Source of the DNA: Candidatus Magasanikiibacteriota bacterium
GTDB lineage: Bacteria; Patescibacteriota; Patescibacteriia; Magasanikbacterales; UBA922
Length of the DNA stretch: 64,000 nucleotides
NCBI GenBank assembly: GCA_018651085.1
Contig: JABIEQ010000014.1
Location: 15,178-79,177 of the forward strand
Direction: 5' to 3'
Below the pieces are notes generated by a model. That model was not told where the DNA came from, made no database searches, and saw only the letters and a list, made by a program, of their open reading frames with translations. Numbering within the stretch: the stretch's first letter is position 1; the number at the start of each line of letters is the position of its first letter. This document shows, piece by piece, positions 1 through 64,000 of the stretch. A program made the translations under genes and the position numbers.

Positions 1-305
1 CCAGCCTGGAACGCCACTTCGAGCATACTCGAGATGGCCTCGAGGGTGTGACGCTGAAGATCCTTAGCTGAGAGATCCGACAACTTGAACCTCCCGATGA
101 TGCGCATGAGGATCAAGAAGTCAGGGCCCTTCTTGATAAACTCAGTGAGAAACTCAGCTACGGGCCCCTCTGTGACCTCAAAAATACCAATGAGGCCTGT
201 CTCATTGATTTTTCCCACCGTAGGAGGTTCATCTGCATTTTCCCAGACCGGGAGGACCCGCCAGCCATGATCTCTACTCCGTATGATTGCAAATTCCCTT
301 TTCAC
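1..305 (-). CDS. hypothetical protein, 5' part only (runs off window start); G+C-rich relative to neighbours
   Basis: Open frame on the minus strand from GTG at 303-305 to the window edge, with an AAGGAG Shine-Dalgarno 5 nt upstream (rc of 311-316). Not in the ORF track because no stop lies in the window. Translation VKREFAIIRSRDHGWRVLPVWENADEPPTVGKINETGLIGIFEVTEGPV... has no family I recognise. Confidence 0.4.
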   Translation of the reverse strand, partial: MKREFAIIRSRDHGWRVLPVWENADEPPTVGKINETGLIGIFEVTEGPVAEFLTEFIKKGPDFLILMRIIGRFKLSDLSAKDLQRHTLEAISSMLEVAFQA

Positions 306-392
306 AACTTCTCCTTGGCTCGTTGAGCCTACCGCCTTGGTCAGGAAATGGGCGGATATAAAAATATACTATAATAAGGGAAAAAGATCAAT

Positions 393-821
393 ATGTCTAT
401 AAAAACAGTAACTATTCTCGGATGTCTTACTCTTGCAATGCTCGGGTTTGGGTGTACCCCTGTAGAAGACACAAAGATAGTAGAAAAGGAGGTTCTTTTA
501 GAGTATTCTCGAGTTGGAGGCATTGCAGGGTTTTTAGACAACATAATCATTTTTTCAAACGGTGATGTTGAAGGAGAAACCCGTAAGGGGAAACATACGA
601 CATCTTTAGGGTTAGAAGATATTCAAGCATTAACAGTGTTTGTAAAAGGGAAACACTACACAAAGGAACCTCCACAAGTAGAGCAAGATGTTTGTTGTGA
701 TATCTTATATGTAGACTATTATGTGTATGATAAAAACCAAAAGGTGCGCATCAAAGAAGAAGAAAACATACGCTTGTTAATAGCAAAAATAGTTGAAGAA
801 CCTTTAAAAGATATTAATTAA
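393..821 (+). CDS. small putative lipoprotein (signal peptide ending MLGFGC), paralog of the next gene
   Basis: N-terminus MSIKTVTILGCLTLAMLGFGC resembles a lipobox. A TATAAT -10 at about 370-375 and a purine-rich RBS lie upstream. There is a CC motif near the C-terminus. Confidence 0.5.
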   Translation: MSIKTVTILGCLTLAMLGFGCTPVEDTKIVEKEVLLEYSRVGGIAGFLDNIIIFSNGDVEGETRKGKHTTSLGLEDIQALTVFVKGKHYTKEPPQVEQDVCCDILYVDYYVYDKNQKVRIKEEENIRLLIAKIVEEPLKDIN

Positions 822-834
822 AAAAGAAAATGCT

Positions 835-1290
835 ATGTCTATAAAAACATCCATAGTAGTAGGAATATGTGCAATTGTTATGCTCGGATTTGGGTGTGCG
901 CCAGTAGAACAAAAAGAAGTCATTATGATGCTTGAGGTTTCTGCTGCAGTCGGATTTCCTGATCTCGTCAAGATTTATTCAGATGGAGAAACAAGGTGGC
1001 ACGGAAGAGCCTCTGGGTATCACACAACCGAATTAACACAAGAAGATATAAAAGAAATTAAAAGACTCATAAAAGAAAAAGACTATACAAAAGAAGACCC
1101 AACGATAAAAGGCGGAGAAAGCTGTTGTGAAGAAAATTTCCATGTACGTTATCAGGTCCTTGAAGGAGAGGAAAAAATACAAATAGAAAAAAATGAACTA
1201 CTCGAAAGAATAATGGAAGACATATATAGACAACGGTCAGAGGACATATTTAATCCAGATACAGGTACGTGGGAAAAAGCAAGCAAGTAA
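835..1290 (+). CDS. small putative lipoprotein, tandem paralog of 393..821
   Basis: It has the same MSIKT...MLGFGC N-terminus and a YTKE-P...CC motif shared with the upstream gene. Confidence 0.5.
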   Translation: MSIKTSIVVGICAIVMLGFGCAPVEQKEVIMMLEVSAAVGFPDLVKIYSDGETRWHGRASGYHTTELTQEDIKEIKRLIKEKDYTKEDPTIKGGESCCEENFHVRYQVLEGEEKIQIEKNELLERIMEDIYRQRSEDIFNPDTGTWEKASK

Positions 1291-1297
1291 TACTGCT

Positions 1298-2049
1298 ATG
1301 GATACTATTTCAATAATACTTGTCATCCTTCTTGGGCTTTCTTGTGGAAGTTTTATCAATGCTTGGATATATAGGACAGAAAAGAAAGAATCTCTGTTAG
1401 GACGCTCACACTGTCCTACATGTAATATAGAACTAAGTTGGAGGGATAATATTCCTGTGATAAGTTTTATTGTTTTAAAAAAACAATGTAGACATTGCAA
1501 GAAGAGTATCTCTTGGCAATACCCCATAATAGAATTATGGACCATGTTTGCTTTTATCTATACATTTGTGACACATGATCTACAGTTTACGCCAGAACTC
1601 GTAAGAGATGGGTATATCGTTATTCTCCTCACCTTTATATTTGTATATGATCTTAAGTATCAGTACATTTTAGATAAAATCACACTTCCAGCCATTAGTA
1701 TTCTTATTGTATTAAACCTCATATTTTCATGGATGAGCCCTACAAACATGCTTATATCAATTGCTGTCGGTGGTGGGTTTTTTCTGTTACAATATGTGGT
1801 ATCAAAGGGGCGGTGGATTGGTGGAGGAGATATTCGTCTAGGTGTACTTATGGGCGTTATATTGGGGTGGCCATACGTCATCGTTGGTATATTTTTAGCC
1901 TATATCATCGGCCTTATTACTGTTACGCCACTACTTCTCGCTCGTAAGAAACATATGGGGGAACAAATTCCCTTTGGAACATATCTAAGTGTAGCAACAC
2001 TTATTTGTATGTTTCATGGGGAATATTTACTTACCACATATCTTTCATT

Positions 2050-2062
<13 letters not shown>
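1298..2062 (+). CDS. pilD: type IV prepilin leader peptidase (A24 family)
   Basis: N-terminal zinc-binding CPTC...CRHC tetracysteine, polytopic membrane body and a GGGDIRLG motif typical of PilD/A24 peptidases. Confidence 0.8.
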
Positions 2063-4558
<2,496 letters not shown>

Positions 4559-4569
4559 AATAAACAAAA

Positions 4570-4590
4570 CCACCAGCCCAAAGCTGGTGG
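4570..4590 (+). terminator. stem-loop after ligA (ccaccagc-ccaaa-gctggtgg)
   Basis: An 8-bp perfect GC-rich stem lies immediately after the ligA stop, followed by T-rich sequence. Confidence 0.5.
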
Positions 4591-4601
4591 TCTATTATAT
4601 A

Positions 4602-4751
4602 GGGGGCTCAGTGTGCTGAATTGGACCCCCATTTCCAATCAAGCCTTGGAGGACAGGGCAGAGCGATCGCGAGGATCACGTGCAATTCGGAGAGATCCAC
4701 CATAAGGAGGAGATACCGAGGGGCATTATTTAAGACCTGAGCACACTGAAC
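4602..4751 (+). ncRNA. G+C-rich structured element of unknown class between ligA and gatC
   Basis: No ORF. The 5' segment gctcagtgtgctgaa (4606-4620) is complementary to cctgagcacactgaac (4736-4751), which closes a ~130-nt domain containing GGGGG/CCCCC, a gcgatcgc palindrome and paired ggatc/gatcc segments. It is G+C-rich against an A+T-rich background. No SRP, 6S or tmRNA signature motifs were found. Confidence 0.4.
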
Positions 4752-4838
4752 GTATATGTACAATAGCAATGTAGAATAAGGTCTGTCAAGGAAATATCAC
4801 ACCTTGTAAGTAAGAAGAATGTCTAGTATACTTTTCAT

Positions 4839-5144
4839 ATGAAACTAACAGAAAAAGACATCGAAAAGATCGCTTTACTAGCAAGATTAGAACTTAGTGA
4901 AGAAGAAAAGACCATGTACGCCGGGCAACTCTCGGTGGTTTTAGATTATGTAGAAATGCTAAATGAAGTGGATACAACCATGGTAGAAGAAACCTGTCAG
5001 GTGACAGGATTAGAAGATGTGTTTAGAGAAGACGAAGTAGAAGAAGAAAGTAATGAAACAAAAGAAAAAATTATTGAACAATTTCCACAAAAAGTAGGCC
5101 GACTTTTAAAAGTACAAGCAGTATTTGATAAAAGAAAGAAATAG
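4839..5144 (+). CDS. gatC: Asp-tRNA(Asn)/Glu-tRNA(Gln) amidotransferase subunit C
   Basis: About 100 aa, beginning MKLTEKDIEKIALLARLELSEEEK, with the characteristic GatC length and sequence, immediately upstream of gatA. Confidence 0.85.
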   Translation: MKLTEKDIEKIALLARLELSEEEKTMYAGQLSVVLDYVEMLNEVDTTMVEETCQVTGLEDVFREDEVEEESNETKEKIIEQFPQKVGRLLKVQAVFDKRKK

Positions 5145-5150
5145 ATAAAG

Positions 5151-6584
5151 ATGGAACTTAATGCACTTACAATCAAACAAGCCACTACAGGACTCCAAAA
5201 TAAGGAGTTTTCTTCAGTTGAATTGACATCTGCATGCATTAATCGCATTAAAAAGAGAAATAGTGACATTAATGCATTTATTAGTGTGACTGAAGATGAA
5301 GCGATGGACGCTGCAAAAAAAGCGGATGAAGCAATAAAAAATGGAAGTAGTAAAACCCTTACAGGTATCCCATTTGGAGTAAAGGACGCCATTTGTGTTA
5401 AAGACATCCGGTCAACTGGAGGCGCAAAAATTCTTGATACCTATACACCTCCACATACAGCAACCGTTATAGAAAAGATTTTATCTGAAGGTGCTGTTCT
5501 CGTTGGAAAGCAAAACTGCGATGCTTTTGGGCATGGAGCAAGTAATGAGAACTCCATGTATGGGCCAGTTAAAAATCCTCATGATACAACAAAGGTAGCC
5601 GGAGGTTCTTCAGGTGGCTCAGCTGCCGCACTTGCTGACAATCAATGCCTTTTTTCTATTGCAGAAGACACTGGTGGATCAATTCGTCAACCAGCGAGTC
5701 TTTGTGGTGTTGCGGGTCTTCGCCCAAGTTATGGGAGAAATTCGAGGTACGGGATCATGCCAATGGCAAGTTCTTTAGATACTGTGGGACCAATGGCAAA
5801 AACAATAGAGGATATTGCTATATTGATGGAAGTTATGGCCGGAAACGATAAAAAAGACGCCACAACGGTAAATCAAGAAGTGCCAATGTACACAAAAGAG
5901 ATAATAAAAGACATTTCAGGCATGAAAATTGGGGTTCCAAAAGAATACATGGAACTTGAAGGTATGGATGAAGAAGTGAAACATATCATTGAAAAACAAA
6001 TTGAAGCATTAAAAAAGATGGGATGTAAGATAGAGCCCATTTCTTTACCACATACAAAATATGCTGTTCCTGTGTATTACATTGTAGTTCCGAGTGAAGA
6101 CAGTTCAAACATGGGAAGACTTGATGCTATTAGATATGGGGTTCAAGAAAAAGGGGATTCTCTTTATGACGTATATGCAAACAGTAGACGTAATGGTTTT
6201 CCAGAAGAAGTAAAAAGACGGATCATGGTTGGAACATATGCCCTTTCAGCTGGATACTATGATGCGTATTATAAAAAAGCACAAAAAGTACGAACCCTTA
6301 TTAGACAAGATTTTGAGAATGCCTTTTCAAAGGTAGACCTTTTAGTAACACCAACGTCTCCTTTTCCTGCATTTGGTCTTGGTGAAAAAAAAGATGATAT
6401 TATTTCAATGTATTTAGCTGATGTGTTTGTAAGTCCAGGGGCAGTTGCTGGTATCCCAGGATTATCTGTTCCCGTTGGGAACACTAAAGCAAGACTTCCT
6501 GTGGGTCTTCAAGTAATGGGACCACGGTTAGCAGAAGGAAGAGTATTACAACTTGGGCACCATATTCAACAAGCACAATCATAA
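5151..6584 (+). CDS. gatA: Asp-tRNA(Asn)/Glu-tRNA(Gln) amidotransferase subunit A
   Basis: Amidase signature GGSSGGSAAALA and a Ser-cisSer-Lys region, 477 aa, adjacent to gatC. Confidence 0.9.
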   Translation: MELNALTIKQATTGLQNKEFSSVELTSACINRIKKRNSDINAFISVTEDEAMDAAKKADEAIKNGSSKTLTGIPFGVKDAICVKDIRSTGGAKILDTYTPPHTATVIEKILSEGAVLVGKQNCDAFGHGASNENSMYGPVKNPHDTTKVAGGSSGGSAAALADNQCLFSIAEDTGGSIRQPASLCGVAGLRPSYGRNSRYGIMPMASSLDTVGPMAKTIEDIAILMEVMAGNDKKDATTVNQEVPMYTKEIIKDISGMKIGVPKEYMELEGMDEEVKHIIEKQIEALKKMGCKIEPISLPHTKYAVPVYYIVVPSEDSSNMGRLDAIRYGVQEKGDSLYDVYANSRRNGFPEEVKRRIMVGTYALSAGYYDAYYKKAQKVRTLIRQDFENAFSKVDLLVTPTSPFPAFGLGEKKDDIISMYLADVFVSPGAVAGIPGLSVPVGNTKARLPVGLQVMGPRLAEGRVLQLGHHIQQAQS

Positions 6585-6591
6585 ACATACT

Positions 6592-7941
6592 ATGAAAAAA
6601 GACGACATTAAAAAAATGGAAGAACAAGCAATTCGGACATTTGGGTATACACTTAATGAAAATAAAGATTATAGAGAGCCATGGAGAATTTTTCGTATCA
6701 TGGCGGAGTTTGTAGAAGGGTATGAGTTTTTAACAAATTTAGAAAAAGAAGTAACCATTTTAGGATCAGCAAGGCTTCCAGAAGGAAGTAAATATTATGA
6801 ACTTGCAAGAGAACTCGGAGGAATACTCGCAAAAAACGGATTTACCACACTCACTGGTGGTGGGCCTGGAATTATGGAAGCAGGGAATAGGGGAGCCTTT
6901 GAAGCTGGTGGAAATTCAGTTGGATTAAATATTCAACTTCCTTTTGAACAAGTAATAAATCCTTACGTTAAAAAATCAACGTCATTTAATTACTTTTTTA
7001 CAAGAAAAGTAATGTTAACGTCCCCTGCACATGCGTTTGTCTATTTTCCAGGAGGATTTGGAACACTTGATGAGTTATTTGAAGTAGTAGATAACATAGA
7101 GCTTCGATTTATGGAGAGTGCGCCTATTATTCTTGTAGGAAAAGAATTTTGGGAACCAGTTATTGAGTTTCTTCTAGGCAGTTGTGGAAGTGTTGGGTCA
7201 GTACCAAAAGAAGAAGTGGAAAAATGGCACATCGTTGATACTGCTGAAGAAGCGTTTGAATTTATTAAGGATGTAAAAGAAGTGAAAACATGTTCACTTT
7301 CACCAACAAGTTTTCATTGTGAAAAAAATATTGATTGGAAAATTTTTAGAATCATGTCAGAACTAGTTGAAGGGTTTGAGTTTGTTACAGGAAAGACAAA
7401 TGCTGTGACAGTTCTTGGAACAAAAAGTATTACTCCTGATAATGAGTATTATGAAGCAGCGTATCGTGTAGGGAAAACACTCGCAGAACACAAATATGAT
7501 GTGTTAACTGGGGGGAAAACTGGTGTGGCAGAAGGGACAAATAAAGGAGCCTTTGAAGCAGGGGGAAATTCTGTTGGCATCGGTATGCGCGTTGCGGGGC
7601 ATGATATGGTAAATCCATATCTAAGTAGCTCAATTCTTTTCAATTTCCCATTTACAAGAAAGCTGATTATTACTGCGCCAACAAAAGCCTTCGTATTTTT
7701 TCCAGGAGGATTTGGAACACTCCATCAGTTATTTGAAATACTTACACTGATTCAAACAAAGAAAATGGAGAAAATTCCAATCATTCTTTTTAATCATAAG
7801 TTTTGGGAACCAATGCATAAGTTTATTAAAGAAACATTGGTGCATAAAATGAAGACTGTGGGGGATAAAGACGACGAATTATATCAAATTGTAGATAATG
7901 AAGAAAGTATTATAAGGGTAATAGAAGAATACTACGCATAA
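6592..7941 (+). CDS. tandem-duplicated LOG-family (TIGR00730, Rossmann-fold lysine-decarboxylase-like) protein
   Basis: Two consecutive copies of the LOG motifs: GGGPGIMEAGNRGAFEAGG...PGGFGTLDELFE and GGKTGVAEGTNKGAFEAGG...PGGFGTLHQLFE. Start set at the ATG just after the gatA stop. Confidence 0.7.
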   Translation: MKKDDIKKMEEQAIRTFGYTLNENKDYREPWRIFRIMAEFVEGYEFLTNLEKEVTILGSARLPEGSKYYELARELGGILAKNGFTTLTGGGPGIMEAGNRGAFEAGGNSVGLNIQLPFEQVINPYVKKSTSFNYFFTRKVMLTSPAHAFVYFPGGFGTLDELFEVVDNIELRFMESAPIILVGKEFWEPVIEFLLGSCGSVGSVPKEEVEKWHIVDTAEEAFEFIKDVKEVKTCSLSPTSFHCEKNIDWKIFRIMSELVEGFEFVTGKTNAVTVLGTKSITPDNEYYEAAYRVGKTLAEHKYDVLTGGKTGVAEGTNKGAFEAGGNSVGIGMRVAGHDMVNPYLSSSILFNFPFTRKLIITAPTKAFVFFPGGFGTLHQLFEILTLIQTKKMEKIPIILFNHKFWEPMHKFIKETLVHKMKTVGDKDDELYQIVDNEESIIRVIEEYYA

Positions 7942-7943
7942 AT

Positions 7944-8708
7944 ATGATTCCTTGGATTCACTACAACGTTATTAACATTGGCCCTCTACCTATTCAGGTA
8001 TGGGGGTTGTTTGTTGCTATAGGCCTTATTGTATCAGTAGCAATCATTACAAAACGTGCCCCAAAAATGGGACTACAAAAAGAACAAATCCTTGATATGG
8101 TTATTTGGGCTTTGTTTGGTGGATTTATTATGTCGAGAATATTTCACATTGCTTTATATGAACCAGGCTTTTATATTGCCAACCCTCTAGAAATGGTAAA
8201 AGTATGGCAAGGAGGATTATCTTCCTTTGGTGGTGTCGCAGGTGCAGCCTTGGGTATCCTTCTTTACGCAAAAAGAAAAGGAATAGTCATAAAAACATTA
8301 CTCCCAACGATAGATCTATTGAGTTTTTCAGCCCTTTTTGGATGGATCTTTGGGCGGATTGGATGCTTTTTAATTCATGATCATCCTGGAACGCTTTCTC
8401 ATAGCTTTCTTGCTGTGAAAAATCCAAATGGATCAAGGTTAGACATGGCATTTTTAGAAATATTGGCACTGTTGCCGTTAGTTGTATTTTTTATACTAAC
8501 AAGAAAGAAAAAATACCCAGAAGGATTCTATACAGCTATACTATTTATATACTACGGCATAACACGCATAGTATTAGATTTTTTTAGAGCAACTGATGTC
8601 TCTCATGCTGATGTACGCTATCTTGGATTGACGCCTGGGCAATACATTGCTATTGTCATGGTACTTTTTGGTATAGCAATATACATAAGAAAAGTACATA
8701 AAAAGTAG
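7944..8708 (+). CDS. lgt: prolipoprotein diacylglyceryl transferase
   Basis: Polytopic membrane protein with the Lgt-like N-terminus (IGPLPIQVWGLFVAIG) and a GRIGCFLIHDHPG motif, 254 aa. Confidence 0.7.
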   Translation: MIPWIHYNVINIGPLPIQVWGLFVAIGLIVSVAIITKRAPKMGLQKEQILDMVIWALFGGFIMSRIFHIALYEPGFYIANPLEMVKVWQGGLSSFGGVAGAALGILLYAKRKGIVIKTLLPTIDLLSFSALFGWIFGRIGCFLIHDHPGTLSHSFLAVKNPNGSRLDMAFLEILALLPLVVFFILTRKKKYPEGFYTAILFIYYGITRIVLDFFRATDVSHADVRYLGLTPGQYIAIVMVLFGIAIYIRKVHKK

Positions 8709-8798
8709 GGAAGGATGGCTGAGTGGTCGAAAGCGCTTGCTTGGAAAGCAAGTGTACGAGAAATCGTACCGTGGGTTCGAATCCCGCTCCTTCCGCCA
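8709..8798 (+). tRNA. tRNA-Ser (anticodon GGA), CCA encoded
   Basis: Cloverleaf readable: acceptor GGAAGGA/TCCTTCC, anticodon loop TTGGAAA, long variable arm, T-loop GGTTCGAATCC, 3' GCCA. Confidence 0.9.
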
Positions 8799-8807
8799 AT
8801 ATAGAAT

Positions 8808-9395
8808 ATGAATATCACTTTATACCAAATTATATTTGACTGGGGAGGAGTATTAGCTCCAGATGATTCTTTGCTTGCCGCAGAACACCTTTCAAAAAAG
8901 TACAAATGTGATTATGAAGAATTACGAAAAGTGCTCTGGGATGAAGAGGGCTTTTCTGAAGGAAAAAATGAAGAAGGATATTTTAAAAAAATACTAGAGA
9001 AATTTCCTATACCAAAAGAAGAGATTATAGAATGGAAAAACAAAGCGCTTCCAAATGACACCTTCACTTTTTGTCATAAGTTGAAAAAGAAAGGATATAC
9101 AGTACACCTTCTATCAGACCAGATGCAATGGAGAGCTGACTTTATAAGAAATAACTTTGATTTGCAATGTTTTGATCAAATAATGTTTTCTTCTGAAATT
9201 GGACATATAAAAAAAGAAAAGGAAGCATTTTTGTGTATGATAAATGCAGGAAGAATAGATCTTAAAAAAGCAGTATTTGTTGATGATTCTAAATGTAAAA
9301 TAGCCGTAGCAAAAGAAGTTGGGTTAGATGCTATTTTGTATATAAATCTACCTGATTTGAAAAAACAATTACATAAAAGAGGGATTACTATATAA
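8808..9395 (+). CDS. HAD-superfamily hydrolase-like protein
   Basis: Motif I-like FDWGGVL at the N-terminus and a VFVDDS motif near the C-terminus. The second Asp of DxD is replaced, so the call is tentative. Confidence 0.45.
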   Translation: MNITLYQIIFDWGGVLAPDDSLLAAEHLSKKYKCDYEELRKVLWDEEGFSEGKNEEGYFKKILEKFPIPKEEIIEWKNKALPNDTFTFCHKLKKKGYTVHLLSDQMQWRADFIRNNFDLQCFDQIMFSSEIGHIKKEKEAFLCMINAGRIDLKKAVFVDDSKCKIAVAKEVGLDAILYINLPDLKKQLHKRGITI

Positions 9396-9499
9396 GGTGA
9401 TTCTTTTTTAAATATAAGATATTTTGTATACTAAGGGAGTCTTTAATTATGTACAAGAAAATAAATAAAATATAGAGTTTAATAAATTATTTTATCCAT

Positions 9500-10216
9500 A
9501 TGAAAAATAAAGTAAGCATTATCCTTGGAATGTGTGCTATCACATTATTTGTAGGGGTTGGTTGTAATTGGCATTTTGAGGTAGGAAAAGATCTAAACCA
9601 AGAAGAAAATGATGAAGAAATTGTAGAGAGCCTGAAAGAAGAACCTCAAGCCATAGAAGAAAACATAGTAATACCAGAAAATGAAGTAATAAAAGAAATA
9701 ATACAAGAAGCTGTTAAAGAAGAAAATGTAGAAATCAAAAATGCAGTATGTAAAACATTAGATTGTTTTATGGAATTGGCAAACGATTGTAAAAAAGGGG
9801 AAGTTACTCATTATTATAGCGTGCCATTTTTACTAGGTGATGGGGTAAATATGACAGGTATAAATAGATACGTACTTCATGGGAGAGATAAAAACAAACA
9901 ATGTACCTTTACACAGCAATCACAAGGTTCTGAAGCTAAAATTTCAATAGAAGGTAGAGAAAAGGCTTTAGCCGAAGGATTCACAAACGAAGAAGTTGAT
10001 GCTCAAATAGAAGCCATAAATGGAGCATTAAATGATCCGGCTCTTTTAGAGAGTATTATGACATGTAGAGGAGCAGAAAAAGACATCATTACTTACTTAC
10101 AAAATACACAACAAGGGATTGGGAAAACCTCTTGTTCATTTGATTTTGGAAAAGACGAAACAGTATGTATTGTAGAACCTAATTTATCGTGTATTACAAA
10201 GATAACAACAAAATAG
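9500..10216 (+). CDS. Cys-rich putative lipoprotein, hypothetical
   Basis: Signal peptide with lipobox-like FVGVGC, an acidic low-complexity linker and several Cys residues. Confidence 0.5.
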   Translation: MKNKVSIILGMCAITLFVGVGCNWHFEVGKDLNQEENDEEIVESLKEEPQAIEENIVIPENEVIKEIIQEAVKEENVEIKNAVCKTLDCFMELANDCKKGEVTHYYSVPFLLGDGVNMTGINRYVLHGRDKNKQCTFTQQSQGSEAKISIEGREKALAEGFTNEEVDAQIEAINGALNDPALLESIMTCRGAEKDIITYLQNTQQGIGKTSCSFDFGKDETVCIVEPNLSCITKITTK

Positions 10217-10241
10217 AAGGTGGACTCTAACAGTAAGAAAC

Positions 10242-10547
10242 ATGAAGTATAATAAGCTTGTACGAGATAATATTCCAGAAATTATTAAAGCAAATGGGGA
10301 GGCTTCAATGATTCACATCGCAGGAGAAACAGAATATAAAGAAAAACTCATTGAAAAACTACAAGAAGAAGTAGATGAATTTATAAAAGATAACTCAAAA
10401 GAAGAGCTTGCTGACATTCTTGAAGTTATTTATGCCTTAGGAGATCTGTATGAGATTAAAAAAGAAGAACTTGAAAAAATACGACAGATTAAAGCAGAAA
10501 AAAGAGGAACATTCACAAAAAGAATCATTTTAGAAGAAACAACATAA
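10242..10547 (+). CDS. MazG-like nucleoside triphosphate pyrophosphohydrolase (small all-alpha NTP-PPase)
   Basis: N-terminus KLVRDNIPEII and EExxE/D acidic helices typical of ~100-aa MazG/HisE-like pyrophosphohydrolases. Confidence 0.55.
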   Translation: MKYNKLVRDNIPEIIKANGEASMIHIAGETEYKEKLIEKLQEEVDEFIKDNSKEELADILEVIYALGDLYEIKKEELEKIRQIKAEKRGTFTKRIILEETT

Positions 10548-10566
10548 GTATTAAAAAGAGTAAAGT

Positions 10567-11376
10567 ATGAAAAAAACGATACTTATCACCGGGGCATCAA
10601 CTGGTATTGGAAAAGAAGTGGCCTTATATTTTGCTAAAAAAGGTTGGCATGTTGCGGCAACCATGAGAAGTCCAGAAAAACATTCTTTTAAACATACAAC
10701 AATTAAAAAATACAAACTAGATGTTACAGACCAACATTCTATAAAAGATACAATACAAAAAGTAATTCAGGAATTAGGTTCTATTGATGTTATTGTAAAC
10801 AATGCTGGTTACGGAGCACTTGGTATTTTCGAAAAAGCAACGACAGAACAAATTCAAAAACAATTTGAAGTAAACGTTTTTGGGGTCATGAATGTGATTC
10901 GTCATACATTACCACATTTCAAAAAGAAAAAAGCAGGTCTTATTATAAACATTTCTTCAATGGCTGGATTATTAGGTATACCAATGTACAGTGTATATCA
11001 TGGATCTAAATGGGCACTTGAAGGATTTACTGAATCATTACAATTTGAACTACAACCATTTAATATACAGGTTAAAAACGTAGAACCCGGAGCAATTAAA
11101 ACAGACTTTTATACACGTTCTCAAGAAGTATTCACCAATGAGAGTATTAAAGGGTATGATACCTATGAAGCAATAATTAAAGGTGTGATAAAAAAAACAG
11201 GAGAAACTGCCCCAGGACCAAAAACGGTAGCAGAAGTAGTATATAAAGCCGCAACTGATGGAAAAAATCGTTTGCGGTACCCCGTAGGAAAAAAAATCTG
11301 GTCGCTATTACTTGCAAAAAAATTATTGCCAAATCGAGTATTCTTTTTTATAGTGAAACAAATGATGAGGAGATGA
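10567..11376 (+). CDS. short-chain dehydrogenase/reductase (SDR)
   Basis: TGASTGIG Rossmann motif, NNAG, and the catalytic YxxxK (YHGSK). Confidence 0.85.
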   Translation: MKKTILITGASTGIGKEVALYFAKKGWHVAATMRSPEKHSFKHTTIKKYKLDVTDQHSIKDTIQKVIQELGSIDVIVNNAGYGALGIFEKATTEQIQKQFEVNVFGVMNVIRHTLPHFKKKKAGLIINISSMAGLLGIPMYSVYHGSKWALEGFTESLQFELQPFNIQVKNVEPGAIKTDFYTRSQEVFTNESIKGYDTYEAIIKGVIKKTGETAPGPKTVAEVVYKAATDGKNRLRYPVGKKIWSLLLAKKLLPNRVFFFIVKQMMRR

Positions 11377-11540
11377 AAGACGTAAAAAACGTCGTGAAAT
11401 GGATACAAAAAAATCATCACAAGATACTTTAAAGAAAAAGGATGCTCTGTTGTTTTTATAACTTTATGGTATACTTATCCCATTAGTATAAAATTAATCA
11501 TTCTCTAAAGAACCCTCTTTAGCTTTTTAAATACACCTAT

Positions 11541-14384
11541 ATGGCATATATGAGAAGACATCTCCTCGCATTTATTATCATGGCAGTGGTTATTGGGGCC
11601 GCTAGTATTTCTGCATTAGCAGTAAATGCACAAATAGACATATTAAGTAATATTAACAATGCACAAAGTTGTACAGAAATAGAAGGACAAAGCCCTGTCA
11701 TTGATCCATTTACAGGAGAAGCCGAATGTCGATGTGAGTCCGGCCATGAAGTCAATGAAAAAGGGACAAAATGTGTCAAAGTTGAGATTACAACATGTCC
11801 AAGTGGAGAAGAAAAGAACATATTTGGAGAATGTATTCCAATTGTAGAACAAGATCCTGAACCAACTAGTTGTGAAAATAAAACATATAATCAAGGGGTG
11901 TACGACAATGTATATGATCTAGATGGGGACTGTCATATGTCAGAAGGGCCAGAGAATCTTCCAACAGGATATCCAATTGATTGTGATGATTCACTTCCTG
12001 ATGGAGCAGATAGATTTGAAAACTGTGAAGAAGTTGTAGAAACTTCTGAATGTCCAGAAGGACAAGAAATAAACCCAAACGGTGCTTGTGTACCTGTAAT
12101 TCAGGAAACACAAGGATGCCCAGAAGGGGAAGAGTTAAATCCTAATGGGGCATGTGTTCCTGTCGTAACAGAAGAAGATTGTGGAACAGAGCTATATAAC
12201 GTCGGGATCTATAACAATGTATATGATCTAGACGGGGATTGTCATATGTCAGAAGGCCCAGAGAATCTTCCAACAGGATATCCAATTGATTGTGATGATT
12301 CACTTCCTGATGGAGCAGATAGATTTGAAAACTGTGAAGAAGAAACAACTGACGAATGTCCAGATGGAACACATCTTGGCGTAACTGGGCCAAACGATAA
12401 AACACCAGCGTGTGTGCCGGACGAAGAAGGATGTGAAGAAGGTTTTGTTGTTGTTCCAGGGTATTCACCAAATGGATTACCAATAACAACATGTATTGAA
12501 GAAGAAGTAGGGTGTCCAGATGGAACACATCTTGGTGTAACTGGACCAAACGATAAAACACCAGCATGTGTACCAAACGTAGAACTAAGTGGGGAAGAAT
12601 GTGCTGAAGGAGAAGTATTACTACTTGCGTATGACGAAAATGGTGTTCCGGTAACGCAGTGTGTCACACAATGTGAAATAGGAACGACGCTACAACAAAC
12701 ACAAGTGGCTGGTGACACCGTATACACCTGTGTAGAGGTAGATACTGCATGTACGCCAGGACAAGTAACACAATTTTCTCAAACATCTATTACCCATGCA
12801 CTTCTTGAAGAATGTACAAATAGAGAAGACGTTTGTACAGGTTCAGGTGAAGTAGCAGAGTATAGTGTGACTGGATTATTCTTAGGATGTAATACCGGAT
12901 GCCCAGATGGACAAATTGTAATTAGTTATACAACAGACGATGGATTGAGTTATGAAGAGTGTGCAAATCCATCAGAAGATGATGTTTGCGATCCAAATGA
13001 ACATCCTGGGTTTCAAAGCACATCAATTATTGTGAACCAAACAACAGGAGAAGGACGTTGTTTAGAAGAAGATGAAGATATCTGCGAAGAAGGACAAGTT
13101 ATTGGGTACACATTTTCAGGATTACCAACATGTGTAGATCAATGTGCTGACGGAGAAATTATCTATGAGTGGACTGGAAAAGACGGTGAAGTGTATCAAG
13201 AATGTTATAGTCCAGAAGAAAATAACGACGAAGGCTATGACGATGTTTGTGAAGAAGATCAAGTACTGACTATTCAAAGTACAAATGTAGAAAATCATCA
13301 AATCATTGCAGAATGCTTAGATGAAGATCTTATTTGTGAAGAAGGACAAGAAGTCATTTATGATGGATCTGGTCTTGCAAGTTGTGCTGATAGGTGTGAA
13401 AACGGAGAAGTACCAATATTAGGATACGATCCAAATGGTCTACCAACAAGCATTTGTGTAGAAGAAAATGAAGACATTTGTGAAGATGGAGAAATATTAG
13501 GATATGATGCCAACGGTCTTCCTTTAGGTGATGGTGAATGTGTAGAGGAAGAAGAAGTATGTGCAGACGGAGAAATATTAGTACACACTACAACTGGCTA
13601 TGGAGTCTGCCAAGAAGAAGAAGTTGGTTGTCCAGCGGGATACGTGGCTTTCTATGATGGTTCAGGAGCACTCTTTTGTGAAGTACCAGAAGCAGGATGT
13701 GTAGACGGACAAGTATCAGCTCCGGTACAAACAATTGTTATCCAACAAGCAAATACTAGTTACGAAGAAACAATTTATAGTTGTTATGAACCAGAAGATG
13801 CCTGTACAGATAGTGAAAGTGGAGCATTATTTAGCCAAGCAGCAACAACTGGACTTGGTGGATGTCAAGAAAACTGTCCAGCAGGGCAATTGCTCGTAGA
13901 AGCACAAAGTGCGACAGGTGAACCGTACCTAACTTGCGAAAGTCCAATTGAACCGGCATTTTTCCAACAATACAGTGGAGAAGGGAATACTGATGACGAT
14001 GAAGAAAATCAAGATGGACAGGTGTTTGTGGCAATATCATCTGGATCAGGAGCAGATGCTGACGAAACAGTATACGTAAAGAAAAACAAAGAAGAGGCTT
14101 GCCCTGCAGGAACAAGCTTGTTACTAGATCAATCAAATAGAGCAAGTTGTGTAAGAGAATGTCCAGTGGATCACATTAGAACAGAAAGACGATTACGTGG
14201 AACAAAGTTCCAAGAGTGTGTACCACTCACAAGCCTTACAGAAAGAGAACAACGCCAAGCACTAAGAAGTACAAATGCAAATGATAAACGAGTATATGTA
14301 CTTGTCGGAATTGCAATAGTACTTGTAGCATTGCTAGTCGGATTATTCACTCAAGCAAAAAAGAAAGAAGAAATCGGACAATAA
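11541..14384 (+). CDS. large secreted/surface Cys-rich acidic repeat protein with a C-terminal transmembrane anchor
   Basis: Signal peptide, about 947 aa, dozens of CP(D/E)G...C repeats, internal near-identical nucleotide duplications, and a C-terminal hydrophobic helix VYVLVGIAIVLVALLVGLF followed by a KKKEE tail. Confidence 0.7.
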   Translation: MAYMRRHLLAFIIMAVVIGAASISALAVNAQIDILSNINNAQSCTEIEGQSPVIDPFTGEAECRCESGHEVNEKGTKCVKVEITTCPSGEEKNIFGECIPIVEQDPEPTSCENKTYNQGVYDNVYDLDGDCHMSEGPENLPTGYPIDCDDSLPDGADRFENCEEVVETSECPEGQEINPNGACVPVIQETQGCPEGEELNPNGACVPVVTEEDCGTELYNVGIYNNVYDLDGDCHMSEGPENLPTGYPIDCDDSLPDGADRFENCEEETTDECPDGTHLGVTGPNDKTPACVPDEEGCEEGFVVVPGYSPNGLPITTCIEEEVGCPDGTHLGVTGPNDKTPACVPNVELSGEECAEGEVLLLAYDENGVPVTQCVTQCEIGTTLQQTQVAGDTVYTCVEVDTACTPGQVTQFSQTSITHALLEECTNREDVCTGSGEVAEYSVTGLFLGCNTGCPDGQIVISYTTDDGLSYEECANPSEDDVCDPNEHPGFQSTSIIVNQTTGEGRCLEEDEDICEEGQVIGYTFSGLPTCVDQCADGEIIYEWTGKDGEVYQECYSPEENNDEGYDDVCEEDQVLTIQSTNVENHQIIAECLDEDLICEEGQEVIYDGSGLASCADRCENGEVPILGYDPNGLPTSICVEENEDICEDGEILGYDANGLPLGDGECVEEEEVCADGEILVHTTTGYGVCQEEEVGCPAGYVAFYDGSGALFCEVPEAGCVDGQVSAPVQTIVIQQANTSYEETIYSCYEPEDACTDSESGALFSQAATTGLGGCQENCPAGQLLVEAQSATGEPYLTCESPIEPAFFQQYSGEGNTDDDEENQDGQVFVAISSGSGADADETVYVKKNKEEACPAGTSLLLDQSNRASCVRECPVDHIRTERRLRGTKFQECVPLTSLTEREQRQALRSTNANDKRVYVLVGIAIVLVALLVGLFTQAKKKEEIGQ

Positions 14385-14392
14385 GACAATAA

Positions 14393-14432
14393 AAAAAGAA
14401 CCCCATTAACGGGGTTCTTTTTTTGACCATGG
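14393..14432. terminator. bidirectional rho-independent terminator
   Basis: The sequence aaaaaaagaaccccattaacggggttcttttttt is a perfect hairpin flanked by an A-run and a T-run. Confidence 0.7.
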
Positions 14433-14489
14433 TATTTCCTCATGGGTATGGTATACTAATTACTATCATTTTTTTAAGAAAAGATTCAT

Positions 14490-15938
14490 ATGAAAAAAGA
14501 TATTATAGTAATACTATCTGGGATATGTATTTTGATTATAATAGGAGTCTCTATTTTTCTGGTACACGAAAAAAGAGAAAACACACAAGGTGATTCGTTA
14601 GTAGAACAGATAGATAATGCCACTTCAATACATGAAGAAAATAACGTGAAAAGAAAATTTAGAGAGTTCAACATAGATCTTTCGATGCATTCTATTGATC
14701 TTAATGCTATTCTCGACGGAGGACCGGGGAAAGATGGCATTCCAGCACTTACAAATCCAAAAACTGTATCGCTTGATGATGTTGATACAAAGGAAGATAT
14801 TCTTGGTATTTTGGTAGAAATAAATGATGAGAAAAAATATTATCCATACAATGTGCTAGTATGGCATGAAATTATTAATGATACTTTAGGTGGAAAAGAA
14901 ATAGCCGTAACATTCTGTCCATTATGTGGATCAGCAATTGTATTTGATAGGGACGTAGAAGGAGAAATACTTGATTTTGGTGTAAGTGGTAAATTGTTTG
15001 AGTCAAATCTACTTATGTATGATACACAAACAGATTCTCTATGGTCTCAAGCAAAGGGAGAAGCTGTAGTAGGAGAAAAGACAGACACAAAGCTTACACG
15101 TATTCCATTTCAACTATTATCGTTTAAACAAATTCGTGAAAAAGAGGAAAACCTTGATGTTGTAAGTACAGACACAGGGTTTAAAAGAGACTATAGTGTG
15201 TACCCATATGGTGATTACGAAGAAAATGACAGTATGGTATTTCCTGTAAGCGTCAATGATAAAAGATATTTTGCAAAAGAAATAATGTATGTATTTTCTC
15301 TAAAAGATACATCAATAAGTTTCCCCGTTAATACGATAGAAAACGGCCTCTTTTCTTTTACAATAGAGGATAAAGAGATATACATTAAAAAAGATGGTGG
15401 AGAAATTTTTATTACAGATAATGGATCTGTCATACCCGGATATTACGAAATGTGGTTTTCTTGGGCAACGCACCATCAATTAGATGGCATAGTTTTGCCT
15501 AATCATGAATTTACACAAGGACATAATGAAGAAGAGAAAGAAACTGAGAAAAATAAAGAAACCACCTATAGTGGGGAAGTACTTGCAGGAAAAACGGCAT
15601 TAGTTATTGATTTTAATCAAGAAGATTACAACAAAGCAAAAGAAGAAGAAAAAAACATCATGCTCTATTTTTATGCAACCTGGTGCCCTCTTTGTAAGGA
15701 AGAGTTGAAAGATCTATATGCGGCATTTAACGATATAGAAAAAGAAAATATAATTGCATTTAGAGTGAATTATAAAGATGGAGAAACACAAAAGGAAGAA
15801 AAACAGTTAGCAAAAGAATTCGGTGTGGCATATCAACACACCAAGATTTTCATAAAAGATGGAGAAAGAATACACAAAACACCCGAAACCTGGAATAAAG
15901 TACAATATGAAGAAGAAGTAATACGTATTTTTAATTAA
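14490..15938 (+). CDS. membrane-anchored DUF3179-like domain fused to a C-terminal thioredoxin-like domain
   Basis: N-terminal TM helix. A central CPLCG-containing domain resembling DUF3179. A C-terminal thioredoxin fold with WCPLC (ATWCPLCKEE). Confidence 0.55.
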   Translation: MKKDIIVILSGICILIIIGVSIFLVHEKRENTQGDSLVEQIDNATSIHEENNVKRKFREFNIDLSMHSIDLNAILDGGPGKDGIPALTNPKTVSLDDVDTKEDILGILVEINDEKKYYPYNVLVWHEIINDTLGGKEIAVTFCPLCGSAIVFDRDVEGEILDFGVSGKLFESNLLMYDTQTDSLWSQAKGEAVVGEKTDTKLTRIPFQLLSFKQIREKEENLDVVSTDTGFKRDYSVYPYGDYEENDSMVFPVSVNDKRYFAKEIMYVFSLKDTSISFPVNTIENGLFSFTIEDKEIYIKKDGGEIFITDNGSVIPGYYEMWFSWATHHQLDGIVLPNHEFTQGHNEEEKETEKNKETTYSGEVLAGKTALVIDFNQEDYNKAKEEEKNIMLYFYATWCPLCKEELKDLYAAFNDIEKENIIAFRVNYKDGETQKEEKQLAKEFGVAYQHTKIFIKDGERIHKTPETWNKVQYEEEVIRIFN

Positions 15939-15943
15939 CATAT

Positions 15944-16654
15944 ATGGGAGATATATCAATCATCTTTGCTTTTTTAGGGGGAGTCGTATCCTTTCTTTCT
16001 CCATGTGTATTACCAATAATCCCTGGTTTTTTAGCATATCTCGCTGGGTCATCATTAGAAAATCCAAGTAGAGAAGAGCGAAGAGAAATGTTTATAAATA
16101 GTCTTTTCTTCGTATTAGGGTTTTCTCTTATATTTGCCATCCTTGGAGTCCTTTTAAATACTGTGCTAGAAGCAATTGCGTATGATGTACAAAACTGGTT
16201 AGCACGCATTGGAGGAATCATTATTATATTTTTTGGGATCTATCTTACCGGAATTATTAAAGTACCTTTTTTAGAAAAAGAGCATAAGGTACTTATTAAA
16301 AGAAAATTTAAATCAAAATATCTAACCTCATTTATATTTGGCCTTGCATTTGCCGTGGGTTGGACTCCTTGTGTAGGAGCAGCACTCGGAGCAATTTTAG
16401 GACTTGCCGCATCTCAACCAGGAGCAGCATTTATATTATTATTTGCATATTCTTTAGGGCTTGGGTTACCATTTATTATTACCGCAATATTTGCGGCGGG
16501 AGCAACAAAACTCATAAAAAAGGTAGGCCCTTGGCTTAAATACGTTATGATTATCTTTGGAATTATCCTTATCATCTTAGGAGTACTGGTATTTACCCAA
16601 TTACTGAGTCGTGTTGCGGATTTTAGTATACTTACCATGCTTTTATCTCGATAA
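15944..16654 (+). CDS. ccdA: cytochrome c biogenesis / thiol-disulfide electron transfer protein CcdA (DsbD family)
   Basis: Conserved Cys-containing TM motifs LSPCVLPIIPG and GWTPCVGAALGAIL, six predicted TM helices. Confidence 0.8.
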   Translation: MGDISIIFAFLGGVVSFLSPCVLPIIPGFLAYLAGSSLENPSREERREMFINSLFFVLGFSLIFAILGVLLNTVLEAIAYDVQNWLARIGGIIIIFFGIYLTGIIKVPFLEKEHKVLIKRKFKSKYLTSFIFGLAFAVGWTPCVGAALGAILGLAASQPGAAFILLFAYSLGLGLPFIITAIFAAGATKLIKKVGPWLKYVMIIFGIILIILGVLVFTQLLSRVADFSILTMLLSR

Positions 16655-16710
16655 ATGTGCTTGAGAAGAGAAAAAACTAATGGTACAATAAGGCTATTAA
16701 CATAGATCAT

Positions 16711-17427
16711 ATGGAGTTTGGACACTCACTCGTCATCATTGCTGTACTTACATTAAGTTTATTACGATACAAAACAGGGAGCCTTTGTCTTGCCTGTACA
16801 AAGCATGGAAATAAAATCATGTCTTTTATCATTGGGGCGGCAATCATGCTTATCTTTTTGCATCTTCTCAGTGTCGTTTATTTTGAAATTGGTTCCCTTC
16901 ATCCCTTTCTTATTTTATTACTCCCAATAGGATTTTGTACGTTTTTGTTTATCGAGCAACACGTGCAACATCACAAGAGAAAAGATATACAAACAGAAGA
17001 AGCACGAACAGTGCATCTAGTGCTTTCAGCAATAACGGGTATATTAGTAGGATTTGCACTTATTCAAAATACACAAAGTAGTTTAGTAGATGGAATACTC
17101 CTTATTTTCGTCTTTGTGTTATATGATCTTATTGATACGATAACGTTACATTCGTTGCATCATAGAAAAGAAGTTGTTTCAATGAAGCATAAGCTAAGAC
17201 GTGTATTGTTTAGTCTTGCTCCAGTATACGGATACGTCATTGGTCTGTTAATTAATATCCCACGAGTCATTCACTTTGGTATTGTGGCATTTCTTACCGG
17301 AATTATCTTACATGCTATCTTTAGAGAGATTATTCCAGAAGAAAAACGTATCCTCCCATTATACTTCAGTATAGGTGTACTATTTTTTGTAGGGTTATTT
17401 TTCCTTGATGCTTTTCTTGTTTCATAA
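16711..17427 (+). CDS. polytopic membrane protein, possibly a ZIP-family metal transporter
   Basis: Multiple TM helices, a His-rich loop HVQHHKRKD, and a HAIFREIIPEE segment reminiscent of the ZIP HxxxE...PE motif. The assignment is weak. Confidence 0.35.
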   Translation: MEFGHSLVIIAVLTLSLLRYKTGSLCLACTKHGNKIMSFIIGAAIMLIFLHLLSVVYFEIGSLHPFLILLLPIGFCTFLFIEQHVQHHKRKDIQTEEARTVHLVLSAITGILVGFALIQNTQSSLVDGILLIFVFVLYDLIDTITLHSLHHRKEVVSMKHKLRRVLFSLAPVYGYVIGLLINIPRVIHFGIVAFLTGIILHAIFREIIPEEKRILPLYFSIGVLFFVGLFFLDAFLVS

Positions 17428-17429
17428 AT

Positions 17430-17795
17430 ATGAAACTAAATTTCAATAAAGAATATACAAAAAGACCAGAAGCTCTTATCCGTGTATGTGGGTATGGGAA
17501 ACTTATAAGTCCAAGGACAGGGCAGGTCAGTTACGCAAGACATCTACGTCGTGGAGCGCGATATCCGCGTTTTCATTGTTATATAGATGAAAAGGATACA
17601 ACCTTTACCATAAACCTTCACCTTGATCAAAAACAAGCCTCCTACGGTACACATACAGCCCATGGCGGAGATTATGATGGGCAAGCAGTAGAAGAAGAAG
17701 CAAAACGAATACAAGAAGTGATAGATGAACACCTGATAGAAAAAAAAGAAGTGCCCGTAGACACCCCAACATATGATCTTTCAATGTTTGGTTAA
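17430..17795 (+). CDS. hypothetical protein
   Basis: A 121-aa ORF in frame with good coding appearance. No recognisable family. Confidence 0.4.
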   Translation: MKLNFNKEYTKRPEALIRVCGYGKLISPRTGQVSYARHLRRGARYPRFHCYIDEKDTTFTINLHLDQKQASYGTHTAHGGDYDGQAVEEEAKRIQEVIDEHLIEKKEVPVDTPTYDLSMFG

Positions 17796-18631
17796 CGACG
17801 AAAAGGAATAGACAAGATAAACACAATAATAAAATGAATTAAGGAAATAATAAGTGCATAGGTAAATAGTGCAATAAAGATTCCTAAGAAATGGTTGGTG
17901 CTTACTATAAAGTCAGTAATATTAACACCAATAAGGATAGCAGCGATATTAATAAGCAAAAGTACAACAAGAAGCCATAAAAAACCATGTATCATCACCT
18001 TTTGATCTTGGCGACTCGGAGCAAGGTGAGAAGCAACACAAAAAGAAAGATATAAAAATAACCAAAATTGCCACGTAGAAAAAGAAGAGAGTGTTAATAG
18101 ACCTGAAAGGGTCTGTTTTATGGTAGAAAAAATAAGAGAAAGAGAAGAATCAGTATAAAGAGGTAAGTCTAAAAAAGTTGTACCAGGTAAAAGAAAACGA
18201 AACAATAGATAAAGCACAAGAGATCCAAAGATCATAGGAGCAGCTCCTATGAAAAAGTTTCCAATACGAGCCCATAGATTCCATTTATGATACGTATGGT
18301 CAACATGACCAAGCCCGCCAGTCCTTTTATTAGGCTTAAATAATGATATTGAAGTCACTCTATGCATAAAGAGTTTTGCCATTAAGGCGTGACTCAATTC
18401 ATGTATTGGAGTACCTAACCATGCTGTCCACAAAATACCCTTCCAACCAACAGTACGCTGATATAGGTTTTGTGTTTGTTGTTGAAACATAGATAGAAGA
18501 AAACCAAAAACAAAAAAGATGCCAAAGACACCAATGATTTGTATGGTCACTGCACTAACCAAAGGAAAAATAAATTCTGAAAGAAAAGTATTATCCATAA
18601 ATAACAACACCAATGGCAACAAGAAGATCAA
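17792..18631 (-). CDS. membrane protein with an HExxH motif (putative intramembrane zinc metallopeptidase-like)
   Basis: Polytopic membrane protein containing IHELSHAL followed by GHVDH. The start may be the internal ATG (MDNTF). Confidence 0.4.
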   Translation of the reverse strand: MIFLLPLVLLFMDNTFLSEFIFPLVSAVTIQIIGVFGIFFVFGFLLSMFQQQTQNLYQRTVGWKGILWTAWLGTPIHELSHALMAKLFMHRVTSISLFKPNKRTGGLGHVDHTYHKWNLWARIGNFFIGAAPMIFGSLVLYLLFRFLLPGTTFLDLPLYTDSSLSLIFSTIKQTLSGLLTLSSFSTWQFWLFLYLSFCVASHLAPSRQDQKVMIHGFLWLLVVLLLINIAAILIGVNITDFIVSTNHFLGIFIALFTYALIISLIHFIIVFILSIPFRR

Positions 18632-18926
18632 TTAAGAACCATAAAAAGGCACTAGCGATAATAGGTTTTTCTTTATGTAAAAAACCGTACATCATCCAAG
18701 TCATGTTCATAAAGGCATTAAAGGCAAAGGTAGTAAAAGAAACTCCTGCTGCCGTTTGATCATGATAGATTTTATATACCTGTGTGCTTGCGATAAGTGG
18801 TCCAGCAATACCAATCACGTACACAAACTTGTCCATGAATCGTTTGAAAGGATGGTTGTGAGGGTAGGGTTCCATTTTTTTCTTTTTTCGCTTGCGTTTA
18901 TGGATGTGATGAATTGGGGTAGACAT
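18591..18926 (-). CDS. small membrane protein, hypothetical
   Basis: Basic N-terminus and 3 predicted TM helices. It overlaps the start of the downstream minus-strand gene. Confidence 0.35.
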   Translation of the reverse strand: MSTPIHHIHKRKRKKKKMEPYPHNHPFKRFMDKFVYVIGIAGPLIASTQVYKIYHDQTAAGVSFTTFAFNAFMNMTWMMYGFLHKEKPIIASAFLWFLIDLLVAIGVVIYG

Positions 18927-19063
18927 AGATAAAGTTAATATATATAGAAGTATAACATGTTTAAGAAAGCTACTCTATAATACAGTTGACAAAACAATGT
19001 GAAAAAGATAGGTTTGAGATAAGAAACTACAGAAGCCAACACGCTTCGAACCAAGAGGAGGGA

Positions 19064-19306
19064 ATGAGAGTACGTGCAAATATGGGGCTTGAGGAGTGGA
19101 ACAACCTGAAAGTCGGGGATACGATCGAGGACAACATCCGGAATACCTGGGAGGTCATTAAAGAAAGTGAAAAGTCCTTAGGTCAGTCAAAGGTGTTCAC
19201 CTTCAAGACTTCTGAGGGGGATATGCAGGATCTCGTGATGGCTCGAGGTATCATCATTGCCTTTGAAAGCATTGACGCCTTCCTCGACCTGAACACCCTG
19301 CAGTAA
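19064..19306 (+). CDS. small G+C-rich hypothetical protein (81 aa)
   Basis: AGGAGG RBS 6 nt upstream of the ATG. Its composition is clearly more G+C-rich than the neighbouring genes. It is followed by a GC-rich hairpin. Confidence 0.45.
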   Translation: MRVRANMGLEEWNNLKVGDTIEDNIRNTWEVIKESEKSLGQSKVFTFKTSEGDMQDLVMARGIIIAFESIDAFLDLNTLQ

Positions 19307-19347
19307 CCCCGCCGCAGGTCGACCCGCCGAAAAGTCCCACCAAACCT

Positions 19348-19383
19348 ACTCGTCCGGGCCTTCGAAAAGAGGTCCGGACGAGT
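19348..19383 (+). terminator. GC-rich stem-loop (actcgtccgg...ccggacgagt)
   Basis: A 10-bp perfect stem with a 16-nt loop immediately after the GC-rich small ORF. Confidence 0.5.
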
Positions 19384-19402
19384 AAAGAAAAAAATAAAAA
19401 AT

Positions 19403-20074
19403 ATGACAGAATTAATTAGTACAAGAGATATTAAAAATCTCAAAGAAAAACTACCTACGGATAGGCATGATTTTTATACTTCACAATTTAAAAAAATAGA
19501 TGAAGGTGGAAAAGCCGACAGAGCTGTTGATGTTGTAGCTCTACTTTTGTTTACATCAGATGGACATATCATTTTACAAAAAAGATCTCATACAAAAAGA
19601 CATAACCCTTACTTAATAGATAAATCAGTGGGTGGACATATTAAATACGGAGACACCCCACTATATACTCTGATGGTAGAAACTGTACAAGAGTTACAAG
19701 TGCCTTCAATTGTTCTTCGTACCTATAATGATTTTATAAAAACATATACGCTTTTACACACCTATTTAGATAGCATAGCCATTGTGAAAGAACTTGATAG
19801 AAAAGTATATGCCATGAATAGAGTCGTTGATGGAAAAAAATACCAAATGCTAAATAACGCTTACGTATATATAGGAGTATACGGAGGAGCTACTAAACCG
19901 GTAGACCAAGAAGCTAGTGGTATACTTTTTTATGATCTAGATGTATTAAAAAAAGAGATGGAAAAAAAACCCGAATCATTTACCTATGATTTGAGGTTCT
20001 ATCTAGAAAAATATCAATACGAGATACAAACATTTCTCAACTATCTTTCTCAACCACAATTACTCACAAAATAA
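19403..20074 (+). CDS. Nudix-fold protein with a degenerate Nudix box, hypothetical
   Basis: Nudix-like beta strand VDVVALLLFTSDGHIILQKRS and a degenerate box GGHIKYGDTPLYTLMVETVQEL. Confidence 0.35.
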   Translation: MTELISTRDIKNLKEKLPTDRHDFYTSQFKKIDEGGKADRAVDVVALLLFTSDGHIILQKRSHTKRHNPYLIDKSVGGHIKYGDTPLYTLMVETVQELQVPSIVLRTYNDFIKTYTLLHTYLDSIAIVKELDRKVYAMNRVVDGKKYQMLNNAYVYIGVYGGATKPVDQEASGILFYDLDVLKKEMEKKPESFTYDLRFYLEKYQYEIQTFLNYLSQPQLLTK

Positions 20075-20076
20075 AA

Positions 20077-20100
20077 AACCCCTTACGGGGATTTTTATTT
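20077..20100. terminator. bidirectional terminator (aaaacccc-ttac-ggggatttt)
   Basis: The hairpin sits between the convergent gene 19403..20074 and rpmA. Confidence 0.65.
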
Positions 20101-20387
20101 TAGACAGTTGTTTCTGGAATCACGTTGATAAACTTTGCAAGTTTGAGTGATCCATCAAAGCGAAGCTTCTTTCTTTGATTGTATTTAACCTTTCCAGTTG
20201 CTACAGCGTATAAGGTATCATCCTTTCCACGCTTCACATTCTTTCCTGGTCGAATTTTTGTTCCTCGTTGTCTAATGAGGATTGTTCCGGGTGTAACAGT
20301 TTGACCGTCACCAACCTTAGGACCTAGGTACTTAGGATTGGAATCTCGGCCCAATCTGGTCGATCCACCCGCCTTTTTATGTGCCAT
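20100..20387 (-). CDS. rpmA: 50S ribosomal protein L27
   Basis: [22 protein letters not shown]...[11 protein letters not shown] matches the L27 N-terminus almost residue for residue. Start set at the ATG of MAHKK rather than the upstream GTG. Confidence 0.9.
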
Positions 20388-20493
20388 ACAAATGCATGTA
20401 GTCACTTAAGCCGTCCACCCTCACCTCCCATGAGTGCGTCGCTAACCATACCGTAAATTGAAATCAAAAGAAGTATAGGAGATTTTGGTTGTC

Positions 20494-20522
20494 TTGTCAA
20501 GAGAGAAAGGTTTGGGTATACT
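20494..20522 (+). promoter_or_regulatory. sigma70-like promoter (TTGTCA-17-TATACT)
   Basis: A -35 TTGTCA at 20494-20499 and a -10 TATACT at 20517-20522 with 17-nt spacing, upstream of the gene at 20566. Confidence 0.4.
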
Positions 20523-20565
20523 ACTCATGTTTTTGGCTCTATAAACGTTAATAATTCTTATTTTT

Positions 20566-20928
20566 GTGTCAGACACCATCTATCCAATCAAACTATATAT
20601 CAAGCACCTCCCAATTGCTATTATGGGAGGCGCATCAATACTTGCAAATCTTCTTACGTGGGGATGGCTATTATGGTATATTCAGCCACAAGATGGGTTT
20701 ATTTTCCTTCACTATAATATCCTTTTTGGGGTAGATTATTCAGGAGAGTGGTGGCGAGTGCTTTATTTACCACTTATTGGCTTTCTTATCTTTTGTGTAA
20801 ATGCAATCTTGGCATGGCTTCTTTTTCATAAAGATAAGTTTATTGCTCAACTTCTACATGCAGTTTCGCTATTTTGTCAGATTTTCCTATTTATCATTGC
20901 GCAAATTTTGATCTTCTTAAACGTGTAG
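20566..20928 (+). CDS. hypothetical membrane protein
   Basis: 120 aa with 3-4 predicted TM helices. Confidence 0.4.
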   Translation: MSDTIYPIKLYIKHLPIAIMGGASILANLLTWGWLLWYIQPQDGFIFLHYNILFGVDYSGEWWRVLYLPLIGFLIFCVNAILAWLLFHKDKFIAQLLHAVSLFCQIFLFIIAQILIFLNV

Positions 20929-20932
20929 TATT

Positions 20933-22042
20933 ATGGCGACTACCAATAAAAAAGCAGATCACACCCTCCTTTTATGCTTTTGTGGTCTTTTATTATTTGG
21001 ACTAATCATCCTTGCGTCAGCAAGTGCACCATTTGCCTACACTAAATTTGGTGATAATTACTTTTTTATAAAAAGACAACTCCTTTTTGGGGTTCTTCCT
21101 GGAATGATGCTATTTTTTATATTAGCAAAAACAGACTATCGTGTACTTCAAAAAACAAGCCTGGCAATCTTTGGAGCAGTAATCGTTTCACTTATTTTAG
21201 TATTTGTTCCAGGAATAGGAAGTAACTTAAATACAGGAGCCAATAGTTGGTTAGTATTTGCTGGTAATTCTATTCAACCAGCAGAGTTTGCAAAAATAGG
21301 AGTTATCATATTTTTAGCGGCAGTGCTTGCAAAAAAAGGGGATGGGATCCGTTCGCTAAAAGAAGGGTTTCTTCCGGTATTAGCTATTGGGCTTATTCCT
21401 GTAGTACTTATTATCTTACAACCAGACATTGGAACCGTATCAATTCTTTTTGTAATTGTATTTGGAATGTTGTTTATTGGAAAAGCAAAAGGAACCCATC
21501 TTGCAGGGCTTGCTGTAGCAGGAATCATTGCCTTACTTATTCTTGTTGTAGTAGCACCATATAGAGCAAACAGACTCATTGCTTTTTTGCAGCCAGAACT
21601 AGATCCAAGTGGTATTGGGTATCATATCGATCAAGCGGAACTCGCCATTGGGTCAGGAGGTATATTAGGACTCGGGCTTGGGCATTCTATTCAAAAGTTT
21701 CAATATCTTCCAGAAGTTCATGCAGACAGTATCTTTGCTGTTCTTGCAGAAGAGATGGGCTTTATTTTTGCTATTGCTTTTATCATACTTTTATTGTTTA
21801 TTTATTATAGAGGACTATTTGTAGCAAAACATGCCCCAGACGAATTTGGGAGACTTGTCGGAGGAGGAATTATTATATGGTTTGCAGCACAATCATTTGT
21901 GAACATTGGCGCTATGGTAGGTATCATGCCGGTAACAGGAGTTCCATTACCATTTGTAAGCCATGGAGGGACATCTCTTATGATTGCAATGGGCGCAGTG
22001 GGTATCCTTATAAATATTAGTAAACAGCGTATAAACGCATAA
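20933..22042 (+). CDS. ftsW: SEDS-family peptidoglycan glycosyltransferase (FtsW/RodA)
   Basis: 10-TM protein with conserved SEDS segments (QPAEFAKIGVIIFLAA, QPDIGT, PFVSHGGTS). Confidence 0.85.
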   Translation: MATTNKKADHTLLLCFCGLLLFGLIILASASAPFAYTKFGDNYFFIKRQLLFGVLPGMMLFFILAKTDYRVLQKTSLAIFGAVIVSLILVFVPGIGSNLNTGANSWLVFAGNSIQPAEFAKIGVIIFLAAVLAKKGDGIRSLKEGFLPVLAIGLIPVVLIILQPDIGTVSILFVIVFGMLFIGKAKGTHLAGLAVAGIIALLILVVVAPYRANRLIAFLQPELDPSGIGYHIDQAELAIGSGGILGLGLGHSIQKFQYLPEVHADSIFAVLAEEMGFIFAIAFIILLLFIYYRGLFVAKHAPDEFGRLVGGGIIIWFAAQSFVNIGAMVGIMPVTGVPLPFVSHGGTSLMIAMGAVGILINISKQRINA

Positions 22043-22044
22043 AT

Positions 22045-23121
22045 ATGAAAGTTATTTTTTCTGGCGGGGGAACTTTAGGGCCAGTGACACCCTTACTTGC
22101 AATAAAAGACATTATAGAAACAACATATAAGGAGGCCTCATTTTTTTGGGTTGGAACAAGACATGGACCAGAAAAGATGCTGGTGGAGAAAAAAGGTATA
22201 CCATTTCAAACAATTAGTGCCGGAAAATTTAGACGGTACAAATCATTTCAAAATGTCCTTGCTCCATTTCGTCTAAGCTTTGGTTTTCTACAGTCTCTTA
22301 TAATTATGTGGAAAGAAAAACCAGACATGTGTATCTCTGTCGGAGGATTTGTATCAGTCCCACTTCACGCTGCTGCCTGGCTGTTTGGGGTAAAAACATG
22401 GATTCATCAACAAGATGTACAAGTGGGCCTATCAAATAAACTCATGGCGCCAATAGCAACGATAATAACAATTGCCCTAAAGGCACATACCGCAAGTTTT
22501 CCTAAAAGAAAAACAACATGGATTGGGAACCCTATAAGACAAGACATTCTCACAGGGGACAAGGAAAAAGCAAGAACATTATTTCACTTAAAAAAAGAGA
22601 TTCCCGTAGTGTTTGTCACTGGTGGAGGAACAGGATCCCAACGAGTAAATCAACTTGTCGTTGAAGCAGTGGGGGATTTAGAAGGAATTTGTCAGGTTAT
22701 TCACTTATCTGGAAAAAACAGACCACAAGAGTTAGTCAATAATGCAGAAAGACATTTTGATTATTATCAAGTGCACCAGTTTTTTACGAATGAAATGAAA
22801 GAAGCCTACGCCATTGCAGACATTGTTATTTCTCGAGGAGGATTTGGTACCATTGCAGAAGTTGCAGCTCTTAAAAAACCAACTATTCTTATACCAAAGC
22901 CAGGGCATCAAGAAGAAAATGTCCAGTTTCTAGCAGATCAAGACGCGGTTATCCTTATGAACGAAACAACATCAGATGGGCATGGATTAGCAAAAGTAAT
23001 AAAGGAACTATTAGCACATAAAAAAGAAACAAAAGAGATGGGAGAAAGATTCTCCAAAGTGTTACCACAAGCAAAAGAAAAAGAAATTATACATGTAATA
23101 AAAGAGTTATATGGAACATAG
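22045..23121 (+). CDS. murG: undecaprenyldiphospho-muramoylpentapeptide beta-N-acetylglucosaminyltransferase
   Basis: N-terminal GGGTLGPVTP loop and C-terminal VFVTGGGTGSQ, GT28 family, adjacent to ftsW. Confidence 0.85.
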   Translation: MKVIFSGGGTLGPVTPLLAIKDIIETTYKEASFFWVGTRHGPEKMLVEKKGIPFQTISAGKFRRYKSFQNVLAPFRLSFGFLQSLIIMWKEKPDMCISVGGFVSVPLHAAAWLFGVKTWIHQQDVQVGLSNKLMAPIATIITIALKAHTASFPKRKTTWIGNPIRQDILTGDKEKARTLFHLKKEIPVVFVTGGGTGSQRVNQLVVEAVGDLEGICQVIHLSGKNRPQELVNNAERHFDYYQVHQFFTNEMKEAYAIADIVISRGGFGTIAEVAALKKPTILIPKPGHQEENVQFLADQDAVILMNETTSDGHGLAKVIKELLAHKKETKEMGERFSKVLPQAKEKEIIHVIKELYGT

Positions 23122-23902
23122 AAAACATAGAGAAAAAGAGGGCCAAATATATGAACAATTAAAAGAAAATGCCTCATTTAAACGAGTTGCTCGTAGTTTT
23201 GAAATATACCAAAAAGCATTACAAGAAGAAGGTGCTGACATAGAAGCACTAAAAAATCGGATGCATGAAGTATATCAGGCAAAGATAAGTACAGATACAA
23301 TAAAAGAAAAAGGAAAGACAAGAGCATTGGAATACACTGAGTCAAATATTCCATTTTTTACGTACGCACTTACACAAGCAGAACAAGGAACTTTCACAAT
23401 GGAGGAATTTACAAAAGAAAGTATTCGTATGGGGGTAGCAGAAACTCTGTTAGAAAATTGGGCACCCAAAATTGGAAAAGGGGAGGGTGGAGAAATACAT
23501 ATAAATGAACTAATGTACTATACAGAAGAAAAAGACGGCAAAGTGTCAGTGCATATAAATCCAAGTGGGGTGAAAAGTGAAAACCTCATCCCTAAAGTGT
23601 TAGAAGGATTTCAAATGATCGCAAAATCTATAAAAGAAGGAACTCTTACATCAGACACCGTATCAATGACTTCTTGGCTTTTAAACAAGGGATTTGAACC
23701 TACAGTCAAAATGCTATTTCCAAAGGCCAATCTTCATTTTGAAGAACTACCTGACGAAGAGAGAGGAGTTGCTAACATACAAAACTTAGCACTTACCTTT
23801 AATGGAAGATCTCTTAATGAATTTTTAAAAACAGGACAACGTCCACCAGTACGAAGACTTACCCTCTCAGCAGATGAATTTGTAGGGGCATTAGCAGCAT
23901 AA
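23111..23902 (+). CDS. hypothetical protein
   Basis: A 263-aa ORF. No motif recognised. Confidence 0.4.
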   Translation: MEHRKHREKEGQIYEQLKENASFKRVARSFEIYQKALQEEGADIEALKNRMHEVYQAKISTDTIKEKGKTRALEYTESNIPFFTYALTQAEQGTFTMEEFTKESIRMGVAETLLENWAPKIGKGEGGEIHINELMYYTEEKDGKVSVHINPSGVKSENLIPKVLEGFQMIAKSIKEGTLTSDTVSMTSWLLNKGFEPTVKMLFPKANLHFEELPDEERGVANIQNLALTFNGRSLNEFLKTGQRPPVRRLTLSADEFVGALAA

Positions 23903-23999
23903 AATACGCTTAATGTAGTCAATATTTAGCAAACTAGACATATACCCCTTGACAAACATAGTTAAGTGTGCTATATTCTTATATCGATGAATGAAGCAG

Positions 24000-24690
24000 C
24001 TGTGTGATTACCTTTTGGTGCTTGTATAAAGAAGCCTCAAAAGGTAGTCGCACGTATGCGGTTGCCTCTCGGTGTGGGAGCTGGTCCTAATAAAACCCCA
24101 AAGAGGGTATCGACCTGACCTATCCTTCCCCGGGATTATGCTAATAGTTAAGGTGAGAGATGAATCTCTCTTTCCACAGTCTCGACTCCTCGCCAAGGAG
24201 TTCGTTGCTGAAAAAGGCTTTTTCTACATTGTGCTCGCGAGCACTCTAAGTAGGGATTGCACGTAATCCAGAATCCACTACTGGCTTCATGCCCGTTGAT
24301 CTTCCCGATCCTGGGAAAGAGAGTGGACTGGGACCTATCAGTTGTTTTTAGGTCAGTGCCTGGCACTGAACAACTGATTTGTACTCTGAAAAGGCGTCGA
24401 GGGAGAGCCGATCTCTCGAACCAATAGCCAGTGAGTATAGTCGAAGAGATAAGGACTTGGCAGTCCGATGCTCCGTTGGCCCGTGGCTCTTGTTCTTTGT
24501 TATCCTGGCGGTATTTGACCTACTGCTGGAAGGTACTATTACTGTGGAGCGTTTGCTCTCGAGCGTCGTGGGGTTTCAATACCCTCCGAAACTCTCGAGG
24601 TTGTAACGTGGTCAACGGCGGTGGGGGAAGCGCAAGCTTTCTCCGCCGTCTCCGCTCATCTCTTTTGTATATCTCAAAGTGAGGTACATA
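24000..24690. ncRNA. large G+C-rich non-coding region, candidate structured RNA of unknown class
   Basis: About 690 nt with stop codons in all six frames (longest ORFs under 85 aa, mutually overlapping). It is strongly G+C-rich compared with its surroundings and dense in palindromes and hairpins (e.g. 24331-24371, two CTCGAG copies bracketing a T-arm-like GGGGTTTCAATACCCTCC). It is bounded by a perfect palindromic terminator at 24701-24728. No RNase P, tmRNA, group I or group II signature motifs were found on either strand. Confidence 0.45.
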
Positions 24691-24700
24691 AAAGAAAGTA

Positions 24701-24728
24701 AAAAAACATGAATATATTCATGTTTTTT
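24701..24728. terminator. perfect palindromic bidirectional terminator (aaaaaacatgaatat/atattcatgtttttt)
   Basis: A 14-bp perfect inverted repeat flanked by an A-run and a T-run. It lies downstream of tRNA-Lys (minus) and of the GC-rich RNA region. Confidence 0.7.
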
Positions 24729-24792
24729 TGTTTTTAATATTATAATCATTTCAAAAGAAAAACACATCAAATATCTTGATGTGTTTTTTCAG

Positions 24793-24865
24793 TGACCCCG
24801 CTGGGGCTCGAACCCAGGACCATTAGCTTAAAAGGCTACTGCTCTACCAGCTGAGCTACAGGGTC
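24793..24865 (-). tRNA. tRNA-Lys (anticodon UUU)
   Basis: The reverse complement folds as acceptor GACCCTG/CGGGGTC, D-arm TAGCTCAGCTGGTAGAGCA, anticodon loop CTTTTAA, T-arm CTGGGTTCGAGCCCCAG. No CCA is encoded. Confidence 0.85.
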
Positions 24866-24927
24866 ACGTCGTATTAATAAAATAGACAGTATCATGATAT
24901 ACTATTTAAAAAAAGAAGTCAATCTAT

Positions 24928-27576
24928 ATGCAAAGATACCGTCAATCAATAGACACCATTTATCGAGAACTCCATAGCTCAAAGCATGGACTCTCCTCAG
25001 TTGATGCAAAAGAAAAAAAACAAACCTACGGAGAAAATACGCTCAAAACAAAAGGACAAACACAAGGAGCATTATATATATTTTTTCTTCAATGGAAAAG
25101 CCCTCTCATTATTCTTTTAGTATTTGCTGGAGTAGTAAGCGGATCATTAGGGGAATACATTGATAGCGCTGTTATTTTAATAACGGCTTTTTTAAATGTA
25201 TGTATTGGTTTTTTTCAGGAATACAAAGCAAATAAAGCCCTTAAGAATTTAAAAAAACTTGTAAGCTATAAAGCTGTGGTGCTTAGAGATGGGAAAAGAA
25301 CCATTATAGAAAGCCAAGATATTGTACCTGGAGACATTTTATTTCTTGAAGCAGGAAATCATATCCAAGCTGATGGGAGAATCATTAAAGCAAAGGAACT
25401 ATTTATAAAAGAATCAGTGTTAACAGGAGAAGCCGAAGATCAAAAGAAAGAAGTGACAAGTATAGATAAAGAAGTTGCCATAGGGGATAGGACAAATATG
25501 GTGTATCGCGGAACCATAGTGACAAATGGGGTTGGGATGATAATCGTAACCGCAACAGGAAAAGATACAGAAATTGGACACATTGCATCTCTTGTAAGTG
25601 AAACAAAAGAAGAGCCAACGCCACTTCAAATGCAATTAAAAAAACTTGCAAGAAACATTACGATTGTCGTTGTATTTATTGCTATTGGTATTGTGCTTAT
25701 CAGTGTACTGTTACAAAACAACGAAGAGGGGCTTCTTCTTGCCTTTGAAACAGCTGTAGCAGTTGCTGTCGCTGCAATTCCAGAAGGACTTGTTATTTCT
25801 CTTACCGTTATTCTTGCTATAGGCATGCAATTTATTTTAAAAAGAAATGCCTTAGTAAGAAAATTAGTAGCAGCAGAGACCCTAGGATCAGTCAGTGTCA
25901 TTTGTACAGACAAAACAGGGACACTCACAAAAGGAAGCATGCAGGTTGTTGAAATTACCACGATCACACAAACGTATAAAGAAAATGAATTCAAAGGGGT
26001 ACAAGATAATGCAGCCTTATATACTGCCCTTAAAATAGGGCTTCTTTGTAATAATGCCGTGTTAGAAAAAGATGGAAAAGGTATAGGAGACACGACAGAG
26101 GTAGCATTACTTCAAGCAGTAGAAGAAGCGGCATTAGAAAAAGAACAAATAGAATGGAAAGAAAAACGTATTGATGAAATTCCATTTGATAGTAAAAGAA
26201 AATACATGGCAACGCTTCATAAGACAGAAAAAGGTGAAGCAATCTATGTAAAAGGAGCCTTAGAAAAACTTATTCCACACATCACTTATATTAAAGGGGC
26301 AACGAAAAAACGCATTACAAAAAAACAAATACAACATATTATTGATCAAGAGAAAGAATATGCACAAAAAGGGTTACGTCTTCTTGCCTTAGCATACAAA
26401 GAAGACAAGCATGGCTGGGGAAACATTCAAGAAGAACACATAGAAGGGCTTACCTTTGCAGGACTCGTTGTCATAAAAGATCCACTGAGAAAAGATGTAA
26501 AAGAAACATTGAAAGTTGCAAAAAAAGCAGGAATACGAGTGATGATGATTACGGGGGATCACGCAAAGACAGCAAAAGCTATTGGGGAAGAACTTGGACT
26601 TATTACAAGAGATGGACAAGTTCTTGAAGGTGTCGACATAGAAAACATGAGTGATGATGAGCTTAAACAGAGTATTACAACAATAAATATCTTTGCACGA
26701 GTTGACCCTAAGCATAAACTACGTATCGTACGAGCCCTTCAGGCACACGACCACGTCGTTGCTATGACTGGAGACGGCGTAAATGACGCTCCAGCAATTA
26801 AAGCTGCTGATATTGGGATTGCTGTCGGATCTGGGACAGATGTTGCTAAAAGCACCGCAGACATGGTTATTCTTGACGATAAATTTCCAACCATTGTTGC
26901 TGCAGTAGAAGAAGGTCGAGGCATTTATGAAAATATTAAAAAAGTAGTGACGTATTTACTTGCAGGAAGTTTTTCTGAAGTTGTTCTTGTTGTAGGAAGT
27001 ATTGTTGCAGGACTTCCTGTTGCAGCACTCCCAGCACAGATTCTTTGGGTAAATATCATTGAGGATGCTTTTCCAACCATGGCACTTGCCTTTGAGAAAA
27101 AAGAAAAAGGGTTAATGAATGAACCACCAAGAAAAAGAAATGCTCCAATCATGGGCAAAGAAGTGCGTACCATGATTATAATGAAAAGCATTATTGGAAA
27201 TATCATCCTCTTTGCAATCTTTGTATACTTTTATAAGACAACAGGAGACATACACCTTACAAGAACGATTGTCTTTGTAGGTTTCGCAATAGATGCACTC
27301 TTTTTCATCTTCTCTGTACGGAGTTTACGTCACATGATCTGGCAAATTCCAATGAATAACTTTTATCTTATTGGTGCTGTAGTATTTGGGTGGGTTATGC
27401 TCCTTTTAGCCGTCTATTGGCCACCATTACAGATCCTCTTGAGAACTGTCCCACTTGCATGGTATCATTGGGTAGTTATGATTATGTTTGGAATAACAGA
27501 CATTATCCTTATAGAAGGGATAAAATGGGCTTTTTTAGTACGAAGACAAAAAAAATATAATTACGCTAGAAAGTAA
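24928..27576 (+). CDS. P-type cation-transporting ATPase (P2-type, Ca/Mg-like)
   Basis: DKTGTLT phosphorylation motif, MITGDH, TGDGVNDAPA hinge, 882 aa with 10 TM helices. Confidence 0.9.
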   Translation: MQRYRQSIDTIYRELHSSKHGLSSVDAKEKKQTYGENTLKTKGQTQGALYIFFLQWKSPLIILLVFAGVVSGSLGEYIDSAVILITAFLNVCIGFFQEYKANKALKNLKKLVSYKAVVLRDGKRTIIESQDIVPGDILFLEAGNHIQADGRIIKAKELFIKESVLTGEAEDQKKEVTSIDKEVAIGDRTNMVYRGTIVTNGVGMIIVTATGKDTEIGHIASLVSETKEEPTPLQMQLKKLARNITIVVVFIAIGIVLISVLLQNNEEGLLLAFETAVAVAVAAIPEGLVISLTVILAIGMQFILKRNALVRKLVAAETLGSVSVICTDKTGTLTKGSMQVVEITTITQTYKENEFKGVQDNAALYTALKIGLLCNNAVLEKDGKGIGDTTEVALLQAVEEAALEKEQIEWKEKRIDEIPFDSKRKYMATLHKTEKGEAIYVKGALEKLIPHITYIKGATKKRITKKQIQHIIDQEKEYAQKGLRLLALAYKEDKHGWGNIQEEHIEGLTFAGLVVIKDPLRKDVKETLKVAKKAGIRVMMITGDHAKTAKAIGEELGLITRDGQVLEGVDIENMSDDELKQSITTINIFARVDPKHKLRIVRALQAHDHVVAMTGDGVNDAPAIKAADIGIAVGSGTDVAKSTADMVILDDKFPTIVAAVEEGRGIYENIKKVVTYLLAGSFSEVVLVVGSIVAGLPVAALPAQILWVNIIEDAFPTMALAFEKKEKGLMNEPPRKRNAPIMGKEVRTMIIMKSIIGNIILFAIFVYFYKTTGDIHLTRTIVFVGFAIDALFFIFSVRSLRHMIWQIPMNNFYLIGAVVFGWVMLLLAVYWPPLQILLRTVPLAWYHWVVMIMFGITDIILIEGIKWAFLVRRQKKYNYARK

Positions 27577-27587
27577 ACAAAAGACCT

Positions 27588-28160
27588 ATGTTACAAAAAA
27601 CCTATCTCACAAAGCTTAAAAAGGAAATGCTCGGATACGCAGAAAAAAGAAGAGCTATTATCAAGACATCAGACGATGGCTTATATTTATCAAAACGATC
27701 AATTTTTGCAATGCATAGAGGAAACATGAAAGAAGCAAAACAAAAAATCGACGAAGCAGAAAAAAAATTAAAAGCGGTTGCACTAAAATACAAAAAAGGA
27801 TCCGGAGCAAAAAAAGAAGGATCATATAAAGCAGCGCTTGAAGAATATGTTGAAGCAAAGCTCTTATATCAATTTATCTCTAAAGGAAAGATAGGACAAA
27901 TTAAAGAGATAAATGTACCTACAAGTATCTATATTGCTGGGCTATGTGATGTTCCAGGGGAACTGTATCGCTATGCAATAAAAGCAGCAACAAACAATGA
28001 TATAAAGACTGTTCATGCATGTTCTGAAATGGCACAAGAAATCATTGGAGAACTTATTGAATTTAACCTCACAAGTTATTTACGAAATAAATTTGATCAA
28101 GCAAAAGGAGCTGTTCGAAAAATCGAGCATGTTGTATATGAAGTGAGCTTAAGAAAATGA
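27588..28160 (+). CDS. hypothetical helical protein
   Basis: 190 aa, lysine-rich and helical. Family not recognised. Confidence 0.35.
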   Translation: MLQKTYLTKLKKEMLGYAEKRRAIIKTSDDGLYLSKRSIFAMHRGNMKEAKQKIDEAEKKLKAVALKYKKGSGAKKEGSYKAALEEYVEAKLLYQFISKGKIGQIKEINVPTSIYIAGLCDVPGELYRYAIKAATNNDIKTVHACSEMAQEIIGELIEFNLTSYLRNKFDQAKGAVRKIEHVVYEVSLRK

Positions 28161-29530
28161 TAGAAAGATATACTATGATCAACATTAAAGGCATACTTAA
28201 AAAAGTACTTCCTAAACGCCTATACTGCCTTCGACACAAATACATTGAATGGAAAAGCGCAAAACACTATAGGTTCCCCTCAGAGGAACTTATTGTTATT
28301 GGTATTACTGGAACAAGTGGAAAATCAACAACCACGATGCTTTTACGAAAACTTTTAGAAAAAGCTGGCCACACAGTTGCCTCACTTTCAACTATTGATT
28401 TTTATATTGCAGGGGACAATCAATTAAATGATCAAAAAATGACCATGCTCGGGAGAGGGCAAAGTCAGAAATTTTTACGTAAAGCAATAAAAAAAGAATG
28501 TACCATAGCCATTATTGAGAGCACTTCAGAGGGAGTATTACAATATCGCCATCAATACATTAACTACGACATGATGGTATTAACAAATCTCTATGCAGAA
28601 CATATTGATTCGCATGGCAGTTTTGAAAACTACAAAAAAGCAAAACAGGTATTATTTTCTCACCTTGCAAAAGGAAAAAGAAAAAATATAAAAGGAATCA
28701 ATATACCAAAAACTATTATTGTAAACGGAGAAGTAAAAGAAGCAGATGAATTTCTAGATGTAGGAGGAGATCAGATAGGTGTATTTGCAAGAAACGATAA
28801 AGAGCTTCATATAGAAAAAAGTAGATTAGATCAAGCCAAACACCTCATTCTAGGAAGAGATGTCATTGCAAATAAGGAAGGATTACATTTTTTTGTTGAT
28901 AAAAAAGAATTTCATGCGCCAATGTATGGGGAGCATAACGTTATGAATATTTTAACAGCAATGACTATAGCAAGATCTTTAGATATCTCCTGGGAAGACA
29001 TTGAAAAGACCGTAAAAGCCTATACGAATGTTCCAGGAAGGATGGAACAAATACAAGAAGCAGATCAACATGGATTTAAAGTCATTGTGGATTATGCCTT
29101 TGAACCTGTTGCCATGGCCAAATTATATGACATATTACCACTATTTACCCCAAAGCAAATTATCCACGTATTAGGAGCGACTGGAGGAGGCAGAGACATT
29201 GAACGCCGGTTTACTGTAGGAAAGTTTGTAGGTGAAAAAGCAGATATTGTTATCGTAACAGACGAAGATCCATATGATGATGATCCACGGGAAATTATGG
29301 ACGATGTTGCAAGTGCGGTAAGAAAAACAGGGAAAAAAGACAATGAAACACTCTATATTATAGAAAAAAGAGATGAGGCTATAGTAAAGGCTATAACCTT
29401 AGCAAAAGAAGGAGACCTTGTTGTTATCACAGGAAAAGGAAGCGAACAAGCAATGGTAGTAAAAGGGGAGCTTATTCCATGGGACGACAGATCAATTGCA
29501 AGAAAAGCAATTAAAAAGACGTATACATAG
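28157..29530 (+). CDS. Mur ligase family protein (MurE/MurF/MurT-like)
   Basis: ATP-binding GITGTSGKSTTT about 50 residues from a short N-terminus, and a C-terminal Mur ligase domain (TGKGSEQAM). The exact specificity cannot be assigned. Confidence 0.65.
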   Translation: MIERYTMINIKGILKKVLPKRLYCLRHKYIEWKSAKHYRFPSEELIVIGITGTSGKSTTTMLLRKLLEKAGHTVASLSTIDFYIAGDNQLNDQKMTMLGRGQSQKFLRKAIKKECTIAIIESTSEGVLQYRHQYINYDMMVLTNLYAEHIDSHGSFENYKKAKQVLFSHLAKGKRKNIKGINIPKTIIVNGEVKEADEFLDVGGDQIGVFARNDKELHIEKSRLDQAKHLILGRDVIANKEGLHFFVDKKEFHAPMYGEHNVMNILTAMTIARSLDISWEDIEKTVKAYTNVPGRMEQIQEADQHGFKVIVDYAFEPVAMAKLYDILPLFTPKQIIHVLGATGGGRDIERRFTVGKFVGEKADIVIVTDEDPYDDDPREIMDDVASAVRKTGKKDNETLYIIEKRDEAIVKAITLAKEGDLVVITGKGSEQAMVVKGELIPWDDRSIARKAIKKTYT

Positions 29531-29576
29531 TAGATAGGGGAAGCAAAACAAAGTAAAAAGTGGTATACTCTAATGC

Positions 29577-29972
29577 ATGAAAAGAGAACAAAAACAGCAC
29601 AGCATTAAGCGGTTTTTTAGCTCACCGCTATTTGTTATTTGTACAAGTATCCTTGCCTGTATTTTTATTTTTTCATACATCAGATCATACAAAAAAGAAT
29701 ATGATATAAAAAAAGAAATCAAAGAACTCGAATATGAAGTACAAAGCTTAGAGCATAAAAAAATAGAATCACTAGAAATACTTGAATATGTACTAAGCGA
29801 AGATTTTGTTGAAGAAAAAGCACGCACAGAGTTACAATTAAAAAAACCAGGGGAACAAGTCGTTCGAATTTTGAACCCTAAAGAAGATACCAATATTGAA
29901 GGAGATAGCCTAGAAAAAACATTCCCCTTGAATAATCCTGTCCATTGGTGGTATTATTTCACCCACAAATAA
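29577..29972 (+). CDS. cell division protein FtsB/DivIC-like (septum formation initiator)
   Basis: A single TM helix followed by a coiled-coil EIKELEYEVQSLEHKK, about 130 aa. Confidence 0.5.
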   Translation: MKREQKQHSIKRFFSSPLFVICTSILACIFIFSYIRSYKKEYDIKKEIKELEYEVQSLEHKKIESLEILEYVLSEDFVEEKARTELQLKKPGEQVVRILNPKEDTNIEGDSLEKTFPLNNPVHWWYYFTHK

Positions 29973-29985
29973 ATAATATATTTTT

Positions 29986-30996
29986 ATGGAAGAACAAAAA
30001 AAGGAATCAAAAAAAACAGCTAAACAACCAAATCTAGGAACATTATTTTTACTTGGGATTGTTGGAGCGTTGCTTATAGCAATCATCATTGCTGTAGGTA
30101 TTGTTTCAACCCAAACAAAAAATCATTCAAGAAATGGGGCTGTCCTTTTAGGGGCAAGCATTTTTAATACACCTGCATTAAAAATAGACGGAAATAAAGT
30201 AACCTATACAGATTACATTAAAGATCTTGAAGCACTAGAGCTATTTTACAGCCAAAACCCAGAAGAGCTTGCTGCTCTTGGAATTACAGTAGATGATATC
30301 CCAGGACAAATACTTGTTCGACTTGCTGCAAATACTATTTTTGAACAAGAAGCAAAGGATTTAAACATCCAAATAGAAAATGCAGAAATTGATGTTGAAT
30401 TACAAAAACTTATTGAATCATTTCCAAGTGAAGACCCAACAACAAAAAGAGCTGGACTAGAAAAAGACATGCAAGACTTATACGGATGGGACTTAGAAAC
30501 CTTTAAAGAAAGAATCTTGTATTATCTTGTTCTTGAAAGAAAATTAGCCGAAGCAATTGAAAGCGGAGAGGTAATAGAAGGAGAAGGAATAGAAGAAAGA
30601 GAAGGAAAACATATTCTTTTTAGAATTCAAGAAGGTGACGACAAGGCAACAATTAAACAAACCGCACAAGAATCCTTAAATCGAATTCAAAGTGGAGAAG
30701 AATTAAGTCTTGTCGGAGAAGAGGTCAAAACAGAAGAAGGTACGGTTCTTTTTGAAGAGCTTGGATGGTTTCCAAGAGATGTTATGGTACCAGCTTTTGA
30801 AGAGGCTGCCTTTAACACAGAGCCAGGAACCGTACACAGTGAGTTAGTAGAAACAGAATTCGGATTCCATATTATACAAATTCTCAATAAAAATACCCGA
30901 GCAGACTTCTTAACATTCATGGATCAAGTATGGAAAAATGCTGATATTGATCTTAAAATAGAAATAAAAAATAATCCTTTTGAAGGATTACAATAA
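29986..30996 (+). CDS. membrane-anchored parvulin-type peptidyl-prolyl cis-trans isomerase (PrsA/SurA-like)
   Basis: N-terminal TM helix and a C-terminal PpiC domain (HILFRIQEGD...GWFPRDVMVPAFEEAAF...FGFHIIQI). Confidence 0.75.
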   Translation: MEEQKKESKKTAKQPNLGTLFLLGIVGALLIAIIIAVGIVSTQTKNHSRNGAVLLGASIFNTPALKIDGNKVTYTDYIKDLEALELFYSQNPEELAALGITVDDIPGQILVRLAANTIFEQEAKDLNIQIENAEIDVELQKLIESFPSEDPTTKRAGLEKDMQDLYGWDLETFKERILYYLVLERKLAEAIESGEVIEGEGIEEREGKHILFRIQEGDDKATIKQTAQESLNRIQSGEELSLVGEEVKTEEGTVLFEELGWFPRDVMVPAFEEAAFNTEPGTVHSELVETEFGFHIIQILNKNTRADFLTFMDQVWKNADIDLKIEIKNNPFEGLQ

Positions 30997-31010
30997 GATC
31001 GAGGTGTACA

Positions 31011-31038
31011 GTGATCCGCTCCTCCTAGGGCGGACCAC
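31011..31038. repeat. GC-rich hairpin with GGAGGA-containing loop, copy 1 (gtgatccgc-tcctcctagg-gcggaccac)
   Basis: Imperfect 9-bp stem in the 60-nt gap between convergent ppiC and the GC-rich gene 31057..31887. Its sequence is related to the hairpin at 32095-32120. Confidence 0.5.
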
Positions 31039-31056
31039 TGAACCTCACGTACAGTA

Positions 31057-31887
31057 TCAGATGATGCCGTAAACCAACTCTTCGTAGACAGAGGTCATGG
31101 CATGAGTGACCTCACCGACCTGATCCGCTCGCAGGCCAAAGAGCGGTGCTGCCGCAAAGATCCCCCAGAGTCGCAGGTAGAGATCGGTGTGGGCAATCGT
31201 CACTTCGTCTGCTTGAAGGCCAAAGAAGGCCTCAACGAAGATCTCGATCGACCCAAGACGAAGCGCCTTGACGTGTTCAACCGAAACCGTACGCGGATCT
31301 GAGTAATCGTAGAGTTTCTTCGCTACGATTGTTTGTTGATCTTGGGCAAAAAGCCATTCCCCGAACTCCTCGGGGTCCACAAGTTCCCCACTAGGAATCT
31401 TCCTAGTCTGCTGGAAGGAAGTTAACTTCATCTGTAGATTCCGAAAGGTCTCGAAGAGAAGTTCTTGCGGAGTGAAGTCAAAGAGTGTTGCTCGATCCAT
31501 CATGAGGAGTGCCGTTTCACCGGCAACCGCGTCGGCGTGATCCACATGGTACAGCCCGTCGACAGACCTGTTTTCAAGAAGGCAAGCAAGACGAGCAAGA
31601 TCAGTCTGATCGAGACCAAACTGGATGAGATCGACTCCGTTGAGCCCAAAGGACGTCTTCAACTCTCTCAGCTCCCTTCTTGTCAGATGCTCAGGAGCAA
31701 AGAGATTCTTGTAGTGCGCCGCCGCCGCCTCTGCCGCCGCCCTTTCTTCCTCGAGCGTAGAGACCTCTTTTTCCTTGTGGAAGTAGACTCCTACGGTCGT
31801 CGAAAGAAAAAACAGGGCCAGCAAAGAAGCCAGGACAGCGATGACGAGAGTGATGATGGTGATGGGGGCCATGGGGGGTGTCTCCAA
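31057..31887 (-). CDS. G+C-rich single-pass membrane protein, hypothetical (276 aa)
   Basis: Clean ORF with a GGAGA RBS and an N-terminal TM helix (ITIITLVIAVLASLLALFFL). Its composition is markedly more G+C-rich than the genome background. No known domain. Confidence 0.6.
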   Translation of the reverse strand: METPPMAPITIITLVIAVLASLLALFFLSTTVGVYFHKEKEVSTLEEERAAAEAAAAHYKNLFAPEHLTRRELRELKTSFGLNGVDLIQFGLDQTDLARLACLLENRSVDGLYHVDHADAVAGETALLMMDRATLFDFTPQELLFETFRNLQMKLTSFQQTRKIPSGELVDPEEFGEWLFAQDQQTIVAKKLYDYSDPRTVSVEHVKALRLGSIEIFVEAFFGLQADEVTIAHTDLYLRLWGIFAAAPLFGLRADQVGEVTHAMTSVYEELVYGII

Positions 31888-32054
31888 ATGTGAAGTTGGG
31901 CCATTGTACTGTACGAGAGATACTTAAATAGTACTTATTTAAGACATTTTGTCAAGGAAAAGCTAACAATATAAGAAAATTGTTGTAAAATATAAGTCTA
32001 GGATTTAATCCCCAAGATAAGTCAGTTTCTCATTTAATATGAGAACTTTTTTTA

Positions 32055-32081
32055 TAAAAAAAAACCCATAAGGGTTTGCGT
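32055..32081 (-). terminator. rho-independent terminator of the 32165..32953 gene (minus orientation: aaaccc-ttat-gggttt then a T-run)
   Basis: Hairpin followed by a 9-nt T-run when read on the minus strand. Confidence 0.6.
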
Positions 32082-32094
32082 AGTATCAAGGTAT

Positions 32095-32120
32095 GTGGTC
32101 CGTTCCTCCGGACGGACCAC
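32095..32120. repeat. GC-rich hairpin with GGAGGA-containing loop, copy 2 (gtggtccgt-tcctccgg-acggaccac)
   Basis: A perfect 9-bp stem. It is nested in a larger inverted repeat (atcaagg...ccttgat) and a gtgtc...gacac hairpin, and is related to copy 1 at 31011-31038. Confidence 0.5.
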
Positions 32121-32164
32121 GTGTCACACAGACACTGCCTTGATCTGATTGTTGCGCTAGAGCC

Positions 32165-32953
32165 CTACGATGAGGGAGTATCCTCGTCGAGGTCAATCAT
32201 GGGAAGTTCCTCCTCGGGGGCAAATTCCGTGTCGGCCATGGTGACACGGTAGACCACGCTGAGAAACAGCTGAACTTTCTCTTTCTCGAGAAGCTCAAGC
32301 GAGGACAACATAAGCCCCGAGAGGCCTCCTGCCCTGTATCGAGCCGCCGTCTTGAAGTAGCGTTCGAACTGTGAGGCCGTAAGGGGGGCGATCGGCGAAA
32401 GCCCGTACCATTGCCGAGCCAGAGCCTCTTCCCGCTTTGAGCGGTAGGCATCAAGTTCCTCAGGGGTGAAGCTCGTCGCCGTGTATCTGCCCGGCTTTCC
32501 AGTTCGCTCCTCCATGTTTCTGATCTTGGCCAGTTCCTCGGCGTCCTTGTCCGTAAGGTAGGAAGCCATCTCTTCCGAGAGGGGATACTTCCCTTTGAAC
32601 CTGCCTCGGTATTGACTCATGCAGACGTAGAGAAAGCCCAGGAGTTCGTCCCCTGAGAGCCCTTTCGAACCGGCGGTGTCCATCGCGAGAAGAACTGTCC
32701 CCAGGAGTCCTTCACCCTGCATCTTCTTTGAGACAGGGCCGCCATGAGACAATGTCTCGTTCGCTTGCTCCAGGCGCCGGATTTCCCCTCTCATCCAATC
32801 GGCGTCCTTTTCAAGGGACGCGTAAGAGGCCTCAAGAGGATCAATAGTAGCTCTTAGTTGTTCGAGCCCCGGTTTGTACCAGAGGTAGTACGCAACCACC
32901 GCTTGCAACGCACCGAAGCCGAGGACGACCAAGATGGCCATTGTAATGCTCAT
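32165..32953 (-). CDS. G+C-rich single-pass membrane protein with a coiled-coil, hypothetical (262 aa)
   Basis: N-terminal TM helix (MAILVVLGFGALQAVVAYYLWY) and a coiled-coil region. G+C-rich. No known domain. Confidence 0.6.
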   Translation of the reverse strand: MSITMAILVVLGFGALQAVVAYYLWYKPGLEQLRATIDPLEASYASLEKDADWMRGEIRRLEQANETLSHGGPVSKKMQGEGLLGTVLLAMDTAGSKGLSGDELLGFLYVCMSQYRGRFKGKYPLSEEMASYLTDKDAEELAKIRNMEERTGKPGRYTATSFTPEELDAYRSKREEALARQWYGLSPIAPLTASQFERYFKTAARYRAGGLSGLMLSSLELLEKEKVQLFLSVVYRVTMADTEFAPEEELPMIDLDEDTPSS

Positions 32954-33111
32954 GTCTGAACCTTCAGGCTGGGGGAATATGAACGATAATTCCCGGTGTT
33001 GTGTGACTTATAAATAATACACTTTATTTGACTTTTGTCAATAGGAAGTATACAAAAAAAATGTAAAAGAATATTCAGAAAAAAAAGAATTTATGATATA
33101 CTTAATCCATT

Positions 33112-33792
33112 ATGATTTCTCTCACTGGCGTAACCAAAGCATATACAAAACAAAGTATTGGACTAGATAATATCCACCTGCACATTGAAGCAGGTGAATT
33201 TGTGTCTATTGTAGGACAAAGTGGTAGTGGAAAAACAACCCTTGTAAAACTACTTATCGCAGAAGAAACACCGTCGTCTGGAAATATAGAAATAGGTGGA
33301 TGGGATATTACCAACATTAAAAGAAAAGAAATCCCTACACTACGACGTCAAATCGGTGTTATTTTTCAAGATTTCAAACTCCTTCCTAAAAAAACCGTAC
33401 GAGAAAATGTAGCCTTTGCCTTACAAGTAGCAGGGGAGTCACACAAACGTATCAAAGACATTGTCCCAAGAGTACTTCATATCGTAGGACTTGGTCACAA
33501 AATGGAAAGATATCCTAATCAGCTTTCAGGGGGAGAGCAACAACGCGTGGTCATTGCACGATCATTAGTTCATCGACCTAAAATTCTTGTAGCAGATGAG
33601 CCTACAGGAAATCTTGATACGTTAAATACAAAAGAAATTATAGAAATATTAAAAAAGATTAATCAATTTGGGACAACGGTTGTACTCGTTACACATAATA
33701 GAGAAGTAGTGAATCATCTTAAAAAACGAGTGATTGCTATTGATGAAGGGAAAATTTTGTCTGACGAAAAACATGGAAAATATCGCTTATAA
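33112..33792 (+). CDS. ftsE: cell division ATP-binding protein FtsE
   Basis: Walker A GQSGSGKTT, ABC signature LSGGEQQRV, Walker [13 protein letters not shown], 226 aa, followed by ftsX. Confidence 0.85.
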   Translation: MISLTGVTKAYTKQSIGLDNIHLHIEAGEFVSIVGQSGSGKTTLVKLLIAEETPSSGNIEIGGWDITNIKRKEIPTLRRQIGVIFQDFKLLPKKTVRENVAFALQVAGESHKRIKDIVPRVLHIVGLGHKMERYPNQLSGGEQQRVVIARSLVHRPKILVADEPTGNLDTLNTKEIIEILKKINQFGTTVVLVTHNREVVNHLKKRVIAIDEGKILSDEKHGKYRL

Positions 33793-33794
33793 AT

Positions 33795-34703
33795 ATGCTT
33801 GGATTTTTACGCATCATTAAATTTACTTTTCAGAACATTGGACGAAATGTCGGTCTTTCAGTTATGACAGTACTTATTTTAGTACTGATGCTTTTGTCTG
33901 TGAATAGTCTTATTACTGTTCGTGCACTAACACAAGAAGCATCAGACGCAGTAAAAGAACAAATTGATATTAGTGTATATTTTGATCAAGAAGTAAAAGA
34001 TGAAGAAGTAGCAGAGGTAGAAGCATATGTAAATTCTTTTGAAGAAGTCAAAGAAGTCACACTCTTCTCTCGCGACGAAGTACTTACAGAATTCACAGAT
34101 AAACATAAAGATAACCAAGATATTATTTCTTCCATTGAAGAATTAGGAGAAAATCCATTTGGCCCAAGAATGACTATCAAAACCCATGAGACAGAAGATT
34201 ACGCAACGATAACAGAAGCGCTTAGTGTGCCAGAATACGATCAAGTCATTGAAGCTAAAACATTCGCTGATACAGAAAAGACTATTCAAAAAATTCAACT
34301 TATCACTTCTCAAGTAGAACGATTTAGTGCACTTCTAAGTGGTCTCTTTGGTGCCATTGCATTTATTGTTATATTTAACACCATCCGTATTGCTATTTAT
34401 ACACAACGCACAGAAATAAGTATTAAAAAGCTGGTAGGAGCAACAGATTGGTTTGTAAAAGGCCCATATATGCTCTCATCGCTCTTTTTTTCACTCTTGA
34501 GCGTCATTATAAGTTTTGCCCTTACACTCCTTGCTATACGCTTTTTAGACCCATATATAATGAGTATATTTAATGATCCACACTTCTTGACAAACTACTA
34601 CTTTTCCCATATACTAGTGCTCGCTGGGATTGAGCTCGGTGCAGTACTTATCCTCACGATTCTTTCGAGTTCTCTAGCAATGCGAAAATACCTTCGGGTA
34701 TAA
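33795..34703 (+). CDS. ftsX: cell division permease-like protein FtsX
   Basis: FtsX topology: a TM helix, a large periplasmic domain and three C-terminal TM helices. Immediately downstream of ftsE. Confidence 0.8.
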   Translation: MLGFLRIIKFTFQNIGRNVGLSVMTVLILVLMLLSVNSLITVRALTQEASDAVKEQIDISVYFDQEVKDEEVAEVEAYVNSFEEVKEVTLFSRDEVLTEFTDKHKDNQDIISSIEELGENPFGPRMTIKTHETEDYATITEALSVPEYDQVIEAKTFADTEKTIQKIQLITSQVERFSALLSGLFGAIAFIVIFNTIRIAIYTQRTEISIKKLVGATDWFVKGPYMLSSLFFSLLSVIISFALTLLAIRFLDPYIMSIFNDPHFLTNYYFSHILVLAGIELGAVLILTILSSSLAMRKYLRV

Positions 34704-34708
34704 ATTAT

Positions 34709-34779
34709 TCGGGGATCGTCTAATGGTAGGACACCAGGTTTTGGTCCTGGGTATCGGGGTTCGAATCCCTGTCCCCGAG
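34709..34779 (+). tRNA. tRNA-Gln (anticodon UUG)
   Basis: Acceptor TCGGGGA/TCCCCGA, anticodon stem CCAGG/CCTGG with loop TTTTGGT, T-arm CGGGGTTCGAATCCCTG, discriminator G. No CCA. Confidence 0.8.
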
Positions 34780-34809
34780 CAGGCGTTTACGCCTTAACAA
34801 CATAGATAT

Positions 34810-35204
34810 TCGGCGGTAGCTCAGTGGTAGAGCAGTTGGCTGTAAAAATACTTGTATGGATGTATCCATATGAACGACTAGCAGCTCTTTGTAGGAATAC
34901 AAAGATGAATAACAAGGTGAATTGCTGGAAACCCTAACAGGAGGAGCTGAGGGTAATCAGCAGCCAAGTCTGTTTTTTCCGTATCGTTTAGTATACATTC
35001 GTGTACTGACATCGGTTACAGAAAGGTTCAGAGACTATCCCTTTTGGGAGTACTGCATAACAGTTGTTATGTGGGAAGCGCCTTGCACCCCACCGTCTTA
35101 GCATGACTAAGTATTACGAGGGTGATGATATAGTCCACACTTTAGTGAAAAACTAGAGATAATGTGTAACCAATTGGTCGCCAGTTCGAATCTGGCCCGC
35201 CGAG
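34810..35204 (+). tRNA. tRNA (most likely Asn-GUU, alternatively Thr-UGU) interrupted in the anticodon loop by a group I intron
   Basis: The 5' half TCGGCGG-TA-GCTCAGTGGTAGAGC-A-GTTGG-CTGT is followed by a ~323-nt insertion, then TAA-CCAAT-TGGTC-GCCAGTTCGAATCTGGC-CCGCCGA-G. The acceptor and T arms pair perfectly. The reconstituted loop CUGUUAA equals the canonical tRNA-Asn loop. Confidence 0.8.
34844..35166 (+). other. group I self-splicing intron (no ORF) within the tRNA anticodon loop
   Basis: Canonical R element GTTCAGAGACTA (35028-35039) and S element GATATAGTCC (35127-35136) forming P7. The 5' exon ends in U. The intron ends in G. A candidate internal guide sequence GCAGCU (about 34881-34886) pairs with the exon end GGCUGU to form P1. 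The exact splice boundaries are inferred. Confidence 0.75.
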
Positions 35205-35314
35205 CAACGATGTTAGAACCATTAAAATCCGTTATATTTAGCGGATTTTTTGGAAAGTGAAATAATGTAGTATATCTAGACAAATAGGCTTTTTTTTGTT
35301 AGGATCAAGTATCT

Positions 35315-36358
35315 ATGTATATAAATCGAGAACAATCTATTTTGAAGTTTTTTCCAGGTATTAAGCGGTTTCGTTTTGATCAAATAAACAAAGCCTTTTT
35401 TGATGGTACACGTTCATCTTGGAATGATGTAACAACACTTCCCAAAACTATGAAGTCTACTCTTGATAAGCAAATTTCTTGGTTGTCTTTTGAAAATAAA
35501 AAAGTATACGTGAGTAAAAAACAAGACACATACAAGGGAATATTTAAAACACAAGATGGTCAATTTTTTGAATCTGTATTAATGGCAAATAGAAAAGGAC
35601 AATGGACCATTTGTGTGTCTTCCCAAATAGGCTGTGCCATGCGTTGTACTTTTTGTGCTACTGGAACTATGGGATTGAAAAGGAATTTGCATAGTGATGA
35701 AATTATTGATCAATATAGATTTTGGCAACAGTTTTTAGTTGAACGACCAAAGCTTCCACAACGGATTTCAAACATTGTATTTATGGGCATGGGTGAGCCT
35801 CTTGCCAATTATGATAATGTGAAAAATTCTATTAATACTTTGTTGAAATATACAGATTTGGGCCCAACAAAAATCATGCTATCAACAGTTGGTATTTTGC
35901 CGCAAATGCAAAAGTTGTTAACAGATCCAGATTGGCCTAAGGTACGGATTGCCATTTCACTGCATAGTGCTAATCAAGAGAAGCGTAAAGAAATTGTACC
36001 AACAACAGTTCCGGATTTTCTTAAAAAATTGGCAGTTTGGTCACATGAATATCAACGACTCTTGGGAAATAGAAATCATAAGCTCACTTTTGAATATACA
36101 CTTATTTCTCATGTAAATGACACGCCTGAACTTGCCCAAAAGTTGGCCAAATATATTGTAAAAACAGCTGTGAGTAAAATTAATGTCATCCCTTACAATC
36201 CTGTTAAAGGAAAAATATTCAATCGGGCAGAGCAAGAGAGGGTTGATGCATTTAAAAATATTCTTCGGGATCATAATATTAATGTAACAGAGCGAACCAC
36301 AATGGGAGCTGATATTGATGCTGCCTGTGGGCAATTGGCTATTGACGCTACAATATAG
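35315..36358 (+). CDS. rlmN: 23S rRNA (adenine2503-C2)/tRNA methyltransferase, radical SAM
   Basis: Radical-SAM CxxxCxxC (GCAMRCTFCATG), GMGEPLAN and a C-terminal Cys. 347 aa. Confidence 0.85.
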   Translation: MYINREQSILKFFPGIKRFRFDQINKAFFDGTRSSWNDVTTLPKTMKSTLDKQISWLSFENKKVYVSKKQDTYKGIFKTQDGQFFESVLMANRKGQWTICVSSQIGCAMRCTFCATGTMGLKRNLHSDEIIDQYRFWQQFLVERPKLPQRISNIVFMGMGEPLANYDNVKNSINTLLKYTDLGPTKIMLSTVGILPQMQKLLTDPDWPKVRIAISLHSANQEKRKEIVPTTVPDFLKKLAVWSHEYQRLLGNRNHKLTFEYTLISHVNDTPELAQKLAKYIVKTAVSKINVIPYNPVKGKIFNRAEQERVDAFKNILRDHNINVTERTTMGADIDAACGQLAIDATI

Positions 36359-36385
36359 AAAAGACAGTTCGAAAGTCGTTCCAGT

Positions 36386-36415
36386 AGAGAAACAAAAAAA
36401 TGTCATCCTTTAGGG
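36386..36415 (+). terminator. rho-independent terminator after rlmN (aatgtcatcc-ttta-gggtgacatt then a T-run)
   Basis: A 10-bp stem followed by a T-run. Confidence 0.65.
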
Positions 36416-36486
36416 TGACATTTTTTATTAGTAACTACTATCAAATAGGATATGCTATACTAAACACCTAATTATTATAGATACAT

Positions 36487-36846
36487 ATGACTGAAAATCC
36501 TGAAAACAATCATGAAAAACCCAAAGAATATATCCCTAGTCCAGAAGAAGTAAAGAATCTATTAGAAAGATTTATTGAAGGAAAGGAATATGAAGTATTA
36601 ACGAAGCGAGAAGACAAGAAAGGACTTTGCCTATGGGAAGTCAAAGTTCCTACTGGTGAGGGTGAACATACCGAGTACGCATATATCAGAAAAGGACGAC
36701 ATGACGTAGGTCAACAAGGAGAATATGACGTAGGTGAACAAAGTATGTTTAGCGCAATTAATATGACCTTTTTTCAAAATGATATCCCGGTAGGCGGATG
36801 GTCAGTCGCCAAATGTATTGATGGAAAATGGAAAGAAACCCCTTAA
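36487..36846 (+). CDS. hypothetical protein
   Basis: A 119-aa ORF. No motif recognised. Confidence 0.35.
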   Translation: MTENPENNHEKPKEYIPSPEEVKNLLERFIEGKEYEVLTKREDKKGLCLWEVKVPTGEGEHTEYAYIRKGRHDVGQQGEYDVGEQSMFSAINMTFFQNDIPVGGWSVAKCIDGKWKETP

Positions 36847-36950
36847 AACGGTTTTCTTACCTTGAAGAGGACATATTCCTATTGACATTTTGGCATATTT
36901 ATATAAAGATAGGATATCTCCTATATCATTAACTCAATAATATTGAAAAT

Positions 36951-37145
36951 ATGCTTAACAAAGTACTAAAAAAGATGAAAGAGGCCGAAAAAAAAGCTGG
37001 AAATGACATGAATACACCTGAAAGCAAGTATCAAGACATGCAAATAAACAGCAAAGCAGGGTTCCATGCAAAGAAAGATAGCTCTTTAGGAGCTAAAAGA
37101 GCGCGAAGTATTGGAAATAGAAACAATAAAAGAACAACTAAATAA
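36951..37145 (+). CDS. small basic hypothetical protein
   Basis: 64 aa, lysine and arginine rich. The coding status is uncertain. Confidence 0.25.
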   Translation: MLNKVLKKMKEAEKKAGNDMNTPESKYQDMQINSKAGFHAKKDSSLGAKRARSIGNRNNKRTTK

Positions 37146-37148
37146 TGT

Positions 37149-37604
37149 ATGAGAAGTATATCTAGAGATATTGTATCAGCAATTATTATATCAAAAGATA
37201 ATAAGATATTTTTAGGAAGAAAAGATCCTTCAAAAGGAGGCGTTTACAAAGATTGTTGGCATCTTCCCGGAGGTGGTATAGAAAAAGGAGAGACAGATGA
37301 AGATGCTCTTATTAGAGAAATACAAGAAGAAACAGGAATTGACATCACAACATATAATAAAGATCTTCTAAGCGACACAAGAAGAGGACAATCTACGAAA
37401 ATTCTACCAAACAAAGAAGAAGTGCTTTGTACTATGTGTTTTAAAGAGTATAAAGTATCTATTCATGATAAAGAGGCTTTACATATTGAGGTTCGTGTAG
37501 AAGATGATTTAGCTGAATACCAATGGGTAGACATTAATGATATAAAAAACATACAACTCACACCACCATCAAAGGAACTTTTTTTAGAATTAGGATACCT
37601 ATAA
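37149..37604 (+). CDS. NUDIX hydrolase
   Basis: Nudix box GGGIEKGETDEDALIREIQEETGI. Confidence 0.75.
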   Translation: MRSISRDIVSAIIISKDNKIFLGRKDPSKGGVYKDCWHLPGGGIEKGETDEDALIREIQEETGIDITTYNKDLLSDTRRGQSTKILPNKEEVLCTMCFKEYKVSIHDKEALHIEVRVEDDLAEYQWVDINDIKNIQLTPPSKELFLELGYL

Positions 37605-37609
37605 AAAAT

Positions 37610-38392
37610 ATGATAGACCATATCATAACCGCCGCAAAACTTGGTGGAGAACAAATCAATAAATACTTTGGAGAAATATTAGAGATTTCTAGAAAATCTT
37701 CTCTTGCTGATTTTAGAACACAAGCAGATCTTGCATCAGAAAAAGCAATACTAAATGAATTGCAGAAATATTTTCCTAATTATAATTATTTAGCAGAAGA
37801 AAGTGGTTGGAAAAAAAATGATTCACCATTCACATTTGTGATAGACCCACTTGATGGTACAAACAATTTTTCTTTAGGTATAAGTAATTTTTCTGTTTCT
37901 ATCGGCCTTCAAAAAGGAGATGAAACTATTGCTGGTGTGATATATAATCCAACAACACATCAAGTATATTATGCAGAAAAAGGAAAAGGAGCATATCTTG
38001 ATGGGATAAAAATACAGACAAATAATGTATCGGACATACAAAATGCAACAATTTCATACGTCTGTGGATACGATAATGATGGTACGATTTATGAAGATTT
38101 AGTAAGCGGGATGAATATACGAAAAGGGAAACGTTTGCTCACTAACTGGTCAGTAGCCTTAGACCATTGTTTGCTTGCAAATGGAAGGATAGAAGCCATC
38201 ATTTGTAATGGCACTGAAGTATACGATAACATTGCAGGAAAAATAATTGTAAAAGAAGCTGGCGGAATAATCACTAAATTTAACGGACAAAAGGAAGAAA
38301 ATGACGAAAATGCTTACTTTATTGTATCAAACAATCAAATATTTCATAAAGAAATTGTAGATCTTTGTAGCTCCATAAAAAACTTAAAATAA
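37610..38392 (+). CDS. inositol monophosphatase family protein (SuhB-like)
   Basis: Metal-binding motifs EESG and VIDPLDGTNNF, plus a WSVALD-like C-terminal motif. Confidence 0.8.
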   Translation: MIDHIITAAKLGGEQINKYFGEILEISRKSSLADFRTQADLASEKAILNELQKYFPNYNYLAEESGWKKNDSPFTFVIDPLDGTNNFSLGISNFSVSIGLQKGDETIAGVIYNPTTHQVYYAEKGKGAYLDGIKIQTNNVSDIQNATISYVCGYDNDGTIYEDLVSGMNIRKGKRLLTNWSVALDHCLLANGRIEAIICNGTEVYDNIAGKIIVKEAGGIITKFNGQKEENDENAYFIVSNNQIFHKEIVDLCSSIKNLK

Positions 38393-38400
38393 GAATAACA

Positions 38401-38430
38401 AAAAATCCCGCAAAAGCGGGATTTTTTTAT
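38401..38430. terminator. bidirectional terminator (aaaaatcccgc-aaaa-gcgggattttttt)
   Basis: A perfect hairpin between the convergent suhB-like gene and the RRM protein gene. Confidence 0.75.
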
Positions 38431-38438
38431 ACAAAGTA

Positions 38439-38690
38439 TTAAGCCTTAGGGCGAGCAACATTTACCATAATATTTCGTCCCATCATATCTGATTCATGAA
38501 GGGCCTCAATTGCAGCTTGTGCTTGTTCATCAGTTGCCATCTCAACAAAACCAAATCCTTTACTTCTATTACTCATAGTGTCAATAATAACTTTTGCAGA
38601 TACAACTTCACCGTGAGCGGCAAAGAGACTAGCAAGATCTTGGTCAGTAACAGCATATGGCAAGCTCCCAACAAAAAGTTTATTTTTCAT
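38439..38690 (-). CDS. RRM-type RNA-binding protein
   Basis: RNP-2 LFVGSL and RNP-1 KGFGFVEM motifs. 83 aa. Confidence 0.85.
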   Translation of the reverse strand: MKNKLFVGSLPYAVTDQDLASLFAAHGEVVSAKVIIDTMSNRSKGFGFVEMATDEQAQAAIEALHESDMMGRNIMVNVARPKA

Positions 38691-38864
38691 ATAATGAAAA
38701 GAGTCGTTAATTTTTAAACTGTTATTTTTCCTTTTTATGTAAAAATAACCCTTAAATAATACTATACTTATTAAAATACTGTCAAGAAAGATTAGGGGTA
38801 TTTACTTTTTCAAAATATACGTTACACTACAAACATGTTAAATAATCATTTCTAATACACAAAT

Positions 38865-39422
38865 ATGAAGAAATACCTCCTCCTATCATTCGCTCTCCTA
38901 TTACTTATTGGTGGTGGTTGCGCTTCAATAGAGTATAATGAAGACGTATATAATGAAGACATAAACGAAGACGCAGATGGAAGTGAAGAAAGTGAAGAAA
39001 GAGAAATCCCACCAAATTATGAGGAAGAGAAAACCGAGACCACAGAAGCTAATCAAGAAGAAGATTTGGAAGAAGAGGTTGAATTAATAGAAGAGGTTGA
39101 ATTAATAGAAGAAACCGAACTTAATGATGATTCCAGTGAAGCCGCATCTATTTCATTTGATGTGAGTGGAAAAAACTTTGAGTTTAGCCAAACAGAAGTT
39201 CGAGTTAAAAAAGGGGATAGTGTCACTATCAATTTCACAAGTGAAGACGGGCTTCACGATTGGGTTGTTGAAGGAATCAGTGATGCAAAAACAGATCGAG
39301 TACGAACAGGAGAAAGTACAAGCGTTACATTCGTTGCTAGTGAAACTGGAGAATTTGAATACTTTTGTTCAGTAGGGTCTCATAGAGCAGCAGGCATGAT
39401 TGGGCGATTAATTGTAGAGTAA
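38865..39422 (+). CDS. cupredoxin-like (type 1 blue copper) lipoprotein with an acidic repeat linker
   Basis: Signal peptide plus lipobox (IGGGC). An acidic linker carries a 2x 21-nt tandem repeat (EEVELIE). The C-terminal domain has the spacing His(HDW)...Cys-x4-His-x4-Met (YFCSVGSHRAAGM), as in azurin-like cupredoxins. Confidence 0.55.
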   Translation: MKKYLLLSFALLLLIGGGCASIEYNEDVYNEDINEDADGSEESEEREIPPNYEEEKTETTEANQEEDLEEEVELIEEVELIEETELNDDSSEAASISFDVSGKNFEFSQTEVRVKKGDSVTINFTSEDGLHDWVVEGISDAKTDRVRTGESTSVTFVASETGEFEYFCSVGSHRAAGMIGRLIVE

Positions 39423-39452
39423 AAAAGTTCAAGATAAAATAGCACCTCTACG

Positions 39453-40145
39453 GTGCTATTTTATCTTTTCATACATATACATATCTATATGAATACACAC
39501 ATAGGAGGAGTAAAACGAAAAAAGACCTCAATAAAAGCACTTATAGCCGTAAATATATTTACGATTGTTCTTGCTATTATTCAAGGATGGGACATTACAC
39601 TCGTCCTGTTCATCTATTGGTGTCAGAGCATTATGATAGGAGGCGCAACGGTTGTAAAAATGCTTCGATTAAAAAAATTCTCTACAGAAGGCTACCTTAT
39701 AGACGAAAAGCCAGTTCTTCCAACAAAAAAAACCAAACAAAAATCAGCAACGGCTTTCATTATCCACTATGGTGCATTTCACGCAGCCTATCTTTTTGTC
39801 ATATTAAACAGCTTTAAAGAGAAAAATATTCCTATAACAGATCTATTAAGTATCTCTGTTATAATAACTTTATTATTTTTCCTTATAAATCACACGTACT
39901 CATATTTTATAAATAGAGAAGAAGACGAGAAAAAAGTAAAAAACATTGGAACAATGATGCTCTTCCCATATGCAAGAATCATTCCAATGCACCTCGCCAT
40001 GATGTTTGGAATACATTCAGCAGGGATTATAGGCATTATTATATTCTTACCACTAAAAACATTTGCAGACACCCTCATGCACAACATTGAACATTATCGA
40101 AAACCAAAAAACATTAGGATAAAGAAAAAGGTAAAGAGCATATGA
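39453..40145 (+). CDS. hypothetical polytopic membrane protein
   Basis: Several TM helices. The true start is possibly an internal ATG. Confidence 0.35.
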   Translation: MLFYLFIHIHIYMNTHIGGVKRKKTSIKALIAVNIFTIVLAIIQGWDITLVLFIYWCQSIMIGGATVVKMLRLKKFSTEGYLIDEKPVLPTKKTKQKSATAFIIHYGAFHAAYLFVILNSFKEKNIPITDLLSISVIITLLFFLINHTYSYFINREEDEKKVKNIGTMMLFPYARIIPMHLAMMFGIHSAGIIGIIIFLPLKTFADTLMHNIEHYRKPKNIRIKKKVKSI

Positions 40146-41716
40146 AGATTTTACATATTGCCGCAGAAGTATCTCCCTTTGTCTCTGTGGGAGGGTTATC
40201 ACAAGTGATGTATTTTTTGCCGTCTGCATTAATAAAAAAAGGCCATGACGCAAGGGTATTCACCCCAAAATATGGAACAAGCAAAATAAAAAAAAGATGG
40301 AAGAAAAAAAAACAAATAGCAATACATGTTCCAATAGGAGATAATGCTGAAACAAAAAAAGCTAAACGAGGAGAAACCATACCATGTGAAGTCTCTTTTT
40401 ATATACCAGAAACAAAAGAACCACCAGTATATTTTATAGAAAATAGAGAATATTACACTTTAAGAGAAAATGTCTTCGGCTACGCAGATGATCACACCAG
40501 ATTTGCTCTTTTATCTAAAGGAGCTCTTGAATGGATGCTCGAAGAATCTAAAAAAGAAAATGGATGGATACCAGACATTATTCATTGCCATGATTGGCAC
40601 ACGGGGTATTTTGTTGAGCTTGCTAAAAGGGATAAAAAATACAAGGATCTTCTTTTAGATATACCTATTGTGTTTACAATACATAACTTTAAATACCAAG
40701 GAAACGGATCCTTTAAATATGTACAAAAAGAAGATAAAGATAGTGGCAAAACAACTCTTGCACCCCTTGGAACACAGACACTAAAAAAACAAAATGCTCT
40801 TAAACGAGGTCTTATTTATGCTGATGCTATTAATACGGTAAGCCAAGCACATGCGCTTGAAGTACTCACTCCAGAATACGCAGAAGGATTAGAAGATACT
40901 TTAGAAAAAGTAAAAGGAAAATTTATTGGCATATTAAATGGTCTTGATACAAAAACCTTCAATCCCAAAAAAGATCTCCGCATTAAAAAAAGATTTACCC
41001 ATAAAAATTTCAAAGAAGCCAGACGAGAAAATAAAAAGGATCTTCAAAAAGTATTTCATCTTCCTATTGATGCAAGTAAACCACTCATTGCGTACTCTGG
41101 AAGACTTGCCCAACAAAAAGGATGGGATATTCTTCTTGAAACACTTCCACAGGTATTAAAACATACCCCAAACACACAACTTATTGTTCTTGGTGGGGGA
41201 GACGAAAAATACAGACATGGATTACAGCAATTACAACGGGAATACCCAAAACGAGTAGGTCTTCATCTCATGCCAGATTTTGAACTTCCACGAAAAATAT
41301 TTGCAGGAGCAGATATGCTTCTGTTACCAAGTATTTTTGAACCTGGTGGCATAGTAGCACTTGAAGCGCTTAGATACGGCGCAGTGCCACTCGTGCGTCA
41401 TACGGGAGGACTTGGAGACATCATTGATCACTTTGATCCTGAGACAAAAAGAGGAAATGGATTTTCTTTTGTAGAAAAGGATCCTTGGGCACTCTATGGT
41501 ATTATAATAGAAGCGATTACTCTATATAATCAAAAAAACCTGTGGAACTCTCTTGTAAAAAATTGCTTGCGATGTGACTTTTCTTGGGAAAACGTTGCTG
41601 GGATTTATGACATTTGGTACAAACAAATCCTTCAAACAGATAATACAACAAGAAAAAGAAAAGGACCTCTGTATAGTATTCAAAAAATTACAAACATGCT
41701 TGCAAATAAAACATAG
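40142..41716 (+). CDS. glgA: glycogen/starch synthase (GT5)
   Basis: N-terminal MKILHIAAEVSPFVSVGGLSQV, equivalent to the KTGGL ADP-glucose binding motif, and a C-terminal GT-B domain. Confidence 0.8.
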   Translation: MKILHIAAEVSPFVSVGGLSQVMYFLPSALIKKGHDARVFTPKYGTSKIKKRWKKKKQIAIHVPIGDNAETKKAKRGETIPCEVSFYIPETKEPPVYFIENREYYTLRENVFGYADDHTRFALLSKGALEWMLEESKKENGWIPDIIHCHDWHTGYFVELAKRDKKYKDLLLDIPIVFTIHNFKYQGNGSFKYVQKEDKDSGKTTLAPLGTQTLKKQNALKRGLIYADAINTVSQAHALEVLTPEYAEGLEDTLEKVKGKFIGILNGLDTKTFNPKKDLRIKKRFTHKNFKEARRENKKDLQKVFHLPIDASKPLIAYSGRLAQQKGWDILLETLPQVLKHTPNTQLIVLGGGDEKYRHGLQQLQREYPKRVGLHLMPDFELPRKIFAGADMLLLPSIFEPGGIVALEALRYGAVPLVRHTGGLGDIIDHFDPETKRGNGFSFVEKDPWALYGIIIEAITLYNQKNLWNSLVKNCLRCDFSWENVAGIYDIWYKQILQTDNTTRKRKGPLYSIQKITNMLANKT

Positions 41717-41721
41717 TCTTT

Positions 41722-43401
41722 ATGACAAAAAAACAAGAAAACCTTGAATGGTTCGATACTTTTTACCAAAATAATGCCTATAGTGGTTTACAAGAAAGGC
41801 CTATTGCTTATTTTTGTGCAGAGTATGGAATTTCACAAAAAATGCCAATTTATGCTGGTGGTCTTGGTATTTTAGCAGGGGATGTTATGAAAGAAGCCGG
41901 AGACAGAAAGATTCCCATGGTTGGAATTGGTCTATACTACTACGAAGGGTATGTATGTAATACAAGTGAGATGAGTAATACCTGTAGTACGAAAGATCCA
42001 GAAAGTGTCGGCCTTAAAGCAGTATTAAACGATAAACAAGAACCATTAAAGATTTCTATTCCATTTTGTGATGCAACCCTTACAATAAAAGCCTGGGAAT
42101 GGAAATGTGGAGATAATAGTGTCTATTTTTTAGATACTAATGTAGACGAAAATAGTAAAAAAGACAGACAAATAACGAATAGACTCTACACAAGTGACAA
42201 AGAAATGCGACTAAAACAAGAAATTGTTCTCGGTATTGGGGGATTAAGACTCCTTGAAACTCTTGGTATTCACCCTTCAGTCTACCACTTGAATGAAGGA
42301 CACTCTGCTTTTTTAATGTTCGAACTTATCCATCACGAGATGAAAGAACGAAAAATATCTTTTGATCAAGCAAAGCAATATGCCAAAAGACGAGCTGTCT
42401 TTACAAATCACACCCTCGTTGCAGCTGGAAACGAAGTCTATAGTAATGACTTAGTCACATTATTATTAAGTGCGTACGCTGCTGAAATTGGGGTTCCCAC
42501 AAAAGAGCTTGTAGAACTTGGACTTGTGCAAGAATCATCAACTTTCTCTATGACCATGCTCCCATTACGCATGGCGGGTATTATTAATGCTGTAAGTAAG
42601 CTTCATGCCATTAAAGCAAAAGATATTTGGACAAGTCATCCAATGATTGGCATAACAAACGGGATCCATATTCCATCATGGGATCACATTAAAAAAGATA
42701 CCGACACAAAAGGGGGGCTTTTTGCAATTCACCAAGAGAAGAAGAAAGAACTACTTGCTTACATTAAAGAAAAAACCGGCGAAGAATGGAATGAAAATCA
42801 TCTTCTTGTCGGATGGGCAAGAAGATTTGTGCAATATAAAAGACCTATGGCTCTTTTAGAAGATCCAGAAGGATTTAAACGAATGGCAGAAAATAAAGAT
42901 AAGCCAGTTCGTGTCGTATATGCTGGAAGACCTCATCCAGACGATGTAAAAGGAAACGAAATGAGAGACAAACTAAAAGAACTTATTGCGGGGCCACTAA
43001 AAGGACTTGTCGTCTACCTTCCTAATTACGATATCGACGTTGCCCAAAAACTTATATCAGGATGCGATCTATGGATTAATACACCCATTGTTGGGTTTGA
43101 AGCATGTGGAACAAGTGGCATGAAAGCAGCCTTAAATGGAGTACTTCCATGGAGTACAAAAGATGGATGGATAGCAGAAGTAGAACTTGCTCAGGTAGGA
43201 TGGGAAATAAGTGACACCAATATCACAAAAAACATCCTTGAAACATGCCAAAATACCATTGTGCCACTCTATTACGAAAGAAATGAACACAATGTACCTG
43301 TAACATGGGAAAACTATATGAAAAATGCACGAGAAAAAATTCTAGGAGACTTTAGCGCCACAAGAATGATCAAAGAATATATAGAGATGCTTTATAGTTA
43401 A
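41722..43401 (+). CDS. glgP: alpha-glucan phosphorylase (GT35, short form)
   Basis: YAGGLGILAGD motif and the pyridoxal-phosphate lysine region EACGTSGMKAALNG. Confidence 0.8.
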   Translation: MTKKQENLEWFDTFYQNNAYSGLQERPIAYFCAEYGISQKMPIYAGGLGILAGDVMKEAGDRKIPMVGIGLYYYEGYVCNTSEMSNTCSTKDPESVGLKAVLNDKQEPLKISIPFCDATLTIKAWEWKCGDNSVYFLDTNVDENSKKDRQITNRLYTSDKEMRLKQEIVLGIGGLRLLETLGIHPSVYHLNEGHSAFLMFELIHHEMKERKISFDQAKQYAKRRAVFTNHTLVAAGNEVYSNDLVTLLLSAYAAEIGVPTKELVELGLVQESSTFSMTMLPLRMAGIINAVSKLHAIKAKDIWTSHPMIGITNGIHIPSWDHIKKDTDTKGGLFAIHQEKKKELLAYIKEKTGEEWNENHLLVGWARRFVQYKRPMALLEDPEGFKRMAENKDKPVRVVYAGRPHPDDVKGNEMRDKLKELIAGPLKGLVVYLPNYDIDVAQKLISGCDLWINTPIVGFEACGTSGMKAALNGVLPWSTKDGWIAEVELAQVGWEISDTNITKNILETCQNTIVPLYYERNEHNVPVTWENYMKNAREKILGDFSATRMIKEYIEMLYS

Positions 43402-43463
43402 AAAGGTTTACATTGAGGTAAAAAAAGAGTATACTTTTCCCAGAAACAACCAATAAAATATCT

Positions 43464-45290
43464 ATGAAAAAACTAGGAAAAAGAAAAAATATCATCATCA
43501 TTATTTCAGTAATTATTGTTATTCTTATTATTGCCCTTATCGTAGGAAAAGGGGAAGAAATCAAAGAATATTCAAGCATCGACGTTGAACGAAGTGATCT
43601 TATTCAATCAGTAAATGAAACGGGTTCAGTTACTGCTGAGACAGACATCCGTTATGGATGGGAAGTATCAGGAAGAATCGTAGATATTAAAAAGAAAGCT
43701 GGAGATGAGGTAAAAAAAGGTGACATTGTTGCATTTCTTGCTGGAGGAAAACAACAAGCTCGTTTAAATGAAGCCTTTGCAGCATATCGTTCAGCTCAAG
43801 CAAAATTAAATTTAGAAATTACAGGCGTGAGCAATGAAGAGAAAAGAAAAGCCGAAGCATCAGTAACCCAAGCAGAAGCAGGGTTAACTCAAGCAAGAGC
43901 ACAAAAAGAGAAAACCGTAGCAAAAGTACAACTTGATATTGATAATGCGCAAAAAGCATTAGAAGATGCTAAAAATGATCTACAACTCGTTGAAGGAGGA
44001 TTAAACAGTCAGCTGGTAAAAAATAGTTACAACGACCTTTTAAACACACTCAAATCAGCTATCAACAAACTCGATGAAACACTCACTGAGTCAGACAATA
44101 TTTTAGGCGTTGATAATATTTTTGCAAATGATGAGTTTCAAAATGTATTAGGTATTGAAAGCGGAGGAAGTTTACAAACAGCGATAAGCTCTTATAACAC
44201 TGCCAAATTAATAAAACAGACCGCTGACAGTAACGTCATTCAATTAACAGAAGACACTCCTCAAAGTGATATTGATAGCGCTGCTATTGTTGTACAAAGT
44301 GCTCTTACAACCATGCAAACTCATCTATTTAATACACAACAAGTTTTAAATGGGACAATCCCTGTAGGGAACCTCTCTCAAAGCGAATTAGAAACATTAC
44401 AAGCAAACATCACAACAGCAAGAACAACCATTAACACCTCTCAAACAAATACCACAGGAGACATTCAAGCCGTACAAAATGCTAAAAATTCATTGTTTTC
44501 ATTTGAAATAGCATATACAAAAGCAGAGTTAACATTAGAAAACACCATAAGACAAGGAGATGCCGATAAAATTATTGCGGATGCAACGATTCAAACAGAA
44601 GAAGCAAAATTAGCGCAAGCACAAGCATCATATGATCTTCTTATTGCACCACCAAGAAATGTAGATATTGCATCACTTCAAGCAGATGTAAATCGCCAAG
44701 GAGCAAATGTTCAAGCGCTTCAAGACGATGTAAACAAAACAAAACTCATAGCCCTTGCTGACGGAATTATTGCAAATCTTAATATTGAAGTTGGAGAAAA
44801 TGTTACAGCAAATCAAGAAGTGATAACACTTATTTCTTCACAACTTACAATAGAAGTTGATGTATCAGAATCAGATATTGCAAAAGTATCTATTGGTGAT
44901 AATGTTAACATTACACTTGACGCCTTTGGTGACGACACAATCTTTAATGGAAGTGTTGTATCAGTTGAACCGGGAGAAACAGAAATATCAGGAGTAATCT
45001 ACTATAAAACAGACATTGTTCTTGAAGAAATAACAGAGGTAGATGTTCGATCAGGAATGACCGCAAACATCGATATCATCACAAACATGAAGGAACAGGC
45101 ACTTACAGTTCCACAACGAGCAATCATCAAAAAAGATGGTAAACAAATCGTGAGAATACTTACCAATGAAAAAACAGGTGAATTTTTTGAACGAGAAGTA
45201 GTAAGCGGCATTCGAGGAGATGCAGGACAAACTGAAATCATTTCAGGTATTGAAGAAGGAGAAAAAATCATTACATTCATCAAAGAATAA
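43464..45290 (+). CDS. efflux pump periplasmic adaptor (HlyD/MacA family) with a long coiled-coil
   Basis: N-terminal TM anchor, a beta-barrel/lipoyl-like segment and a roughly 300-aa coiled-coil. It precedes the ABC ATPase and permeases. Confidence 0.7.
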   Translation: MKKLGKRKNIIIIISVIIVILIIALIVGKGEEIKEYSSIDVERSDLIQSVNETGSVTAETDIRYGWEVSGRIVDIKKKAGDEVKKGDIVAFLAGGKQQARLNEAFAAYRSAQAKLNLEITGVSNEEKRKAEASVTQAEAGLTQARAQKEKTVAKVQLDIDNAQKALEDAKNDLQLVEGGLNSQLVKNSYNDLLNTLKSAINKLDETLTESDNILGVDNIFANDEFQNVLGIESGGSLQTAISSYNTAKLIKQTADSNVIQLTEDTPQSDIDSAAIVVQSALTTMQTHLFNTQQVLNGTIPVGNLSQSELETLQANITTARTTINTSQTNTTGDIQAVQNAKNSLFSFEIAYTKAELTLENTIRQGDADKIIADATIQTEEAKLAQAQASYDLLIAPPRNVDIASLQADVNRQGANVQALQDDVNKTKLIALADGIIANLNIEVGENVTANQEVITLISSQLTIEVDVSESDIAKVSIGDNVNITLDAFGDDTIFNGSVVSVEPGETEISGVIYYKTDIVLEEITEVDVRSGMTANIDIITNMKEQALTVPQRAIIKKDGKQIVRILTNEKTGEFFEREVVSGIRGDAGQTEIISGIEEGEKIITFIKE

Positions 45291-45292
45291 CT

Positions 45293-46009
45293 ATGGGGCA
45301 CCTTATAGATATTCAAGGAATAAAAAAGGTCTATACTAATGAGGAAGTGATTACAAAAGTACTCCACGGTATTTCATGTACCATTGATAAAGGAGAATTT
45401 ATTGGAATCATGGGACCAAGTGGATCAGGAAAATCAACACTGATGCATATTTTAAGTTTTCTTGATACGGCAACCGAAGGGACATATTTATTTGATGGTC
45501 AGGATGTATCAAACCTTACTGCTGACGAACTTGCTAAAAAAAGAAATGAAAATATTGGATTTGTATTTCAATCATTTAATCTACTTCCAAGAACAAGCGT
45601 TATAGACAATGTCGCATTACCTCTAATCTATAGTAAAGGAGGAATGGATATGAAAAAAGTAATGAAAGCCATTACCTCTGTCGGCTTAGCACATCGTGCT
45701 GAGAATCTATCAAATCAACTCTCAGGTGGAGAAAAACAACGGGTAGCCATAGCAAGAGCAATTGTAAATAATCCAGATATTGTTTTTGCGGATGAGCCAA
45801 CAGGAAACCTTGATTCTGTTTCAGGAAATCAAGTACTTAAAATTCTTCAAAATTTAAGTGATGAAGGAAGAACCATTATTATGGTCACTCACGAACAAGA
45901 TACAGCAGATCATGCCAAAAGAATCATTCGTATCAGAGATGGACAAATTGAAGACGACAAAAAAGTGCTTAAAAGAAGGTTCGCAAAAGAAGGAAGACTC
46001 AATAAATAA
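45293..46009 (+). CDS. ABC transporter ATP-binding protein (MacB/LolD-like)
   Basis: Walker [10 protein letters not shown], signature [14 protein letters not shown], Walker [13 protein letters not shown]. Confidence 0.85.
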
Positions 46010-46012
46010 CCT

Positions 46013-47239
46013 ATGCGAGGGACTTACGCATGGAAAATGGCCTATAAAAACCTTCTCGTAAATAAAAGAAGGTCTTTTTTAACTATGCTTGGTATTATTA
46101 TAGGAATAATGTCTGTAGTACTCGTTATGTCAGTTGGAGCAGGAGCACAAAGCCTTATTTTAAACCAAATACAACAACGTGGAACTGATCAGATTGCTAT
46201 CCTTGCCGGAGCCTCAGAAGAAAATGGTCCACCAGCACAAGCACTTGGTATTGTCGTAACAACACTTACGTACGACGATGGGTTAGCCTTATTAAAAAAG
46301 AATAATGTAAAACACGTAGAAGCCGTTGCTGGATACTTATCAGGAAATGACGTATTGAGTTGGGAAAACCAAGAAGAATCTGTTAATTTCACAGGAACAA
46401 CAGCAAGCTATAAAGAAGTAGAAAAAATAGAAATGAAAACAGGACGATTCTTTACTGATGAAGAAGACACCTCAGGAATACGTGTTGTCGTACTCGGTTC
46501 AACCATTGCAGAGAATGTATTTGGAAATCAAAATCCAATAGGAGAATCTGTCAAAATTCAAAAAAAGAAATTTAAAGTAATTGGAGTCATGGAAGAAAAA
46601 GGCACAAGTGTCTTTGAAAACCCTGATGAAGCAGTACTTATTCCACTTACCGTAACTCAAAGAGATCTGTTAGGTGTAAGACATGTGTCTTTTTTACGAT
46701 TAAAAATAGAAGGGGAGTCATATATCAGTCAAACAGTGGAAGAAATTAAACAAACACTTATCGAACGACACGGTGAAGAAGACTTTTCCATACGAAACAT
46801 TGCGGATGCCCTTACTATTTTAGAAAATATTACAAACGCCCTACGCTTTTTCCTTGTTGCCATAGCAGGAGTTGCTCTTTTTGTTGGAGGCGTTGGTATT
46901 ATGAATATCATGCTTATTGCTGTAAAAGAAAAAACAAGAGAAATTGGCCTGAGAAAATCAGTTGGCGCAAAAAATAAAGATATACTAAATCAATTCCTTA
47001 TTGAAACATTTCTCATTACCTGTGTTGGAACGGTCGTTGGTATTTTAGGAGGAGTGATTATAGCTTTTTTTATAGCCTTAATTGTAAAATCCCAAGGATT
47101 TAACTATGACTTTGTTGTATCCCCAGTTACAATGATCGTATCATTTGTTCTTGCAGGAATAATCAGCATATTATTTGGTATTGTGCCTGCAAAAAAAGCC
47201 GCATCTCTTGATCCTATCACTGCTCTTCGATATGAATAA
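46013..47239 (+). CDS. ABC transporter permease, FtsX/MacB-type
   Basis: MacB-type topology: TM1, a large periplasmic domain and three C-terminal TM helices. Conserved ending KAASLDPITALRYE. Confidence 0.8.
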   Translation: MRGTYAWKMAYKNLLVNKRRSFLTMLGIIIGIMSVVLVMSVGAGAQSLILNQIQQRGTDQIAILAGASEENGPPAQALGIVVTTLTYDDGLALLKKNNVKHVEAVAGYLSGNDVLSWENQEESVNFTGTTASYKEVEKIEMKTGRFFTDEEDTSGIRVVVLGSTIAENVFGNQNPIGESVKIQKKKFKVIGVMEEKGTSVFENPDEAVLIPLTVTQRDLLGVRHVSFLRLKIEGESYISQTVEEIKQTLIERHGEEDFSIRNIADALTILENITNALRFFLVAIAGVALFVGGVGIMNIMLIAVKEKTREIGLRKSVGAKNKDILNQFLIETFLITCVGTVVGILGGVIIAFFIALIVKSQGFNYDFVVSPVTMIVSFVLAGIISILFGIVPAKKAASLDPITALRYE

Positions 47240-48476
47240 CATCAAACAAGCAATCAGTATTGCATTACAAAGCATGAAAAAAAACAAAATGAGAAGTCTC
47301 ATGACGGTCTTTGGCATTATGATTGGTATCGCTATGGTAGTCATAGTACTTTCAGCAGGAAACGGAATAAAAGGACTAATTCTAGAGGAGATTTCTTCAT
47401 TTGGTGATGATTGGATAAATGTAGAAATTAAAATACCTTCAACACAAAAAAATTCAACAGAAAATTCAAGTGCAATTGCAAGAGGAGTACAAATCACAAC
47501 ACTTACCGAGCAAGATCAAAAAGCGATAGAAGGGCTTGATAATATAAAAAATACTTATGCAGGTGTTACCACACAAGTCGTTATCTCGCATGATGGAGAA
47601 AAAAAACGACCAACCGTATTTGGCGTTTCAAATGGATATGCCGATATTGCAAAGGTAACACTCTCAGAAGGACGTTTCTATACAGAAGAAGACAAAAATG
47701 CACAAGTCGTTGTTCTAGGATCAGAAGTAAAAAAATCCTTATTTGGAGAAAATAAAGCAGTCGGGGAGGTGGTAAAAATAGAAGGAAAAAATTACAGAGT
47801 ATCAGGAGTAATGGAACCCATTGGTTCAACAGGGTTTGTAAACATGGATGAAATTATTTACATTCCACTTCGGACAACACAAAAACGCATCATGGGAATT
47901 GATCATGTATTATGGCTAATTGCTCAAACAAAAGATAACAGTAAAGCCGAAGCAACCGCCGAAGAAATGCGCTGGCTCATTCGGGATAGACATGGTATTA
48001 CGGATATTGATAAAGATGATTTTGCCGTAACAACCTTAGCTGAAGCAATTTCAATAGTAAATGTCATTATTACTGGGATTACTTGGTTACTCATAGGTCT
48101 TGCAGCCATATCGTTACTTGTTGGAGGCGTTGGTATTATGAACGTTATGTACGTTTCTGTTGCTGAAAGAACCTTTGAAATAGGACTAAGAAAATCAGTT
48201 GGCGCAACAAAACAAAATATCATGCAACAATTCCTGACAGAAGCAACGGTCATGACTCTTTTAGGTGGAATTATTGGCGTTTGTGTTGGTGGATTTATTT
48301 CTCTTATGATCAGCCTTATTGCAACTCAACTTGGATATGTATGGACATTTAAAATATCTATTCTTTCAATAATATTAAGTACAACATTTTCAGCACTTGT
48401 TGGAATAGGATTTGGATTGTACCCAGCAAGAAAAGCAGCGTCACTTGATCCAATTGTTGCTATTCGTCAAGAATAA
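47232..48476 (+). CDS. ABC transporter permease, FtsX/MacB-type (second copy)
   Basis: Same architecture, with the ending KAASLDPIVAIRQE. Start set at the ATG that overlaps the upstream stop. Confidence 0.8.
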   Translation: MNNIKQAISIALQSMKKNKMRSLMTVFGIMIGIAMVVIVLSAGNGIKGLILEEISSFGDDWINVEIKIPSTQKNSTENSSAIARGVQITTLTEQDQKAIEGLDNIKNTYAGVTTQVVISHDGEKKRPTVFGVSNGYADIAKVTLSEGRFYTEEDKNAQVVVLGSEVKKSLFGENKAVGEVVKIEGKNYRVSGVMEPIGSTGFVNMDEIIYIPLRTTQKRIMGIDHVLWLIAQTKDNSKAEATAEEMRWLIRDRHGITDIDKDDFAVTTLAEAISIVNVIITGITWLLIGLAAISLLVGGVGIMNVMYVSVAERTFEIGLRKSVGATKQNIMQQFLTEATVMTLLGGIIGVCVGGFISLMISLIATQLGYVWTFKISILSIILSTTFSALVGIGFGLYPARKAASLDPIVAIRQE

Positions 48477-48568
48477 TACTAGAGAAAAAGAAAAAAATAG
48501 GCTATACTTTATATACTATTATTAAATAGACATAGAAGATGCTTTTATGTCACTAATACAATAATTCT

Positions 48569-48991
48569 ATGGAGATGAACTATCTTGCAATCCTTGTTGC
48601 TGCGCTTGCAGCAATGGTCTTAGGGGCCCTTTGGTATGGTAAACCATTATTTGGAAGCATCTGGATGAAACTTGTTGGTATGACAGAAAAAGATGGAGAA
48701 GCCGCAAAAAAAAGCATGGGGAAATACATGCTTGTAGGATTCATTAGTCAATTAGTAATGGCTTATGTTCTTTCATGGTTCATCACTGCTGCAGGGCTCG
48801 TTATGGTTGACTCAAGTGCCCTTATGGTAGGACTTTCAACTGCATTCTGGCTATGGCTTGGATTCGTTGCAACAGTCACACTAGGAAGAGTATTATGGGA
48901 AAAAAGTTCATGTAAATTGTATGTATTAAATAATGCATATACACTTATTTCTCTTCTTATTATGGCAGCAATTCTTTCAAGTTGGAAATAA
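48569..48991 (+). CDS. DUF1761-like membrane protein
   Basis: 140 aa, 4 TM helices, N-terminus LAILVAALAAMVLGALWYG typical of DUF1761. Confidence 0.45.
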   Translation: MEMNYLAILVAALAAMVLGALWYGKPLFGSIWMKLVGMTEKDGEAAKKSMGKYMLVGFISQLVMAYVLSWFITAAGLVMVDSSALMVGLSTAFWLWLGFVATVTLGRVLWEKSSCKLYVLNNAYTLISLLIMAAILSSWK

Positions 48992-48995
48992 AAAA

Positions 48996-49030
48996 GACAT
49001 TACCAAAAAAAGCTACACATTGTAGCTTTT
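48996..49030. terminator. bidirectional terminator (aaaaaaagctacacattgtagctttttttt)
   Basis: Perfect hairpin with flanking A and T runs. Confidence 0.7.
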
Positions 49031-49083
49031 TTTTATTTGTATATCTTCATGATATACTCTTATACATAAACATAAAAAAATAT

Positions 49084-49578
49084 ATGGAACTTCATCCCAA
49101 ACAGAAAAAAGAACACGCATCACCAAAAGATTTTTTCTTACATCTTTTGATGATTATAACACTCTATGGAAGTGCTATTAGTATTATTATTATCGTATTT
49201 CAAATAATTAATATTTATCTCCCTGACACATTATATAATACAAATAATTACGGTGGTGTAGATAGATATAAAGATACCCTCCGAGGGGCACTTGCAACGC
49301 TTATTGTCATGTTCCCAGTATACATTGTAACAATGAAACATCTTAAAAAGATGTACATACAAATGCCAGGAAAACTTAATCTTACAATTAGAAAATGGCT
49401 CATCTACTTTACACTTTTTGTAGGAAGTATTATTACCATTATTGATCTCATTAGTATCTTAAATAATCTTCTAAGTGGAGAACTTACTGTTCGATTCACC
49501 CTCAAAGTGTTAACAGTACTCGTAGTTGTAGGAACAATTCTGTGGTATTATCTTCTTGAAATTAAAAAAAACAAGTAA
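49084..49578 (+). CDS. hypothetical membrane protein
   Basis: Start placed at the ATG after the terminator. 4 predicted TM helices. Confidence 0.4.
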   Translation: MELHPKQKKEHASPKDFFLHLLMIITLYGSAISIIIIVFQIINIYLPDTLYNTNNYGGVDRYKDTLRGALATLIVMFPVYIVTMKHLKKMYIQMPGKLNLTIRKWLIYFTLFVGSIITIIDLISILNNLLSGELTVRFTLKVLTVLVVVGTILWYYLLEIKKNK

Positions 49579-50041
49579 TATGAAAATGCTACCACACATC
49601 ACAATTGGAATTGTTGTGATACTTATTATTGTAAGTATTGTTGTAGTTGGATCTCCTCAGGAAGCAAGAAAAGTAAAATTCGATGAAAAACGAGTACAAG
49701 ACTTAGAATCTATGTACTTTGAAATAATAAATTCCTATAGTGACGAAGAAGAATTACCCAAAAATGTAGAAGAACTAACACAAATACGAAACATTCATGG
49801 ACAAAGAGCATTAATAGATCCAGAAACCGGAGAACCATACGAATATATCAAAACCGGAGAAAAAACATTTACTATATGTGCATCATTTACTACAAAAAAT
49901 AAGGAAAAGAACAAAGAACATGGGTATTCATTCTCTAGAAGAAATATTGAATGGATCCATGATACCGGACGGGTGTGCTTTGAAAAAAGTATAGATACTA
50001 ATAACGAAGGACCTCTTATAAAAAGAGAAACTCAAATATAA
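49556..50041 (+). CDS. hypothetical membrane-anchored protein
   Basis: N-terminal TM helix followed by a soluble domain. 161 aa. Confidence 0.4.
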   Translation: MKLKKTSNMKMLPHITIGIVVILIIVSIVVVGSPQEARKVKFDEKRVQDLESMYFEIINSYSDEEELPKNVEELTQIRNIHGQRALIDPETGEPYEYIKTGEKTFTICASFTTKNKEKNKEHGYSFSRRNIEWIHDTGRVCFEKSIDTNNEGPLIKRETQI

Positions 50042-50051
50042 CAACAAACAA

Positions 50052-50078
50052 AAAGACATCAGATAAACTGATGTCTTT
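50052..50078 (+). terminator. rho-independent terminator (aaagacatcag-ataaa-ctgatgtcttt)
   Basis: An 11-bp perfect stem followed by T-rich sequence. Confidence 0.65.
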
Positions 50079-50139
50079 TAGTATGAAGACGATGCAGCGT
50101 GTCGACACACTCCCTTTCGGGGATGGAATCTCCATCGTC

Positions 50140-50397
50140 TTAGCCGATCTTTTGCACCGACTGGCGACCTCCGTCAATGAGCTCAAAGGTACGCAAAGAC
50201 TCAACCGCCGACTCCAACTTTGCGACAGCTTCGCCGGGGCTATCACCCCTGTAGCGAGTCTTCGCACCGAGCGCTTGCAGAATCGCGGGGTGAGTCTTCT
50301 TCCGGTCAAACCGGCAGACCCAATCCGTATCATCATGCCTTATCTTGAGACCAAAATCTCTTCTGTGCACTAGAACCTCCTTAGGTGGATCCACCAC
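50140..50397 (-). CDS. small G+C-rich hypothetical protein, weakly HicB/UPF0150-like
   Basis: The 85-aa ORF is the most protein-like of three overlapping ORFs in a G+C-rich patch. The segment GDSPGEAVAKLESAVESL resembles the GdT-eEAl-n-reA helix of HicB-type antitoxins, but the preceding PGC motif is absent. Confidence 0.3.
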   Translation of the reverse strand: MVDPPKEVLVHRRDFGLKIRHDDTDWVCRFDRKKTHPAILQALGAKTRYRGDSPGEAVAKLESAVESLRTFELIDGGRQSVQKIG

Positions 50398-50476
50398 TCC
50401 CTGTGATAGAAACCTTATACACTATAAAGAGAAAAATTGTCTTTGTCAATGCTGTTTGCTACAATTGAGCCACCAT

Positions 50477-53404
50477 ATGAGCAAAAACACCCTAAATAAA
50501 GAACAAAAAGAGGCAGTAGAGTATACTGACGGTCCTCTTTTAATTGTGGCTGGAGCAGGAACCGGAAAAACGACAGTTATTACAAAAAAGATAGCAACCC
50601 TTATTCAGACAGGAAAAGCAAAGCCAGAAGAGATATTAGCCCTTACCTTTACAGATAAAGCAGCAGGGGAGATGGAAGAACGCGTTGATGCCTTATTAAA
50701 AGAAGGCTACCTTGATTTACATATCTCAACATTTCATACATTTTGCCAAAGAATACTCGAACAGCATGGATTAGATGTTGGTATTCCAAATACATCAAAA
50801 CTCTTGTCTCAAACAGACAGTTGGCTTCTCATGAGAAAACATATATATGATTTTAATCTCAACTATTACAGACCACTTGGAAATCCCGCAAAGCATATCC
50901 ATGAACTCATCAAGCATTTTAGTAAATGCAAGGACGAATTAATTTCTCCAGAAGAATATATTGACTATGCTAAAAGTGTTCGTGTAGATACAGATCAAAT
51001 TCACACAGAAGAAAAAGAAAGAGTAGAAGAATTAGCAAACACATACAGTGCATATAACCAACTCCTATTAGATAACGAATCTTTAGATTTTGGAGATCTT
51101 ATTTATTACGCAGTGAAACTATTAGAAAAAAGACCAAATATAAAAGAAAAACTTCAGCAACGATTTAAATATATTTTGGTAGATGAATTTCAAGATGTAA
51201 ACTGGGCTCAATATAAATTAGTACAATTACTTTCAGAAAAAAATCAGCTTACTGTTGTAGGAGACGATGATCAAAGCATTTATGCTTTTAGAGGAGCAAA
51301 CGTTGCAAACATTTTACGATTTAAAAAAGATTACAAAGATGCGAAAGAAATTGTGCTCAATAAAAATTACCGATCAGGGCAAACAATATTAGATACATCA
51401 TATACATCTATCACACATAACAATCCAAATCGACTAGAAGTGAAACTTAGTATCAATAAAAAACTAGACATAGGGACAAAAGAACAAGGAACAGGGGAAG
51501 TAGTGCGTTTACATTGCGAAAGCCTTCATGACGAAGTGTATATAACAGGAGAACACATTCTAAAACTTCAAGAAAAAGAAGATATAACCTGGAGTGATAT
51601 CGCTATATTAGTGCGAGCAAACAACCACGCCGAACCATTTTTACAAATGCTAGAAAAAAAAGGGATACCTTATGAATTCCTTGCATCAAATGGATTATAT
51701 CGTCAACCTATCGTGCTTGATGCTATAAACTTTTTTAAATTGCTTGATTCATATAGAGAATCTCACGCTGTGTATAGATTGCTTTGTCTACCATTTTTAT
51801 CAATGTCAGAAAATGACATACATAAACTTACGGGCTTTGCCAAAAGAAAAAGTGTCTCATATTACGAAGCACTAAAAAGAGGAAAAGAATATCACCTTTC
51901 AGAAGAAGGAGTAAAAATATCTGACAAGCTTCTTTCTCTTATCCATACGGGAATGAAACATGCAAGAGACAAAAAACCTTCAACAGTACTGTATGAATTT
52001 TTAGATCAAAGCGGATACTTGGCGTATCTTACAAAAGAAGAAGAAAAAGAAAATAAAAAAGTTATCCATCAAATCTATCAACTCAACACTTTTCTTGAGA
52101 TGCTTAACACCTTCGAAGAAGCAAACCCGGAAGCAGATGTCCGTGCTTTTGTTGATCAATTTGAACATATCACCAATTCAGGAGATAAAGGAAAAATGAG
52201 CCAATCCTTAGAACAACATGATGGGGTACAAGTTATGACTGTACACGGATCAAAAGGATTAGAATTTAAACATGTATTTATCGTGAACCTTGTAGAGGGG
52301 AGATTCCCAGCAAGAAAAAGAGGGCAAGGCATTCCATTGCCAGAAGTATTTATAAAAGAACAACTAGAAGAAGGAGATACCCACCTAGAAGAAGAACGGC
52401 GATTATTTTATGTTGCCCTAACAAGAGCAAAGGAAGCAGTATATCTCGTAAGTGGAGAAAACTATGGTGGCGTAAGAAAAAAGAAAATAAGTAGATTTAT
52501 CCAAGAATTACATGATGACGTGCAAGCACCACAAAAAGCAAACGAACAACATAGCACCAAAAAAGAAAATGAAACAGAACCTATGATCTATAACACCCCA
52601 AAGGCCTTTTCTTTTTCTCAAATAAAACGATACGAAACCTGCCCATATCAATATAAACTTGCTCACATATTACACATCCCTACAAAAAGTGGGCCAGCAC
52701 TAAGCTTTGGGTCAACCATACACAATACACTTCAGAAATTTTACGAACAAATTCAAGAAAAAAATAATATAAGCCAACAGTCATTGTTTGATATCACTCC
52801 GAAAAAACCAGAACCAAAAGACCCAAACGTCATTGAAGTTCCAACACTTGAAGAATTACTCACAATCTATACATCTTGTTGGATCAATGATTGGTATCAA
52901 TCAAAAACACAACGAGAATCATATAAGAAAAAAGGAGAAGACATTCTAAAAACCTTTTATGAAACACATACAGGAAAATGGCAAGTTCCAGTAACACTTG
53001 AAGGATCCTTTAAAATTGTAGTAGGGGACAGTGTCATACGAGGAAGAATCGACAGGATTGATCAAAAAGAAGATGGATCTCTTGAAATCATTGATTATAA
53101 AACCGGAAAAACAAAAGAAAAACTTAAAGCAGAAGATAAAGAACAGCTACTCATATATCAAATTGCCACAAAAACATTGCCAGCCTATCGTCATCTTGGA
53201 GAAACGAGCATGTTAACATTTTATTATCTTAATGATAATATAAAGACCTCCTTTCTAGGAACGGATAAAGAACTAGAAAAAATAGAGCAAAAAATTCAAA
53301 CCATAACAAAAAATATTAAAGATAATATTTTTCCACCAAAACCAAACAGCCATACTTGTGGCTATTGTGACTTTAAAAACATTTGTGAATATAAAGCAAC
53401 ATAA
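50477..53404 (+). CDS. UvrD/PcrA-family DNA helicase fused to a C-terminal Cas4/AddB-like Fe-S PD-(D/E)XK nuclease domain
   Basis: The start was moved to the internal ATG (MSKNTLNKEQKEAVE). Walker A GAGTGKTT and the UvrD motifs up to about residue 700. The C-terminal domain has one upstream Cys (ETCPYQY), the RecB motif IDYKTG, and a terminal C-x2-C-x5-C (CGYCDFKNIC). Confidence 0.8.
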   Translation: MSKNTLNKEQKEAVEYTDGPLLIVAGAGTGKTTVITKKIATLIQTGKAKPEEILALTFTDKAAGEMEERVDALLKEGYLDLHISTFHTFCQRILEQHGLDVGIPNTSKLLSQTDSWLLMRKHIYDFNLNYYRPLGNPAKHIHELIKHFSKCKDELISPEEYIDYAKSVRVDTDQIHTEEKERVEELANTYSAYNQLLLDNESLDFGDLIYYAVKLLEKRPNIKEKLQQRFKYILVDEFQDVNWAQYKLVQLLSEKNQLTVVGDDDQSIYAFRGANVANILRFKKDYKDAKEIVLNKNYRSGQTILDTSYTSITHNNPNRLEVKLSINKKLDIGTKEQGTGEVVRLHCESLHDEVYITGEHILKLQEKEDITWSDIAILVRANNHAEPFLQMLEKKGIPYEFLASNGLYRQPIVLDAINFFKLLDSYRESHAVYRLLCLPFLSMSENDIHKLTGFAKRKSVSYYEALKRGKEYHLSEEGVKISDKLLSLIHTGMKHARDKKPSTVLYEFLDQSGYLAYLTKEEEKENKKVIHQIYQLNTFLEMLNTFEEANPEADVRAFVDQFEHITNSGDKGKMSQSLEQHDGVQVMTVHGSKGLEFKHVFIVNLVEGRFPARKRGQGIPLPEVFIKEQLEEGDTHLEEERRLFYVALTRAKEAVYLVSGENYGGVRKKKISRFIQELHDDVQAPQKANEQHSTKKENETEPMIYNTPKAFSFSQIKRYETCPYQYKLAHILHIPTKSGPALSFGSTIHNTLQKFYEQIQEKNNISQQSLFDITPKKPEPKDPNVIEVPTLEELLTIYTSCWINDWYQSKTQRESYKKKGEDILKTFYETHTGKWQVPVTLEGSFKIVVGDSVIRGRIDRIDQKEDGSLEIIDYKTGKTKEKLKAEDKEQLLIYQIATKTLPAYRHLGETSMLTFYYLNDNIKTSFLGTDKELEKIEQKIQTITKNIKDNIFPPKPNSHTCGYCDFKNICEYKAT

Positions 53405-53407
53405 CCT

Positions 53408-53926
53408 ATGCTTCTTATTATCATAGACCTTCTTTTCCTTGCCTTACTTTTTGTCATGGTGCTCTTTTTTGTATATAACACCGTTGCCCTAAAAACAGGC
53501 GCTCCGTACGTTCCAACCAAGAAAACAACGATTGATACCATGATCAAGCTTTCAAAGCCGCAAAAAGGAGAACAGGTGGTAGATCTTGGATCAGGGGACG
53601 GTCGTATGCTCTTTGCTGTAGCAAAAACAGGAGCAACATGCATAGGAATAGAAATAAACCCTGTATTATGCTTTTATGCAAACATGAAGGCCCGTATAAA
53701 AGGAATAGAAAATGTTCACACCAAAAAAGAAAATCTCTGGAAAACTGATCTTCAACACACAAATGTACTCATGTTATATTTTTGGCCAACAAAAATGGAT
53801 GATCTCCAAAAGAAGATAGAAAAAGAAATGAAACCAGGAAGCAGGGTCATCTCTCATGCCTTTCATTTCCCAAACTGGAAACCAGAAGAGAAATCTGGTA
53901 ATGTATATTTGTATATTGTTAAATAA
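53408..53926 (+). CDS. class I SAM-dependent methyltransferase with an N-terminal TM helix
   Basis: Motif I VVDLGSGDG and a motif II region. N-terminal hydrophobic helix. Confidence 0.65.
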   Translation: MLLIIIDLLFLALLFVMVLFFVYNTVALKTGAPYVPTKKTTIDTMIKLSKPQKGEQVVDLGSGDGRMLFAVAKTGATCIGIEINPVLCFYANMKARIKGIENVHTKKENLWKTDLQHTNVLMLYFWPTKMDDLQKKIEKEMKPGSRVISHAFHFPNWKPEEKSGNVYLYIVK

Positions 53927-53931
53927 TATAA

Positions 53932-54240
53932 GTGATGGTTATGTCCCTTACCCCTCTTGGAGATGCATTAAAAGAAAAATTAGGAAAAAAAGGCCCACTA
54001 CAACAACAAGTAGAATCAGCTCAGGCGATTGAATATGCTACAGCGGTCTTTGAAGAGTTATTCGAAAAAGAGCTTGCAGCAGAAGCAAAACCACTTTTTT
54101 TGAAAAATAGAACCCTCACTGTAACGTGTGGAAGTTCAGCATTAGCGCAAGAAATACGCCTAAATCAAGCACAAATTGTAAAAAAGATTAACCAGAAACT
54201 TGGAAAAAAAGAAGTTGACCGAATACGGTACCTCGTATAA
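53932..54240 (+). CDS. DUF721 / DciA-like protein
   Basis: About 100 aa. The C-terminal pattern LKNRTLTVTCGSSALAQEIRLNQAQIVKKIN matches the DUF721 (DciA) consensus (G-L-v-v-ssaw-qEl-f-k-ll-kln). Confidence 0.5.
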   Translation: MMVMSLTPLGDALKEKLGKKGPLQQQVESAQAIEYATAVFEELFEKELAAEAKPLFLKNRTLTVTCGSSALAQEIRLNQAQIVKKINQKLGKKEVDRIRYLV

Positions 54241-54262
54241 GAGCATATATAGATAAATATAA

Positions 54263-54290
54263 GCCTCGTATTTTTACGAGGTTTTGCTGT
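54263..54290 (+). terminator. rho-independent terminator (cctcgta-ttttt-acgagg then a T-run)
   Basis: Hairpin followed by a T-run after the DUF721 gene. Confidence 0.55.
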
Positions 54291-54363
54291 ATATAGAGCA
54301 AAATTACACTCTTGCCAAGGAAGATGGAATATACTACACTACCCACGCAAATATCTCCTTTTT

Positions 54364-54753
54364 ATGACCCTCAAACAATACCTCATAACGATGGCACTTG
54401 CCACGATCCTATGTTGGACATCATGGGTTTTTGTTATTATGAATGTTAATCCCCTGGAGGGTGGACTTATTGCCTTTATATTTTTTTATGTCACCCTAGG
54501 CTTTTCTTGTTTAGGCACAAGTGCCGTGGTGATATTCGCGGTGTATCGCTTTTTCTTAGGAAAAAGTATGCCCATGTTTAGATATGTTCAAAAAAGCTTC
54601 CGAGACGCTCTTTGCTTTTCCACATTTATTATTCTCTTACTCTTTTTACAAGGGAATAACTGGTTAAGCCTTTGGACAACAGGATTACTTGTTGGATGTA
54701 TCATCTTTATTCGATTGTTTCTTTTATCAATTAAAAGAGAACAAGCTCACTAA
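54364..54753 (+). CDS. hypothetical membrane protein
   Basis: 129 aa with 4 predicted TM helices. Confidence 0.4.
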   Translation: MTLKQYLITMALATILCWTSWVFVIMNVNPLEGGLIAFIFFYVTLGFSCLGTSAVVIFAVYRFFLGKSMPMFRYVQKSFRDALCFSTFIILLLFLQGNNWLSLWTTGLLVGCIIFIRLFLLSIKREQAH

Positions 54754-54761
54754 ACAACCAT

Positions 54762-56003
54762 ATGCGTCAATCACAATTATTTACCAAAACACAAAAACAC
54801 GCACCTAAAGATGAAGTTAGTAAAAATGCACAACTCCTGATTCGGGCTGGATTTATAGATAAGCTATTCGCTGGAGTATATAGCATTCTACCACTTGGTC
54901 TTCGGGTATTTTATAAGATAGAACAGATTGTTCGAGAAGAAATGAATGCTATTGGTGGACAAGAAGTCCTTCTTCCAGCTCTTTGCCCAATAGAAAATTA
55001 CCAAAAAACAAAGAAAGAGGACCTAGATATCTTATTTCACACTAAAATGAATAACGGCCAGGACCTCGTGCTTGGAATGAGCCATGAAGAAGTCATTACA
55101 CCACTCCTTCAAAAATATGTTTCTTCATACAAGCAACTACCACAAGCGGTTTATCAATTTCAAACAAAGTTTAGAAATGAACTACGGGCAAAGTCAGGAA
55201 TCATGCGTGGGCGAGAATTTACCATGAAAGACATGTATTCGTTCCACACATCTCAAGAAAATCATGATGCATTCTACAAAAAAGCAGAAGATGCATACGC
55301 AAGAATTTTTGAACGCCTAGGCCTTGGAAACGGGAAAACCCTTAAAACCTACGCGTCAGGAGGAAGTTTCTCAAAATATTCTCATGAGTACCAAACCATT
55401 ACTGATGTTGGAGAAGATCTTATCTATACATGTAAAGGGTGTAAGGTTGCTATTAATAAAGAAATTATTGAAGAGCTTAAACGAGAATGCCCAGAATGTG
55501 GAAGTAATGTTCTTGAAGAAAAGAAAGCTATTGAAGTTGGAAACATCTTTAAGCTAGCTACTAAATTTAGTGATGCATTTAATTACACATACACAGACGA
55601 ACAGGGGAAAGAACAACCTGTTATCATGGGGTGCTATGGTATTGGGATCACAAGAGCAATTGGAACAATCGTAGAAACACATCATGATGATAAGGGAATC
55701 ATCTGGCCAGAAAGTGTTGCGCCATTTCAAGTACATCTTGTTTCTCTTTGCCAAGAAGACAGTGATGTAGAAAAAGCAAATGCCCTCTACGAAGAATTAC
55801 AAGCCAAAGGAATAGAAGTCCTCTATGACGATCGAGAAGGAGTGCGAGCAGGAGCAAAGTTTGCAGATAGCGATCTTATCGGTATCCCAACACGACTTGT
55901 CGTAAGTAAAAAAACGTTAGAAAACGAAACCATAGAAATCAAAAAAAGAACACAAGAAGAACCTGTCATAGTAAATCAAAGTGACCTCATGACTCATTTA
56001 TAA
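54762..56003 (+). CDS. proS: prolyl-tRNA synthetase, bacterial type, lacking the INS editing domain (a zinc ribbon takes its place)
   Basis: The N-terminus MRQSQLF...LLIRAGFI aligns with ProRS. Class II motif 2 FRNELRAKSGIMRGREFTMKDMYSFH, motif 3 and the anticodon-binding C-terminus (HHDDKGIIWP) are present. Only 413 aa. CKGC...CPEC lies where the INS domain normally sits. Confidence 0.8.
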   Translation: MRQSQLFTKTQKHAPKDEVSKNAQLLIRAGFIDKLFAGVYSILPLGLRVFYKIEQIVREEMNAIGGQEVLLPALCPIENYQKTKKEDLDILFHTKMNNGQDLVLGMSHEEVITPLLQKYVSSYKQLPQAVYQFQTKFRNELRAKSGIMRGREFTMKDMYSFHTSQENHDAFYKKAEDAYARIFERLGLGNGKTLKTYASGGSFSKYSHEYQTITDVGEDLIYTCKGCKVAINKEIIEELKRECPECGSNVLEEKKAIEVGNIFKLATKFSDAFNYTYTDEQGKEQPVIMGCYGIGITRAIGTIVETHHDDKGIIWPESVAPFQVHLVSLCQEDSDVEKANALYEELQAKGIEVLYDDREGVRAGAKFADSDLIGIPTRLVVSKKTLENETIEIKKRTQEEPVIVNQSDLMTHL

Positions 56004-56009
56004 ACAACT

Positions 56010-57062
56010 ATGTTCAACCGGTTTTTCGGAAAATTCAGTAAAGACATTGCTATAGATCTTGGAACAGCCAATACCCTTGTATACGTAAAAGACAAGGGTA
56101 TTGTCATTAACGAACCAACAGTGGTAGCAATTAATCTTCGGACAGAACAAATTCTTGCAGTGGGCCAAGAAGCAAAAAACATGCTTGGAAAGACACCACC
56201 ACACATTTTGGTAACAAGACCATTATCAAAAGGAATCATTTCAGATTACGAAGTAGCAGAAAAAATGCTGAAATATTTCATTGATAAAGTGCACGAAGAT
56301 GGTATCTCTGTTATGGCTCGCCCTCGTATTATTATTTGCGTTCCACTTGAAGTGACAGAAGTAGAAATGAAAGCCGTTGAAGACGGGGCTATTAGTGCGG
56401 GTGCCCGCGAAGTTATTGTTGTACAAGAACCTATGGCAGCGGCAATTGGAGCAAGAATGCCTATTCAAGACCCTGTAGGAAATATGATTGTAGACATTGG
56501 TGGAGGAAATACTGAAGTAGCGGTTATTTCACTTAGTGGTATTGTAACCTGGAAATCCATTCCTATAGCAGGCGACGAGATGAACAGAAACATCATTCAA
56601 TATGCAAGAGAAGTATTTAATCTTTTTGTTGGTGAAGGGCATGCGGAACAAATTAAAATAAAAATCGGTTCAGCAGGAGCAATGGACGAAAAAACAGAAT
56701 TCCCAATGAGAGGACGAGATGTTATTACAGGTCTTCCAAAAGAAATAATGATTTCAAGTGAACACATAAAAGAAGCATTAAGCCGATCAGTAAGAGAAAT
56801 CGTTGATAGTATTAAAATGACACTAGAGGTAACTCCACCAGAGTTAACTGCTGACATTCATGAGCGTGGCATTTTATTAACGGGTGGGGGATCATTACTC
56901 CGAGGGCTTAATAATGTTATTTCTCATGCTACTGAAATTCCGGTACGTATTGCTGACGACCCATTAACCTCAGTGGTAAGAGGAACCGGAGCACTTCTTG
57001 AAGCAGATGAACTCCTCGCAGAAATCATTCTCCCATCTGCAAGAAATAGTAGAAAAAGATAG
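56010..57062 (+). CDS. mreB: rod shape-determining protein MreB
   Basis: Actin-fold motifs DLGTANTLVYV and DIGGGNTEVAV. 350 aa. Confidence 0.9.
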   Translation: MFNRFFGKFSKDIAIDLGTANTLVYVKDKGIVINEPTVVAINLRTEQILAVGQEAKNMLGKTPPHILVTRPLSKGIISDYEVAEKMLKYFIDKVHEDGISVMARPRIIICVPLEVTEVEMKAVEDGAISAGAREVIVVQEPMAAAIGARMPIQDPVGNMIVDIGGGNTEVAVISLSGIVTWKSIPIAGDEMNRNIIQYAREVFNLFVGEGHAEQIKIKIGSAGAMDEKTEFPMRGRDVITGLPKEIMISSEHIKEALSRSVREIVDSIKMTLEVTPPELTADIHERGILLTGGGSLLRGLNNVISHATEIPVRIADDPLTSVVRGTGALLEADELLAEIILPSARNSRKR

Positions 57063-57065
57063 GAT

Positions 57066-57866
57066 ATGCGACCTTCACGCATAAAAAAAACTGGCATCGT
57101 TGGAACAATCATCGGTCTGCTTATTATTTTTCATTATATTGGATGGCTTGCCCCAATAGAAAAAGCTATTATTAAAATAGTAAGCCCAACATCAGAACAA
57201 ATATACTCACTTGGAGTATCTATTGAAGAACGAAAAAATCTAAACAATCCAGATGAACTCTATAAAGCATATAAAGAACTAGAAAAAACATATCAAGAGG
57301 CACAAGTAGATAATGTTACGCAAGCGCTATTACAAGAAGAAAATGAAGAATTAAGACAGCAACTTTCTTTTTTTGCAACGAGCTCATATACCCACATAGG
57401 GGCAGAAGTAATAGGACGAAACATCGATCCAATTGCAAGCACTCTTACCATAAATAAAGGAAAAGAAGACCATATCGAAGCTGGGCAACCAGTGATCATT
57501 GGAAAAGGAATTTTAATAGGAAAAATTGCAAGAGCAAATGAAAAAACGGCAATCATTCGTCTCATGAATGACAGTAAAAGCAAAATTGCGGGAACGATTA
57601 GAAATCAGGACAAAAGTATTGGCATTGTTGAAGGAGGATATGGGATTAGTGTTCGAATGAATTTCATTCCACAAAACGAAAAAATAGATATTGACGACAT
57701 TATTGTTACATCAGGATTAGAAGAACATGTTTCAAGAGGACTCATTATAGGAACTGTTGAAGCTATAGAAAAAGAAGCCTATCAACCATTCCAACGGGCA
57801 ATCATCACCCCGACGGTACGATTTAATGACATCATTACTGTTTCTATTATTACTGGCACACCATAA
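57066..57866 (+). CDS. mreC: rod shape-determining protein MreC
   Basis: N-terminal TM helix, a coiled-coil and a beta-rich domain, immediately after mreB. Confidence 0.7.
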   Translation: MRPSRIKKTGIVGTIIGLLIIFHYIGWLAPIEKAIIKIVSPTSEQIYSLGVSIEERKNLNNPDELYKAYKELEKTYQEAQVDNVTQALLQEENEELRQQLSFFATSSYTHIGAEVIGRNIDPIASTLTINKGKEDHIEAGQPVIIGKGILIGKIARANEKTAIIRLMNDSKSKIAGTIRNQDKSIGIVEGGYGISVRMNFIPQNEKIDIDDIIVTSGLEEHVSRGLIIGTVEAIEKEAYQPFQRAIITPTVRFNDIITVSIITGTP

Positions 57867-57868
57867 AT

Positions 57869-58405
57869 ATGCTCCGTATTGCATTAAAATGTATTCTCGT
57901 AATCGGCAGTATTTTTTTACTCACCTTTCTTCAGACAAGCGCATCATTTTTACTACCACACCCATTCGTAAAAATAAACATCGTGTTTCTTGCCATGATT
58001 TTTGCAATACTCCTTTATGAATCCGGAAACATTGTTTGGATTTCTGCAATTGCTCATTTTTTTATAGAACTTTTTGCAAGTACACCTTTTGGTATTATTC
58101 TATTTTCAAGTACTATGAGTATTCTTGCTGCTTTTTGGCTCTATCAAACAATCTTCACAAATAGATCCTGGTATGCCGCTATGGCCATGACAGCCATTGC
58201 CCTTATCATGTATAGAATACTCTATCTTTTCATATTCATAATGATTGAAATCATCACCGAAGCAACACTTAGCCTTGTAAACTGGGGAGCTATTGCAAAG
58301 ACCATCTTTTGGGAAGTAAGTATGACAACCATAGCTATGGGAATACTCTATGTATTGTTATCAGGTATATTTAAAAAACTCAATCATCACGTTATCTATT
58401 CATAA
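57869..58405 (+). CDS. mreD: rod shape-determining protein MreD-like membrane protein
   Basis: Small polytopic membrane protein between mreC and mrdA. Confidence 0.55.
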   Translation: MLRIALKCILVIGSIFLLTFLQTSASFLLPHPFVKINIVFLAMIFAILLYESGNIVWISAIAHFFIELFASTPFGIILFSSTMSILAAFWLYQTIFTNRSWYAAMAMTAIALIMYRILYLFIFIMIEIITEATLSLVNWGAIAKTIFWEVSMTTIAMGILYVLLSGIFKKLNHHVIYS

Positions 58406-58408
58406 CAC

Positions 58409-60415
58409 ATGAACGATAAAAAAGATGACAATAAATTTTTCGCGTTTGGGGATATAAAATTCCCTAAAATACGCCTAAAAAACCGCCAAAAGAAATCCTG
58501 GACAGAGGATTCATTTGTGTTTGAAGTGGATACAGGGAAACAAATCGCGACACCAAATGCAGGAAGATACATTGGTAGTAGTTTTTCTTCAAAAAGAGTG
58601 AAACAATTTAGTACAGCTATTATCATTATATTTGCTCTTATTTCAGGAAGAGTCATTCAATTACAAGTAGTAAAAGGAGCTGAGTATAAAAATATTGCAG
58701 ATAGAAATAGTCAAAGATATATTCCAATCCCAGCAGAACGAGGACTTATTTATGATAGAAATGGCATACAACTTACCAAAAATGTTCCCAACTTTTCTCT
58801 TGCCCTTATCCCACAAGACCTTCCAAGAGAACGACGAGGAGAAAAAAATGAAGCACGCGAACAAGTGATAAGCACATTAGCAAACCTTGTTGAAGCAGAT
58901 CAAGAAAGTATTAGAAACACATTAAGGGAATATGGGGCATATAGTTATGAGTCCATAGTTATTGAAGAAGACATTGATTATGAGACGGCTCTTTCAATTG
59001 AAATTGCTTCAGCTGACCTTCCTGGTATTAACATTAAAAGAGGAAGTAAACGACTATATCTCACAACCACATCAACAGGGGACATTGATACAACATCCCT
59101 TTCACATATTTTAGGGTACCAAGGGAAATTAAATAAAGAGGAATTAGACAGACTCTATACAAAAGGGTATCTTCCGTCAGACTCCATTGGAAAATCTGGA
59201 ATAGAAAAAGAATATGAATCAAACGTTCGTGGCACATACGGCACAAAACAAATTGAGGTAAATGCACTTGGAAAAGAACAAGCAGTCCTTTCAGAAGAGG
59301 CCCCAATACCCGGAAACCATCTATACCTTACCATTGATGCCAACATGCAAGAGGCCCTTGAGCAAATCATGCATAAAAAATTAAAAAAATATAAAAAAAC
59401 ACGGGCGGTCGGTATTGTTACAAATGTACGAAATGGAGAAATTCTAGCAATGGTAAGCCTTCCAACATTTGATAATAATGATTTTTCTGGAGGTATTGAT
59501 TATAAAACATACGACAATTACATCACAAACGAAGATAGACCATTATTTAACCGAGCCATTAGTGGAGGATACCCATCAGGGTCAAGCATTAAACCCATCA
59601 TGGCAGCCATTGCCCTAGAAGAAGGAATCATTACAAAAAATACGTCCATTTTAAGTACTGGTGGTGTAAGCATTGGCGCATCATTTTTCCCAGATTGGCT
59701 TAATGGTGGTCATGGACCTACAAACGTAAGAAGATCACTTGCTCAATCTATTAATACATTCTATTACTATATAGGAGGAGGATACAAAAACTTCGTAGGG
59801 CTCGGTGTAGATAAAATGAATGAACACCTTCGCTTATTTGGCTTTGCAGAGCAACTCGGGATAGACATTCCAGGAGAAATTGCTGGATTTATTCCTACAA
59901 AAGAATGGAAGAAAGAAAAAAAAGGAGAACCTTGGTACATAGGGGATACCTATAATCTCTCTATCGGACAAGGATTCTTTCTAACAAGTCCACTTCAGAT
60001 TGCTAATATCACTGCAAGCATTGCAAATGGGGGCACCGTATACACCCCACACATTGGACGACAAACATTAAACCCAATTACAAAAGAGATCACACCAATA
60101 GAAAAAGAACCCATAGCAAAAAATATCATTAATATTGCACACTTAGACACGGTAAAGCTTGGTATGCGAGATTGTGTCACCTATGGATCATGTAAAATAT
60201 TAAGTAACCTCCCATTTTCTACTGGAGCAAAGACAGGAACCGCCCAATGGAACAAAAATAAAGATCACCATGCTTGGTTTACATCATTTGCGCCATTTAC
60301 TAATCCAGAAATAAGTGTGACGGTCTTAATAGAAGAAGGTGGAGAAGGAGGAATCGTTTCAGCCCCAATTGCCTATGAATTTTATAAATGGTGGTGGAGC
60401 TATACCAACACTTGA
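58409..60415 (+). CDS. mrdA: penicillin-binding protein 2 (elongation transpeptidase)
   Basis: N-terminal TM helix and dimerisation domain, then the transpeptidase motifs SGSSIKP (SxxK), SIN-like SxN and KTGTA. Confidence 0.85.
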   Translation: MNDKKDDNKFFAFGDIKFPKIRLKNRQKKSWTEDSFVFEVDTGKQIATPNAGRYIGSSFSSKRVKQFSTAIIIIFALISGRVIQLQVVKGAEYKNIADRNSQRYIPIPAERGLIYDRNGIQLTKNVPNFSLALIPQDLPRERRGEKNEAREQVISTLANLVEADQESIRNTLREYGAYSYESIVIEEDIDYETALSIEIASADLPGINIKRGSKRLYLTTTSTGDIDTTSLSHILGYQGKLNKEELDRLYTKGYLPSDSIGKSGIEKEYESNVRGTYGTKQIEVNALGKEQAVLSEEAPIPGNHLYLTIDANMQEALEQIMHKKLKKYKKTRAVGIVTNVRNGEILAMVSLPTFDNNDFSGGIDYKTYDNYITNEDRPLFNRAISGGYPSGSSIKPIMAAIALEEGIITKNTSILSTGGVSIGASFFPDWLNGGHGPTNVRRSLAQSINTFYYYIGGGYKNFVGLGVDKMNEHLRLFGFAEQLGIDIPGEIAGFIPTKEWKKEKKGEPWYIGDTYNLSIGQGFFLTSPLQIANITASIANGGTVYTPHIGRQTLNPITKEITPIEKEPIAKNIINIAHLDTVKLGMRDCVTYGSCKILSNLPFSTGAKTGTAQWNKNKDHHAWFTSFAPFTNPEISVTVLIEEGGEGGIVSAPIAYEFYKWWWSYTNT

Positions 60416-60466
60416 CACCTCTCAGATTTGTCCATATACTACCAGTCTCATTAAGGAGAGAACCAT

Positions 60467-60931
60467 ATGAACATACAGTTTTTAACACAAGATAAATTTG
60501 ACGCTCTAGGAATTGAACGAACAGAGCTCAAAAAAGAAAAAATACCGGCACTTGCACGGCGTATTGATGAAGCAAGACAAATGGGTGATTTGTCAGAAAA
60601 TGCAGAGTATCATGCCGCAAGAGAAGATATGGGCTGGGCAAAAGGACGCATCCAAAAAATTGATGCTATCTTGCAAAATGCAGAAATTATTAGTACAAAT
60701 GACAAAAATAGTGATGGTATGATTGAGATTGGTTCAACCATTACTGTTGAAGTAAACAAAAAAGAGCGCACCTACACCATCGTAGGAGCACAAGAAGCTG
60801 ACCCATTTGAAGGGAAGATCTCAAACGAATCGCCATTAGGCAAGTCTTTTATCGGAAAAAAGAAAAACGATAAGGTTGAGGTTAAGGTGCCAGCAGGAAT
60901 CCAAACCTATACCATTAAGGCTATAAAATAG
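60467..60931 (+). CDS. greA: transcription elongation factor GreA
   Basis: GDLSENAEYHAAREDMGW coiled-coil tip with the conserved acidic residues. FKBP-like C-terminal domain. 154 aa. Confidence 0.9.
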   Translation: MNIQFLTQDKFDALGIERTELKKEKIPALARRIDEARQMGDLSENAEYHAAREDMGWAKGRIQKIDAILQNAEIISTNDKNSDGMIEIGSTITVEVNKKERTYTIVGAQEADPFEGKISNESPLGKSFIGKKKNDKVEVKVPAGIQTYTIKAIK

Positions 60932-60965
60932 CCTCTACCTAGACAAAAATAACAAAAATATCCCT

Positions 60966-60995
60966 GCATAAGAGGGATATTTGTATTTTTAGGCT
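60966..60995 (+). terminator. rho-independent terminator after greA (atatccct-gcataa-gagggatat then a T-run)
   Basis: A 9-bp stem followed by ttgtattttt. Confidence 0.6.
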
Positions 60996-61060
60996 AATTT
61001 TGGTAAAATTTAGCTAAAATAAAGACCTTTTTTACCACTTTTGTCAATATAACCACGCAT

Positions 61061-63172
61061 ATGGAAGAAAAAAATATAAACATTAATGACGAAAGGGATG
61101 TTCGTCTCAACAAACTACAGACCCTTATAAAAGAGGGGATTAACCCATACCCAGCAAGAGTACATAGAACGCATACTCTAAAAGAAGCTCTTGAAGAAAA
61201 AGAAGGACAAGAAATGACTGTTACAGGACGTCTCATGACAAAAAGAGACATGGGGAAACTTACGTTTGCTCATCTTCAGGATGGAACAGGACGAATGCAG
61301 ATTGCGTTAAAAAAGGATGAAATTGACGAAGCAGCCTACAAGCATTTTCTTAAAAAAATAGACAGTGGTGACATTATTGAAGTTACTGGAGAAAAATTTA
61401 TTACACATAAAAAAGAACCATCAGTATTAGTACGATCGTTTACATTACTATCAAAAGCACTGCTTCCACTACCAGATAAATTTCATGGACTCAATGACGA
61501 AGAAACACGCTATAGAAAACGATACTTAGATTTTCTTATAAATGAAGGTCAAAAAGAAAAAATCATCGTACGATCTCGCATTTTAAAATACATGCGAGAC
61601 TATTTAGATAATGCTGGATTTATTGAAGTAGAGACACCAAGCTTAGAAGTTGTTGCATCAGGTGCACTTGCTCAAACTTTTGATACCCATTTAAATGCTT
61701 TTGATCTCCCAGTACACATGCGTATTTGTATGGGAGAATTATGGCAAAAAAGATTATTGATTGGTGGTTTTGAAAAAACATACGAAATTGGGCGCGCGTA
61801 TAGAAACGAAGGCGTGGATCACTCACACAACCCAGAATTCACCATGATGGAATTCTACTGGGCATATGCTGACATTAACGACAACATCAAACTTCATGAA
61901 GAAATGATGCCCTTCATTGTAGAAAAAAGTGTTGGCACACTTAAAATAGAAAACGATGGAGACATTATCAATTTTACAACACCATATCCACGCATCACAT
62001 TTCACGATGCCGTATTAGAGCATAGTGGTATTGATATTAATAACTACGACGATGCAACTTCTTTAGGAAAGGCAATGAAAGAAAAAGGATATGACGTAGA
62101 AAAAGGAGCTGAGCGAGGAAAACTCTTAGATAATCTCTACAAACAATCAACAAGACTACATATTATTCAACCAACCTTTGTATTAAACTACCCAGTTGAA
62201 TTAAAACCCCTTGCTAAAAAGGCAGAAGACCCTCGTTACACAGAAATGTTCCAACTTGTTATTAAAGGATTTGAATTAAGTAACTCATACACTGAACTTA
62301 ATGATCCAATTGATCAACGAGAACGATTCGAAGAGCAAGCAAGACTTGCTGAAGCCGGTGAAGAAGAAGTCATGGGATATGATCACGATTACGTTGAAGC
62401 ATTAGAATACGGCATGCCCCCAGCAACAGGGACTGGCATTGGAATTGATCGGCTTGCAGCATTAATCACAAATTCACACACCCTTCGAGAAGTAACAGCA
62501 TTTCCACTCATGAAACCAGAACAAGGAAGTACTTCTCAAAAGAAAAAAACAACAACACCAAAAAAAGAAGACAGTGCTCCTAGAACAGTAAATGAACTTC
62601 CCATGAGTCGCGACGAAGCCTGGGAACTTGTTCTTAAACACAACAGCGCAACACCAGACTTACAACACTATAGAGAAAGCGAAGTAATCCTTCGTGCCCT
62701 TGCAAAACGTCTTGGACGAGATGTTGAATACTGGGGAATGCTTGGTATGCTTCATGATATTGATTGGGGGCTTACAAAAGAAGAACCAAAGACACACCTA
62801 ACAAAAATGCCTGCCATCTTACGTGAAGCTGGATTTAATGATCAATTTATTGAAGATGTATTGTCTCACGGATATGGCTGTGAATGTGCAGATCTCGATA
62901 ATATGACAAGAGACTGTGAAATCCAATATGCACTTGCCTGTGGAGAAACAGTAACTGGACTTGTATACGCTGCAGCAAGAATGCGACCAGAAAAAATTGC
63001 ATCATTAGAATTACGTTCATTAAAGAAAAAATTCAAAAACAAGAAATTTGCAGAAAAAGTGAATAGGGATGTTATCCGTGAATGTGAAAAACTCGGTATT
63101 GAACTCGACGAATTTTTACAACTGGCAATTGATGCTATGAAAGAAATTGCTGAAGAAATTGACCTTGCCTAA
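61061..63172 (+). CDS. lysS: lysyl-tRNA synthetase (class II) fused to a C-terminal YqeK-like HD-domain phosphohydrolase
   Basis: Residues 1-490 are a complete LysRS: OB anticodon-binding domain, motif 2 FRNEGVDHSHNPEFTMMEFY, motif 3 GIGIDRL. After a K/T-rich linker, residues about 515-703 carry H...LHDIDW...H...D spacing typical of YqeK/HD-family hydrolases. Confidence 0.8.
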   Translation: MEEKNININDERDVRLNKLQTLIKEGINPYPARVHRTHTLKEALEEKEGQEMTVTGRLMTKRDMGKLTFAHLQDGTGRMQIALKKDEIDEAAYKHFLKKIDSGDIIEVTGEKFITHKKEPSVLVRSFTLLSKALLPLPDKFHGLNDEETRYRKRYLDFLINEGQKEKIIVRSRILKYMRDYLDNAGFIEVETPSLEVVASGALAQTFDTHLNAFDLPVHMRICMGELWQKRLLIGGFEKTYEIGRAYRNEGVDHSHNPEFTMMEFYWAYADINDNIKLHEEMMPFIVEKSVGTLKIENDGDIINFTTPYPRITFHDAVLEHSGIDINNYDDATSLGKAMKEKGYDVEKGAERGKLLDNLYKQSTRLHIIQPTFVLNYPVELKPLAKKAEDPRYTEMFQLVIKGFELSNSYTELNDPIDQRERFEEQARLAEAGEEEVMGYDHDYVEALEYGMPPATGTGIGIDRLAALITNSHTLREVTAFPLMKPEQGSTSQKKKTTTPKKEDSAPRTVNELPMSRDEAWELVLKHNSATPDLQHYRESEVILRALAKRLGRDVEYWGMLGMLHDIDWGLTKEEPKTHLTKMPAILREAGFNDQFIEDVLSHGYGCECADLDNMTRDCEIQYALACGETVTGLVYAAARMRPEKIASLELRSLKKKFKNKKFAEKVNRDVIRECEKLGIELDEFLQLAIDAMKEIAEEIDLA

Positions 63173-63177
63173 GCACT

Positions 63178-63594
63178 ATGAAAACTGTAATGATTTTTGG
63201 AACATTTGATATTCTTCACCAAGGCCATTTGTCTGTGTTTAAGGCCGCAAGACGTGCTGGAGATCATGTCATTACTGTCGTAGCAAGAGACACCACGGTA
63301 AAAAAACACAAACAACATCCCATCCACACAGAACTTGAAAGAAAACGAATGCTTGAGTGTATTTCACTTATCGATGAAGTTGTTCTTGGCTGCAAAAAGA
63401 ATCCATATAAAATCATAAAAAACAAACAACCAGATATTATCCTTCTCGGATATGATCAAAAAGTTTTTGTAGATCAACTCAAAGAAAAATTAAAAGAATT
63501 TGGCCTATCAACAAAAGTGAAACGATTGCCCTCGTATAAACCAAAAACATATAAATCAAACAAGATTAGACAAAAAATGGAGAAATCCATGTAA
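63178..63594 (+). CDS. cytidylyltransferase-like (HxGH nucleotidyltransferase) protein
   Basis: FGTFDILHQGH motif and the size (138 aa) typical of small CTP:glycerol-3-P / FAD-synthetase-like nucleotidyltransferases. Confidence 0.6.
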   Translation: MKTVMIFGTFDILHQGHLSVFKAARRAGDHVITVVARDTTVKKHKQHPIHTELERKRMLECISLIDEVVLGCKKNPYKIIKNKQPDIILLGYDQKVFVDQLKEKLKEFGLSTKVKRLPSYKPKTYKSNKIRQKMEKSM

Positions 63595-63611
63595 CTAAAA
63601 AATCACGTCAT

Positions 63612-64000
63612 ATGTTAGACATTAAATTTATACGAGAAAACAAAGAACTAATAAAACAAAATAATACGAATAGAAAAGTAACCGTTGATGTTGACCGTCT
63701 TTTAGAGCTTGATGAGAAAAAAAGAGCAATGACTACAGACATCGAAACGCTAAGAGCAAAGAGGAATCAAGGATCAAAAGGAAAACCAACAGAAGAAGAA
63801 ATAACACAAATGCGAGAAGTGGGGGAGAGCATTAAAAAACAAGAAGAAGACATGTTGGCAGTTACTACCGAATACATGGACATTCTTCTACAAATTCCAA
63901 ATCTCACACACGAAAAATCACCTGTTGGAGGAGAAGAAGATTTCAGTGTTCTTGAGACAAGAGGAGATACCCCAAACTTCCCATTTACCCCAAAGGATCA
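63612..64000 (+). CDS. serS: seryl-tRNA synthetase, N-terminal part (runs off window end)
   Basis: An ATG at 63612 opens a frame reading MLDIKFIRENKELIKQ... with the long coiled-coil arm typical of the SerRS N-terminus. No stop lies in the window, so it is absent from the ORF track. Confidence 0.75.
   Translation, partial: MLDIKFIRENKELIKQNNTNRKVTVDVDRLLELDEKKRAMTTDIETLRAKRNQGSKGKPTEEEITQMREVGESIKKQEEDMLAVTTEYMDILLQIPNLTHEKSPVGGEEDFSVLETRGDTPNFPFTPKD

Follow-up and report, generated by a model that had tools for sequence, protein, structure and literature searches.

A candidate structured small RNA gene on the minus strand between ligA and gatC in Candidatus Magasanikbacteria

Bacterial trans-acting small RNAs (sRNAs) whose genes stand alone between a dedicated promoter and an intrinsic terminator, such as Spot 42 and RsaE/RoxS, are intergenic, measure about 100 to 200 nt, and are narrow in distribution; they are transcribed from a sigma-70-type promoter and consist of a structured body with exposed single-stranded segments, followed by a Rho-independent terminator. 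6S RNA, which is defined by a rod with a central bubble, is likewise encoded by an independent gene and has a G+C-rich, end-to-end closing helix. In some Firmicutes, gatCAB is under the control of a T-box leader, and the mRNAs of type I toxins have paired 5′ and 3′ ends. CPR bacteria have tiny genomes from which, to our knowledge, almost no regulatory RNAs have been described, and our search of the literature on CPR small RNAs returned nothing relevant. In A+T-rich genomes, structured-RNA candidates have been found as G+C-rich intergenic regions (the GC-IGR approach; PMC8632094), and these candidates become motifs through homologs and covariation. The element described here resembles them in being an ORF-free, G+C-rich intergenic island in an A+T-rich genome and differs from them in that neither homologs nor covariation were found for it.

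The element lies in a 64-kb stretch of DNA (hereafter, the window) that derives from Candidatus Magasanikbacteria, a CPR group: the proteins that its GatC, GatA, and LigA match bear the name of this group, and several public assemblies contain the same contigs. Samples that hold the population include the sources of GCA_018647845.1, GCA_018701095.1, ERZ4200981, and OREN01099975. Between the stop codon of ligA (2534–4558, plus strand) and the start of gatC (4839–5144, plus strand, with its ATG at 4839) sits a block (4602–4753) whose G+C content is 0.53 and 0.56 in 100-nt windows and reaches 0.59 in an 80-nt window, against 0.368 for the window as a whole; the RNA body that we predict (4594–4753) has a G+C content of about 0.53. 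The original prediction, which had proposed a G+C-rich element without an ORF in this spacer, is thus confirmed with respect to composition, and no credible ORF was found, even though short non-ATG ORFs overlap the element (53 and 60 aa on the minus strand, 30 and 39 aa on the plus strand). All of the sequence motifs that it had listed are present, namely, GGGGG at 4602–4606, CCCCC at 4626–4630, GCGATCGC at 4664–4671, GGATC at 4673–4677, and GATCC at 4694–4698. A hairpin at 4569–4591 lies immediately ahead of the block.

Signals for transcription flank the element on the minus strand. A candidate sigma-70-type promoter (4760–4789) consists of an intact −35 TTGACA (4789–4784), an 18-nt spacer ending in TGn (an extended −10 element), and a −10 TATTGT (4765–4760), and it places the predicted start at about 4753; it matches the consensus at 10 of 12 positions, a kind of match that is common in A+T-rich DNA (a scan of 600 nt gave 2 versus 1.4 expected). 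Across the window, promoter-like matches of at least 10/12 are enriched about 6-fold in noncoding DNA, which makes up 14% of the sequence, and each of the other minus-strand noncoding matches that could be assigned to a gene sits ahead of a real minus-strand one: tRNA-Lys, ribosomal protein L27, an RRM protein, or one of two orphan ORFs. (The minus-strand gene for the RRM RNA-binding protein has a terminator of its own, and both orphan ORFs are G+C rich.) At the opposite end of the element is a predicted intrinsic terminator (4554–4593, minus strand), made up of a 12-bp hairpin (4593–4567) and the tail UUUUGUUUAUUUU. This hairpin, which tops the list of terminator-like structures for positions 1 to 20000 of the window, had been regarded as the terminator of ligA. 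It does follow ligA, but a good U-tract exists on the minus strand only: there, the hairpin has 12 pairs and the UUUUGUUUAUUUU tail, whereas its plus-strand form is reduced to 9 pairs and ends in a poor tail, CUAUUAUAUA. The element, therefore, carries two marks of a stand-alone sRNA gene, a promoter at its predicted 5′ end (at the level of a consensus match) and an intrinsic terminator on the same strand at its 3′ end. The neighboring genes are all on the plus strand, as is nearly every other gene in this region, so a terminator in the minus orientation calls for a minus-strand transcript; the best explanation for a minus-strand promoter and a minus-strand terminator that lie 170 nt apart among such genes is a transcript that runs from one to the other.

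When compared with dinucleotide shuffles of itself, the element folds better than expected on both strands, with a z-score of −3.70 on the plus strand (equaled by 0 of 200 shuffles) and of −3.05 on the minus strand (by 1 of 200); repetition of the test gave −3.5 and −3.3, respectively. Among windows of the same length taken from G+C-rich parts of the same genome, 5 of 52 reach a z-score of −3 or below, three of them around the intergenic gap at 31888–32164 and two across a terminator-like hairpin at about 186–209, and a G+C-rich coding stretch (175–366) yields values of +0.3 to +0.6. The element is real and moderately more structured than chance. Its fold energies are −51.8 kcal/mol on the minus strand and −53.8 kcal/mol on the plus strand, with four G·U pairs on each; because these energies are nearly equal, the choice of strand rests on the transcription signals and on one wobble pair.

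That wobble pair belongs to the helix that closes the element (P1). On either strand, P1 comprises 10 perfect pairs between 4608–4617 and 4740–4749; on the minus strand alone, it grows to 12 bp through a U·G and a G-C pair, the U·G being a C·A mismatch on the plus strand. The termini had been expected to pair over 15 nt, and they do pair, over this shorter distance. Minimum-energy and centroid folds of both strands agree on a closing helix of 10 to 12 bp and a multibranch core with three or four hairpins, and the minimum-energy fold of the minus strand is an asymmetric four-way junction in which three hairpins stand behind the 12-bp helix. The predicted minus-strand RNA body (4594–4753; about 160 nt, followed by the terminator; minimum free energy of −51.8 kcal/mol, with z-scores of −3.05 to −3.3) begins 2 nt ahead of the 5′ strand of P1 (GUUCAGUGUGCU, 4740–4751), whose unpaired probability is about 0. 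Thereafter come J1, a 14-nt A/U-rich single-stranded junction (CAGGUCUUAAAUAA, 4726–4739) with unpaired probabilities mostly of 0.7 to 0.99; hairpin A (4681–4725), predicted to be 45 nt long with an interrupted stem that includes CUCCUCCUUA; hairpin B (4663–4679), predicted to have 6 bp and a CUCGC loop and built on the palindrome GCGATCGC; and hairpin C (4625–4659), with a predicted apical UCCAA/UUGGA stem and a GGCUUGA loop. A partly unpaired box, UCCAAUUCA (4617–4625), spans the base of hairpin C, a short junction, and the first base of the 3′ strand of P1 (AGCACACUGAGC, 4606–4617), which pairs with 4740–4751 in 12 bp, including the one U·G. A 12-nt linker (4594–4605) leads from P1 to the terminator. 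The GGGGG/CCCCC and GGATC/GATCC motifs, previously proposed to pair with each other, are not partners in the minimum-energy fold, and the GGGGG/CCCCC pairing competes with the closing helix.

Taken from these sequence signals, our preferred reading, to which we assign a probability of roughly 50%, is that the element is a stand-alone, lineage-specific gene for a structured noncoding RNA of about 195 nt, located on the minus strand and convergent with ligA. We infer that its RNA is expressed from the consensus signals, which occur in the right order and spacing, and from a fold that is better than chance. RNA polymerase would start from the sigma-70-type promoter at 4789–4760, some 2 nt ahead of the closing helix; the ends of the transcript would be tied by the 12-bp helix around the four-way junction and its three hairpins; and, past the 12-nt linker, the strong intrinsic terminator (4593–4567 plus its U-tract) would stop transcription, such that the transcript just reaches the stop codon of ligA. 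Most likely, as far as can be inferred, the RNA acts in trans as a stable sRNA that pairs with another RNA or binds a protein, with two exposed single-stranded parts, J1 (14 nt) and the UCCAAUUCA box beside P1, as candidate working surfaces. A search for trans targets among the 63 translation-start regions of the window gave a best duplex of −35.1, no better than the mean of −37.6 for shuffled RNAs. The idea of a small structured RNA, as originally proposed, is thus upheld by the G+C island, the lack of a credible ORF, the significant fold, and the flanking promoter and terminator, with the difference that the strand is most likely the opposite one. Compared with sRNAs of the Spot 42 and RsaE/RoxS type, this RNA would have its two ends locked together by a helix as long as 12 bp, an uncommon arrangement among sRNAs with a 5′-end seed; the element, whose RNA is predicted from sequence, also differs from them in having no known homolog, target, or chaperone. 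It is plausible as an orphan sRNA candidate. Single orphan candidates that lack covariation and an assigned function are common in any genome; this one is a well-delimited candidate sRNA gene in a widely sampled marine population of Magasanikbacteria and, as such, a concrete target for metatranscriptomic validation.

For comparison with relatives, we assembled 24 ligA/gatC loci of the Magasanikbacteria type through their GatC proteins and added 10 through LigA look-ups. Across the element, no difference separates the same-species copies (L001, L002, L030, and L043), which thus show no population variation, and the closest LigA from beyond this species, encoded on a contig (P0004) with a ligA-gatC spacer of 630 nt, has 71% identity; as a result, the helices of the element offer no covariation signal to read. 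Searches of the related ligA/gatC spacers by blastn and nhmmer detected no similarity to the element, and a covariance model built from its sequence and fold (R1), run against the window and the related loci with filters off where possible, recovered only the element itself and trivial hairpins. The comparative check that had been suggested for this spacer, therefore, produced no homolog in related loci, and at the sequence level the element is absent from relatives, among which no LigA above 71% identity exists. By the criterion attached to the original prediction, this speaks against a conserved element. With the nearest LigA at this distance, however, the absence is not decisive as to the functionality of the RNA. 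If there is an RNA family here, it would evolve too fast for any copy other than that of this species to be recognizable.

The adjacency of ligA and gatC is itself common in the relatives, with spacers that range from 29 to about 1,900 nt; what these spacers contain cannot be aligned to the window, nor, for the most part, to that of other relatives. The spacers are nonetheless not random, in that those with a G+C-rich block or a tRNA gene usually also have a terminator adjoining ligA and a promoter on the minus strand that stands back-to-back with that of gatC. Such promoters read into G+C-rich elements in L029 (TTGACC-17-TATCAT), L023 (TTGACG-18-TATACT), L012 (TTGACA-16-TATACT), and L059 and L062 (both TTGACA-17-TAGTCT), into blocks of about 480 nt in L056 (TTGACA-17-TATTAT) and about 370 nt in L011 (TTGACA-17-TAGAGT), and into a tRNA in L008 (TTGACA-17-TAAATT); in L022, the spacer has a minus-strand tRNA, and no minus-strand promoter was detected. 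The elements of L029, L058, and L056 fold better on the minus strand by 11 to 20 kcal/mol, in agreement with their signals, but that of L012 folds better on the plus strand, so the picture with respect to strand is not uniform. All of these elements (those of L029, L058, L023, L012, L056, L059/L062, and L011, along with the tRNAs of L008 and L022) occupy the same slot as the element of the window and usually share its layout of a minus-strand promoter back-to-back with that of gatC, a G+C-rich body, and a terminator by ligA. They differ from it in that they cannot be aligned and are 115 to 480 nt in size and unrelated in sequence, and in that at least one is more stable on the opposite strand. 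No common structure emerged when four of them were aligned (0 consensus pairs), and Rfam matched no family in the elements of L029, L023, L056, L058, and L059. That each lineage fills the slot beside a near-leaderless gatC with a structured RNA or tRNA gene of its own bears on how sRNA genes originate and are replaced in reduced genomes.

Several described systems could be invoked instead for the element itself. A cis-regulatory leader for gatCA, which would be of the riboswitch or T-box type, had been proposed; the element does share with the T-box or riboswitch leaders of gatCAB a position upstream of gatC on the same DNA, and a T-box does control gatCAB in some Firmicutes. The gatC promoter, however, lies downstream of the element (4804–4832, plus strand; TTGTAA-17-TATACT), back-to-back with the minus-strand promoter, with a −10 box that ends 6 nt before the ATG at 4839; the element ends 50 nt upstream of its −35 box. 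A promoter that ends no more than 20 nt from the gatC ATG recurs in 14 of 25 related loci and, according to a separate scan, in L029, and this recurring near-leaderless layout places the element upstream of the start of gatC transcription and not in a gatCA leader; throughout the group, gatC transcripts thus probably have hardly any leader or none at all. Moreover, Rfam yielded no T-box or riboswitch match even at an E value of ≤10; the element, which most likely belongs to the opposite strand, lacks both a T-box sequence and an expression platform; and it is absent from relatives, including those with spacers of only 29 to 135 nt (L004, L015, L024, L021, L018, L019, L060, and L061), all of which leaves a leader very improbable. 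Genes in the window almost never carry a Shine-Dalgarno (SD) sequence, which fits near-leaderless or SD-independent initiation. (Two related candidates were dropped on this account: an anti-SD mimic, CUCCUCCUUA on the minus strand and UAAGGAGG on the plus strand, and, more generally, the UAAGGAGG/CCUCCUUA motif of the element as an SD or anti-SD mimic, which loses its appeal where genes are almost SD free. A CsrA sponge, based on GGA motifs on the plus strand, was also dropped, given their weak enrichment and strand evidence that favors the minus strand.) We give just as little credence to a 6S RNA or another universal small RNA (SRP RNA, tmRNA, or RNase P RNA) that has diverged too far for Rfam. 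A size of about 150 to 195 nt, a G+C-rich closing helix, and an independent gene with its own promoter do resemble 6S RNA (RF00013 and relatives), and the element had tentatively been termed 6S-like; but Rfam 15, run as had been advised, assigned no family to the element at gathering scores over the whole window and returned only noise (snoRNA and NsiR1-like matches on the terminator) at an E value of ≤10 over 4500–4900, with no match to 6S or any other universal RNA. Nor do family models for SRP RNA, tmRNA, RNase P RNA, and tRNA match 4560–4800, and ARAGORN likewise calls neither a tRNA nor a tmRNA there. The fold, with its asymmetric four-way junction and 12-bp closing helix, is not a rod with a large central bubble, and a universal RNA should be recognizable in relatives, where the covariance model finds none. 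A small-protein or type I toxin gene, in which an ORF of 16, 31, or 53 aa on the minus strand would be carried by a structured mRNA, is also highly unlikely. Minus-strand ORFs do exist, and the mRNAs of type I toxins similarly pair their ends. Yet a search of 5.8 billion database proteins found none that has words in common with the 53-aa frame; no protein from this species was returned either, so the ORF is on record in none of its assemblies. It also starts upstream of the predicted transcription start, the hydrophobic run is only about 11 residues (below transmembrane length), no ORF is conserved, and signals for an antitoxin RNA are not evident.

Other readings dispense with a minus-strand RNA gene altogether. 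A perfect 10-bp inverted repeat around a 122-nt core with A+T-rich flanks is what one might expect of a MITE or another repeat with 10-bp terminal inverted repeats. Pattern searches and the covariance model, however, find a single copy in the 64-kb window; a metagenome scan for the two helix arms finds one identical copy, at the same locus, along with chance matches; and separate searches of viral contigs, phages, and plasmids gave no match. The flanks (GGGGGC and ACGTAT) differ, with no sign of a duplicated target site, and the G+C-rich block extends beyond the 10-bp arms, which are not at its very ends, such that a mobile element carries next to no weight. (The other 23 matches of the arm scan have no similarity beyond the pattern itself; one that we examined, L039, has almost no ORFs and is probably eukaryotic.) More serious, and possible even if on balance unlikely, is a nonfunctional G+C-rich remnant, whether foreign or decayed DNA, lodged in an insertion-prone spacer, its fold and flanking signals being either fortuitous or left behind by a lost gene, such as a tRNA. 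The great variation in the length of this spacer among relatives, with unrelated contents (small ORFs, tRNAs, or nothing), would accord with this, as would the lack of conservation of the element beyond the species; in addition, the window has G+C-rich orphan genes on the minus strand that follow the same type of promoter, which means that G+C-rich inserts exist here. A remnant is harder to reconcile with a fold that beats shuffles and most G+C-rich coding controls, with a predicted start and a terminator that bracket the closing helix precisely, with a promoter in which TTGACA is intact, and with a sequence that is identical in every sample containing the species, though all of these samples appear to represent one clonal population. 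Alternatively, the structure could function on the plus strand, in the 3′ untranslated region of ligA or in a transcript that reads through from ligA into gatCA, as a stabilizer, a processing site, or a second terminator. The plus strand does fold slightly better (z-scores of −3.7 and −3.5), as does that of the L012 element, and its weak U-tail after ligA makes read-through plausible. We nonetheless regard a plus-strand element as distinctly unlikely: there is no plus-strand promoter ahead of it and no plus-strand terminator between it and gatC, the terminator points the other way, toward a minus-strand transcript, P1 is two pairs shorter on the plus strand, and the minus-strand promoter would be left unexplained.

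One motif offers a lead toward homology among the spacer elements. L059 and L062 are related to each other, with promoters that are about 90% identical and transcribed bodies that can barely be aligned, a pattern of promoter conservation and body divergence that could reflect weak constraint on the RNA. Their bodies have only two 9-mers in common, one of which, UCCAAUUCA, lies just before the terminator. This 9-mer occurs exactly once in the 64-kb window when both strands are considered, and this occurrence is in the 3′ part of the element on the minus strand; it is the sole motif that the element has in common with those of L059 and L062. In all three, UCCAAUUCA follows a hairpin with a CUUG-containing loop, the loop of hairpin C resembling those of the L059 and L062 hairpins. 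By our own arithmetic (two 9-mers and about 190 positions), such a match has a chance expectation of about 0.0015, a value calculated post hoc, and we treat the UCCAAUUCA box as a weak lead to homology and not as a finding. Were it to hold, the ligA-gatC spacer would be a conserved slot in which a minus-strand promoter, back-to-back with that of the near-leaderless gatC, drives a single, fast-evolving family of structured RNAs of 115 to 480 nt, whose surviving 3′ module is a hairpin with a CUUG-type loop plus UCCAAUUCA before the terminator; the element of the window would then belong to a CPR-specific class, perhaps coupled to expression of gatCA through the shared divergent promoter region. 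We consider this broader scheme improbable as it stands. As a 7-mer, CCAAUUC, the box is the most widely shared among the elements (tied, in 4 of 10), which is not significant given that 31 of 200 shuffles match this degree of sharing; in L023, CCAAUUC adjoins the terminator. In L059 and L062, the hairpin with the CUUG-type loop is kept and stays paired, while its stem differs at two pairs, with changes on both sides.

The spacer between ligA and gatC holds other predicted genes on the minus strand among related Magasanikbacteria. ARAGORN places a tRNA gene there at two loci, L008 (2775-2854, minus strand) and L022 (2797-2878, minus strand), although both calls are unusual (Ile-AAT and Ser-ACT, 80 to 82 nt in size, with the anticodon at position 37); at L008, a 70-nt structured leader lies 5′ of the tRNA. 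Unannotated G+C-rich blocks occupy the spacer at two further loci, spanning ~370 nt at L011 (2480-2862, minus strand) and ~480 nt at L056 (4023-4505, minus strand). Each block has a consensus minus-strand promoter, to which L011 adds a strong terminator, and at L056 the minus strand folds 20 kcal/mol better. Neither block has a match in Rfam, and we consider both to be candidate larger non-coding RNAs residing in the same ligA-gatC slot.

Two other relatives, L059 and L062, share a hairpin with a CUUG-type loop (L059 4051-4094 and L062 3889-3932, both minus strand), which is followed by UCCAAUUCA (a short box also present in the G+C-rich element of the window's own spacer) and then by the terminator. 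Between these two loci, the hairpin displays two double changes that keep the pairing. Their divergent promoter region is ~90% identical, whereas the RNA body can hardly be aligned.

On the plus strand, the gatC promoter (window 4804-4839) ends shortly before the start codon. Among Magasanikbacteria, the promoter ends 6 to 20 nt upstream of the gatC ATG at 14 of 25 related loci (it occupies the equivalent position in L004, L005, L007, L008, L012, L017-L019, L021-L023, L029, L058, and L059); because it ends so close to the ATG, the gatC mRNA is expected to be leaderless or nearly so. Across the whole window, even a 4-nt Shine-Dalgarno match precedes only 6 of 58 gene starts, and translation initiation in this organism seems to be largely independent of such sequences.

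Elsewhere in the window, the plus-strand stretch at 23949-24730 is a candidate large non-coding RNA, one that may be of greater interest than the ligA-gatC element. Over ~750 nt, its longest ORF is at most 83 aa; it contains G+C-rich islands (24041-24687), lies downstream of a near-consensus promoter (TTGACA-17-TATATT, with TG), and has a hairpin plus T-run after it, near 24700-24730. Searches of Rfam returned no match, even with the threshold relaxed to E ≤ 1, except for noise on the terminator.

Two minus-strand ORFs of 276 and 262 aa (31057-32953) reach G+C contents of up to 65%, versus 37% for the genome. Both have an upstream TTGACA promoter and begin with a hydrophobic N-terminal stretch, and no Pfam domain was detected in either; the sole database match to the first is its own species' copy. 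The pair may represent a foreign or mobile insert. The gap between them (31993-32226), which contains a minus-strand terminator (32077-32062), folds much better than shuffled sequences on both strands (z of about −6.5 and −5.3).

Minus-strand genes are scarce in the window, and among the few is one for a small (83 aa) RRM-type RNA-binding protein (38439-38690), which was identified from its sequence only and is flanked by its own TTGACA promoter (38785-38756, minus strand) and a bidirectional terminator (38427-38400). A plus-strand group I intron (34870-35158; RF00028, 68 bits) begins ~90 nt downstream of a tRNA-Gln gene (34709-34780, plus strand) and is situated outside any tRNA or rRNA gene.

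Follow-up and report, generated by a model that had tools for sequence, protein, structure and literature searches.

A 64,000-nt stretch of DNA from a Candidatus Magasanikiibacteriota bacterium (the window) encodes a 947-aa Cys-rich, acidic protein that is probably a lineage-specific, membrane-anchored surface protein: its array would have grown by duplication, two of its sub-modules would then have been re-homogenised, and purifying selection would have acted on them since. The internal duplications are real and ordinary for a repeat-built surface protein, and they involve no new mechanism.

Two pairs of near-identical repeats lie inside the gene. In pair 1, 127 nt at 11907-12033 recur at 12216-12342 with three differences (11924 T/C, 11930 C/T, and 11948 G/C), each of them synonymous at a third codon position, and the encoded 42-aa peptide is the same in both copies; base-by-base comparison thus confirms what the initial annotation had read here. 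The pair contains an 85-nt exact run and has a period of 309 nt, or 103 codons. Pair 2 (12357-12420 versus 12513-12576) carries six differences, five of which are synonymous. It had been described as a synonymous pair of 64 nt; this holds for a tract of 63 nt (21 codons; 12357-12419 versus 12513-12575), beyond which the final base (12420/12576) differs at a first codon position and changes the residue (D/N). At the five synonymous differences copy A has G or C and copy B has A or T. In a self-blastn of the window both repeats score far above chance (E = 3.6e-60 and 1e-22), with no further copies of either outside the gene. Under random substitution, the joint chance that all eight differences within the synonymous tracts would be synonymous is ~1e-5.

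Topology and layout of the array

Repeat differences in the 11541-14384 frame are synonymous only, which shows translation of that frame. Started from the alternative ATG at 11550, the gene call is 944 aa long. Two antisense ORFs (12142-12576 and 12242-12727) were put down to base composition, since differences confined to third positions suit the + frame. Features of the gene and its surroundings are collected in Table 1.

Table 1. Features of the Cys-rich gene and its flanks (positions in the window)
Feature	Position	Strand	Basis or remark
Promoter-like extended -10, TATGGTATACT	11465-11475	+	TG at 11467-11468, TATACT at 11470-11475; 66 nt upstream of ATG
CDS, 947-aa Cys-rich acidic type I membrane protein	11541-14384	+	Synonymous-only repeat differences
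Signal peptide (predicted), aa 1-30	11541-11630	+	Hydropathy peak, ~aa 5-30
YDxDGDC module copy A, aa 111-164	11871-12032	+	High-identity core 11907-12033
Two CPEGxExNPNGACVPV hairpins, 66-nt period	12051-12164	+	Old duplicate; amino acids kept, codons scrambled
YDxDGDC module copy B, aa 214-267	12180-12341	+	High-identity core 12216-12342
CPDGTHLGVTGPNDKTPACVP hairpin copy A, aa 273-293	12357-12419	+	dN = 0, dS = 0.39
CPDGTHLGVTGPNDKTPACVP hairpin copy B, aa 325-345	12513-12575	+	Repeat of copy A
Four ~77-aa six-Cys (three-hairpin) super-repeats and single hairpins	12747-13952	+	Cys spacing, alignment
Cys-free acidic spacer, aa 800-853	13938-14099	+	Cys distribution
C-terminal TM helix (predicted), aa 917-937	14289-14351	+	Hydropathy peak, ~aa 914-941
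Strong palindromic hairpin with A-run and T-run, intrinsic-terminator-like on both strands	14391-14424	.	7 nt after stop codon

The protein has two hydrophobic segments and no others, at the hydropathy peaks listed in Table 1, which bears out the signal peptide and C-terminal membrane anchor of the initial annotation. All 62 Cys residues (6.5% of the 947 aa) lie between them, in an ectodomain with a net charge of ~-160. By the -3/-1 rule, the signal peptide is presumably cleaved after AVNA. A short tail, QAKKKEEIGQ, follows the TM helix. No lipobox occurs in the signal region, and no LPxT[GAS] motif of the LPXTG type that would mark a sortase substrate precedes the TM helix. A surface location is supported by the predicted signal peptide and C-terminal TM helix.

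The ectodomain comprises ~29 Cys-bounded hairpin segments and two copies of a ~54-aa module that we call YDxDGDC. The 'dozens of CPxG...C modules' first reported are an overstatement: the ~29 Cys-bounded loops contain 22 CxxG motifs, nine of them CPxG. The CPDGTHLGVTGPNDKTPACVP hairpin is the first of a two-hairpin unit that repeats with a start-to-start spacing of 156 nt. Further along, the super-repeats span aa 403-479, 482-560, 569-644, and 719-804.

Of the 11-mer TATGGTATACT the window has just two occurrences, this one and another ahead of the following gene, where 0.01 would be expected; the shorter TGGTATACT is also found at 19918 and 29561. We infer that the TATGGTATACT site acts as a promoter. 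The Cys-rich gene lies between a short-chain dehydrogenase gene and the DUF3179-thioredoxin gene. It ends in a terminator of its own, and a separate promoter-like site precedes the gene that follows, which speaks against a functional link between the two. A dedicated disulfide-isomerase role for the neighbouring DUF3179-thioredoxin and CcdA genes was rejected, down to a weak possibility, because their adjacency to such a gene is not conserved: the DUF3179 family has at least 3290 matches and is repeatedly fused to CcdA or thioredoxin independently of the 947-aa protein, and secreted Cys-rich neighbours were found at ~3 of 35 DUF3179 loci (the best 35 of 80 fetched from other genomes).

Repeat copies of different apparent age

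Substitution rates differ sharply along the duplicated units. Core 1, in pair 1, has dN = 0 and dS = 0.13 and uses the same codon at 38 of 41 positions, where 22.8 would be expected (p = 5e-8). Core 2, in pair 2, likewise has dN = 0, with dS = 0.39; here the same codon is used at 16 of 21 positions against 11.0 expected (p = 0.02), a marginal excess over codon bias. In contrast, dN is ~0.5 and dS is saturated at ~1.5-1.6 in two flanking parts, namely the 5' loop of the 309-nt unit and, in the 156-nt unit, the second hairpin; the dS values come from 12-21 codons and are noisy. Same-codon counts in these flanks are at chance level, and their dN/dS is ~0.3, not above 1. The CPEG hairpins match at 14 of 16 residues (dN = 0.056) with dS saturated, and the same codon is used at 4 of 14 positions against 8.0 expected.

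The low dS of the cores against the saturated dS elsewhere in the duplicated units indicates that the cores underwent gene conversion, or arose through a secondary partial copy, and were then kept by purifying selection. The rates thus agree with the view, put forward in the initial annotation, that a duplication within the gene, or gene conversion, produced the repeats and that purifying selection acts on them. Pair 2 may simply be an older duplicate that purifying selection has preserved without conversion.

If instead each whole unit stemmed from a single recent tandem duplication without conversion, its non-identical parts would have had to diversify fast while the cores stayed frozen. The abutment of identical cores on segments so diverged in amino acids, and the position of the core boundaries close to module borders, are what such a history would leave; however, diversifying selection would not raise dS, and the saturated dS, chance-level codon usage, and low dN/dS of the flanks, set against the dS of the cores, make it decidedly unlikely. 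A diversity-generating retroelement (DGR), with the repeat pair as template and variable repeat, has next to no probability. DGRs are common in CPR bacteria and the gene encodes a surface protein of one, and five positions of pair 2 show A in copy B opposite G in copy A. Yet both copies lie within one ORF, none was found beyond the gene, and a third copy that could act as a non-coding template repeat is absent from the window; eight of the nine differences are synonymous third-position changes, and those in pair 1 never involve A. No reverse transcriptase (RVT) domain is among the Pfam matches of the called genes, which cover ~1.5-64 kb of the window, the first 1.5 kb having only ORFs of up to 151 aa. 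The earlier judgement that a DGR is unlikely with no reverse transcriptase nearby therefore stands for this window, on the lack of a reverse transcriptase, of a template repeat, and of adenine-specific mismatches.

In the history that we favour, duplication followed by re-homogenisation, removal of the signal peptide would leave an ectodomain of ~890 aa, held on the cell of a marine Magasanikbacteria member by one TM helix. This ectodomain would be a chain of ~29 Cys-bounded segments, most starting with CxxG, with the YDxDGDC modules near its N-terminal, distal end. Successive in-frame duplications, with periods of 66, 156, and 309 nt, would have enlarged the array, and two sub-modules would later have been re-homogenised, whether through gene conversion or through another copying event of shorter extent. 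All changes gained by these sub-modules afterwards would be synonymous, because strong purifying selection would act on their precise amino-acid sequence. The 85-nt identical stretch could be a substrate for homologous recombination, by which one 103-aa unit may be removed or added in frame.

Number of units across assemblies

The two-copy gene is base for base the same in six independent assemblies (SPAdes, MEGAHIT, and JGI), each with 0-3 mismatches, all of them close to contig ends. NCBI MAG records contain the same protein, and a hypothetical protein from a Candidatus Magasanikbacteria MAG matches the gene at 100% identity, in line with the CPR origin that the initial annotation had assigned. 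Between samples the gene varies by one non-synonymous SNP and otherwise hardly at all. One contig, L007 (ERZ4200978), has exactly one 309-nt unit fewer, in frame, and encodes an 844-aa protein. The junction falls inside the 85-nt exact stretch. This contig comes from a de Bruijn assembler at 4.3x coverage and has two internal flanking SNPs, one of them synonymous (GGT>GGC), that are missing from the six other assemblies. The short form thus occurs in one contig of ~17-23; the six assemblies checked base for base and further contigs have two units, and a three-copy form was not seen among the ~17-23 contigs. When the JGI metagenome collection was scanned for exact occurrences of two repeat-derived patterns, a 44-mer and a 23-mer, neither gave a match, and the collection appears to lack this organism.

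Collapsing or varying repeats had been named at the outset as a sign of artefact. On this point the outcome is mixed: all six assemblies retain both copies, whereas the single contig with one unit fewer does show a difference in number. Could the repeats be a spurious duplication introduced in one assembly? The contig with a single copy is what that would predict, but six assemblies from three pipelines all have two copies, with three fixed synonymous differences between them, and the same protein is in the NCBI MAG records; such an artefact is scarcely credible. The agreement of six independent assemblies on an identical two-copy gene argues that the repeats are genuine.

The short contig may itself have a biological cause. 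The 309-nt unit could be a recombination-driven length switch, with RecA-type recombination between the 127-nt repeats taking out or putting back one unit, and 947- and 844-aa isoforms coexisting in the population; this is possible rather than probable. It would account for a protein that is one unit shorter and in frame, with its crossover in the 85-nt identical stretch, and the two SNPs private to L007 hint at a distinct strain. On the other side stand the lone occurrence of the short form, at low coverage in a de Bruijn assembly, and the lack of a three-copy form. An 85-nt exact repeat is expected to exceed the k-mers usual in de Bruijn assembly, and a loop collapsed over it is a plausible artefact. 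Such a switch, read as simple size variation of a surface protein, would be compatible with and additional to the duplication and re-homogenisation that we prefer.

Relatives, comparable systems and possible roles

An exhaustive HMMER search of 1.84e9 cluster representatives returned nine matches at E ≤ 1e-3, and apart from the protein itself and its own fragment these cover at most aa 64-219. Among all of these representatives, one protein (P0010) shares the YDxDGDC module, in three copies. The hairpin region gave weak matches only, to four proteins (P0002, P0003, P0011, and P0013) with partial cEGF, TIL, or CBM_14 matches, and a word-indexed search found the protein itself and two weak matches. 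A profile built from five module copies matched nothing. Neither the whole protein nor its isolated modules reached threshold in Pfam, NCBIfam, or PHROGs, and a PDB sequence search gave no match. The best sub-threshold Pfam match of an isolated hairpin pair was TIL (17 bits versus a cut-off of 24.5). By these searches the 947-aa protein is an orphan, essentially without homologues among 1.84 billion cluster representatives. Genomic context was uninformative both for P0010 and for P0002, the hairpin protein.

Structure prediction with AF2 was unusable for the module (5-row alignment, pLDDT 46); for a super-repeat with seven internal copies it gave hairpins only (pLDDT 59), the second and third of the three Cys-bounded segments being modelled as beta-hairpins at pLDDT 64-77. 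Foldseek against the PDB found nothing at E ≤ 0.001. The sequence and these weak models suggest that the short Cys-bounded segments are probably disulfide-closed beta-hairpins.

Large, very Cys-rich extracellular proteins have been described in the CPR Peribacteria and proposed to serve rigidity or attachment (PMC4736985). Like the protein studied here, they belong to a CPR host, are large, have a signal peptide and ~6.5-7% Cys, and lack functional annotation. Unlike them, the 947-aa protein has no detectable homology to any other protein family and is encoded by a single gene rather than a multi-gene cluster, and it hardly varies from sample to sample, in contrast to the strain variability reported for the proteins of Peribacteria (PMC4736985). 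Its length, signal segment, Cys content, and CPR genome place it in the descriptive class of CPR large Cys-rich extracellular proteins, to other members of which the HMMER search of the 1.84e9 representatives found no homology.

With its long tandem runs of short C-x2-G-x(8-16)-C segments the protein recalls EGF-like/cEGF (PF12662) and TIL-type disulfide-hairpin repeats, but the Cys spacing of 16-28 residues, the linkers of 4-9 residues, and the six-Cys ~77-aa super-repeat do not fit the EGF pattern, and the whole protein has no EGF/cEGF (PF12662) match at E ≤ 1. The YDxDGDC module contains the Asp-rich stretches DLDGDC and DCDDSLPDGA. In these it resembles the MopE-type 'putative metal-binding motif' (PF11617) and the DxDxDG calcium-binding loops of thrombospondin type-3, a lead that comes from reading motifs, as neither copy of the module has a Pfam match even at E ≤ 10; P0010 has a very weak PF11617 match (E = 7.7).

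Tandem-repeat surface proteins such as Rib/alpha C and SasG/Aap have near-identical DNA repeats whose copy number changes by recombination. The gene studied here shares in-frame near-identical repeats in a surface protein gene, long enough for homologous recombination (127 nt, three mismatches). The one contig with exactly one unit fewer may be a copy-number variant of this kind or, at 4.3x coverage, an assembly collapse. The gene differs in having two copies per recent repeat inside an old, diverged array, Cys-rich hairpins in place of Ig-like or G5 domains, and a TM-helix anchor in place of LPXTG. Type I topology also marks the variant-specific surface proteins of Giardia and the immobilisation antigens of ciliates, in which a Cys-rich ectodomain of short, periodic Cys motifs is followed by one TM helix at the C-terminus and a cytoplasmic tail of very few residues. 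Those, however, are multigene families of eukaryotes that carry CXXC motifs and undergo antigenic switching; the bacterial gene studied here is single, its Cys spacing is of the CxxG...C type, and the window contains no paralogue of it.

As no Pfam, NCBIfam, PHROGs, or PDB family could be assigned, ideas about function draw on composition and topology. These suggest a rigid acidic stalk or binding fibre, for which binding of cations or of a partner cell would be the leading candidate role, a tentative one. A role in host attachment is pure speculation, and the near-absence of variation between samples is a poor fit to a fast-evolving host-interaction protein. The YDxDGDC module is seen in only two proteins of ~15 billion. 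It seems rather unlikely that it is an undescribed, extremely uncommon domain for extracellular binding (perhaps of Ca2+ or some other metal), its exact sequence forming the functional tip of the fibre, with one or two tips set by recombination between the 127-nt repeats; 844- and 947-aa forms would then coexist in a population of the Saanich Inlet type.

A modular array of old origin, with gene conversion at some places and purifying selection, is a familiar pattern for repeat-built surface proteins. Because an 85-nt exact repeat can cost short-read assemblies one unit, caution is needed when this protein differs in length from one MAG to another. If it is the outermost surface fibre of this uncultured CPR bacterium, its strictly conserved modules would be obvious candidates for binding a partner cell, a mineral, or cations, targets of a kind that are hard to find in organisms without genetics.

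Architecture and repeats of the Cys-rich protein

The Cys-rich protein has 62 Cys (6.5% of residues) and is strongly acidic: Glu makes up 13% and Asp 7%, the pI is 4.05, and the net charge is about -158. A 19-residue hydropathy scan reveals only two hydrophobic segments, at ~aa 5-30 and ~aa 914-941, and all 62 Cys lie between them. The first segment ends AVNA|Q, which we take to be a typical signal-peptidase I site, and the second is followed by QAKKKEEIGQ; a motif check found neither a lipobox nor an LPXTG motif. The two segments, the signal-peptide end, and the C-terminal helix with its tail predict type I topology, with an ~890-aa ectodomain anchored by a single TM helix, and support the signal peptide and C-terminal membrane anchor proposed in the initial annotation.

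The ectodomain is modular: nearly every consecutive Cys pair encloses 12-28 residues, in a segment that commonly starts with CxxG and has a D/N-G turn, and acidic linkers 4-9 residues long lie between these segments. The "dozens of CPxG...C modules" claimed earlier was too high a count, as there are 22 CxxG motifs, nine of them CPxG, in ~29 Cys-bounded loops. An AF2 model of one super-repeat, with the internal copies as alignment, is weak overall (pLDDT 59) and has beta-hairpins in two of three Cys-bounded segments (pLDDT 64-77); a Foldseek search of this model against the PDB returned no significant match. With such a model, we only infer that the ectodomain may form a chain of disulfide hairpins. 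The AF2 model of the YDxDGDC module (pLDDT 46) was unusable.

Features of the Cys-rich gene and its surroundings (nt positions unless marked aa)
Feature	Position	Strand	Remarks
Acidic protein, 238 aa	9500-10216	+	1.3 kb upstream of Cys-rich gene
Extended -10-like TATGGTATACT	11465-11475	+	66 nt upstream of Cys-rich ATG
ORF of Cys-rich protein	11541-14384	+	947 aa
Pair 1	11907-12033; 12216-12342		127 nt
Pair 2	12357-12420; 12513-12576		
Super-repeat, four copies	aa 403-804		~77 aa, six Cys, three hairpins; internal alignment
Cys-free acidic spacer	aa 800-853		54 aa; precedes anchor, as do two more hairpins
Strong hairpin with T-run	14391-14424		7 nt past Cys-rich stop codon
Second TATGGTATACT copy	14447-14457	+	upstream of DUF3179-thioredoxin gene
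Membrane-anchored DUF3179-thioredoxin fusion	14490-15938	+	FCPLCGS, WCPLC motifs; next gene after Cys-rich gene
CcdA/DsbD_TM protein	15944-16654	+	directly after DUF3179-thioredoxin gene
Multi-pass membrane protein, 238 aa	16711-17427	+	directly after CcdA gene
tRNA-Asn(GTT) gene	34810-35205	+	anticodon loop split by 323-nt group I intron

The copies of pair 1 differ at three sites (11924 T/C, 11930 C/T, 11948 G/C), all synonymous third codon positions, leaving the 42-aa peptide NVYDLDGDCHMSEGPENLPTGYPIDCDDSLPDGADRFENCEE unchanged, just as first described. Pair 2, reported as 64 nt behaving similarly, has six mismatches: five are synonymous, but the final base is a first-position change (D/N), which shortens the strictly synonymous tract to 63 nt (21 codons). 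Self-blastn of the whole window (E = 3.6e-60 for pair 1, 1e-22 for pair 2) detected no copies of either repeat outside the Cys-rich gene. Among random substitutions in both tracts, 20-26% would be synonymous; the observed 8 of 8 gives p ~1e-5.

Divergence of the copies and the 844-aa form

The repeats are nested: copies start 309 nt apart for the unit made of the module and two hairpins, and 156 nt apart for the two-hairpin unit, while the two CPEG hairpins are offset by 66 nt. Divergence inside one duplicated unit is strongly mosaic.

Divergence between repeat copies (same-codon counts at identical residues; expectation from codon usage of the Cys-rich gene; flank dN and dS are based on few codons)
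Region	dN	dS	Same codon	Remarks
Module core	0	0.13	38/41 vs 22.8 expected	p = 5e-8
12 codons directly upstream of core, same module (CENKTYNQGVYD vs CGTELYNVGIYN)	0.49	~1.5	chance level	
CPDGTHLG... hairpin (pair 2)	0	0.39	16/21 vs 11.0 expected	p = 0.02
Second hairpin of 156-nt unit	0.52	~1.6	chance level	
Two CPEG hairpins	0.056	saturated	4/14 vs 8.0 expected	identical residues 14/16

Strong purifying selection acts on particular module sequences, the three conserved pairs all having a dN/dS far under 1; the flanks give no sign of positive selection (dN/dS ~0.3, dS saturated). The nucleotide ancestry of the module core is much more recent than that of the rest of its unit. This mosaic speaks against one recent tandem duplication of the module unit: the low core dS and codon sharing, against the saturated remainder, point to an old duplication on which gene conversion, or else a second and shorter round of copying, was superimposed. 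The 63-nt pair does not require conversion. The proposed intragenic duplication or gene conversion under purifying selection was thus essentially right, given cores with dN of 0 within units whose flanks have diverged.

A diversity-generating retroelement is excluded for the window, because no called gene carries a reverse-transcriptase domain in the recorded domain annotations, a third copy of either repeat is absent, both copies are coding, the differences are synonymous third-position changes, and the pair 1 mismatches involve no adenine. The initial judgment that no reverse transcriptase lay nearby holds across the window.

Repeats that collapse or vary in other data would have indicated an artefact. 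The Cys-rich gene is identical to the last nucleotide in six independent assemblies, whose contig names follow the NODE style of SPAdes, the k141 style of MEGAHIT, or the JGI style, and the identity extends to the three copy-distinguishing sites; the two-copy structure is therefore real. One contig, however, lacks 309 nt. Further members of the 90%-identity cluster are a 944-aa call of the same gene from a later ATG, a 947-aa allele with a single D863G change, and an 844-aa protein, the last encoded on contig L007 (assembly ERZ4200978, 4.3x coverage), where exactly 309 nt are missing.

L007 has the copy-A base at all three variant sites and then runs on into the sequence that follows copy B, which places the junction within an 85-nt perfectly identical stretch, the expected product of homologous recombination between the repeats. 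It also differs internally from the window at two sites (synonymous GGT>GGC at 7524; T>G in the D-loop of tRNA-Ser at 8727), unlike the other assemblies, whose mismatches all lie close to contig ends; L007 may hence come from a distinct strain. A real deletion allele is possible, if somewhat short of probable. Low-coverage de Bruijn assembly may skip the loop between two exact repeats, and at 4.3x the 844-aa form may also reflect such a collapse.

Genomic neighborhood

The Cys-rich gene looks monocistronic, with its own -10-like element and a strong hairpin with T-run after the stop codon. Only two copies of the 11-mer TATGGTATACT are present in 64 kb (0.01 expected), and the shorter TGGTATACT occurs additionally at 19918 and 29561. 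The upstream regions of the Cys-rich and DUF3179-thioredoxin genes share no wider similarity beyond the 11-mer, which probably represents a generic promoter element of the extended -10 type.

The DUF3179 family is large (at least 3290 matches), is recurrently fused to CcdA or thioredoxin in other genomes, and is listed as a selenoprotein family with selenocysteine UxxC/T forms (PMC9312934). Because of these fusions and this listing, it looks like the domain that serves an extracytoplasmic thiol-redox relay as client or partner. A conserved link between the redox pair and the 62-Cys neighbor is unsupported, since secreted Cys-rich neighbors occur at only ~3 of 35 DUF3179 loci in other genomes (the best-matching 35 of 80 fetched) and the family is fused to CcdA or thioredoxin elsewhere. 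The pair probably lies beside the Cys-rich gene by chance; it may still service disulfides of the Cys-rich protein as it would for any exported Cys-rich client. One of the few loci where a secreted Cys-rich family does adjoin this redox module, L018 of Candidatus Spechtbacteria (VXOY01000022.1, 5255-12119), holds five tandem paralogous genes (426-491 aa, 20-21 Cys each, N-terminal hydrophobic segment) 1-6.6 kb from a DUF3179-thioredoxin gene.

Several other features were observed. The acidic protein upstream of the Cys-rich gene (10 Cys, no Pfam match) has a lipoprotein-like N-terminal signal ending FVGVGC and is another putative exported Cys-containing protein. The multi-pass protein after CcdA, also without a Pfam match, has His-rich motifs (HVQHHKRK, HSLHHRKE) and may be a metal transporter. 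The tRNA-Asn(GTT) gene, overlooked by the default tRNA scan, was found by ARAGORN with introns allowed; both exon halves are legible, and the intron matches Rfam RF00028 over its full length (34870-35158, 68 bits).

Relatives and meaning

The window is ordinary core chromosome around the Cys-rich gene, encoding NAD-dependent DNA ligase, GatC/GatA, Lgt, FtsW, MurG, a P-type ATPase, MreB/MreC, PBP2, and several aminoacyl-tRNA synthetases. MBT7754891.1, a hypothetical protein from a Candidatus Magasanikbacteria MAG, is 100% identical to the Cys-rich protein, and the gene lies on contigs of several marine metagenome assemblies, one of them JGI 3300000216, in which the contigs are labeled SI53jan11_150m.

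Pfam, NCBIfam, PHROGs, and PDB sequence searches assigned no family. HMMER, run exhaustively against 1.84 billion cluster representatives, gave nine matches: the protein itself, one fragment thereof, and seven weak ones within aa 64-219. Four of the weak relatives, P0002, P0003 (from a separate homologue search), P0011, and P0013, are CPxGxxxxxxGxC hairpin arrays that match cEGF, TIL, or CBM_14 models. In P0010 (313 aa), another of the weak matches with E = 2.2e-5, the YDxDGDC module that is duplicated in the Cys-rich protein is present three times, with the shared pattern C-x4-[FY]N-x3-Y[DN]-x2-YDxDGDC. No Pfam model matches the module at E <= 10, and a profile built from its five copies found no further members. 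By these searches, the protein is an orphan combining generic Cys-hairpins with a very rare module. Large, very Cys-rich signal-peptide proteins without annotation occur in CPR genomes (Peribacteria), with rigidity or attachment proposed as roles (PMC4736985). The Magasanikbacteria protein fits this descriptive class but has no detectable homology to anything else.

A role in host attachment would be speculative, and the near-absence of between-sample variation does not particularly favor an arms-race role. Many bacterial surface proteins are known for near-identical in-frame repeats, local gene conversion, and possible loss of units. The repeats are an ordinary evolutionary pattern, and their carrier is a new orphan of a known protein kind; a less likely, more novel reading would make the rare YDxDGDC module a new binding domain and have recombination vary the number of its copies.

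Follow-up and report, generated by a model that had tools for sequence, protein, structure and literature searches.

A candidate large structured non-coding RNA gene in a variable island beside tRNA-Lys of a marine Magasanikbacteria genome

Introduction

Few large structured bacterial RNAs of unknown function have been described, OLE, GOLLD, ROOL and raiA among them; time and again they have revealed unexpected biology, the latest case being RNA-only cages. OLE (Ornate, Large, Extremophilic) is an ornate non-coding RNA of about 600 nt that is abundant and has its own transcription unit. It is confined to anaerobic or extremophilic Firmicutes, contains long invariant sequence stretches and is associated with oap genes (PMC9723947). 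GOLLD, a bacterial non-coding RNA of unknown function with extensive structure and a length that often exceeds 800 nt, occurs in prophages and phages, often by tRNA genes, and the example that has been studied, from a marine metagenome, lies downstream of a tRNA (PMC12286853). ROOL (Rumen-Originating, Ornate, Large), a multi-stem RNA of about 580 nt with no known protein partner, is likewise found in (pro)phages near tRNA islands, and both GOLLD and ROOL form RNA-only cages (PMC12286853). Candidates for further RNAs have come from the GC-IGR and DIMPL surveys of the Breaker laboratory, in which long GC-rich intergenic regions of AT-rich genomes are treated as non-coding RNA candidates (PMC8723152, PMC11109978).

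The same discovery logic applies to the GC-rich block described here. It lies in a 64-kb stretch of DNA (the window, to which all coordinates refer) whose sequence is carried by a marine Candidatus Magasanikbacteria (CPR/Patescibacteria) MAG (GCA_018647845.1, contig JABGSG010000024). In the surveys, "motif" status requires homologs and covariation, whereas for the block neither was found; homolog-less singletons are a recognised outcome of GC-IGR screens. Set beside GOLLD, the block is about 750 nt long, is predicted to be strongly structured, adjoins a tRNA-Lys gene within a variable island and belongs to a marine organism. It differs from GOLLD in that it does not match the Rfam model of that family even at E≤10, has no flanking phage genes and belongs to a CPR host, and the hallmarks of GOLLD (a conserved 3' half, pseudoknots and kissing loops) are not recognisable in a block that has no known homologs. 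Its resemblance to ROOL is one of genomic setting and size class only, and it differs in having no Rfam match and palindromic loop tetranucleotides at about chance frequency. As a candidate large ornate RNA with a predicted transcription unit of its own it resembles OLE, but has no Rfam match, no oap-type neighbours and a host from a different phylum. We know of no large structured RNA of the OLE/GOLLD/ROOL/raiA kind described from CPR/Patescibacteria, and a literature search found none reported from either Magasanikbacteria or Patescibacteria.

Results

The mean GC content of the window is 0.368. In a 200-nt profile the value is 0.355-0.40 up to 23999, 0.475-0.52 over 24000-24699 and 0.355 at 24600-24799, which confirms the sharp switch near 24000, and back again, on which the original prediction of a large structured RNA had in part been based. 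That prediction had also described the block as free of ORFs. Indeed, all six frames are broken by 4-12 stops each, although one minus-strand frame does have a stop-free stretch of 123 codons (24151-24519). Since TAA, TAG and TGA all occur in every frame, a recoded stop codon cannot open any of them, and a recoded-stop gene was ruled out. The period-3 signal-to-noise ratio of the block is 0.3-0.45, compared with 6-21 in five real genes of the window, the GC-rich ORFs at 31057-31887 and 32165-32953 among them; in 240-nt sliding windows it stays below 2 in 13 of 13 cases (medians: 4.2 for CDS, 0.86 for shuffles). The ORF fragments of the block have no match in Pfam or PHROG. Searched against 1.84 billion representative proteins, the 123-codon stretch gave no real match and three artefactual ones, all tandem-repeat proteins in which one match of ~27 bits was counted up to 19 times. 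A six-frame chimera of 1059 residues, joining all stop-free stretches of ≥30 codons, had no match among 5.8 billion proteins. The protein-similarity check for a degraded foreign pseudogene thus yielded nothing in any frame, and, with mixed stops, no period-3 signal and no protein similarity, both a protein-coding gene and a recent pseudogene were rejected. The block is non-coding.

The general rule that G+C-rich, ORF-free islands of A+T-rich genomes are almost always RNA does not hold in this window, where the other GC-rich islands are protein genes (Table 1). A Shine-Dalgarno sequence precedes only 5 of 44 ordinary genes in this genome; the small GC-rich genes that do carry one are themselves odd in such a background.

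Rfam 15 (4227 families) was searched on both strands, at gathering thresholds over the window and at E≤10 with permissive filters over the block (951-nt query). The gathering thresholds gave four matches in the window and none in the block. One of the four is a group I intron (34870-35158, 68 bits) and the others are tRNAs; they serve as positive controls, and their recovery by the same library shows that the scan works. At E≤10, all that falls within the interval 23996-24640 is four matches at chance level (E 1.6-4.3), each to an unrelated small family, which score 14.6-16.2 bits against gathering thresholds of 35-69. Other weak matches (E 0.066-4.5) cover the A/U-rich terminator region; the best overall, Phe_leader, reaches 26 bits against a threshold of 55 at the A/U-rich 3' end (24642-24732). 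No family reaches threshold in the block, including those singled out in advance for this check (RNaseP_bact_a/b, tmRNA, OLE, GOLLD, ROOL, HEARO and raiA) as well as 6S, SRP and the group I and II introns. At E≤10 the block has no match to RNase P RNA, to tmRNA or to a group I/II intron core, and ARAGORN finds three tRNAs only, and no tmRNA, in the window, so that the earlier failure to recognise RNase P, tmRNA, group I or group II by eye is borne out. RNase P RNA is ~350-400 nt long, and the predicted transcript of the block, at ~750 nt, is about twice the size of RNase P RNA or tmRNA. Unlike an intron, the block interrupts no host gene and is flanked by promoter and terminator motifs of its own. 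It belongs to no Rfam family.

The promoter motif upstream of the block (Table 1) predicts a transcription start at ~23983-23987. Sites with ≥11/12 promoter matches number 7 in the 64 kb, against 2.2 expected, and the block promoter is the only one of the seven with the TG extension, making it the best sigma-70-like site in the window. The genes that follow the other strong sites include tRNA-Gln, the L27 gene and small genes at 50370 and 60467, which suggests that sites of this quality are genuine strong promoters in this organism. At the far end, the palindromic terminator of the original prediction exists, with arms of 15+15 nt at 24700-24729 rather than the 14 bp first described (AAAAAAACAUGAAUA/UAUUCAUGUUUUUUU; dG -11.8, z -4.8). 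This hairpin could work in both directions; with fewer than 3 G-C pairs, it is passed over by a consensus terminator scan. The second hairpin beyond it, at 24758-24788, is the terminator of the convergent tRNA-Lys gene and could also stop read-through from the candidate RNA. Promoter and terminator on the same strand thus outline an independent transcription unit at the motif level. A motif scan for plus-strand terminators or strong promoters within the block found none, which makes one RNA of ~750 nt likelier than two; together with the predicted closing helix between the 5' and 3' regions (probability >0.8), this disfavours the earlier suggestion of two adjacent RNAs.

The full-length plus strand folds with an MFE of -287.5 kcal/mol (z -8.0 against shuffles, -7.15 in a re-run), and the minus strand with -246 kcal/mol (z -5.3, re-run -4.3). 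By comparison, z was +0.6 to -2.7 for four coding stretches of equal length used as controls (murG, the ATPase gene and two GC-rich ORFs of GC 0.53 and 0.57), and the dense secondary structure that had been proposed is upheld by this comparison. The plus strand is more stable by ~40 kcal/mol owing to G·U pairs, which account for 33 of the 241 pairs in its MFE structure; in the modelled fold, this G·U-driven strand bias points to selection or structure at the RNA level rather than to DNA palindromes. Calculated over 120 nt at a time, z reaches values of -5 to -8.5 at the 5' hairpin and in the 3' third, is ~-3 at the palindrome of 24337-24378, and amounts to only ~0 to -1.5 across 24100-24260 and 24380-24540. 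The folding excess is therefore concentrated in a few long hairpins, and ~300 nt in the middle of the block fold locally no better than shuffles.

The predicted architecture is given in Table 1. In the full-length fold the long 5' hairpin consists of a 17-bp stem, a 4-bp tip, a 6-nt bulge on the 3' side and a 6-bp base, and 3 of the 17 stem pairs are G·U. In the GCAA hairpin near the 3' end, 4 of the 15 pairs are G·U, so that it is stable only on the plus strand. The 5-bp closing helix would tie the 5' end of the RNA to its 3' region. The hairpins named in the original prediction are all real, several of them lying 3-7 nt from where they had been placed: the 18-bp palindromic hairpin is found at 24337-24378 instead of 24331-24371 and is bulged (9 bp and 7-8 bp, with 6-7 nt bulged on the 5' side), the GAGAG/CUCUC hairpin expected near 24400 is present at ~24399-24419, and the two CTCGAG copies occupy 24558-24563 and 24594-24599 rather than 24555 and 24588. 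A long-range helix between 24088-24113 and 24569-24586 was judged to be a by-product of two hairpins that share a CCC/GGG stem. Palindromic tetranucleotides (GAUC, CGCG) are not enriched in the predicted hairpin loops (2-3 seen against an estimated ~2.4 expected), and so provide no evidence for symmetric kissing loops. The searches described below found no homolog to supply covariation, and the secondary structure is a thermodynamic prediction.

Table 1. Features of the candidate RNA locus and of other GC-rich islands in the window
Feature	Position	Strand	Basis or remarks
GC-rich 80-codon gene	19064-19306	+	GAGGAGG upstream; period-3 signal 4.9
Orphan 263-aa gene	23111-23902	+	start overlaps murG end; only other island content
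Sigma-70-type promoter	23949-23977	+	11/12 consensus matches plus extended -10 TG
-35 element TTGACA	23949-23954	+	followed by 17-nt spacer
Extended -10 TGcTATATT	TG 23969-23970; hexamer 23972-23977	+	promoter scan
Predicted primary transcript, ~750 nt	23984-24735	+	promoter/terminator motifs, fold
Closing helix, 5 bp (GAUGA with UCAUC)	23986-23990 / 24656-24660	+	probability >0.8
GC-rich body of candidate RNA	23996-24660	+	GC profile and fold
Long 5' hairpin	23996-24065	+	pair probabilities >0.8; dG -35.2, z -7.0
Second domain: stacked hairpin, internal loops, A-rich loop CCUAAUAAAA, tip ACCC/GGGU	24069-24133	+	predicted fold
Central multi-branched domain	24134-24442	+	predicted fold; weakest local thermodynamic support
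GUGC-UCGCGA-GCAC hairpin	24231-24244	+	predicted, inside central domain
Bulged palindromic hairpin	24337-24378	+	central domain; dG -17.9, z -4.3
GAGAG/CUCUC hairpin	~24399-24419	+	central domain, predicted fold
Small hairpin	24446-24473	+	predicted fold
3' domain, closed by GUUGGCC/GGUCAAC	24475-24616	+	predicted fold; 120-nt z -5.5 to -5.7
CUCGAG:CUCGAG helix	24558-24563 / 24594-24599	+	predicted pairing, 3' domain
GGGGU-UUCAAU-ACCCU hairpin	24570-24585	+	enclosed by CUCGAG helix
15-bp hairpin, GCAA tetraloop	24617-24650	+	dG -26.4, z -5.8
A/U-rich hairpin directly before terminator	24661-24695	+	predicted fold
Terminator-like element	24700-24735	+	perfect 15+15-nt A/U-rich palindrome 24700-24729, then GUUUUU
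Second perfect 13-bp hairpin, A and U runs on flanks	24758-24788	.	dG -15, z -5.6
tRNA-Lys(UUU)	24792-24865	-	3' end faces block; Rfam, ARAGORN
GC-rich ORFs	31057-31887 and 32165-32953		strong periodicity
GC-rich 76-codon gene	50140-50370	-	AAGGAGG upstream; strong promoter at 50449

The island that holds the block is hypervariable and lies between murG, one of the cell-division (dcw) genes, and tRNA-Lys. One of its edges is marked by this tRNA gene, which is found next to the ATPase gene in relatives as well. The orphan gene that shares the island with the block has a period-3 signal of 9.2 and is thus a real CDS; its 263-aa product has no family in Pfam, PHROGs, PADLOC or NCBIfam and no homolog, and the AF2 model (pLDDT 49) is uninformative. 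Considered as a protein partner of the RNA, it was set aside for these reasons. The nearest MurG relatives are 62-65% identical. Four of the related loci have readable DNA (L006, L007, L012 and L013), another (L008) ends before the tRNA, and JGI 3300072015 consists of gene calls only. All four readable loci keep the order ftsW-murG ... tRNA-Lys(UUU, minus)-P-type ATPase-translin, and in 4/4 of these Magasanikbacteria the block is absent from the murG-tRNA-Lys interval, so that the search for syntenic conserved copies in CPR relatives came out negative at the syntenic site. The content of the interval differs in every related genome. In JGI 3300072015 it comprises a 602-aa serine recombinase, an SLFN/AlbA_2 protein and ~10 small ORFs and is an integrated mobile element. 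Seen against the setting of GOLLD and ROOL, the block does lie beside a tRNA gene, but it has no match in phage or viral collections, and no phage or integrase gene was found in its island. Around the block, neither an att-like copy of the tRNA-Lys 3' end nor terminal inverted repeats were found.

Identical copies of the block and its flanks are present in at least nine further, independently assembled contigs (NCBI, ENA, JGI, Logan), and the block is therefore not an assembly artefact. Contigs of this organism occur in Saanich Inlet samples from 150 m (JGI 3300000154 and 3300000216) and in several ENA and Logan runs. These population copies are 99.9-100% identical in DNA sequence overall, with no change in the block. 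One contig, L011, is 97% identical, all 44 differences falling within murG (22605-22751), and is probably a chimera or a recombinant. Beyond this population, homologs were sought with seed scans, each using six degenerate 24-nt seeds by way of stop-free translations of the block as pseudo-proteins. Nothing was found in 185,579 species genomes (two scans) or viral contigs (two scans), nor, apart from L011, in JGI metagenomes (one scan); two mixed exact/RY DNA patterns likewise found nothing in viral contigs, and blastn of the block against phage and plasmid collections returned nothing. Searches of this kind need locally high identity and would miss homologs below ~85-90% local identity. In addition, the 3' domain was made into a covariance model from its one sequence; in the window and five related loci this model matched only itself.

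Discussion

With moderate confidence, we interpret the block as a lineage-restricted gene for a large structured non-coding RNA of ~750 nt, probably highly expressed, in an accessory island beside tRNA-Lys. Such a gene would stand alone on the plus strand, with transcription beginning at ~23984 and ending at the A/U-rich hairpin with its U-tract at ~24735. The RNA would fold into a long 5' hairpin, a small second domain, a central multi-branched domain, a 3' domain and the GCAA hairpin, and a short helix would link its 5' end with the 3' region. The gene would be accessory and lineage-restricted, possibly brought in by a mobile element; as the interval is filled differently in every relative, with a recombinase element in one, this is the most likely status of the RNA. 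We infer that the block is transcribed and that its transcript is stable and probably abundant, and the RNA would act in trans as a folded molecule. It may serve as a scaffold in the manner of GOLLD and ROOL, either without protein or as an RNP, and is less likely to be a base-pairing regulator; this is a guess drawn from size, the lack of long unstructured stretches and genomic setting only.

The same location is equally compatible with inert acquired DNA, a non-functional remnant of a mobile element or of other foreign sequence in an integration hot spot between murG and tRNA-Lys, whose hairpins would be leftover terminators, recombination sites or palindromic repeats and whose promoter would be fortuitous or orphaned. 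The interval is hypervariable and in one relative holds a 602-aa serine recombinase and ~10 small ORFs, the block is absent in all relatives examined, the searches found no homolog or conservation, and local folding z is near 0 over the central ~300 nt. Against this reading, there is no recombinase, no att-like tRNA-Lys repeat and no terminal inverted repeats, and the residual periodicity and protein similarity that often persist in a decayed gene are absent. Moreover, a z of -7 to -8 with a G·U-based bias for the plus strand is unexpected for random foreign DNA, and the block is framed exactly by a terminator and the strongest promoter of the window. That it is unchanged across samples in a very small genome also speaks against inert DNA, but weakly, since the whole genome is near-clonal. 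On balance, we consider this main rival unlikely, though less so than the two that follow.

The small GC-rich genes with Shine-Dalgarno sequences in the window make a small-protein mRNA a further rival, in which the block would encode one or more very small proteins, for example from a 29-codon ATG ORF at 24160, and its structure would represent UTR or stability elements. The islands at 19064-19306 (80 aa) and 50140-50370 (76 aa) are small genes of this sort, whose layout combines a strong promoter, a Shine-Dalgarno sequence and a terminator, and at the same spot beside tRNA-Lys, L006 carries a GC-rich patch that is an 84-aa gene with GGAGG and was for that reason ruled out as a counterpart of the RNA. 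The ORF at 24160 is itself preceded by AAGGUGAGAG, with an SD-like AAGGUGA 3 nt ahead of the ATG; both the ATG and this SD-like sequence are, however, buried in a predicted high-probability helix, and the ORF would explain <90 of the 750 nt. The longest plus-strand ATG ORF of the block has 42 codons, no 240-nt window of the block shows the period-3 signal that the 80-aa gene gives (4.9), and there is no similarity to other small GC-rich proteins or to any protein, all of which make a coding role improbable. CPR RNAs are often divergent, and the covariance models might have missed a known large family (RNase P, tmRNA, group I/II, GOLLD, ROOL, OLE, HEARO or raiA) if its member here were strongly diverged or rearranged. 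The size and tRNA-adjacent setting do resemble those of GOLLD and ROOL (PMC12286853). Against this, permissive filters gave only the four chance-level Rfam matches in 23996-24640, while the same library did recover other RNAs of the window, namely the three tRNAs and the group I intron. ARAGORN reported no tmRNA, and RNase P RNA and tmRNA are each only about half as long as the 750 nt of the block. We regard a missed known family as very improbable, the least likely of all these accounts.

The reading as a structured RNA gene can be carried further. The block may have founded, as its sole representative sampled so far, a new class of large ornate RNAs in the CPR: abundant, island-borne, perhaps self-assembling, and comparable to GOLLD and ROOL in lifestyle but unrelated to them. 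We hold this extension to be possible but doubtful; as it stands, the block is a singleton candidate, new to all the libraries searched, and not a demonstrated new class. The tiny genomes of CPR/Patescibacteria leave little room for non-functional DNA. That a reduced genome of this kind should keep 750 non-coding bases behind a very strong promoter would count in favour of an RNA gene. The value of the block is that of a well-delimited candidate with exact coordinates rather than of an established class. If real, an RNA of 750 nt driven by the best promoter found over 64 kb of a CPR genome would be a worthwhile target.

The murG to tRNA-Lys interval and its neighbours

Between murG and tRNA-Lys(UUU), Magasanikbacteria genomes have a hypervariable island, as seen in the window (23121-24792), in the related loci L006, L007, L012 and L013, and in the gene calls of the JGI 3300072015 contig. 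In one related genome the island carries a 602-aa serine recombinase together with an SLFN/AlbA_2 protein, and in another, UmuC/UmuD-like genes and one for a radical SAM protein are found there. The window's own island holds an orphan gene (Table) with a host-like GC content and clear codon periodicity, the product of which has no homolog among 5.8 billion proteins and matches no family in four libraries. The translin-family gene lies downstream of a P-type ATPase gene, a position that is kept in related genomes.

A near-identical copy of this region, ENA contig OREN01024332 (L011), corresponds to window 22603-24165. Its identity to the window is complete from 22752 on, and all 44 mismatches are crowded into 22605-22751; upstream of the equivalent of that stretch, the contig has no similarity to the window. 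L011 is either a chimeric assembly or the record of a recombination breakpoint within murG.

The relatives L012 (11558-11669) and L013 (12040-12151) have in common a GC-rich non-coding segment, 82% conserved, which adjoins a DUF1653 gene, is inverted in orientation between the two and gave no match in an Rfam search.

Features of the window in the murG region and in GC-rich or candidate split genes
Feature	Position	Strand	Remarks
Small GC-rich gene region	18986-19390	+	GC 0.45-0.56; ATG ORF of 80 codons, 19064-19306
Orphan gene	23111-23902	+	263 aa; start overlaps murG stop
Translin-family protein	27588-28160	+	Pfam PF01997, E 1e-22
GC-rich ORFs (two)	31057-31887 and 32165-32953	-	276 and 262 aa; GC 0.53-0.59; codon periodicity strong in both
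Candidate 5' tRNA half	~34811	+	begins GGCGGTAGCTCAGTGGTAGAGCAGTTGGCTGTAAA
Group I intron	34870-35158	+	Rfam, 68 bits
Candidate 3' tRNA half	end ~35207	+	terminal AACCAATTGGTCGCCAGTTCGAATCTGGCCCGCCGA
Small GC-rich gene region	50050-50450	-	GC 0.53-0.62; 76 aa

A candidate split tRNA gene

A group I intron appears to interrupt a tRNA gene at 34811-35207 (+). This candidate gene is directly preceded by tRNA-Gln (34709-34780), with a strong promoter upstream at 34587; ARAGORN made no call for it.

GC-rich genes and Shine-Dalgarno use

The two larger GC-rich ORFs, near which lies a strong promoter (33041, minus strand), look foreign by composition, and neither belongs to a Pfam family. The 80-codon gene, which has TTGACA at 18986, GAGGAGG upstream and a terminator (a GC-rich hairpin, ~19340-19375) on its 3' side, gave a period-3 signal (coding periodicity) of 4.9, a folding z (stability against shuffles) of -5.1 and no match in Pfam or Rfam. 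The 76-aa gene, also without a Pfam match, runs from a GTG start at 50370 to ~50140 with an AAGGAGG; its strong promoter, at 50449, matches 11 of 12 consensus positions, and a terminator hairpin follows at ~50060-50085.

Over the whole window, a Shine-Dalgarno sequence is found at just 5 of the 44 start sites of ordinary genes. Strong GGAGG sites belong to the window's GC-rich small genes and to an 84-aa GC-rich gene of the relative L006 (5710-5964). This pattern may be the mark of a distinct gene class, possibly acquired or specially translated.

Follow-up and report, generated by a model that had tools for sequence, protein, structure and literature searches.

A fixed G+C-rich islet of two moron-like genes, probably acquired horizontally, in a marine Candidatus Magasanikbacteria chromosome

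The islet at 31000-33005 of the window (the whole stretch of DNA that was analysed, 64,000 nucleotides of contig JABIEQ010000014.1) is a fairly ordinary piece of small horizontally acquired DNA in a marine ultra-small CPR bacterium, a species apparently absent from the GTDB representatives. In particular, it is probably a fixed, horizontally acquired islet of about 2 kb that comprises two independent moron-like units, here called A and B, in the chromosome of a marine Ca. Magasanikbacteria. Host RNA polymerase would transcribe A and B separately, and their translation would be led by SD motifs, unlike that of native genes. The N-terminal helix of each product would then tether it to the cytoplasmic membrane, while a 3' stem-loop would protect or process the 3' end of the mRNA ahead of the terminator. 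The two products would be dispensable accessory factors associated with the envelope, which is the usual kind for morons. Horizontal acquisition had already been proposed for this locus, and it is supported by the foreign composition of the genes and by their absence from the relative L008; the donor, host or partner of high G+C content that had been proposed along with it is not, as none is identifiable. A literature search on G+C-rich islets in Magasanikbacteria returned nothing specific.

Composition and Position of the Islet

The G+C content is 49-55% across 31000-33005 against roughly 36% in the chromosome. In steps of 500 nt, values of 0.49-0.55 are found over 31001-33000, and nearly all other steps fall at about 0.30-0.41. 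At 40-nt resolution, two distinct G+C-rich blocks can be told apart (~33005..32090 and ~31925..31000), and the spacer between the two units consists of 107 bp with 20-30% G+C. With such a spacer, one contiguous transfer from a donor of ~55% G+C does not explain the layout. The original prediction held that both genes are far richer in G+C than their flanks, which is confirmed by these values as well as by codon position. Indeed, G+C is 0.53-0.57 in A and B compared with 0.32-0.36 in the flanking genes, and GC1/GC2/GC3 are 0.62/0.37/0.61 in gene A and 0.60/0.43/0.67 in gene B. Codon usage deviates in the same direction, with a GC3 of 0.60-0.67 overall versus 0.19-0.26 in the flanking genes. At the protein level, both products are poor in K, I and N and rich in A and L, and protein B is also rich in R. 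Foreign composition is thereby seen in A and B at each of the three codon positions as well as in the choice of amino acids.

The islet is located between a ppiC/prsA-like gene and ftsEX, in surroundings that encode a Mur ligase, DivIC, PpiC, FtsEX and RlmN, and both genes are oriented opposite to their neighbours. A first PpiC scan of genome contigs returned no relatives. In the closest syntenic relative, L008, the order is ATPase-translin-Mur ligase-DivIC-PpiC-(tRNA-Gly, tRNA-Thr)-FtsE-FtsX; A and B are absent, and the ppiC-ftsE gap measures 348 bp and contains just tRNA-Gly(CCC) and tRNA-Thr(CGT). This "empty site" belongs to a distant relative (PpiC 39% identical), in whose lineage a loss is formally possible. 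The islet is present in all 23 PpiC-bearing contigs read, with no presence/absence polymorphism, and no sequence variation was seen among the sampled populations.

Two Single-Gene Transcription Units

As judged from the predicted signals, A and B do not form an operon and are two independent single-gene transcription units (Table 1). The TTGACA -35 element and the rho-independent terminator that had been claimed for the intergenic DNA are both present. Both promoters are near the sigma-70 consensus and sit in A+T-rich DNA, and the terminator of B likewise agrees with its consensus. At B, no more than ~10 nt separate the -10 box from the point downstream where G+C starts to rise. The promoter of A is as similar to the native promoter at 38785 as it is to that of B, so the promoter style appears host-like and not specific to a cassette. 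The terminator-like hairpin of A is made of codons at the very end of ppiC, which converges on A and has its stop codon at 30994..30996; a consensus scan missed this hairpin because it has just two G-C pairs. The idea that acquired genes are expressed from local signals thus agrees with the host-like character of these predicted elements. Both open reading frames are where they had been placed, except that the start of A at TTG 31887 is not retained: ATG 31872 is the more likely start, as it is chosen by most gene callers and has GGAGA 8 nt upstream.

Table 1. Features of the islet, with positions in the window
Feature	Position	Strand	Description
Predicted promoter of B	33014..33041	minus	TTGACA, 16-nt spacer, TATTAT; 11/12 consensus positions
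Predicted 5' leader of B	32954..33007	minus	G+C-rich; SD-like GAAGG at 32961..32965; start from promoter geometry
Gene B	32165..32953	minus	262 aa; N-terminal hydrophobic helix, long helix, all-helical domain, acidic tail
Two-tier 3' stem-loop of B	32082..32146	minus	Outer stem AUCAAGG/CCUUGAU; inner hairpin 32095..32120, GTGGTCCGTCCGGAGGAACGGACCAC; z = -4.3
Predicted intrinsic terminator of B	32053..32077	minus	AAACCC/GGGTTT stem, then 9-T run
Predicted promoter of A	31928..31955	minus	TTGACA, 16-nt spacer, TACTAT; 10/12; like the native promoter at 38785
Predicted 5' leader of A	31873..31921	minus	G+C-rich; SD GGAGA at 31881..31885; start of transcription deduced
Gene A	31057..31872	minus	271 aa from ATG, 276 aa from TTG 31887; N-terminal hydrophobic helix and all-helical domain
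Two-tier 3' stem-loop of A	31000..31047	minus	Outer stem GAGGU/ACCUC; inner hairpin 31011..31038, GTGGTCCGCCCTAGGAGGAGCGGATCAC; z = -5.7
Weak terminator-like hairpin of A	30965..30991	minus	AATCCTT/AAGGATT and T-run (RNAfold)

Orphan Membrane Proteins

Both products carry an all-helical, acidic domain behind the N-terminal helix. Exactly one hydrophobic segment was found in each protein, at the N-terminus (19-residue Kyte-Doolittle mean >1.6), in agreement with the single TM helix that had been proposed for each. Lys and Arg occur solely after this helix, with no positive charge before it, which suggests an N-out/C-in topology in which the bulk of the protein may face the cytoplasm. Single-sequence AlphaFold2 models reached a pLDDT of 46 and 40 and are unreliable, and the best Foldseek match of model A against the PDB (E 0.88, TM <0.25) is meaningless.

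A and B are orphan proteins, and A is a strict orphan. Indeed, no homolog of protein A was found among representatives of ~15 billion proteins, where the only match is a 99%-identical copy from the same species, and a word-indexed search of 5.8 billion proteins matched A and B to same-species copies only. No motif had been recognised in either protein, and the family searches agree, as Pfam, NCBIfam, PHROGs, PADLOC and PDB sequences returned nothing exceeding noise; the same holds for IMG/VR, the INPHARED phage collection and PLSDB plasmids. A defence module had been suggested as well, and no defence signal emerged, since none of the PADLOC-DB protein models matched A or B at E <= 1. An Rz-like spanin was considered and rejected, given that PHROG E-values of 0.016-0.14 concerned only the TM-plus-coiled-coil N-terminus and no lysis genes lie nearby.

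Paralogy between A and B was rejected too (BLASTP E = 0.13; Smith-Waterman against 500 shuffles, z = 1.1 at full length and 0.5 for the soluble parts), and no nucleotide similarity between the two genes was found except in the hairpin. The description of the locus as a two-gene cassette or paired module therefore has to be given up, as promoter and terminator are separate for A and B and no relationship between the two proteins could be detected.

The lack of any donor or distant relative of A and B in very large databases speaks against the horizontal acquisition of two moron-like units, which is nevertheless the reading that we prefer. In particular, the genes are unameliorated and the transfer is for this reason supposed to be recent, for which their donorless status is odd.

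Shared 3' Stem-Loops

The two hairpins quoted in the earlier analysis are present downstream of the genes, and they turn out to be the inner parts of larger two-tier stem-loops (Table 1), both of which exceed shuffled sequence in stability by a wide margin. Twelve pairs of the inner stem are kept between the two copies, with one compensatory CG<->UA change and one GC<->GU change, and the G-U pair is possible only on the sense strand. The motif takes the form GTGGTCCG...CGGAYCAC; for a fixed-spacing pattern of this kind with up to three mismatches, 0.11 occurrences are expected in the window. In 84 kb of the genome, it was found nowhere but in the copies of A and B. A scan of public data gave 2 viral and 26 metagenome matches. 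They lie within G+C-rich coding sequence, where most belong to a single conserved gene for ...VVRTKEEADHSLPY..., or occur singly by chance. As these matches are due to coding sequence or chance only, the hairpin is not a widespread element. Rfam covariance models gave no match at the gathering score in 30997-33111.

Other G+C-Rich Units in the Genome

At least four further G+C-rich single-gene units, built in the same way, are found in the 74 kb examined, so that the phenomenon is genome-wide and not special to this locus. Their GC3 is 0.57-0.60, and an SD motif of the GGAG type is found in 5/6 G+C-rich units versus 4/51 native genes. One of these other units, a neighbouring gene, is MTAP-like and finds its best GTDB matches in non-CPR bacteria at no more than 48% identity; tracing the donor through this gene led to diverse non-CPR bacteria at 37-49% identity and to no nameable candidate. 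Among promoter matches with a perfect TTGACA (>=10/12), seven out of nine stand in front of G+C-rich stretches, among them ncRNA and tRNA genes. An unclassified structured RNA, G+C-rich and ORF-free, is also located nearby (23984-24735, z = -8).

Alternative Explanations

The foreign sequence of the units begins at about the predicted transcription start and ends at the 3' stem-loop. Such boundaries recall a wider process, in which A and B would be part of a set of G+C-rich single-gene units spread over the genome and captured systematically from one unsampled partner or host of ~55% G+C. The route would be transcript-bounded (RNA-mediated) or hairpin-guided, and the stem-loop of A and B would be its footprint. 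We regard this as unlikely.

The same boundaries can be read without any transfer. Native lineage-specific genes, whose transcribed regions are held G+C-rich by selection, for example for mRNA stability or structure or for strong expression, would account for blocks that span from ~10 nt of the predicted transcription start to the 3' stem-loop, for the G+C-rich stretches behind most of the TTGACA-perfect promoters and for a locus that is fixed and invariant; structured RNAs are G+C-rich in this genome, and no donor was found. Such an origin is nonetheless quite unlikely. The rise in G+C extends to codon positions 1 and 2 and is accompanied by a shift in amino-acid use, which points to long residence in a G+C-richer genome rather than to selection on mRNA. 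Moreover, SD motifs, which the native genes do without, are present in the units, the native L27 gene reaches a GC3 of only 0.33 despite being strongly promoted, and A and B are missing from the syntenic L008.

With regard to function, it is quite improbable that A and B are membrane-tethered cytoplasmic coiled-coil division proteins in the manner of EzrA or ZipA, and not surface or exclusion factors. This role would fit their position between divIC-ppiC and ftsEX, among division and envelope neighbours, as well as the charge pattern suggestive of N-out/C-in and the long helix that follows the anchor in the low-pLDDT models. On the other hand, neither protein resembles any division protein in sequence or, credibly, in fold, their predicted transcription is separate and runs opposite to the neighbours, and both are absent from L008 even though the same neighbours are present there.

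The palindromes could also be DNA recombination sites that mediated the insertion of each gene, as in a cassette system. The two sites are directly oriented and lie at the same end of each unit, their inverted-repeat arms of 10-11 bp enclose a centre of 4-8 bp, and homology between units stays within this "frame" and leaves out the ORFs. Still, insertion at such sites is distinctly improbable, and so is each of the site types that it could involve, namely a tyrosine-recombinase/Xer core of 10/11-6-10/11, an integron attC-like site or subterminal hairpins of the IS200/IS605 type. For the Xer/dif type, the geometry 10/11-6-10/11 is possible, but the centres differ between the copies (TAGGAG vs CGGAGG), and no recombinase was seen in 84 kb. 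An integron cassette was rejected, as the attC boxes (RYYYAAC...GTTRRRY; R''/L''/L'/R') and attI are absent and no intI lies within 10 kb on either side; the same distance holds no other recombinase or transposase gene. In addition, the motif is confined to these two copies in 84 kb of the genome, its metagenome and viral matches are chance or coding (for example a VVRTKEEADH-coding stretch), and no remnant of the tRNA-Gly or tRNA-Thr of the relative is left inside the islet. Where the copies differ, pairing is maintained, and one of the pairs concerned, G-U, can form solely in the sense-strand RNA.

That the G+C-rich blocks are structured non-coding RNAs with incidental ORFs is very improbable, in spite of the ORF-free structured RNA nearby and of the lower frequency of stop codons in G+C-rich DNA. 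For such composition, we estimate about 10 stops per 270 codons, and the other five frames over A and B contain 3-14 apiece; open frames of 271 and 262 codons are thus not due to chance. In exactly those frames, a GC1 > GC2 < GC3 periodicity is found, an SD motif is correctly spaced before each start, and each product has an N-terminal hydrophobic helix.

Finally, an assembly chimera, by which DNA of a G+C-richer organism would have been misjoined into the CPR contig, is scarcely conceivable and the mis-assembly considered at the outset is excluded, since the sharp composition steps are all that favours it, whereas >20 independent contigs from varied projects and assemblers (NCBI Ca. Magasanikbacteria MAGs, metaSPAdes and MEGAHIT ENA assemblies, Logan and JGI) agree at 100% identity over both junctions and the spacer between the units, the terminator hairpin of A is built from ppiC codons and the promoters are host-like.

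Significance

If the horizontal acquisition of two moron-like units is correct, the islet would be a clean example of a streamlined, A+T-rich and largely SD-less symbiont genome that has acquired and fixed foreign genes and has them wired to promoters and terminators of the host type. The membrane-anchored products could act at the envelope, an interface that is important for an episymbiont, and they extend the CPR membrane-protein "dark matter" that has no relatives. The common 3' stem-loop represents a small, testable RNA element, and the locus also draws attention to an unclassified structured RNA and several more G+C-rich units elsewhere in this genome. Its main value lies in being a well-bounded moron-like acquisition outside phages, and it opens no long-standing question.

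Comparison with Known Systems

REP-type and other 3' stem-loops stabilise the upstream mRNA, as is the case for the REP elements of E. coli. The palindromes of A and B may be likened to these elements in being G+C-rich and imperfect, in lying between stop codon and terminator and in having a structure that is conserved between copies. In contrast to REP elements, they have an SD-like GGAGGA in the loop and neither a GTAG head nor a RAYT gene, and a REP/RAYT system was rejected, with just two copies in 84 kb and no related copies in public scans. Integron cassettes resemble the islet in their tandem of unrelated orphan ORFs, each followed by a related imperfect palindrome; unlike them, A and B have their own promoter and terminator, and the spacers between units are A+T-rich.

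Streamlined CPR genomes carry islands or single transferred genes, often of unknown function and with a donor that is frequently not captured (PMC12455944). A and B differ from such islets of Patescibacteria in the extreme composition gap (GC3 0.6-0.67 vs ~0.2) and in SD motifs that are foreign to the initiation style of the host. In common with many such cases, no donor was found for A and B; a further difference is that they are without any relative, so that no donor-recipient pair can be named.

A parallel in layout is offered by phage morons. A moron is a single ORF that has its own sigma-70 promoter in front and a factor-independent terminator behind; it separates two genes that are neighbours in a related genome, and it differs from its flanks in nucleotide composition. 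Morons often encode small membrane proteins with an accessory function, and how they are acquired is unknown (PMC4378225, summarising work on lambdoid phages). Unlike morons, A and B are located in a stretch of CPR housekeeping chromosome and not in a phage or prophage, they have no phage or IMG/VR match, and their tandem arrangement with a common specific 3' stem-loop is not a described moron feature. Like morons, each consists of a promoter (11/12 for B, 10/12 for A), an ORF and a terminator, that of A being weak, both differ in composition from their flanks, and they are placed between ppiC and ftsE, two genes separated in the distant L008 by two tRNA genes only.

Composition and authenticity of the islet

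The sequence belongs to a species of Ca. Magasanikbacteria, in the CPR/Patescibacteria lineage, whose window proteins match those of marine MAGs exactly. The chromosome is A+T-rich, with a mean G+C of 0.37 over the window. Between ppiC and ftsE, at 31000-33005, G+C goes up to 0.49-0.55, confirming the G+C-rich gene pair described in the original prediction. At 40-nt resolution the islet resolves into two G+C-rich blocks (approximately 33005..32090 and 31925..31000) separated by a spacer of 20-30% G+C, and each block carries one minus-strand open reading frame, B and A, respectively (see table). These frames show the periodicity GC1 > GC2 < GC3 (0.62/0.37/0.61 in A and 0.60/0.43/0.67 in B), while GC3 is 0.19-0.26 in every gene flanking the islet, and each of the other five frames contains 3-14 stops. 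Amino-acid use is also shifted in the direction expected for a G+C-richer genome: both proteins have more Ala and Leu, B has more Arg as well, and Ile, Asn and (in A only) Lys fall to half or less. Thus, codon-position periodicity, stops in the other frames and amino-acid use indicate that A and B are protein-coding.

At least 20 contigs carry the gene for protein B and at least 23 that for PpiC; their sources are NCBI MAGs, ENA metaSPAdes and MEGAHIT assemblies, Logan and a JGI metagenome from Saanich Inlet. Across the islet region the loci compared show 100% identity to the window, with one exception carrying two mismatches, and the junctions ftsE-B, B-A and A-ppiC are each spanned independently by short contigs. 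Mis-assembly, the main objection foreseen at the outset, is thus excluded. No islet-free contig was found among the same-species contigs examined. Across projects and sites, 30900..33200 is likewise 100% identical in seven same-species loci, with one contig bearing 2 mismatches, which suggests a very clonal and widely distributed population.

Features of the G+C-rich units (window coordinates, or those of L039, the same-genome sequence reaching past the left end of the window)
Feature	Position	Strand	Details
Gene B	32165..32953	-	262 aa
Promoter of B	33041..33014	-	TTGACA-16-TATTAT
3' stem-loop of B, two-tier	32146..32082	-	past stop codon; z = -4.3 vs shuffled sequence
Terminator of B	32077..32062	-	canonical, with T-run
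Gene A	31057..31872	-	271 aa from ATG; 276 aa from TTG at 31887 (original prediction)
Promoter of A	31955..31928	-	TTGACA-16-TACTAT
3' stem-loop of A, two-tier	31047..31000	-	past stop codon; z = -5.7 vs shuffled sequence
Terminator-like signal of A	30991..30965	-	weak hairpin and T-run
MTAP-like PNP_UDP_1 gene unit	L039 1-370	-	TTGACT-17-TATACT promoter, AGGAGA SD
113-aa orphan unit	1-340 (L039 9572..9913)	-	
80-aa orphan unit	18986-19390	+	TTGACAAAA -35 box, GAGGAGG SD, GC3 0.59
~80-aa orphan unit	50050-50450	-	TTGACA-17-TATAGT promoter, AAGGAGG SD

Proteins A and B

Each protein contains a single N-terminal hydrophobic segment (19-residue Kyte-Doolittle mean 2.3-2.9), in agreement with the one transmembrane helix initially proposed. 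No positive residue precedes the segment and Lys/Arg follow it, which by the positive-inside rule suggests an N-out/C-in topology. Downstream, a long helix and then an all-helical, net-acidic domain are predicted in both, by AlphaFold2 models that are unreliable (pLDDT 46 and 40); a fold search returned noise only. Neither protein matches a family in Pfam, NCBIfam, PHROGs or PADLOC, or any PDB entry by sequence, and the empty PADLOC result leaves the suggested defence module unsupported. A word-indexed search of 5.8 billion proteins recovered only same-species copies of both, an exhaustive HMMER scan of 1.84 billion representatives matched A only to a 99%-identical same-species copy, and phage, IMG/VR and plasmid searches were empty.

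Expression signals and the shared stem-loop

A and B are separate transcription units and form no operon. Their predicted promoters are host-like, that of A being equally similar to a native promoter at 38785 and to that of B, and G+C rises within about 10 nt of the -10 box in both units. The weak terminator hairpin of A is built from the final codons of ppiC (…NNPFEGLQ*), a convergent gene, and is therefore native DNA. Host-type expression signals, as first proposed, hold; the paired cassette does not, since A and B are separately promoted and terminated and the proteins have no detectable relationship. In the leaders, 7-8 nt separate the ATG from an upstream GAAGG in B and GGAGA in A. A GGAG-type SD is present in 5/6 G+C-rich units (A and B counted) versus 4/51 native gene starts, so the SD-bearing leaders are foreign in style as well as in composition. 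Regions upstream of the 51 native starts across the window are A/T-rich, and the promoter predicted for ftsE stops some 9 nt short of the ATG, suggesting leaderless or near-leaderless initiation.

The two related 3' hairpins noticed originally are present, each as the inner part of a two-tier stem-loop with a stability far above that of shuffled sequence. Between A and B, the inner hairpin keeps 12 pairs; one exchange is fully compensatory, C-G becoming U-A, and another turns G-C into G-U, a pair that forms only in sense-strand RNA; the outer stems differ in sequence yet pair (GAGGU/ACCUC in A, AUCAAGG/CCUUGAU in B). No other nucleotide similarity between the units was found beyond the promoter and stem-loop frames. 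Position between stop codon and terminator, pairing kept through these changes and a G-U pair possible only in the sense strand all point to a structure that most likely protects or processes the mRNA 3' end. A role in DNA recombination, as a site, is less well supported. In the 10 kb on either side of the islet there is no recombinase or transposase. The hairpin was not found elsewhere in 84 kb of the genome, and scans of public viral and metagenome sequence gave only chance or coding matches.

Other G+C-rich units and RNA features

The islet is not unique in its genome, as at least four further G+C-rich single-gene units occur in the window and the 9.6 kb upstream (L039), with none in the 10 kb past the right end. 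Those with a secure reading frame have GC3 values of 0.57-0.60. In GTDB the MTAP-like gene finds its best matches in various non-CPR bacteria, at 37-49% identity, and for this reason it cannot be assigned to a donor. Neither orphan of about 80 aa has a Pfam match; the plus-strand unit shares its -35 box with A and B and has a G+C-rich 3' hairpin followed by an A/T-rich tail, and the minus-strand one has a long 3' hairpin and a terminator common to the unit and its upstream gene.

Three RNA features were also observed. At 23949..24735 (+), some 750 G+C-rich nt without a long ORF come with a TTGACA-17-TATATT promoter and a strong terminator, and their predicted folding is much more stable than that of shuffled sequence (z = -8.0). 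No Rfam family matches at E <= 1, and the stretch may be a large structured RNA not yet classified. At 34812..35206 (+), just past tRNA-Gln, the anticodon loop of a tRNA-like gene, not called by ARAGORN, is split by a group I intron (34870..35158; RF00028, 68 bits). Finally, about 170 G+C-rich nt at 4570..4789 (-), with a TTGACA-18-TATTGT promoter, a terminator and a long closing stem (ttcagtgtgctcagg…ttcagcacactgagc), look like a 6S-type RNA, below the Rfam gathering score.

Origin of the islet

The lineage is isolated, its nearest PpiC homologs being at most 39% identical. The best homolog with long context, in a Magasanikbacteria MAG (L008), lies in the same gene order (ATPase-translin-Mur ligase-DivIC-PpiC-FtsE-FtsX…RlmN), with a ppiC-ftsE gap of 348 bp holding only tRNA-Gly(CCC) and tRNA-Thr(CGT) (9041..9207), making the islet site a variable, tRNA-type position. 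These tRNAs, which read G-ending codons rare in an A+T-rich genome, are missing from this position in the window's genome, and no remnant survives at the islet.

The best-supported reading is that A and B are horizontally acquired accessory genes, which are now fixed and would be expressed autonomously, each as a promoter-gene-terminator unit of its own. Acquisition and host-type signals thus stand from the original interpretation, pairing and defence fall away, and no donor can be named. The strongly A+T-rich spacer argues against one contiguous transfer. Together with the lack of any relative, although the genes look unameliorated, and the close coincidence of foreign sequence with predicted transcript boundaries, it also keeps alive the low-probability alternative that genes are captured systematically, by one route, from a single partner organism that has not been sampled.

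In Patescibacteria, islands and genes transferred one at a time are already known as common features (PMC12455944). Phage morons are single ORFs between a promoter and a terminator, of deviant composition and with an acquisition mechanism that is unknown, located between genes that adjoin in relatives (PMC4378225). The A and B units have the same build, deviant composition and insertion between neighbours in a relative, but they stand outside the defining phage context, so that they work like morons rather than being morons. On this reading, the locus is a small islet of orphan genes, acquired horizontally and with a moron-like build.
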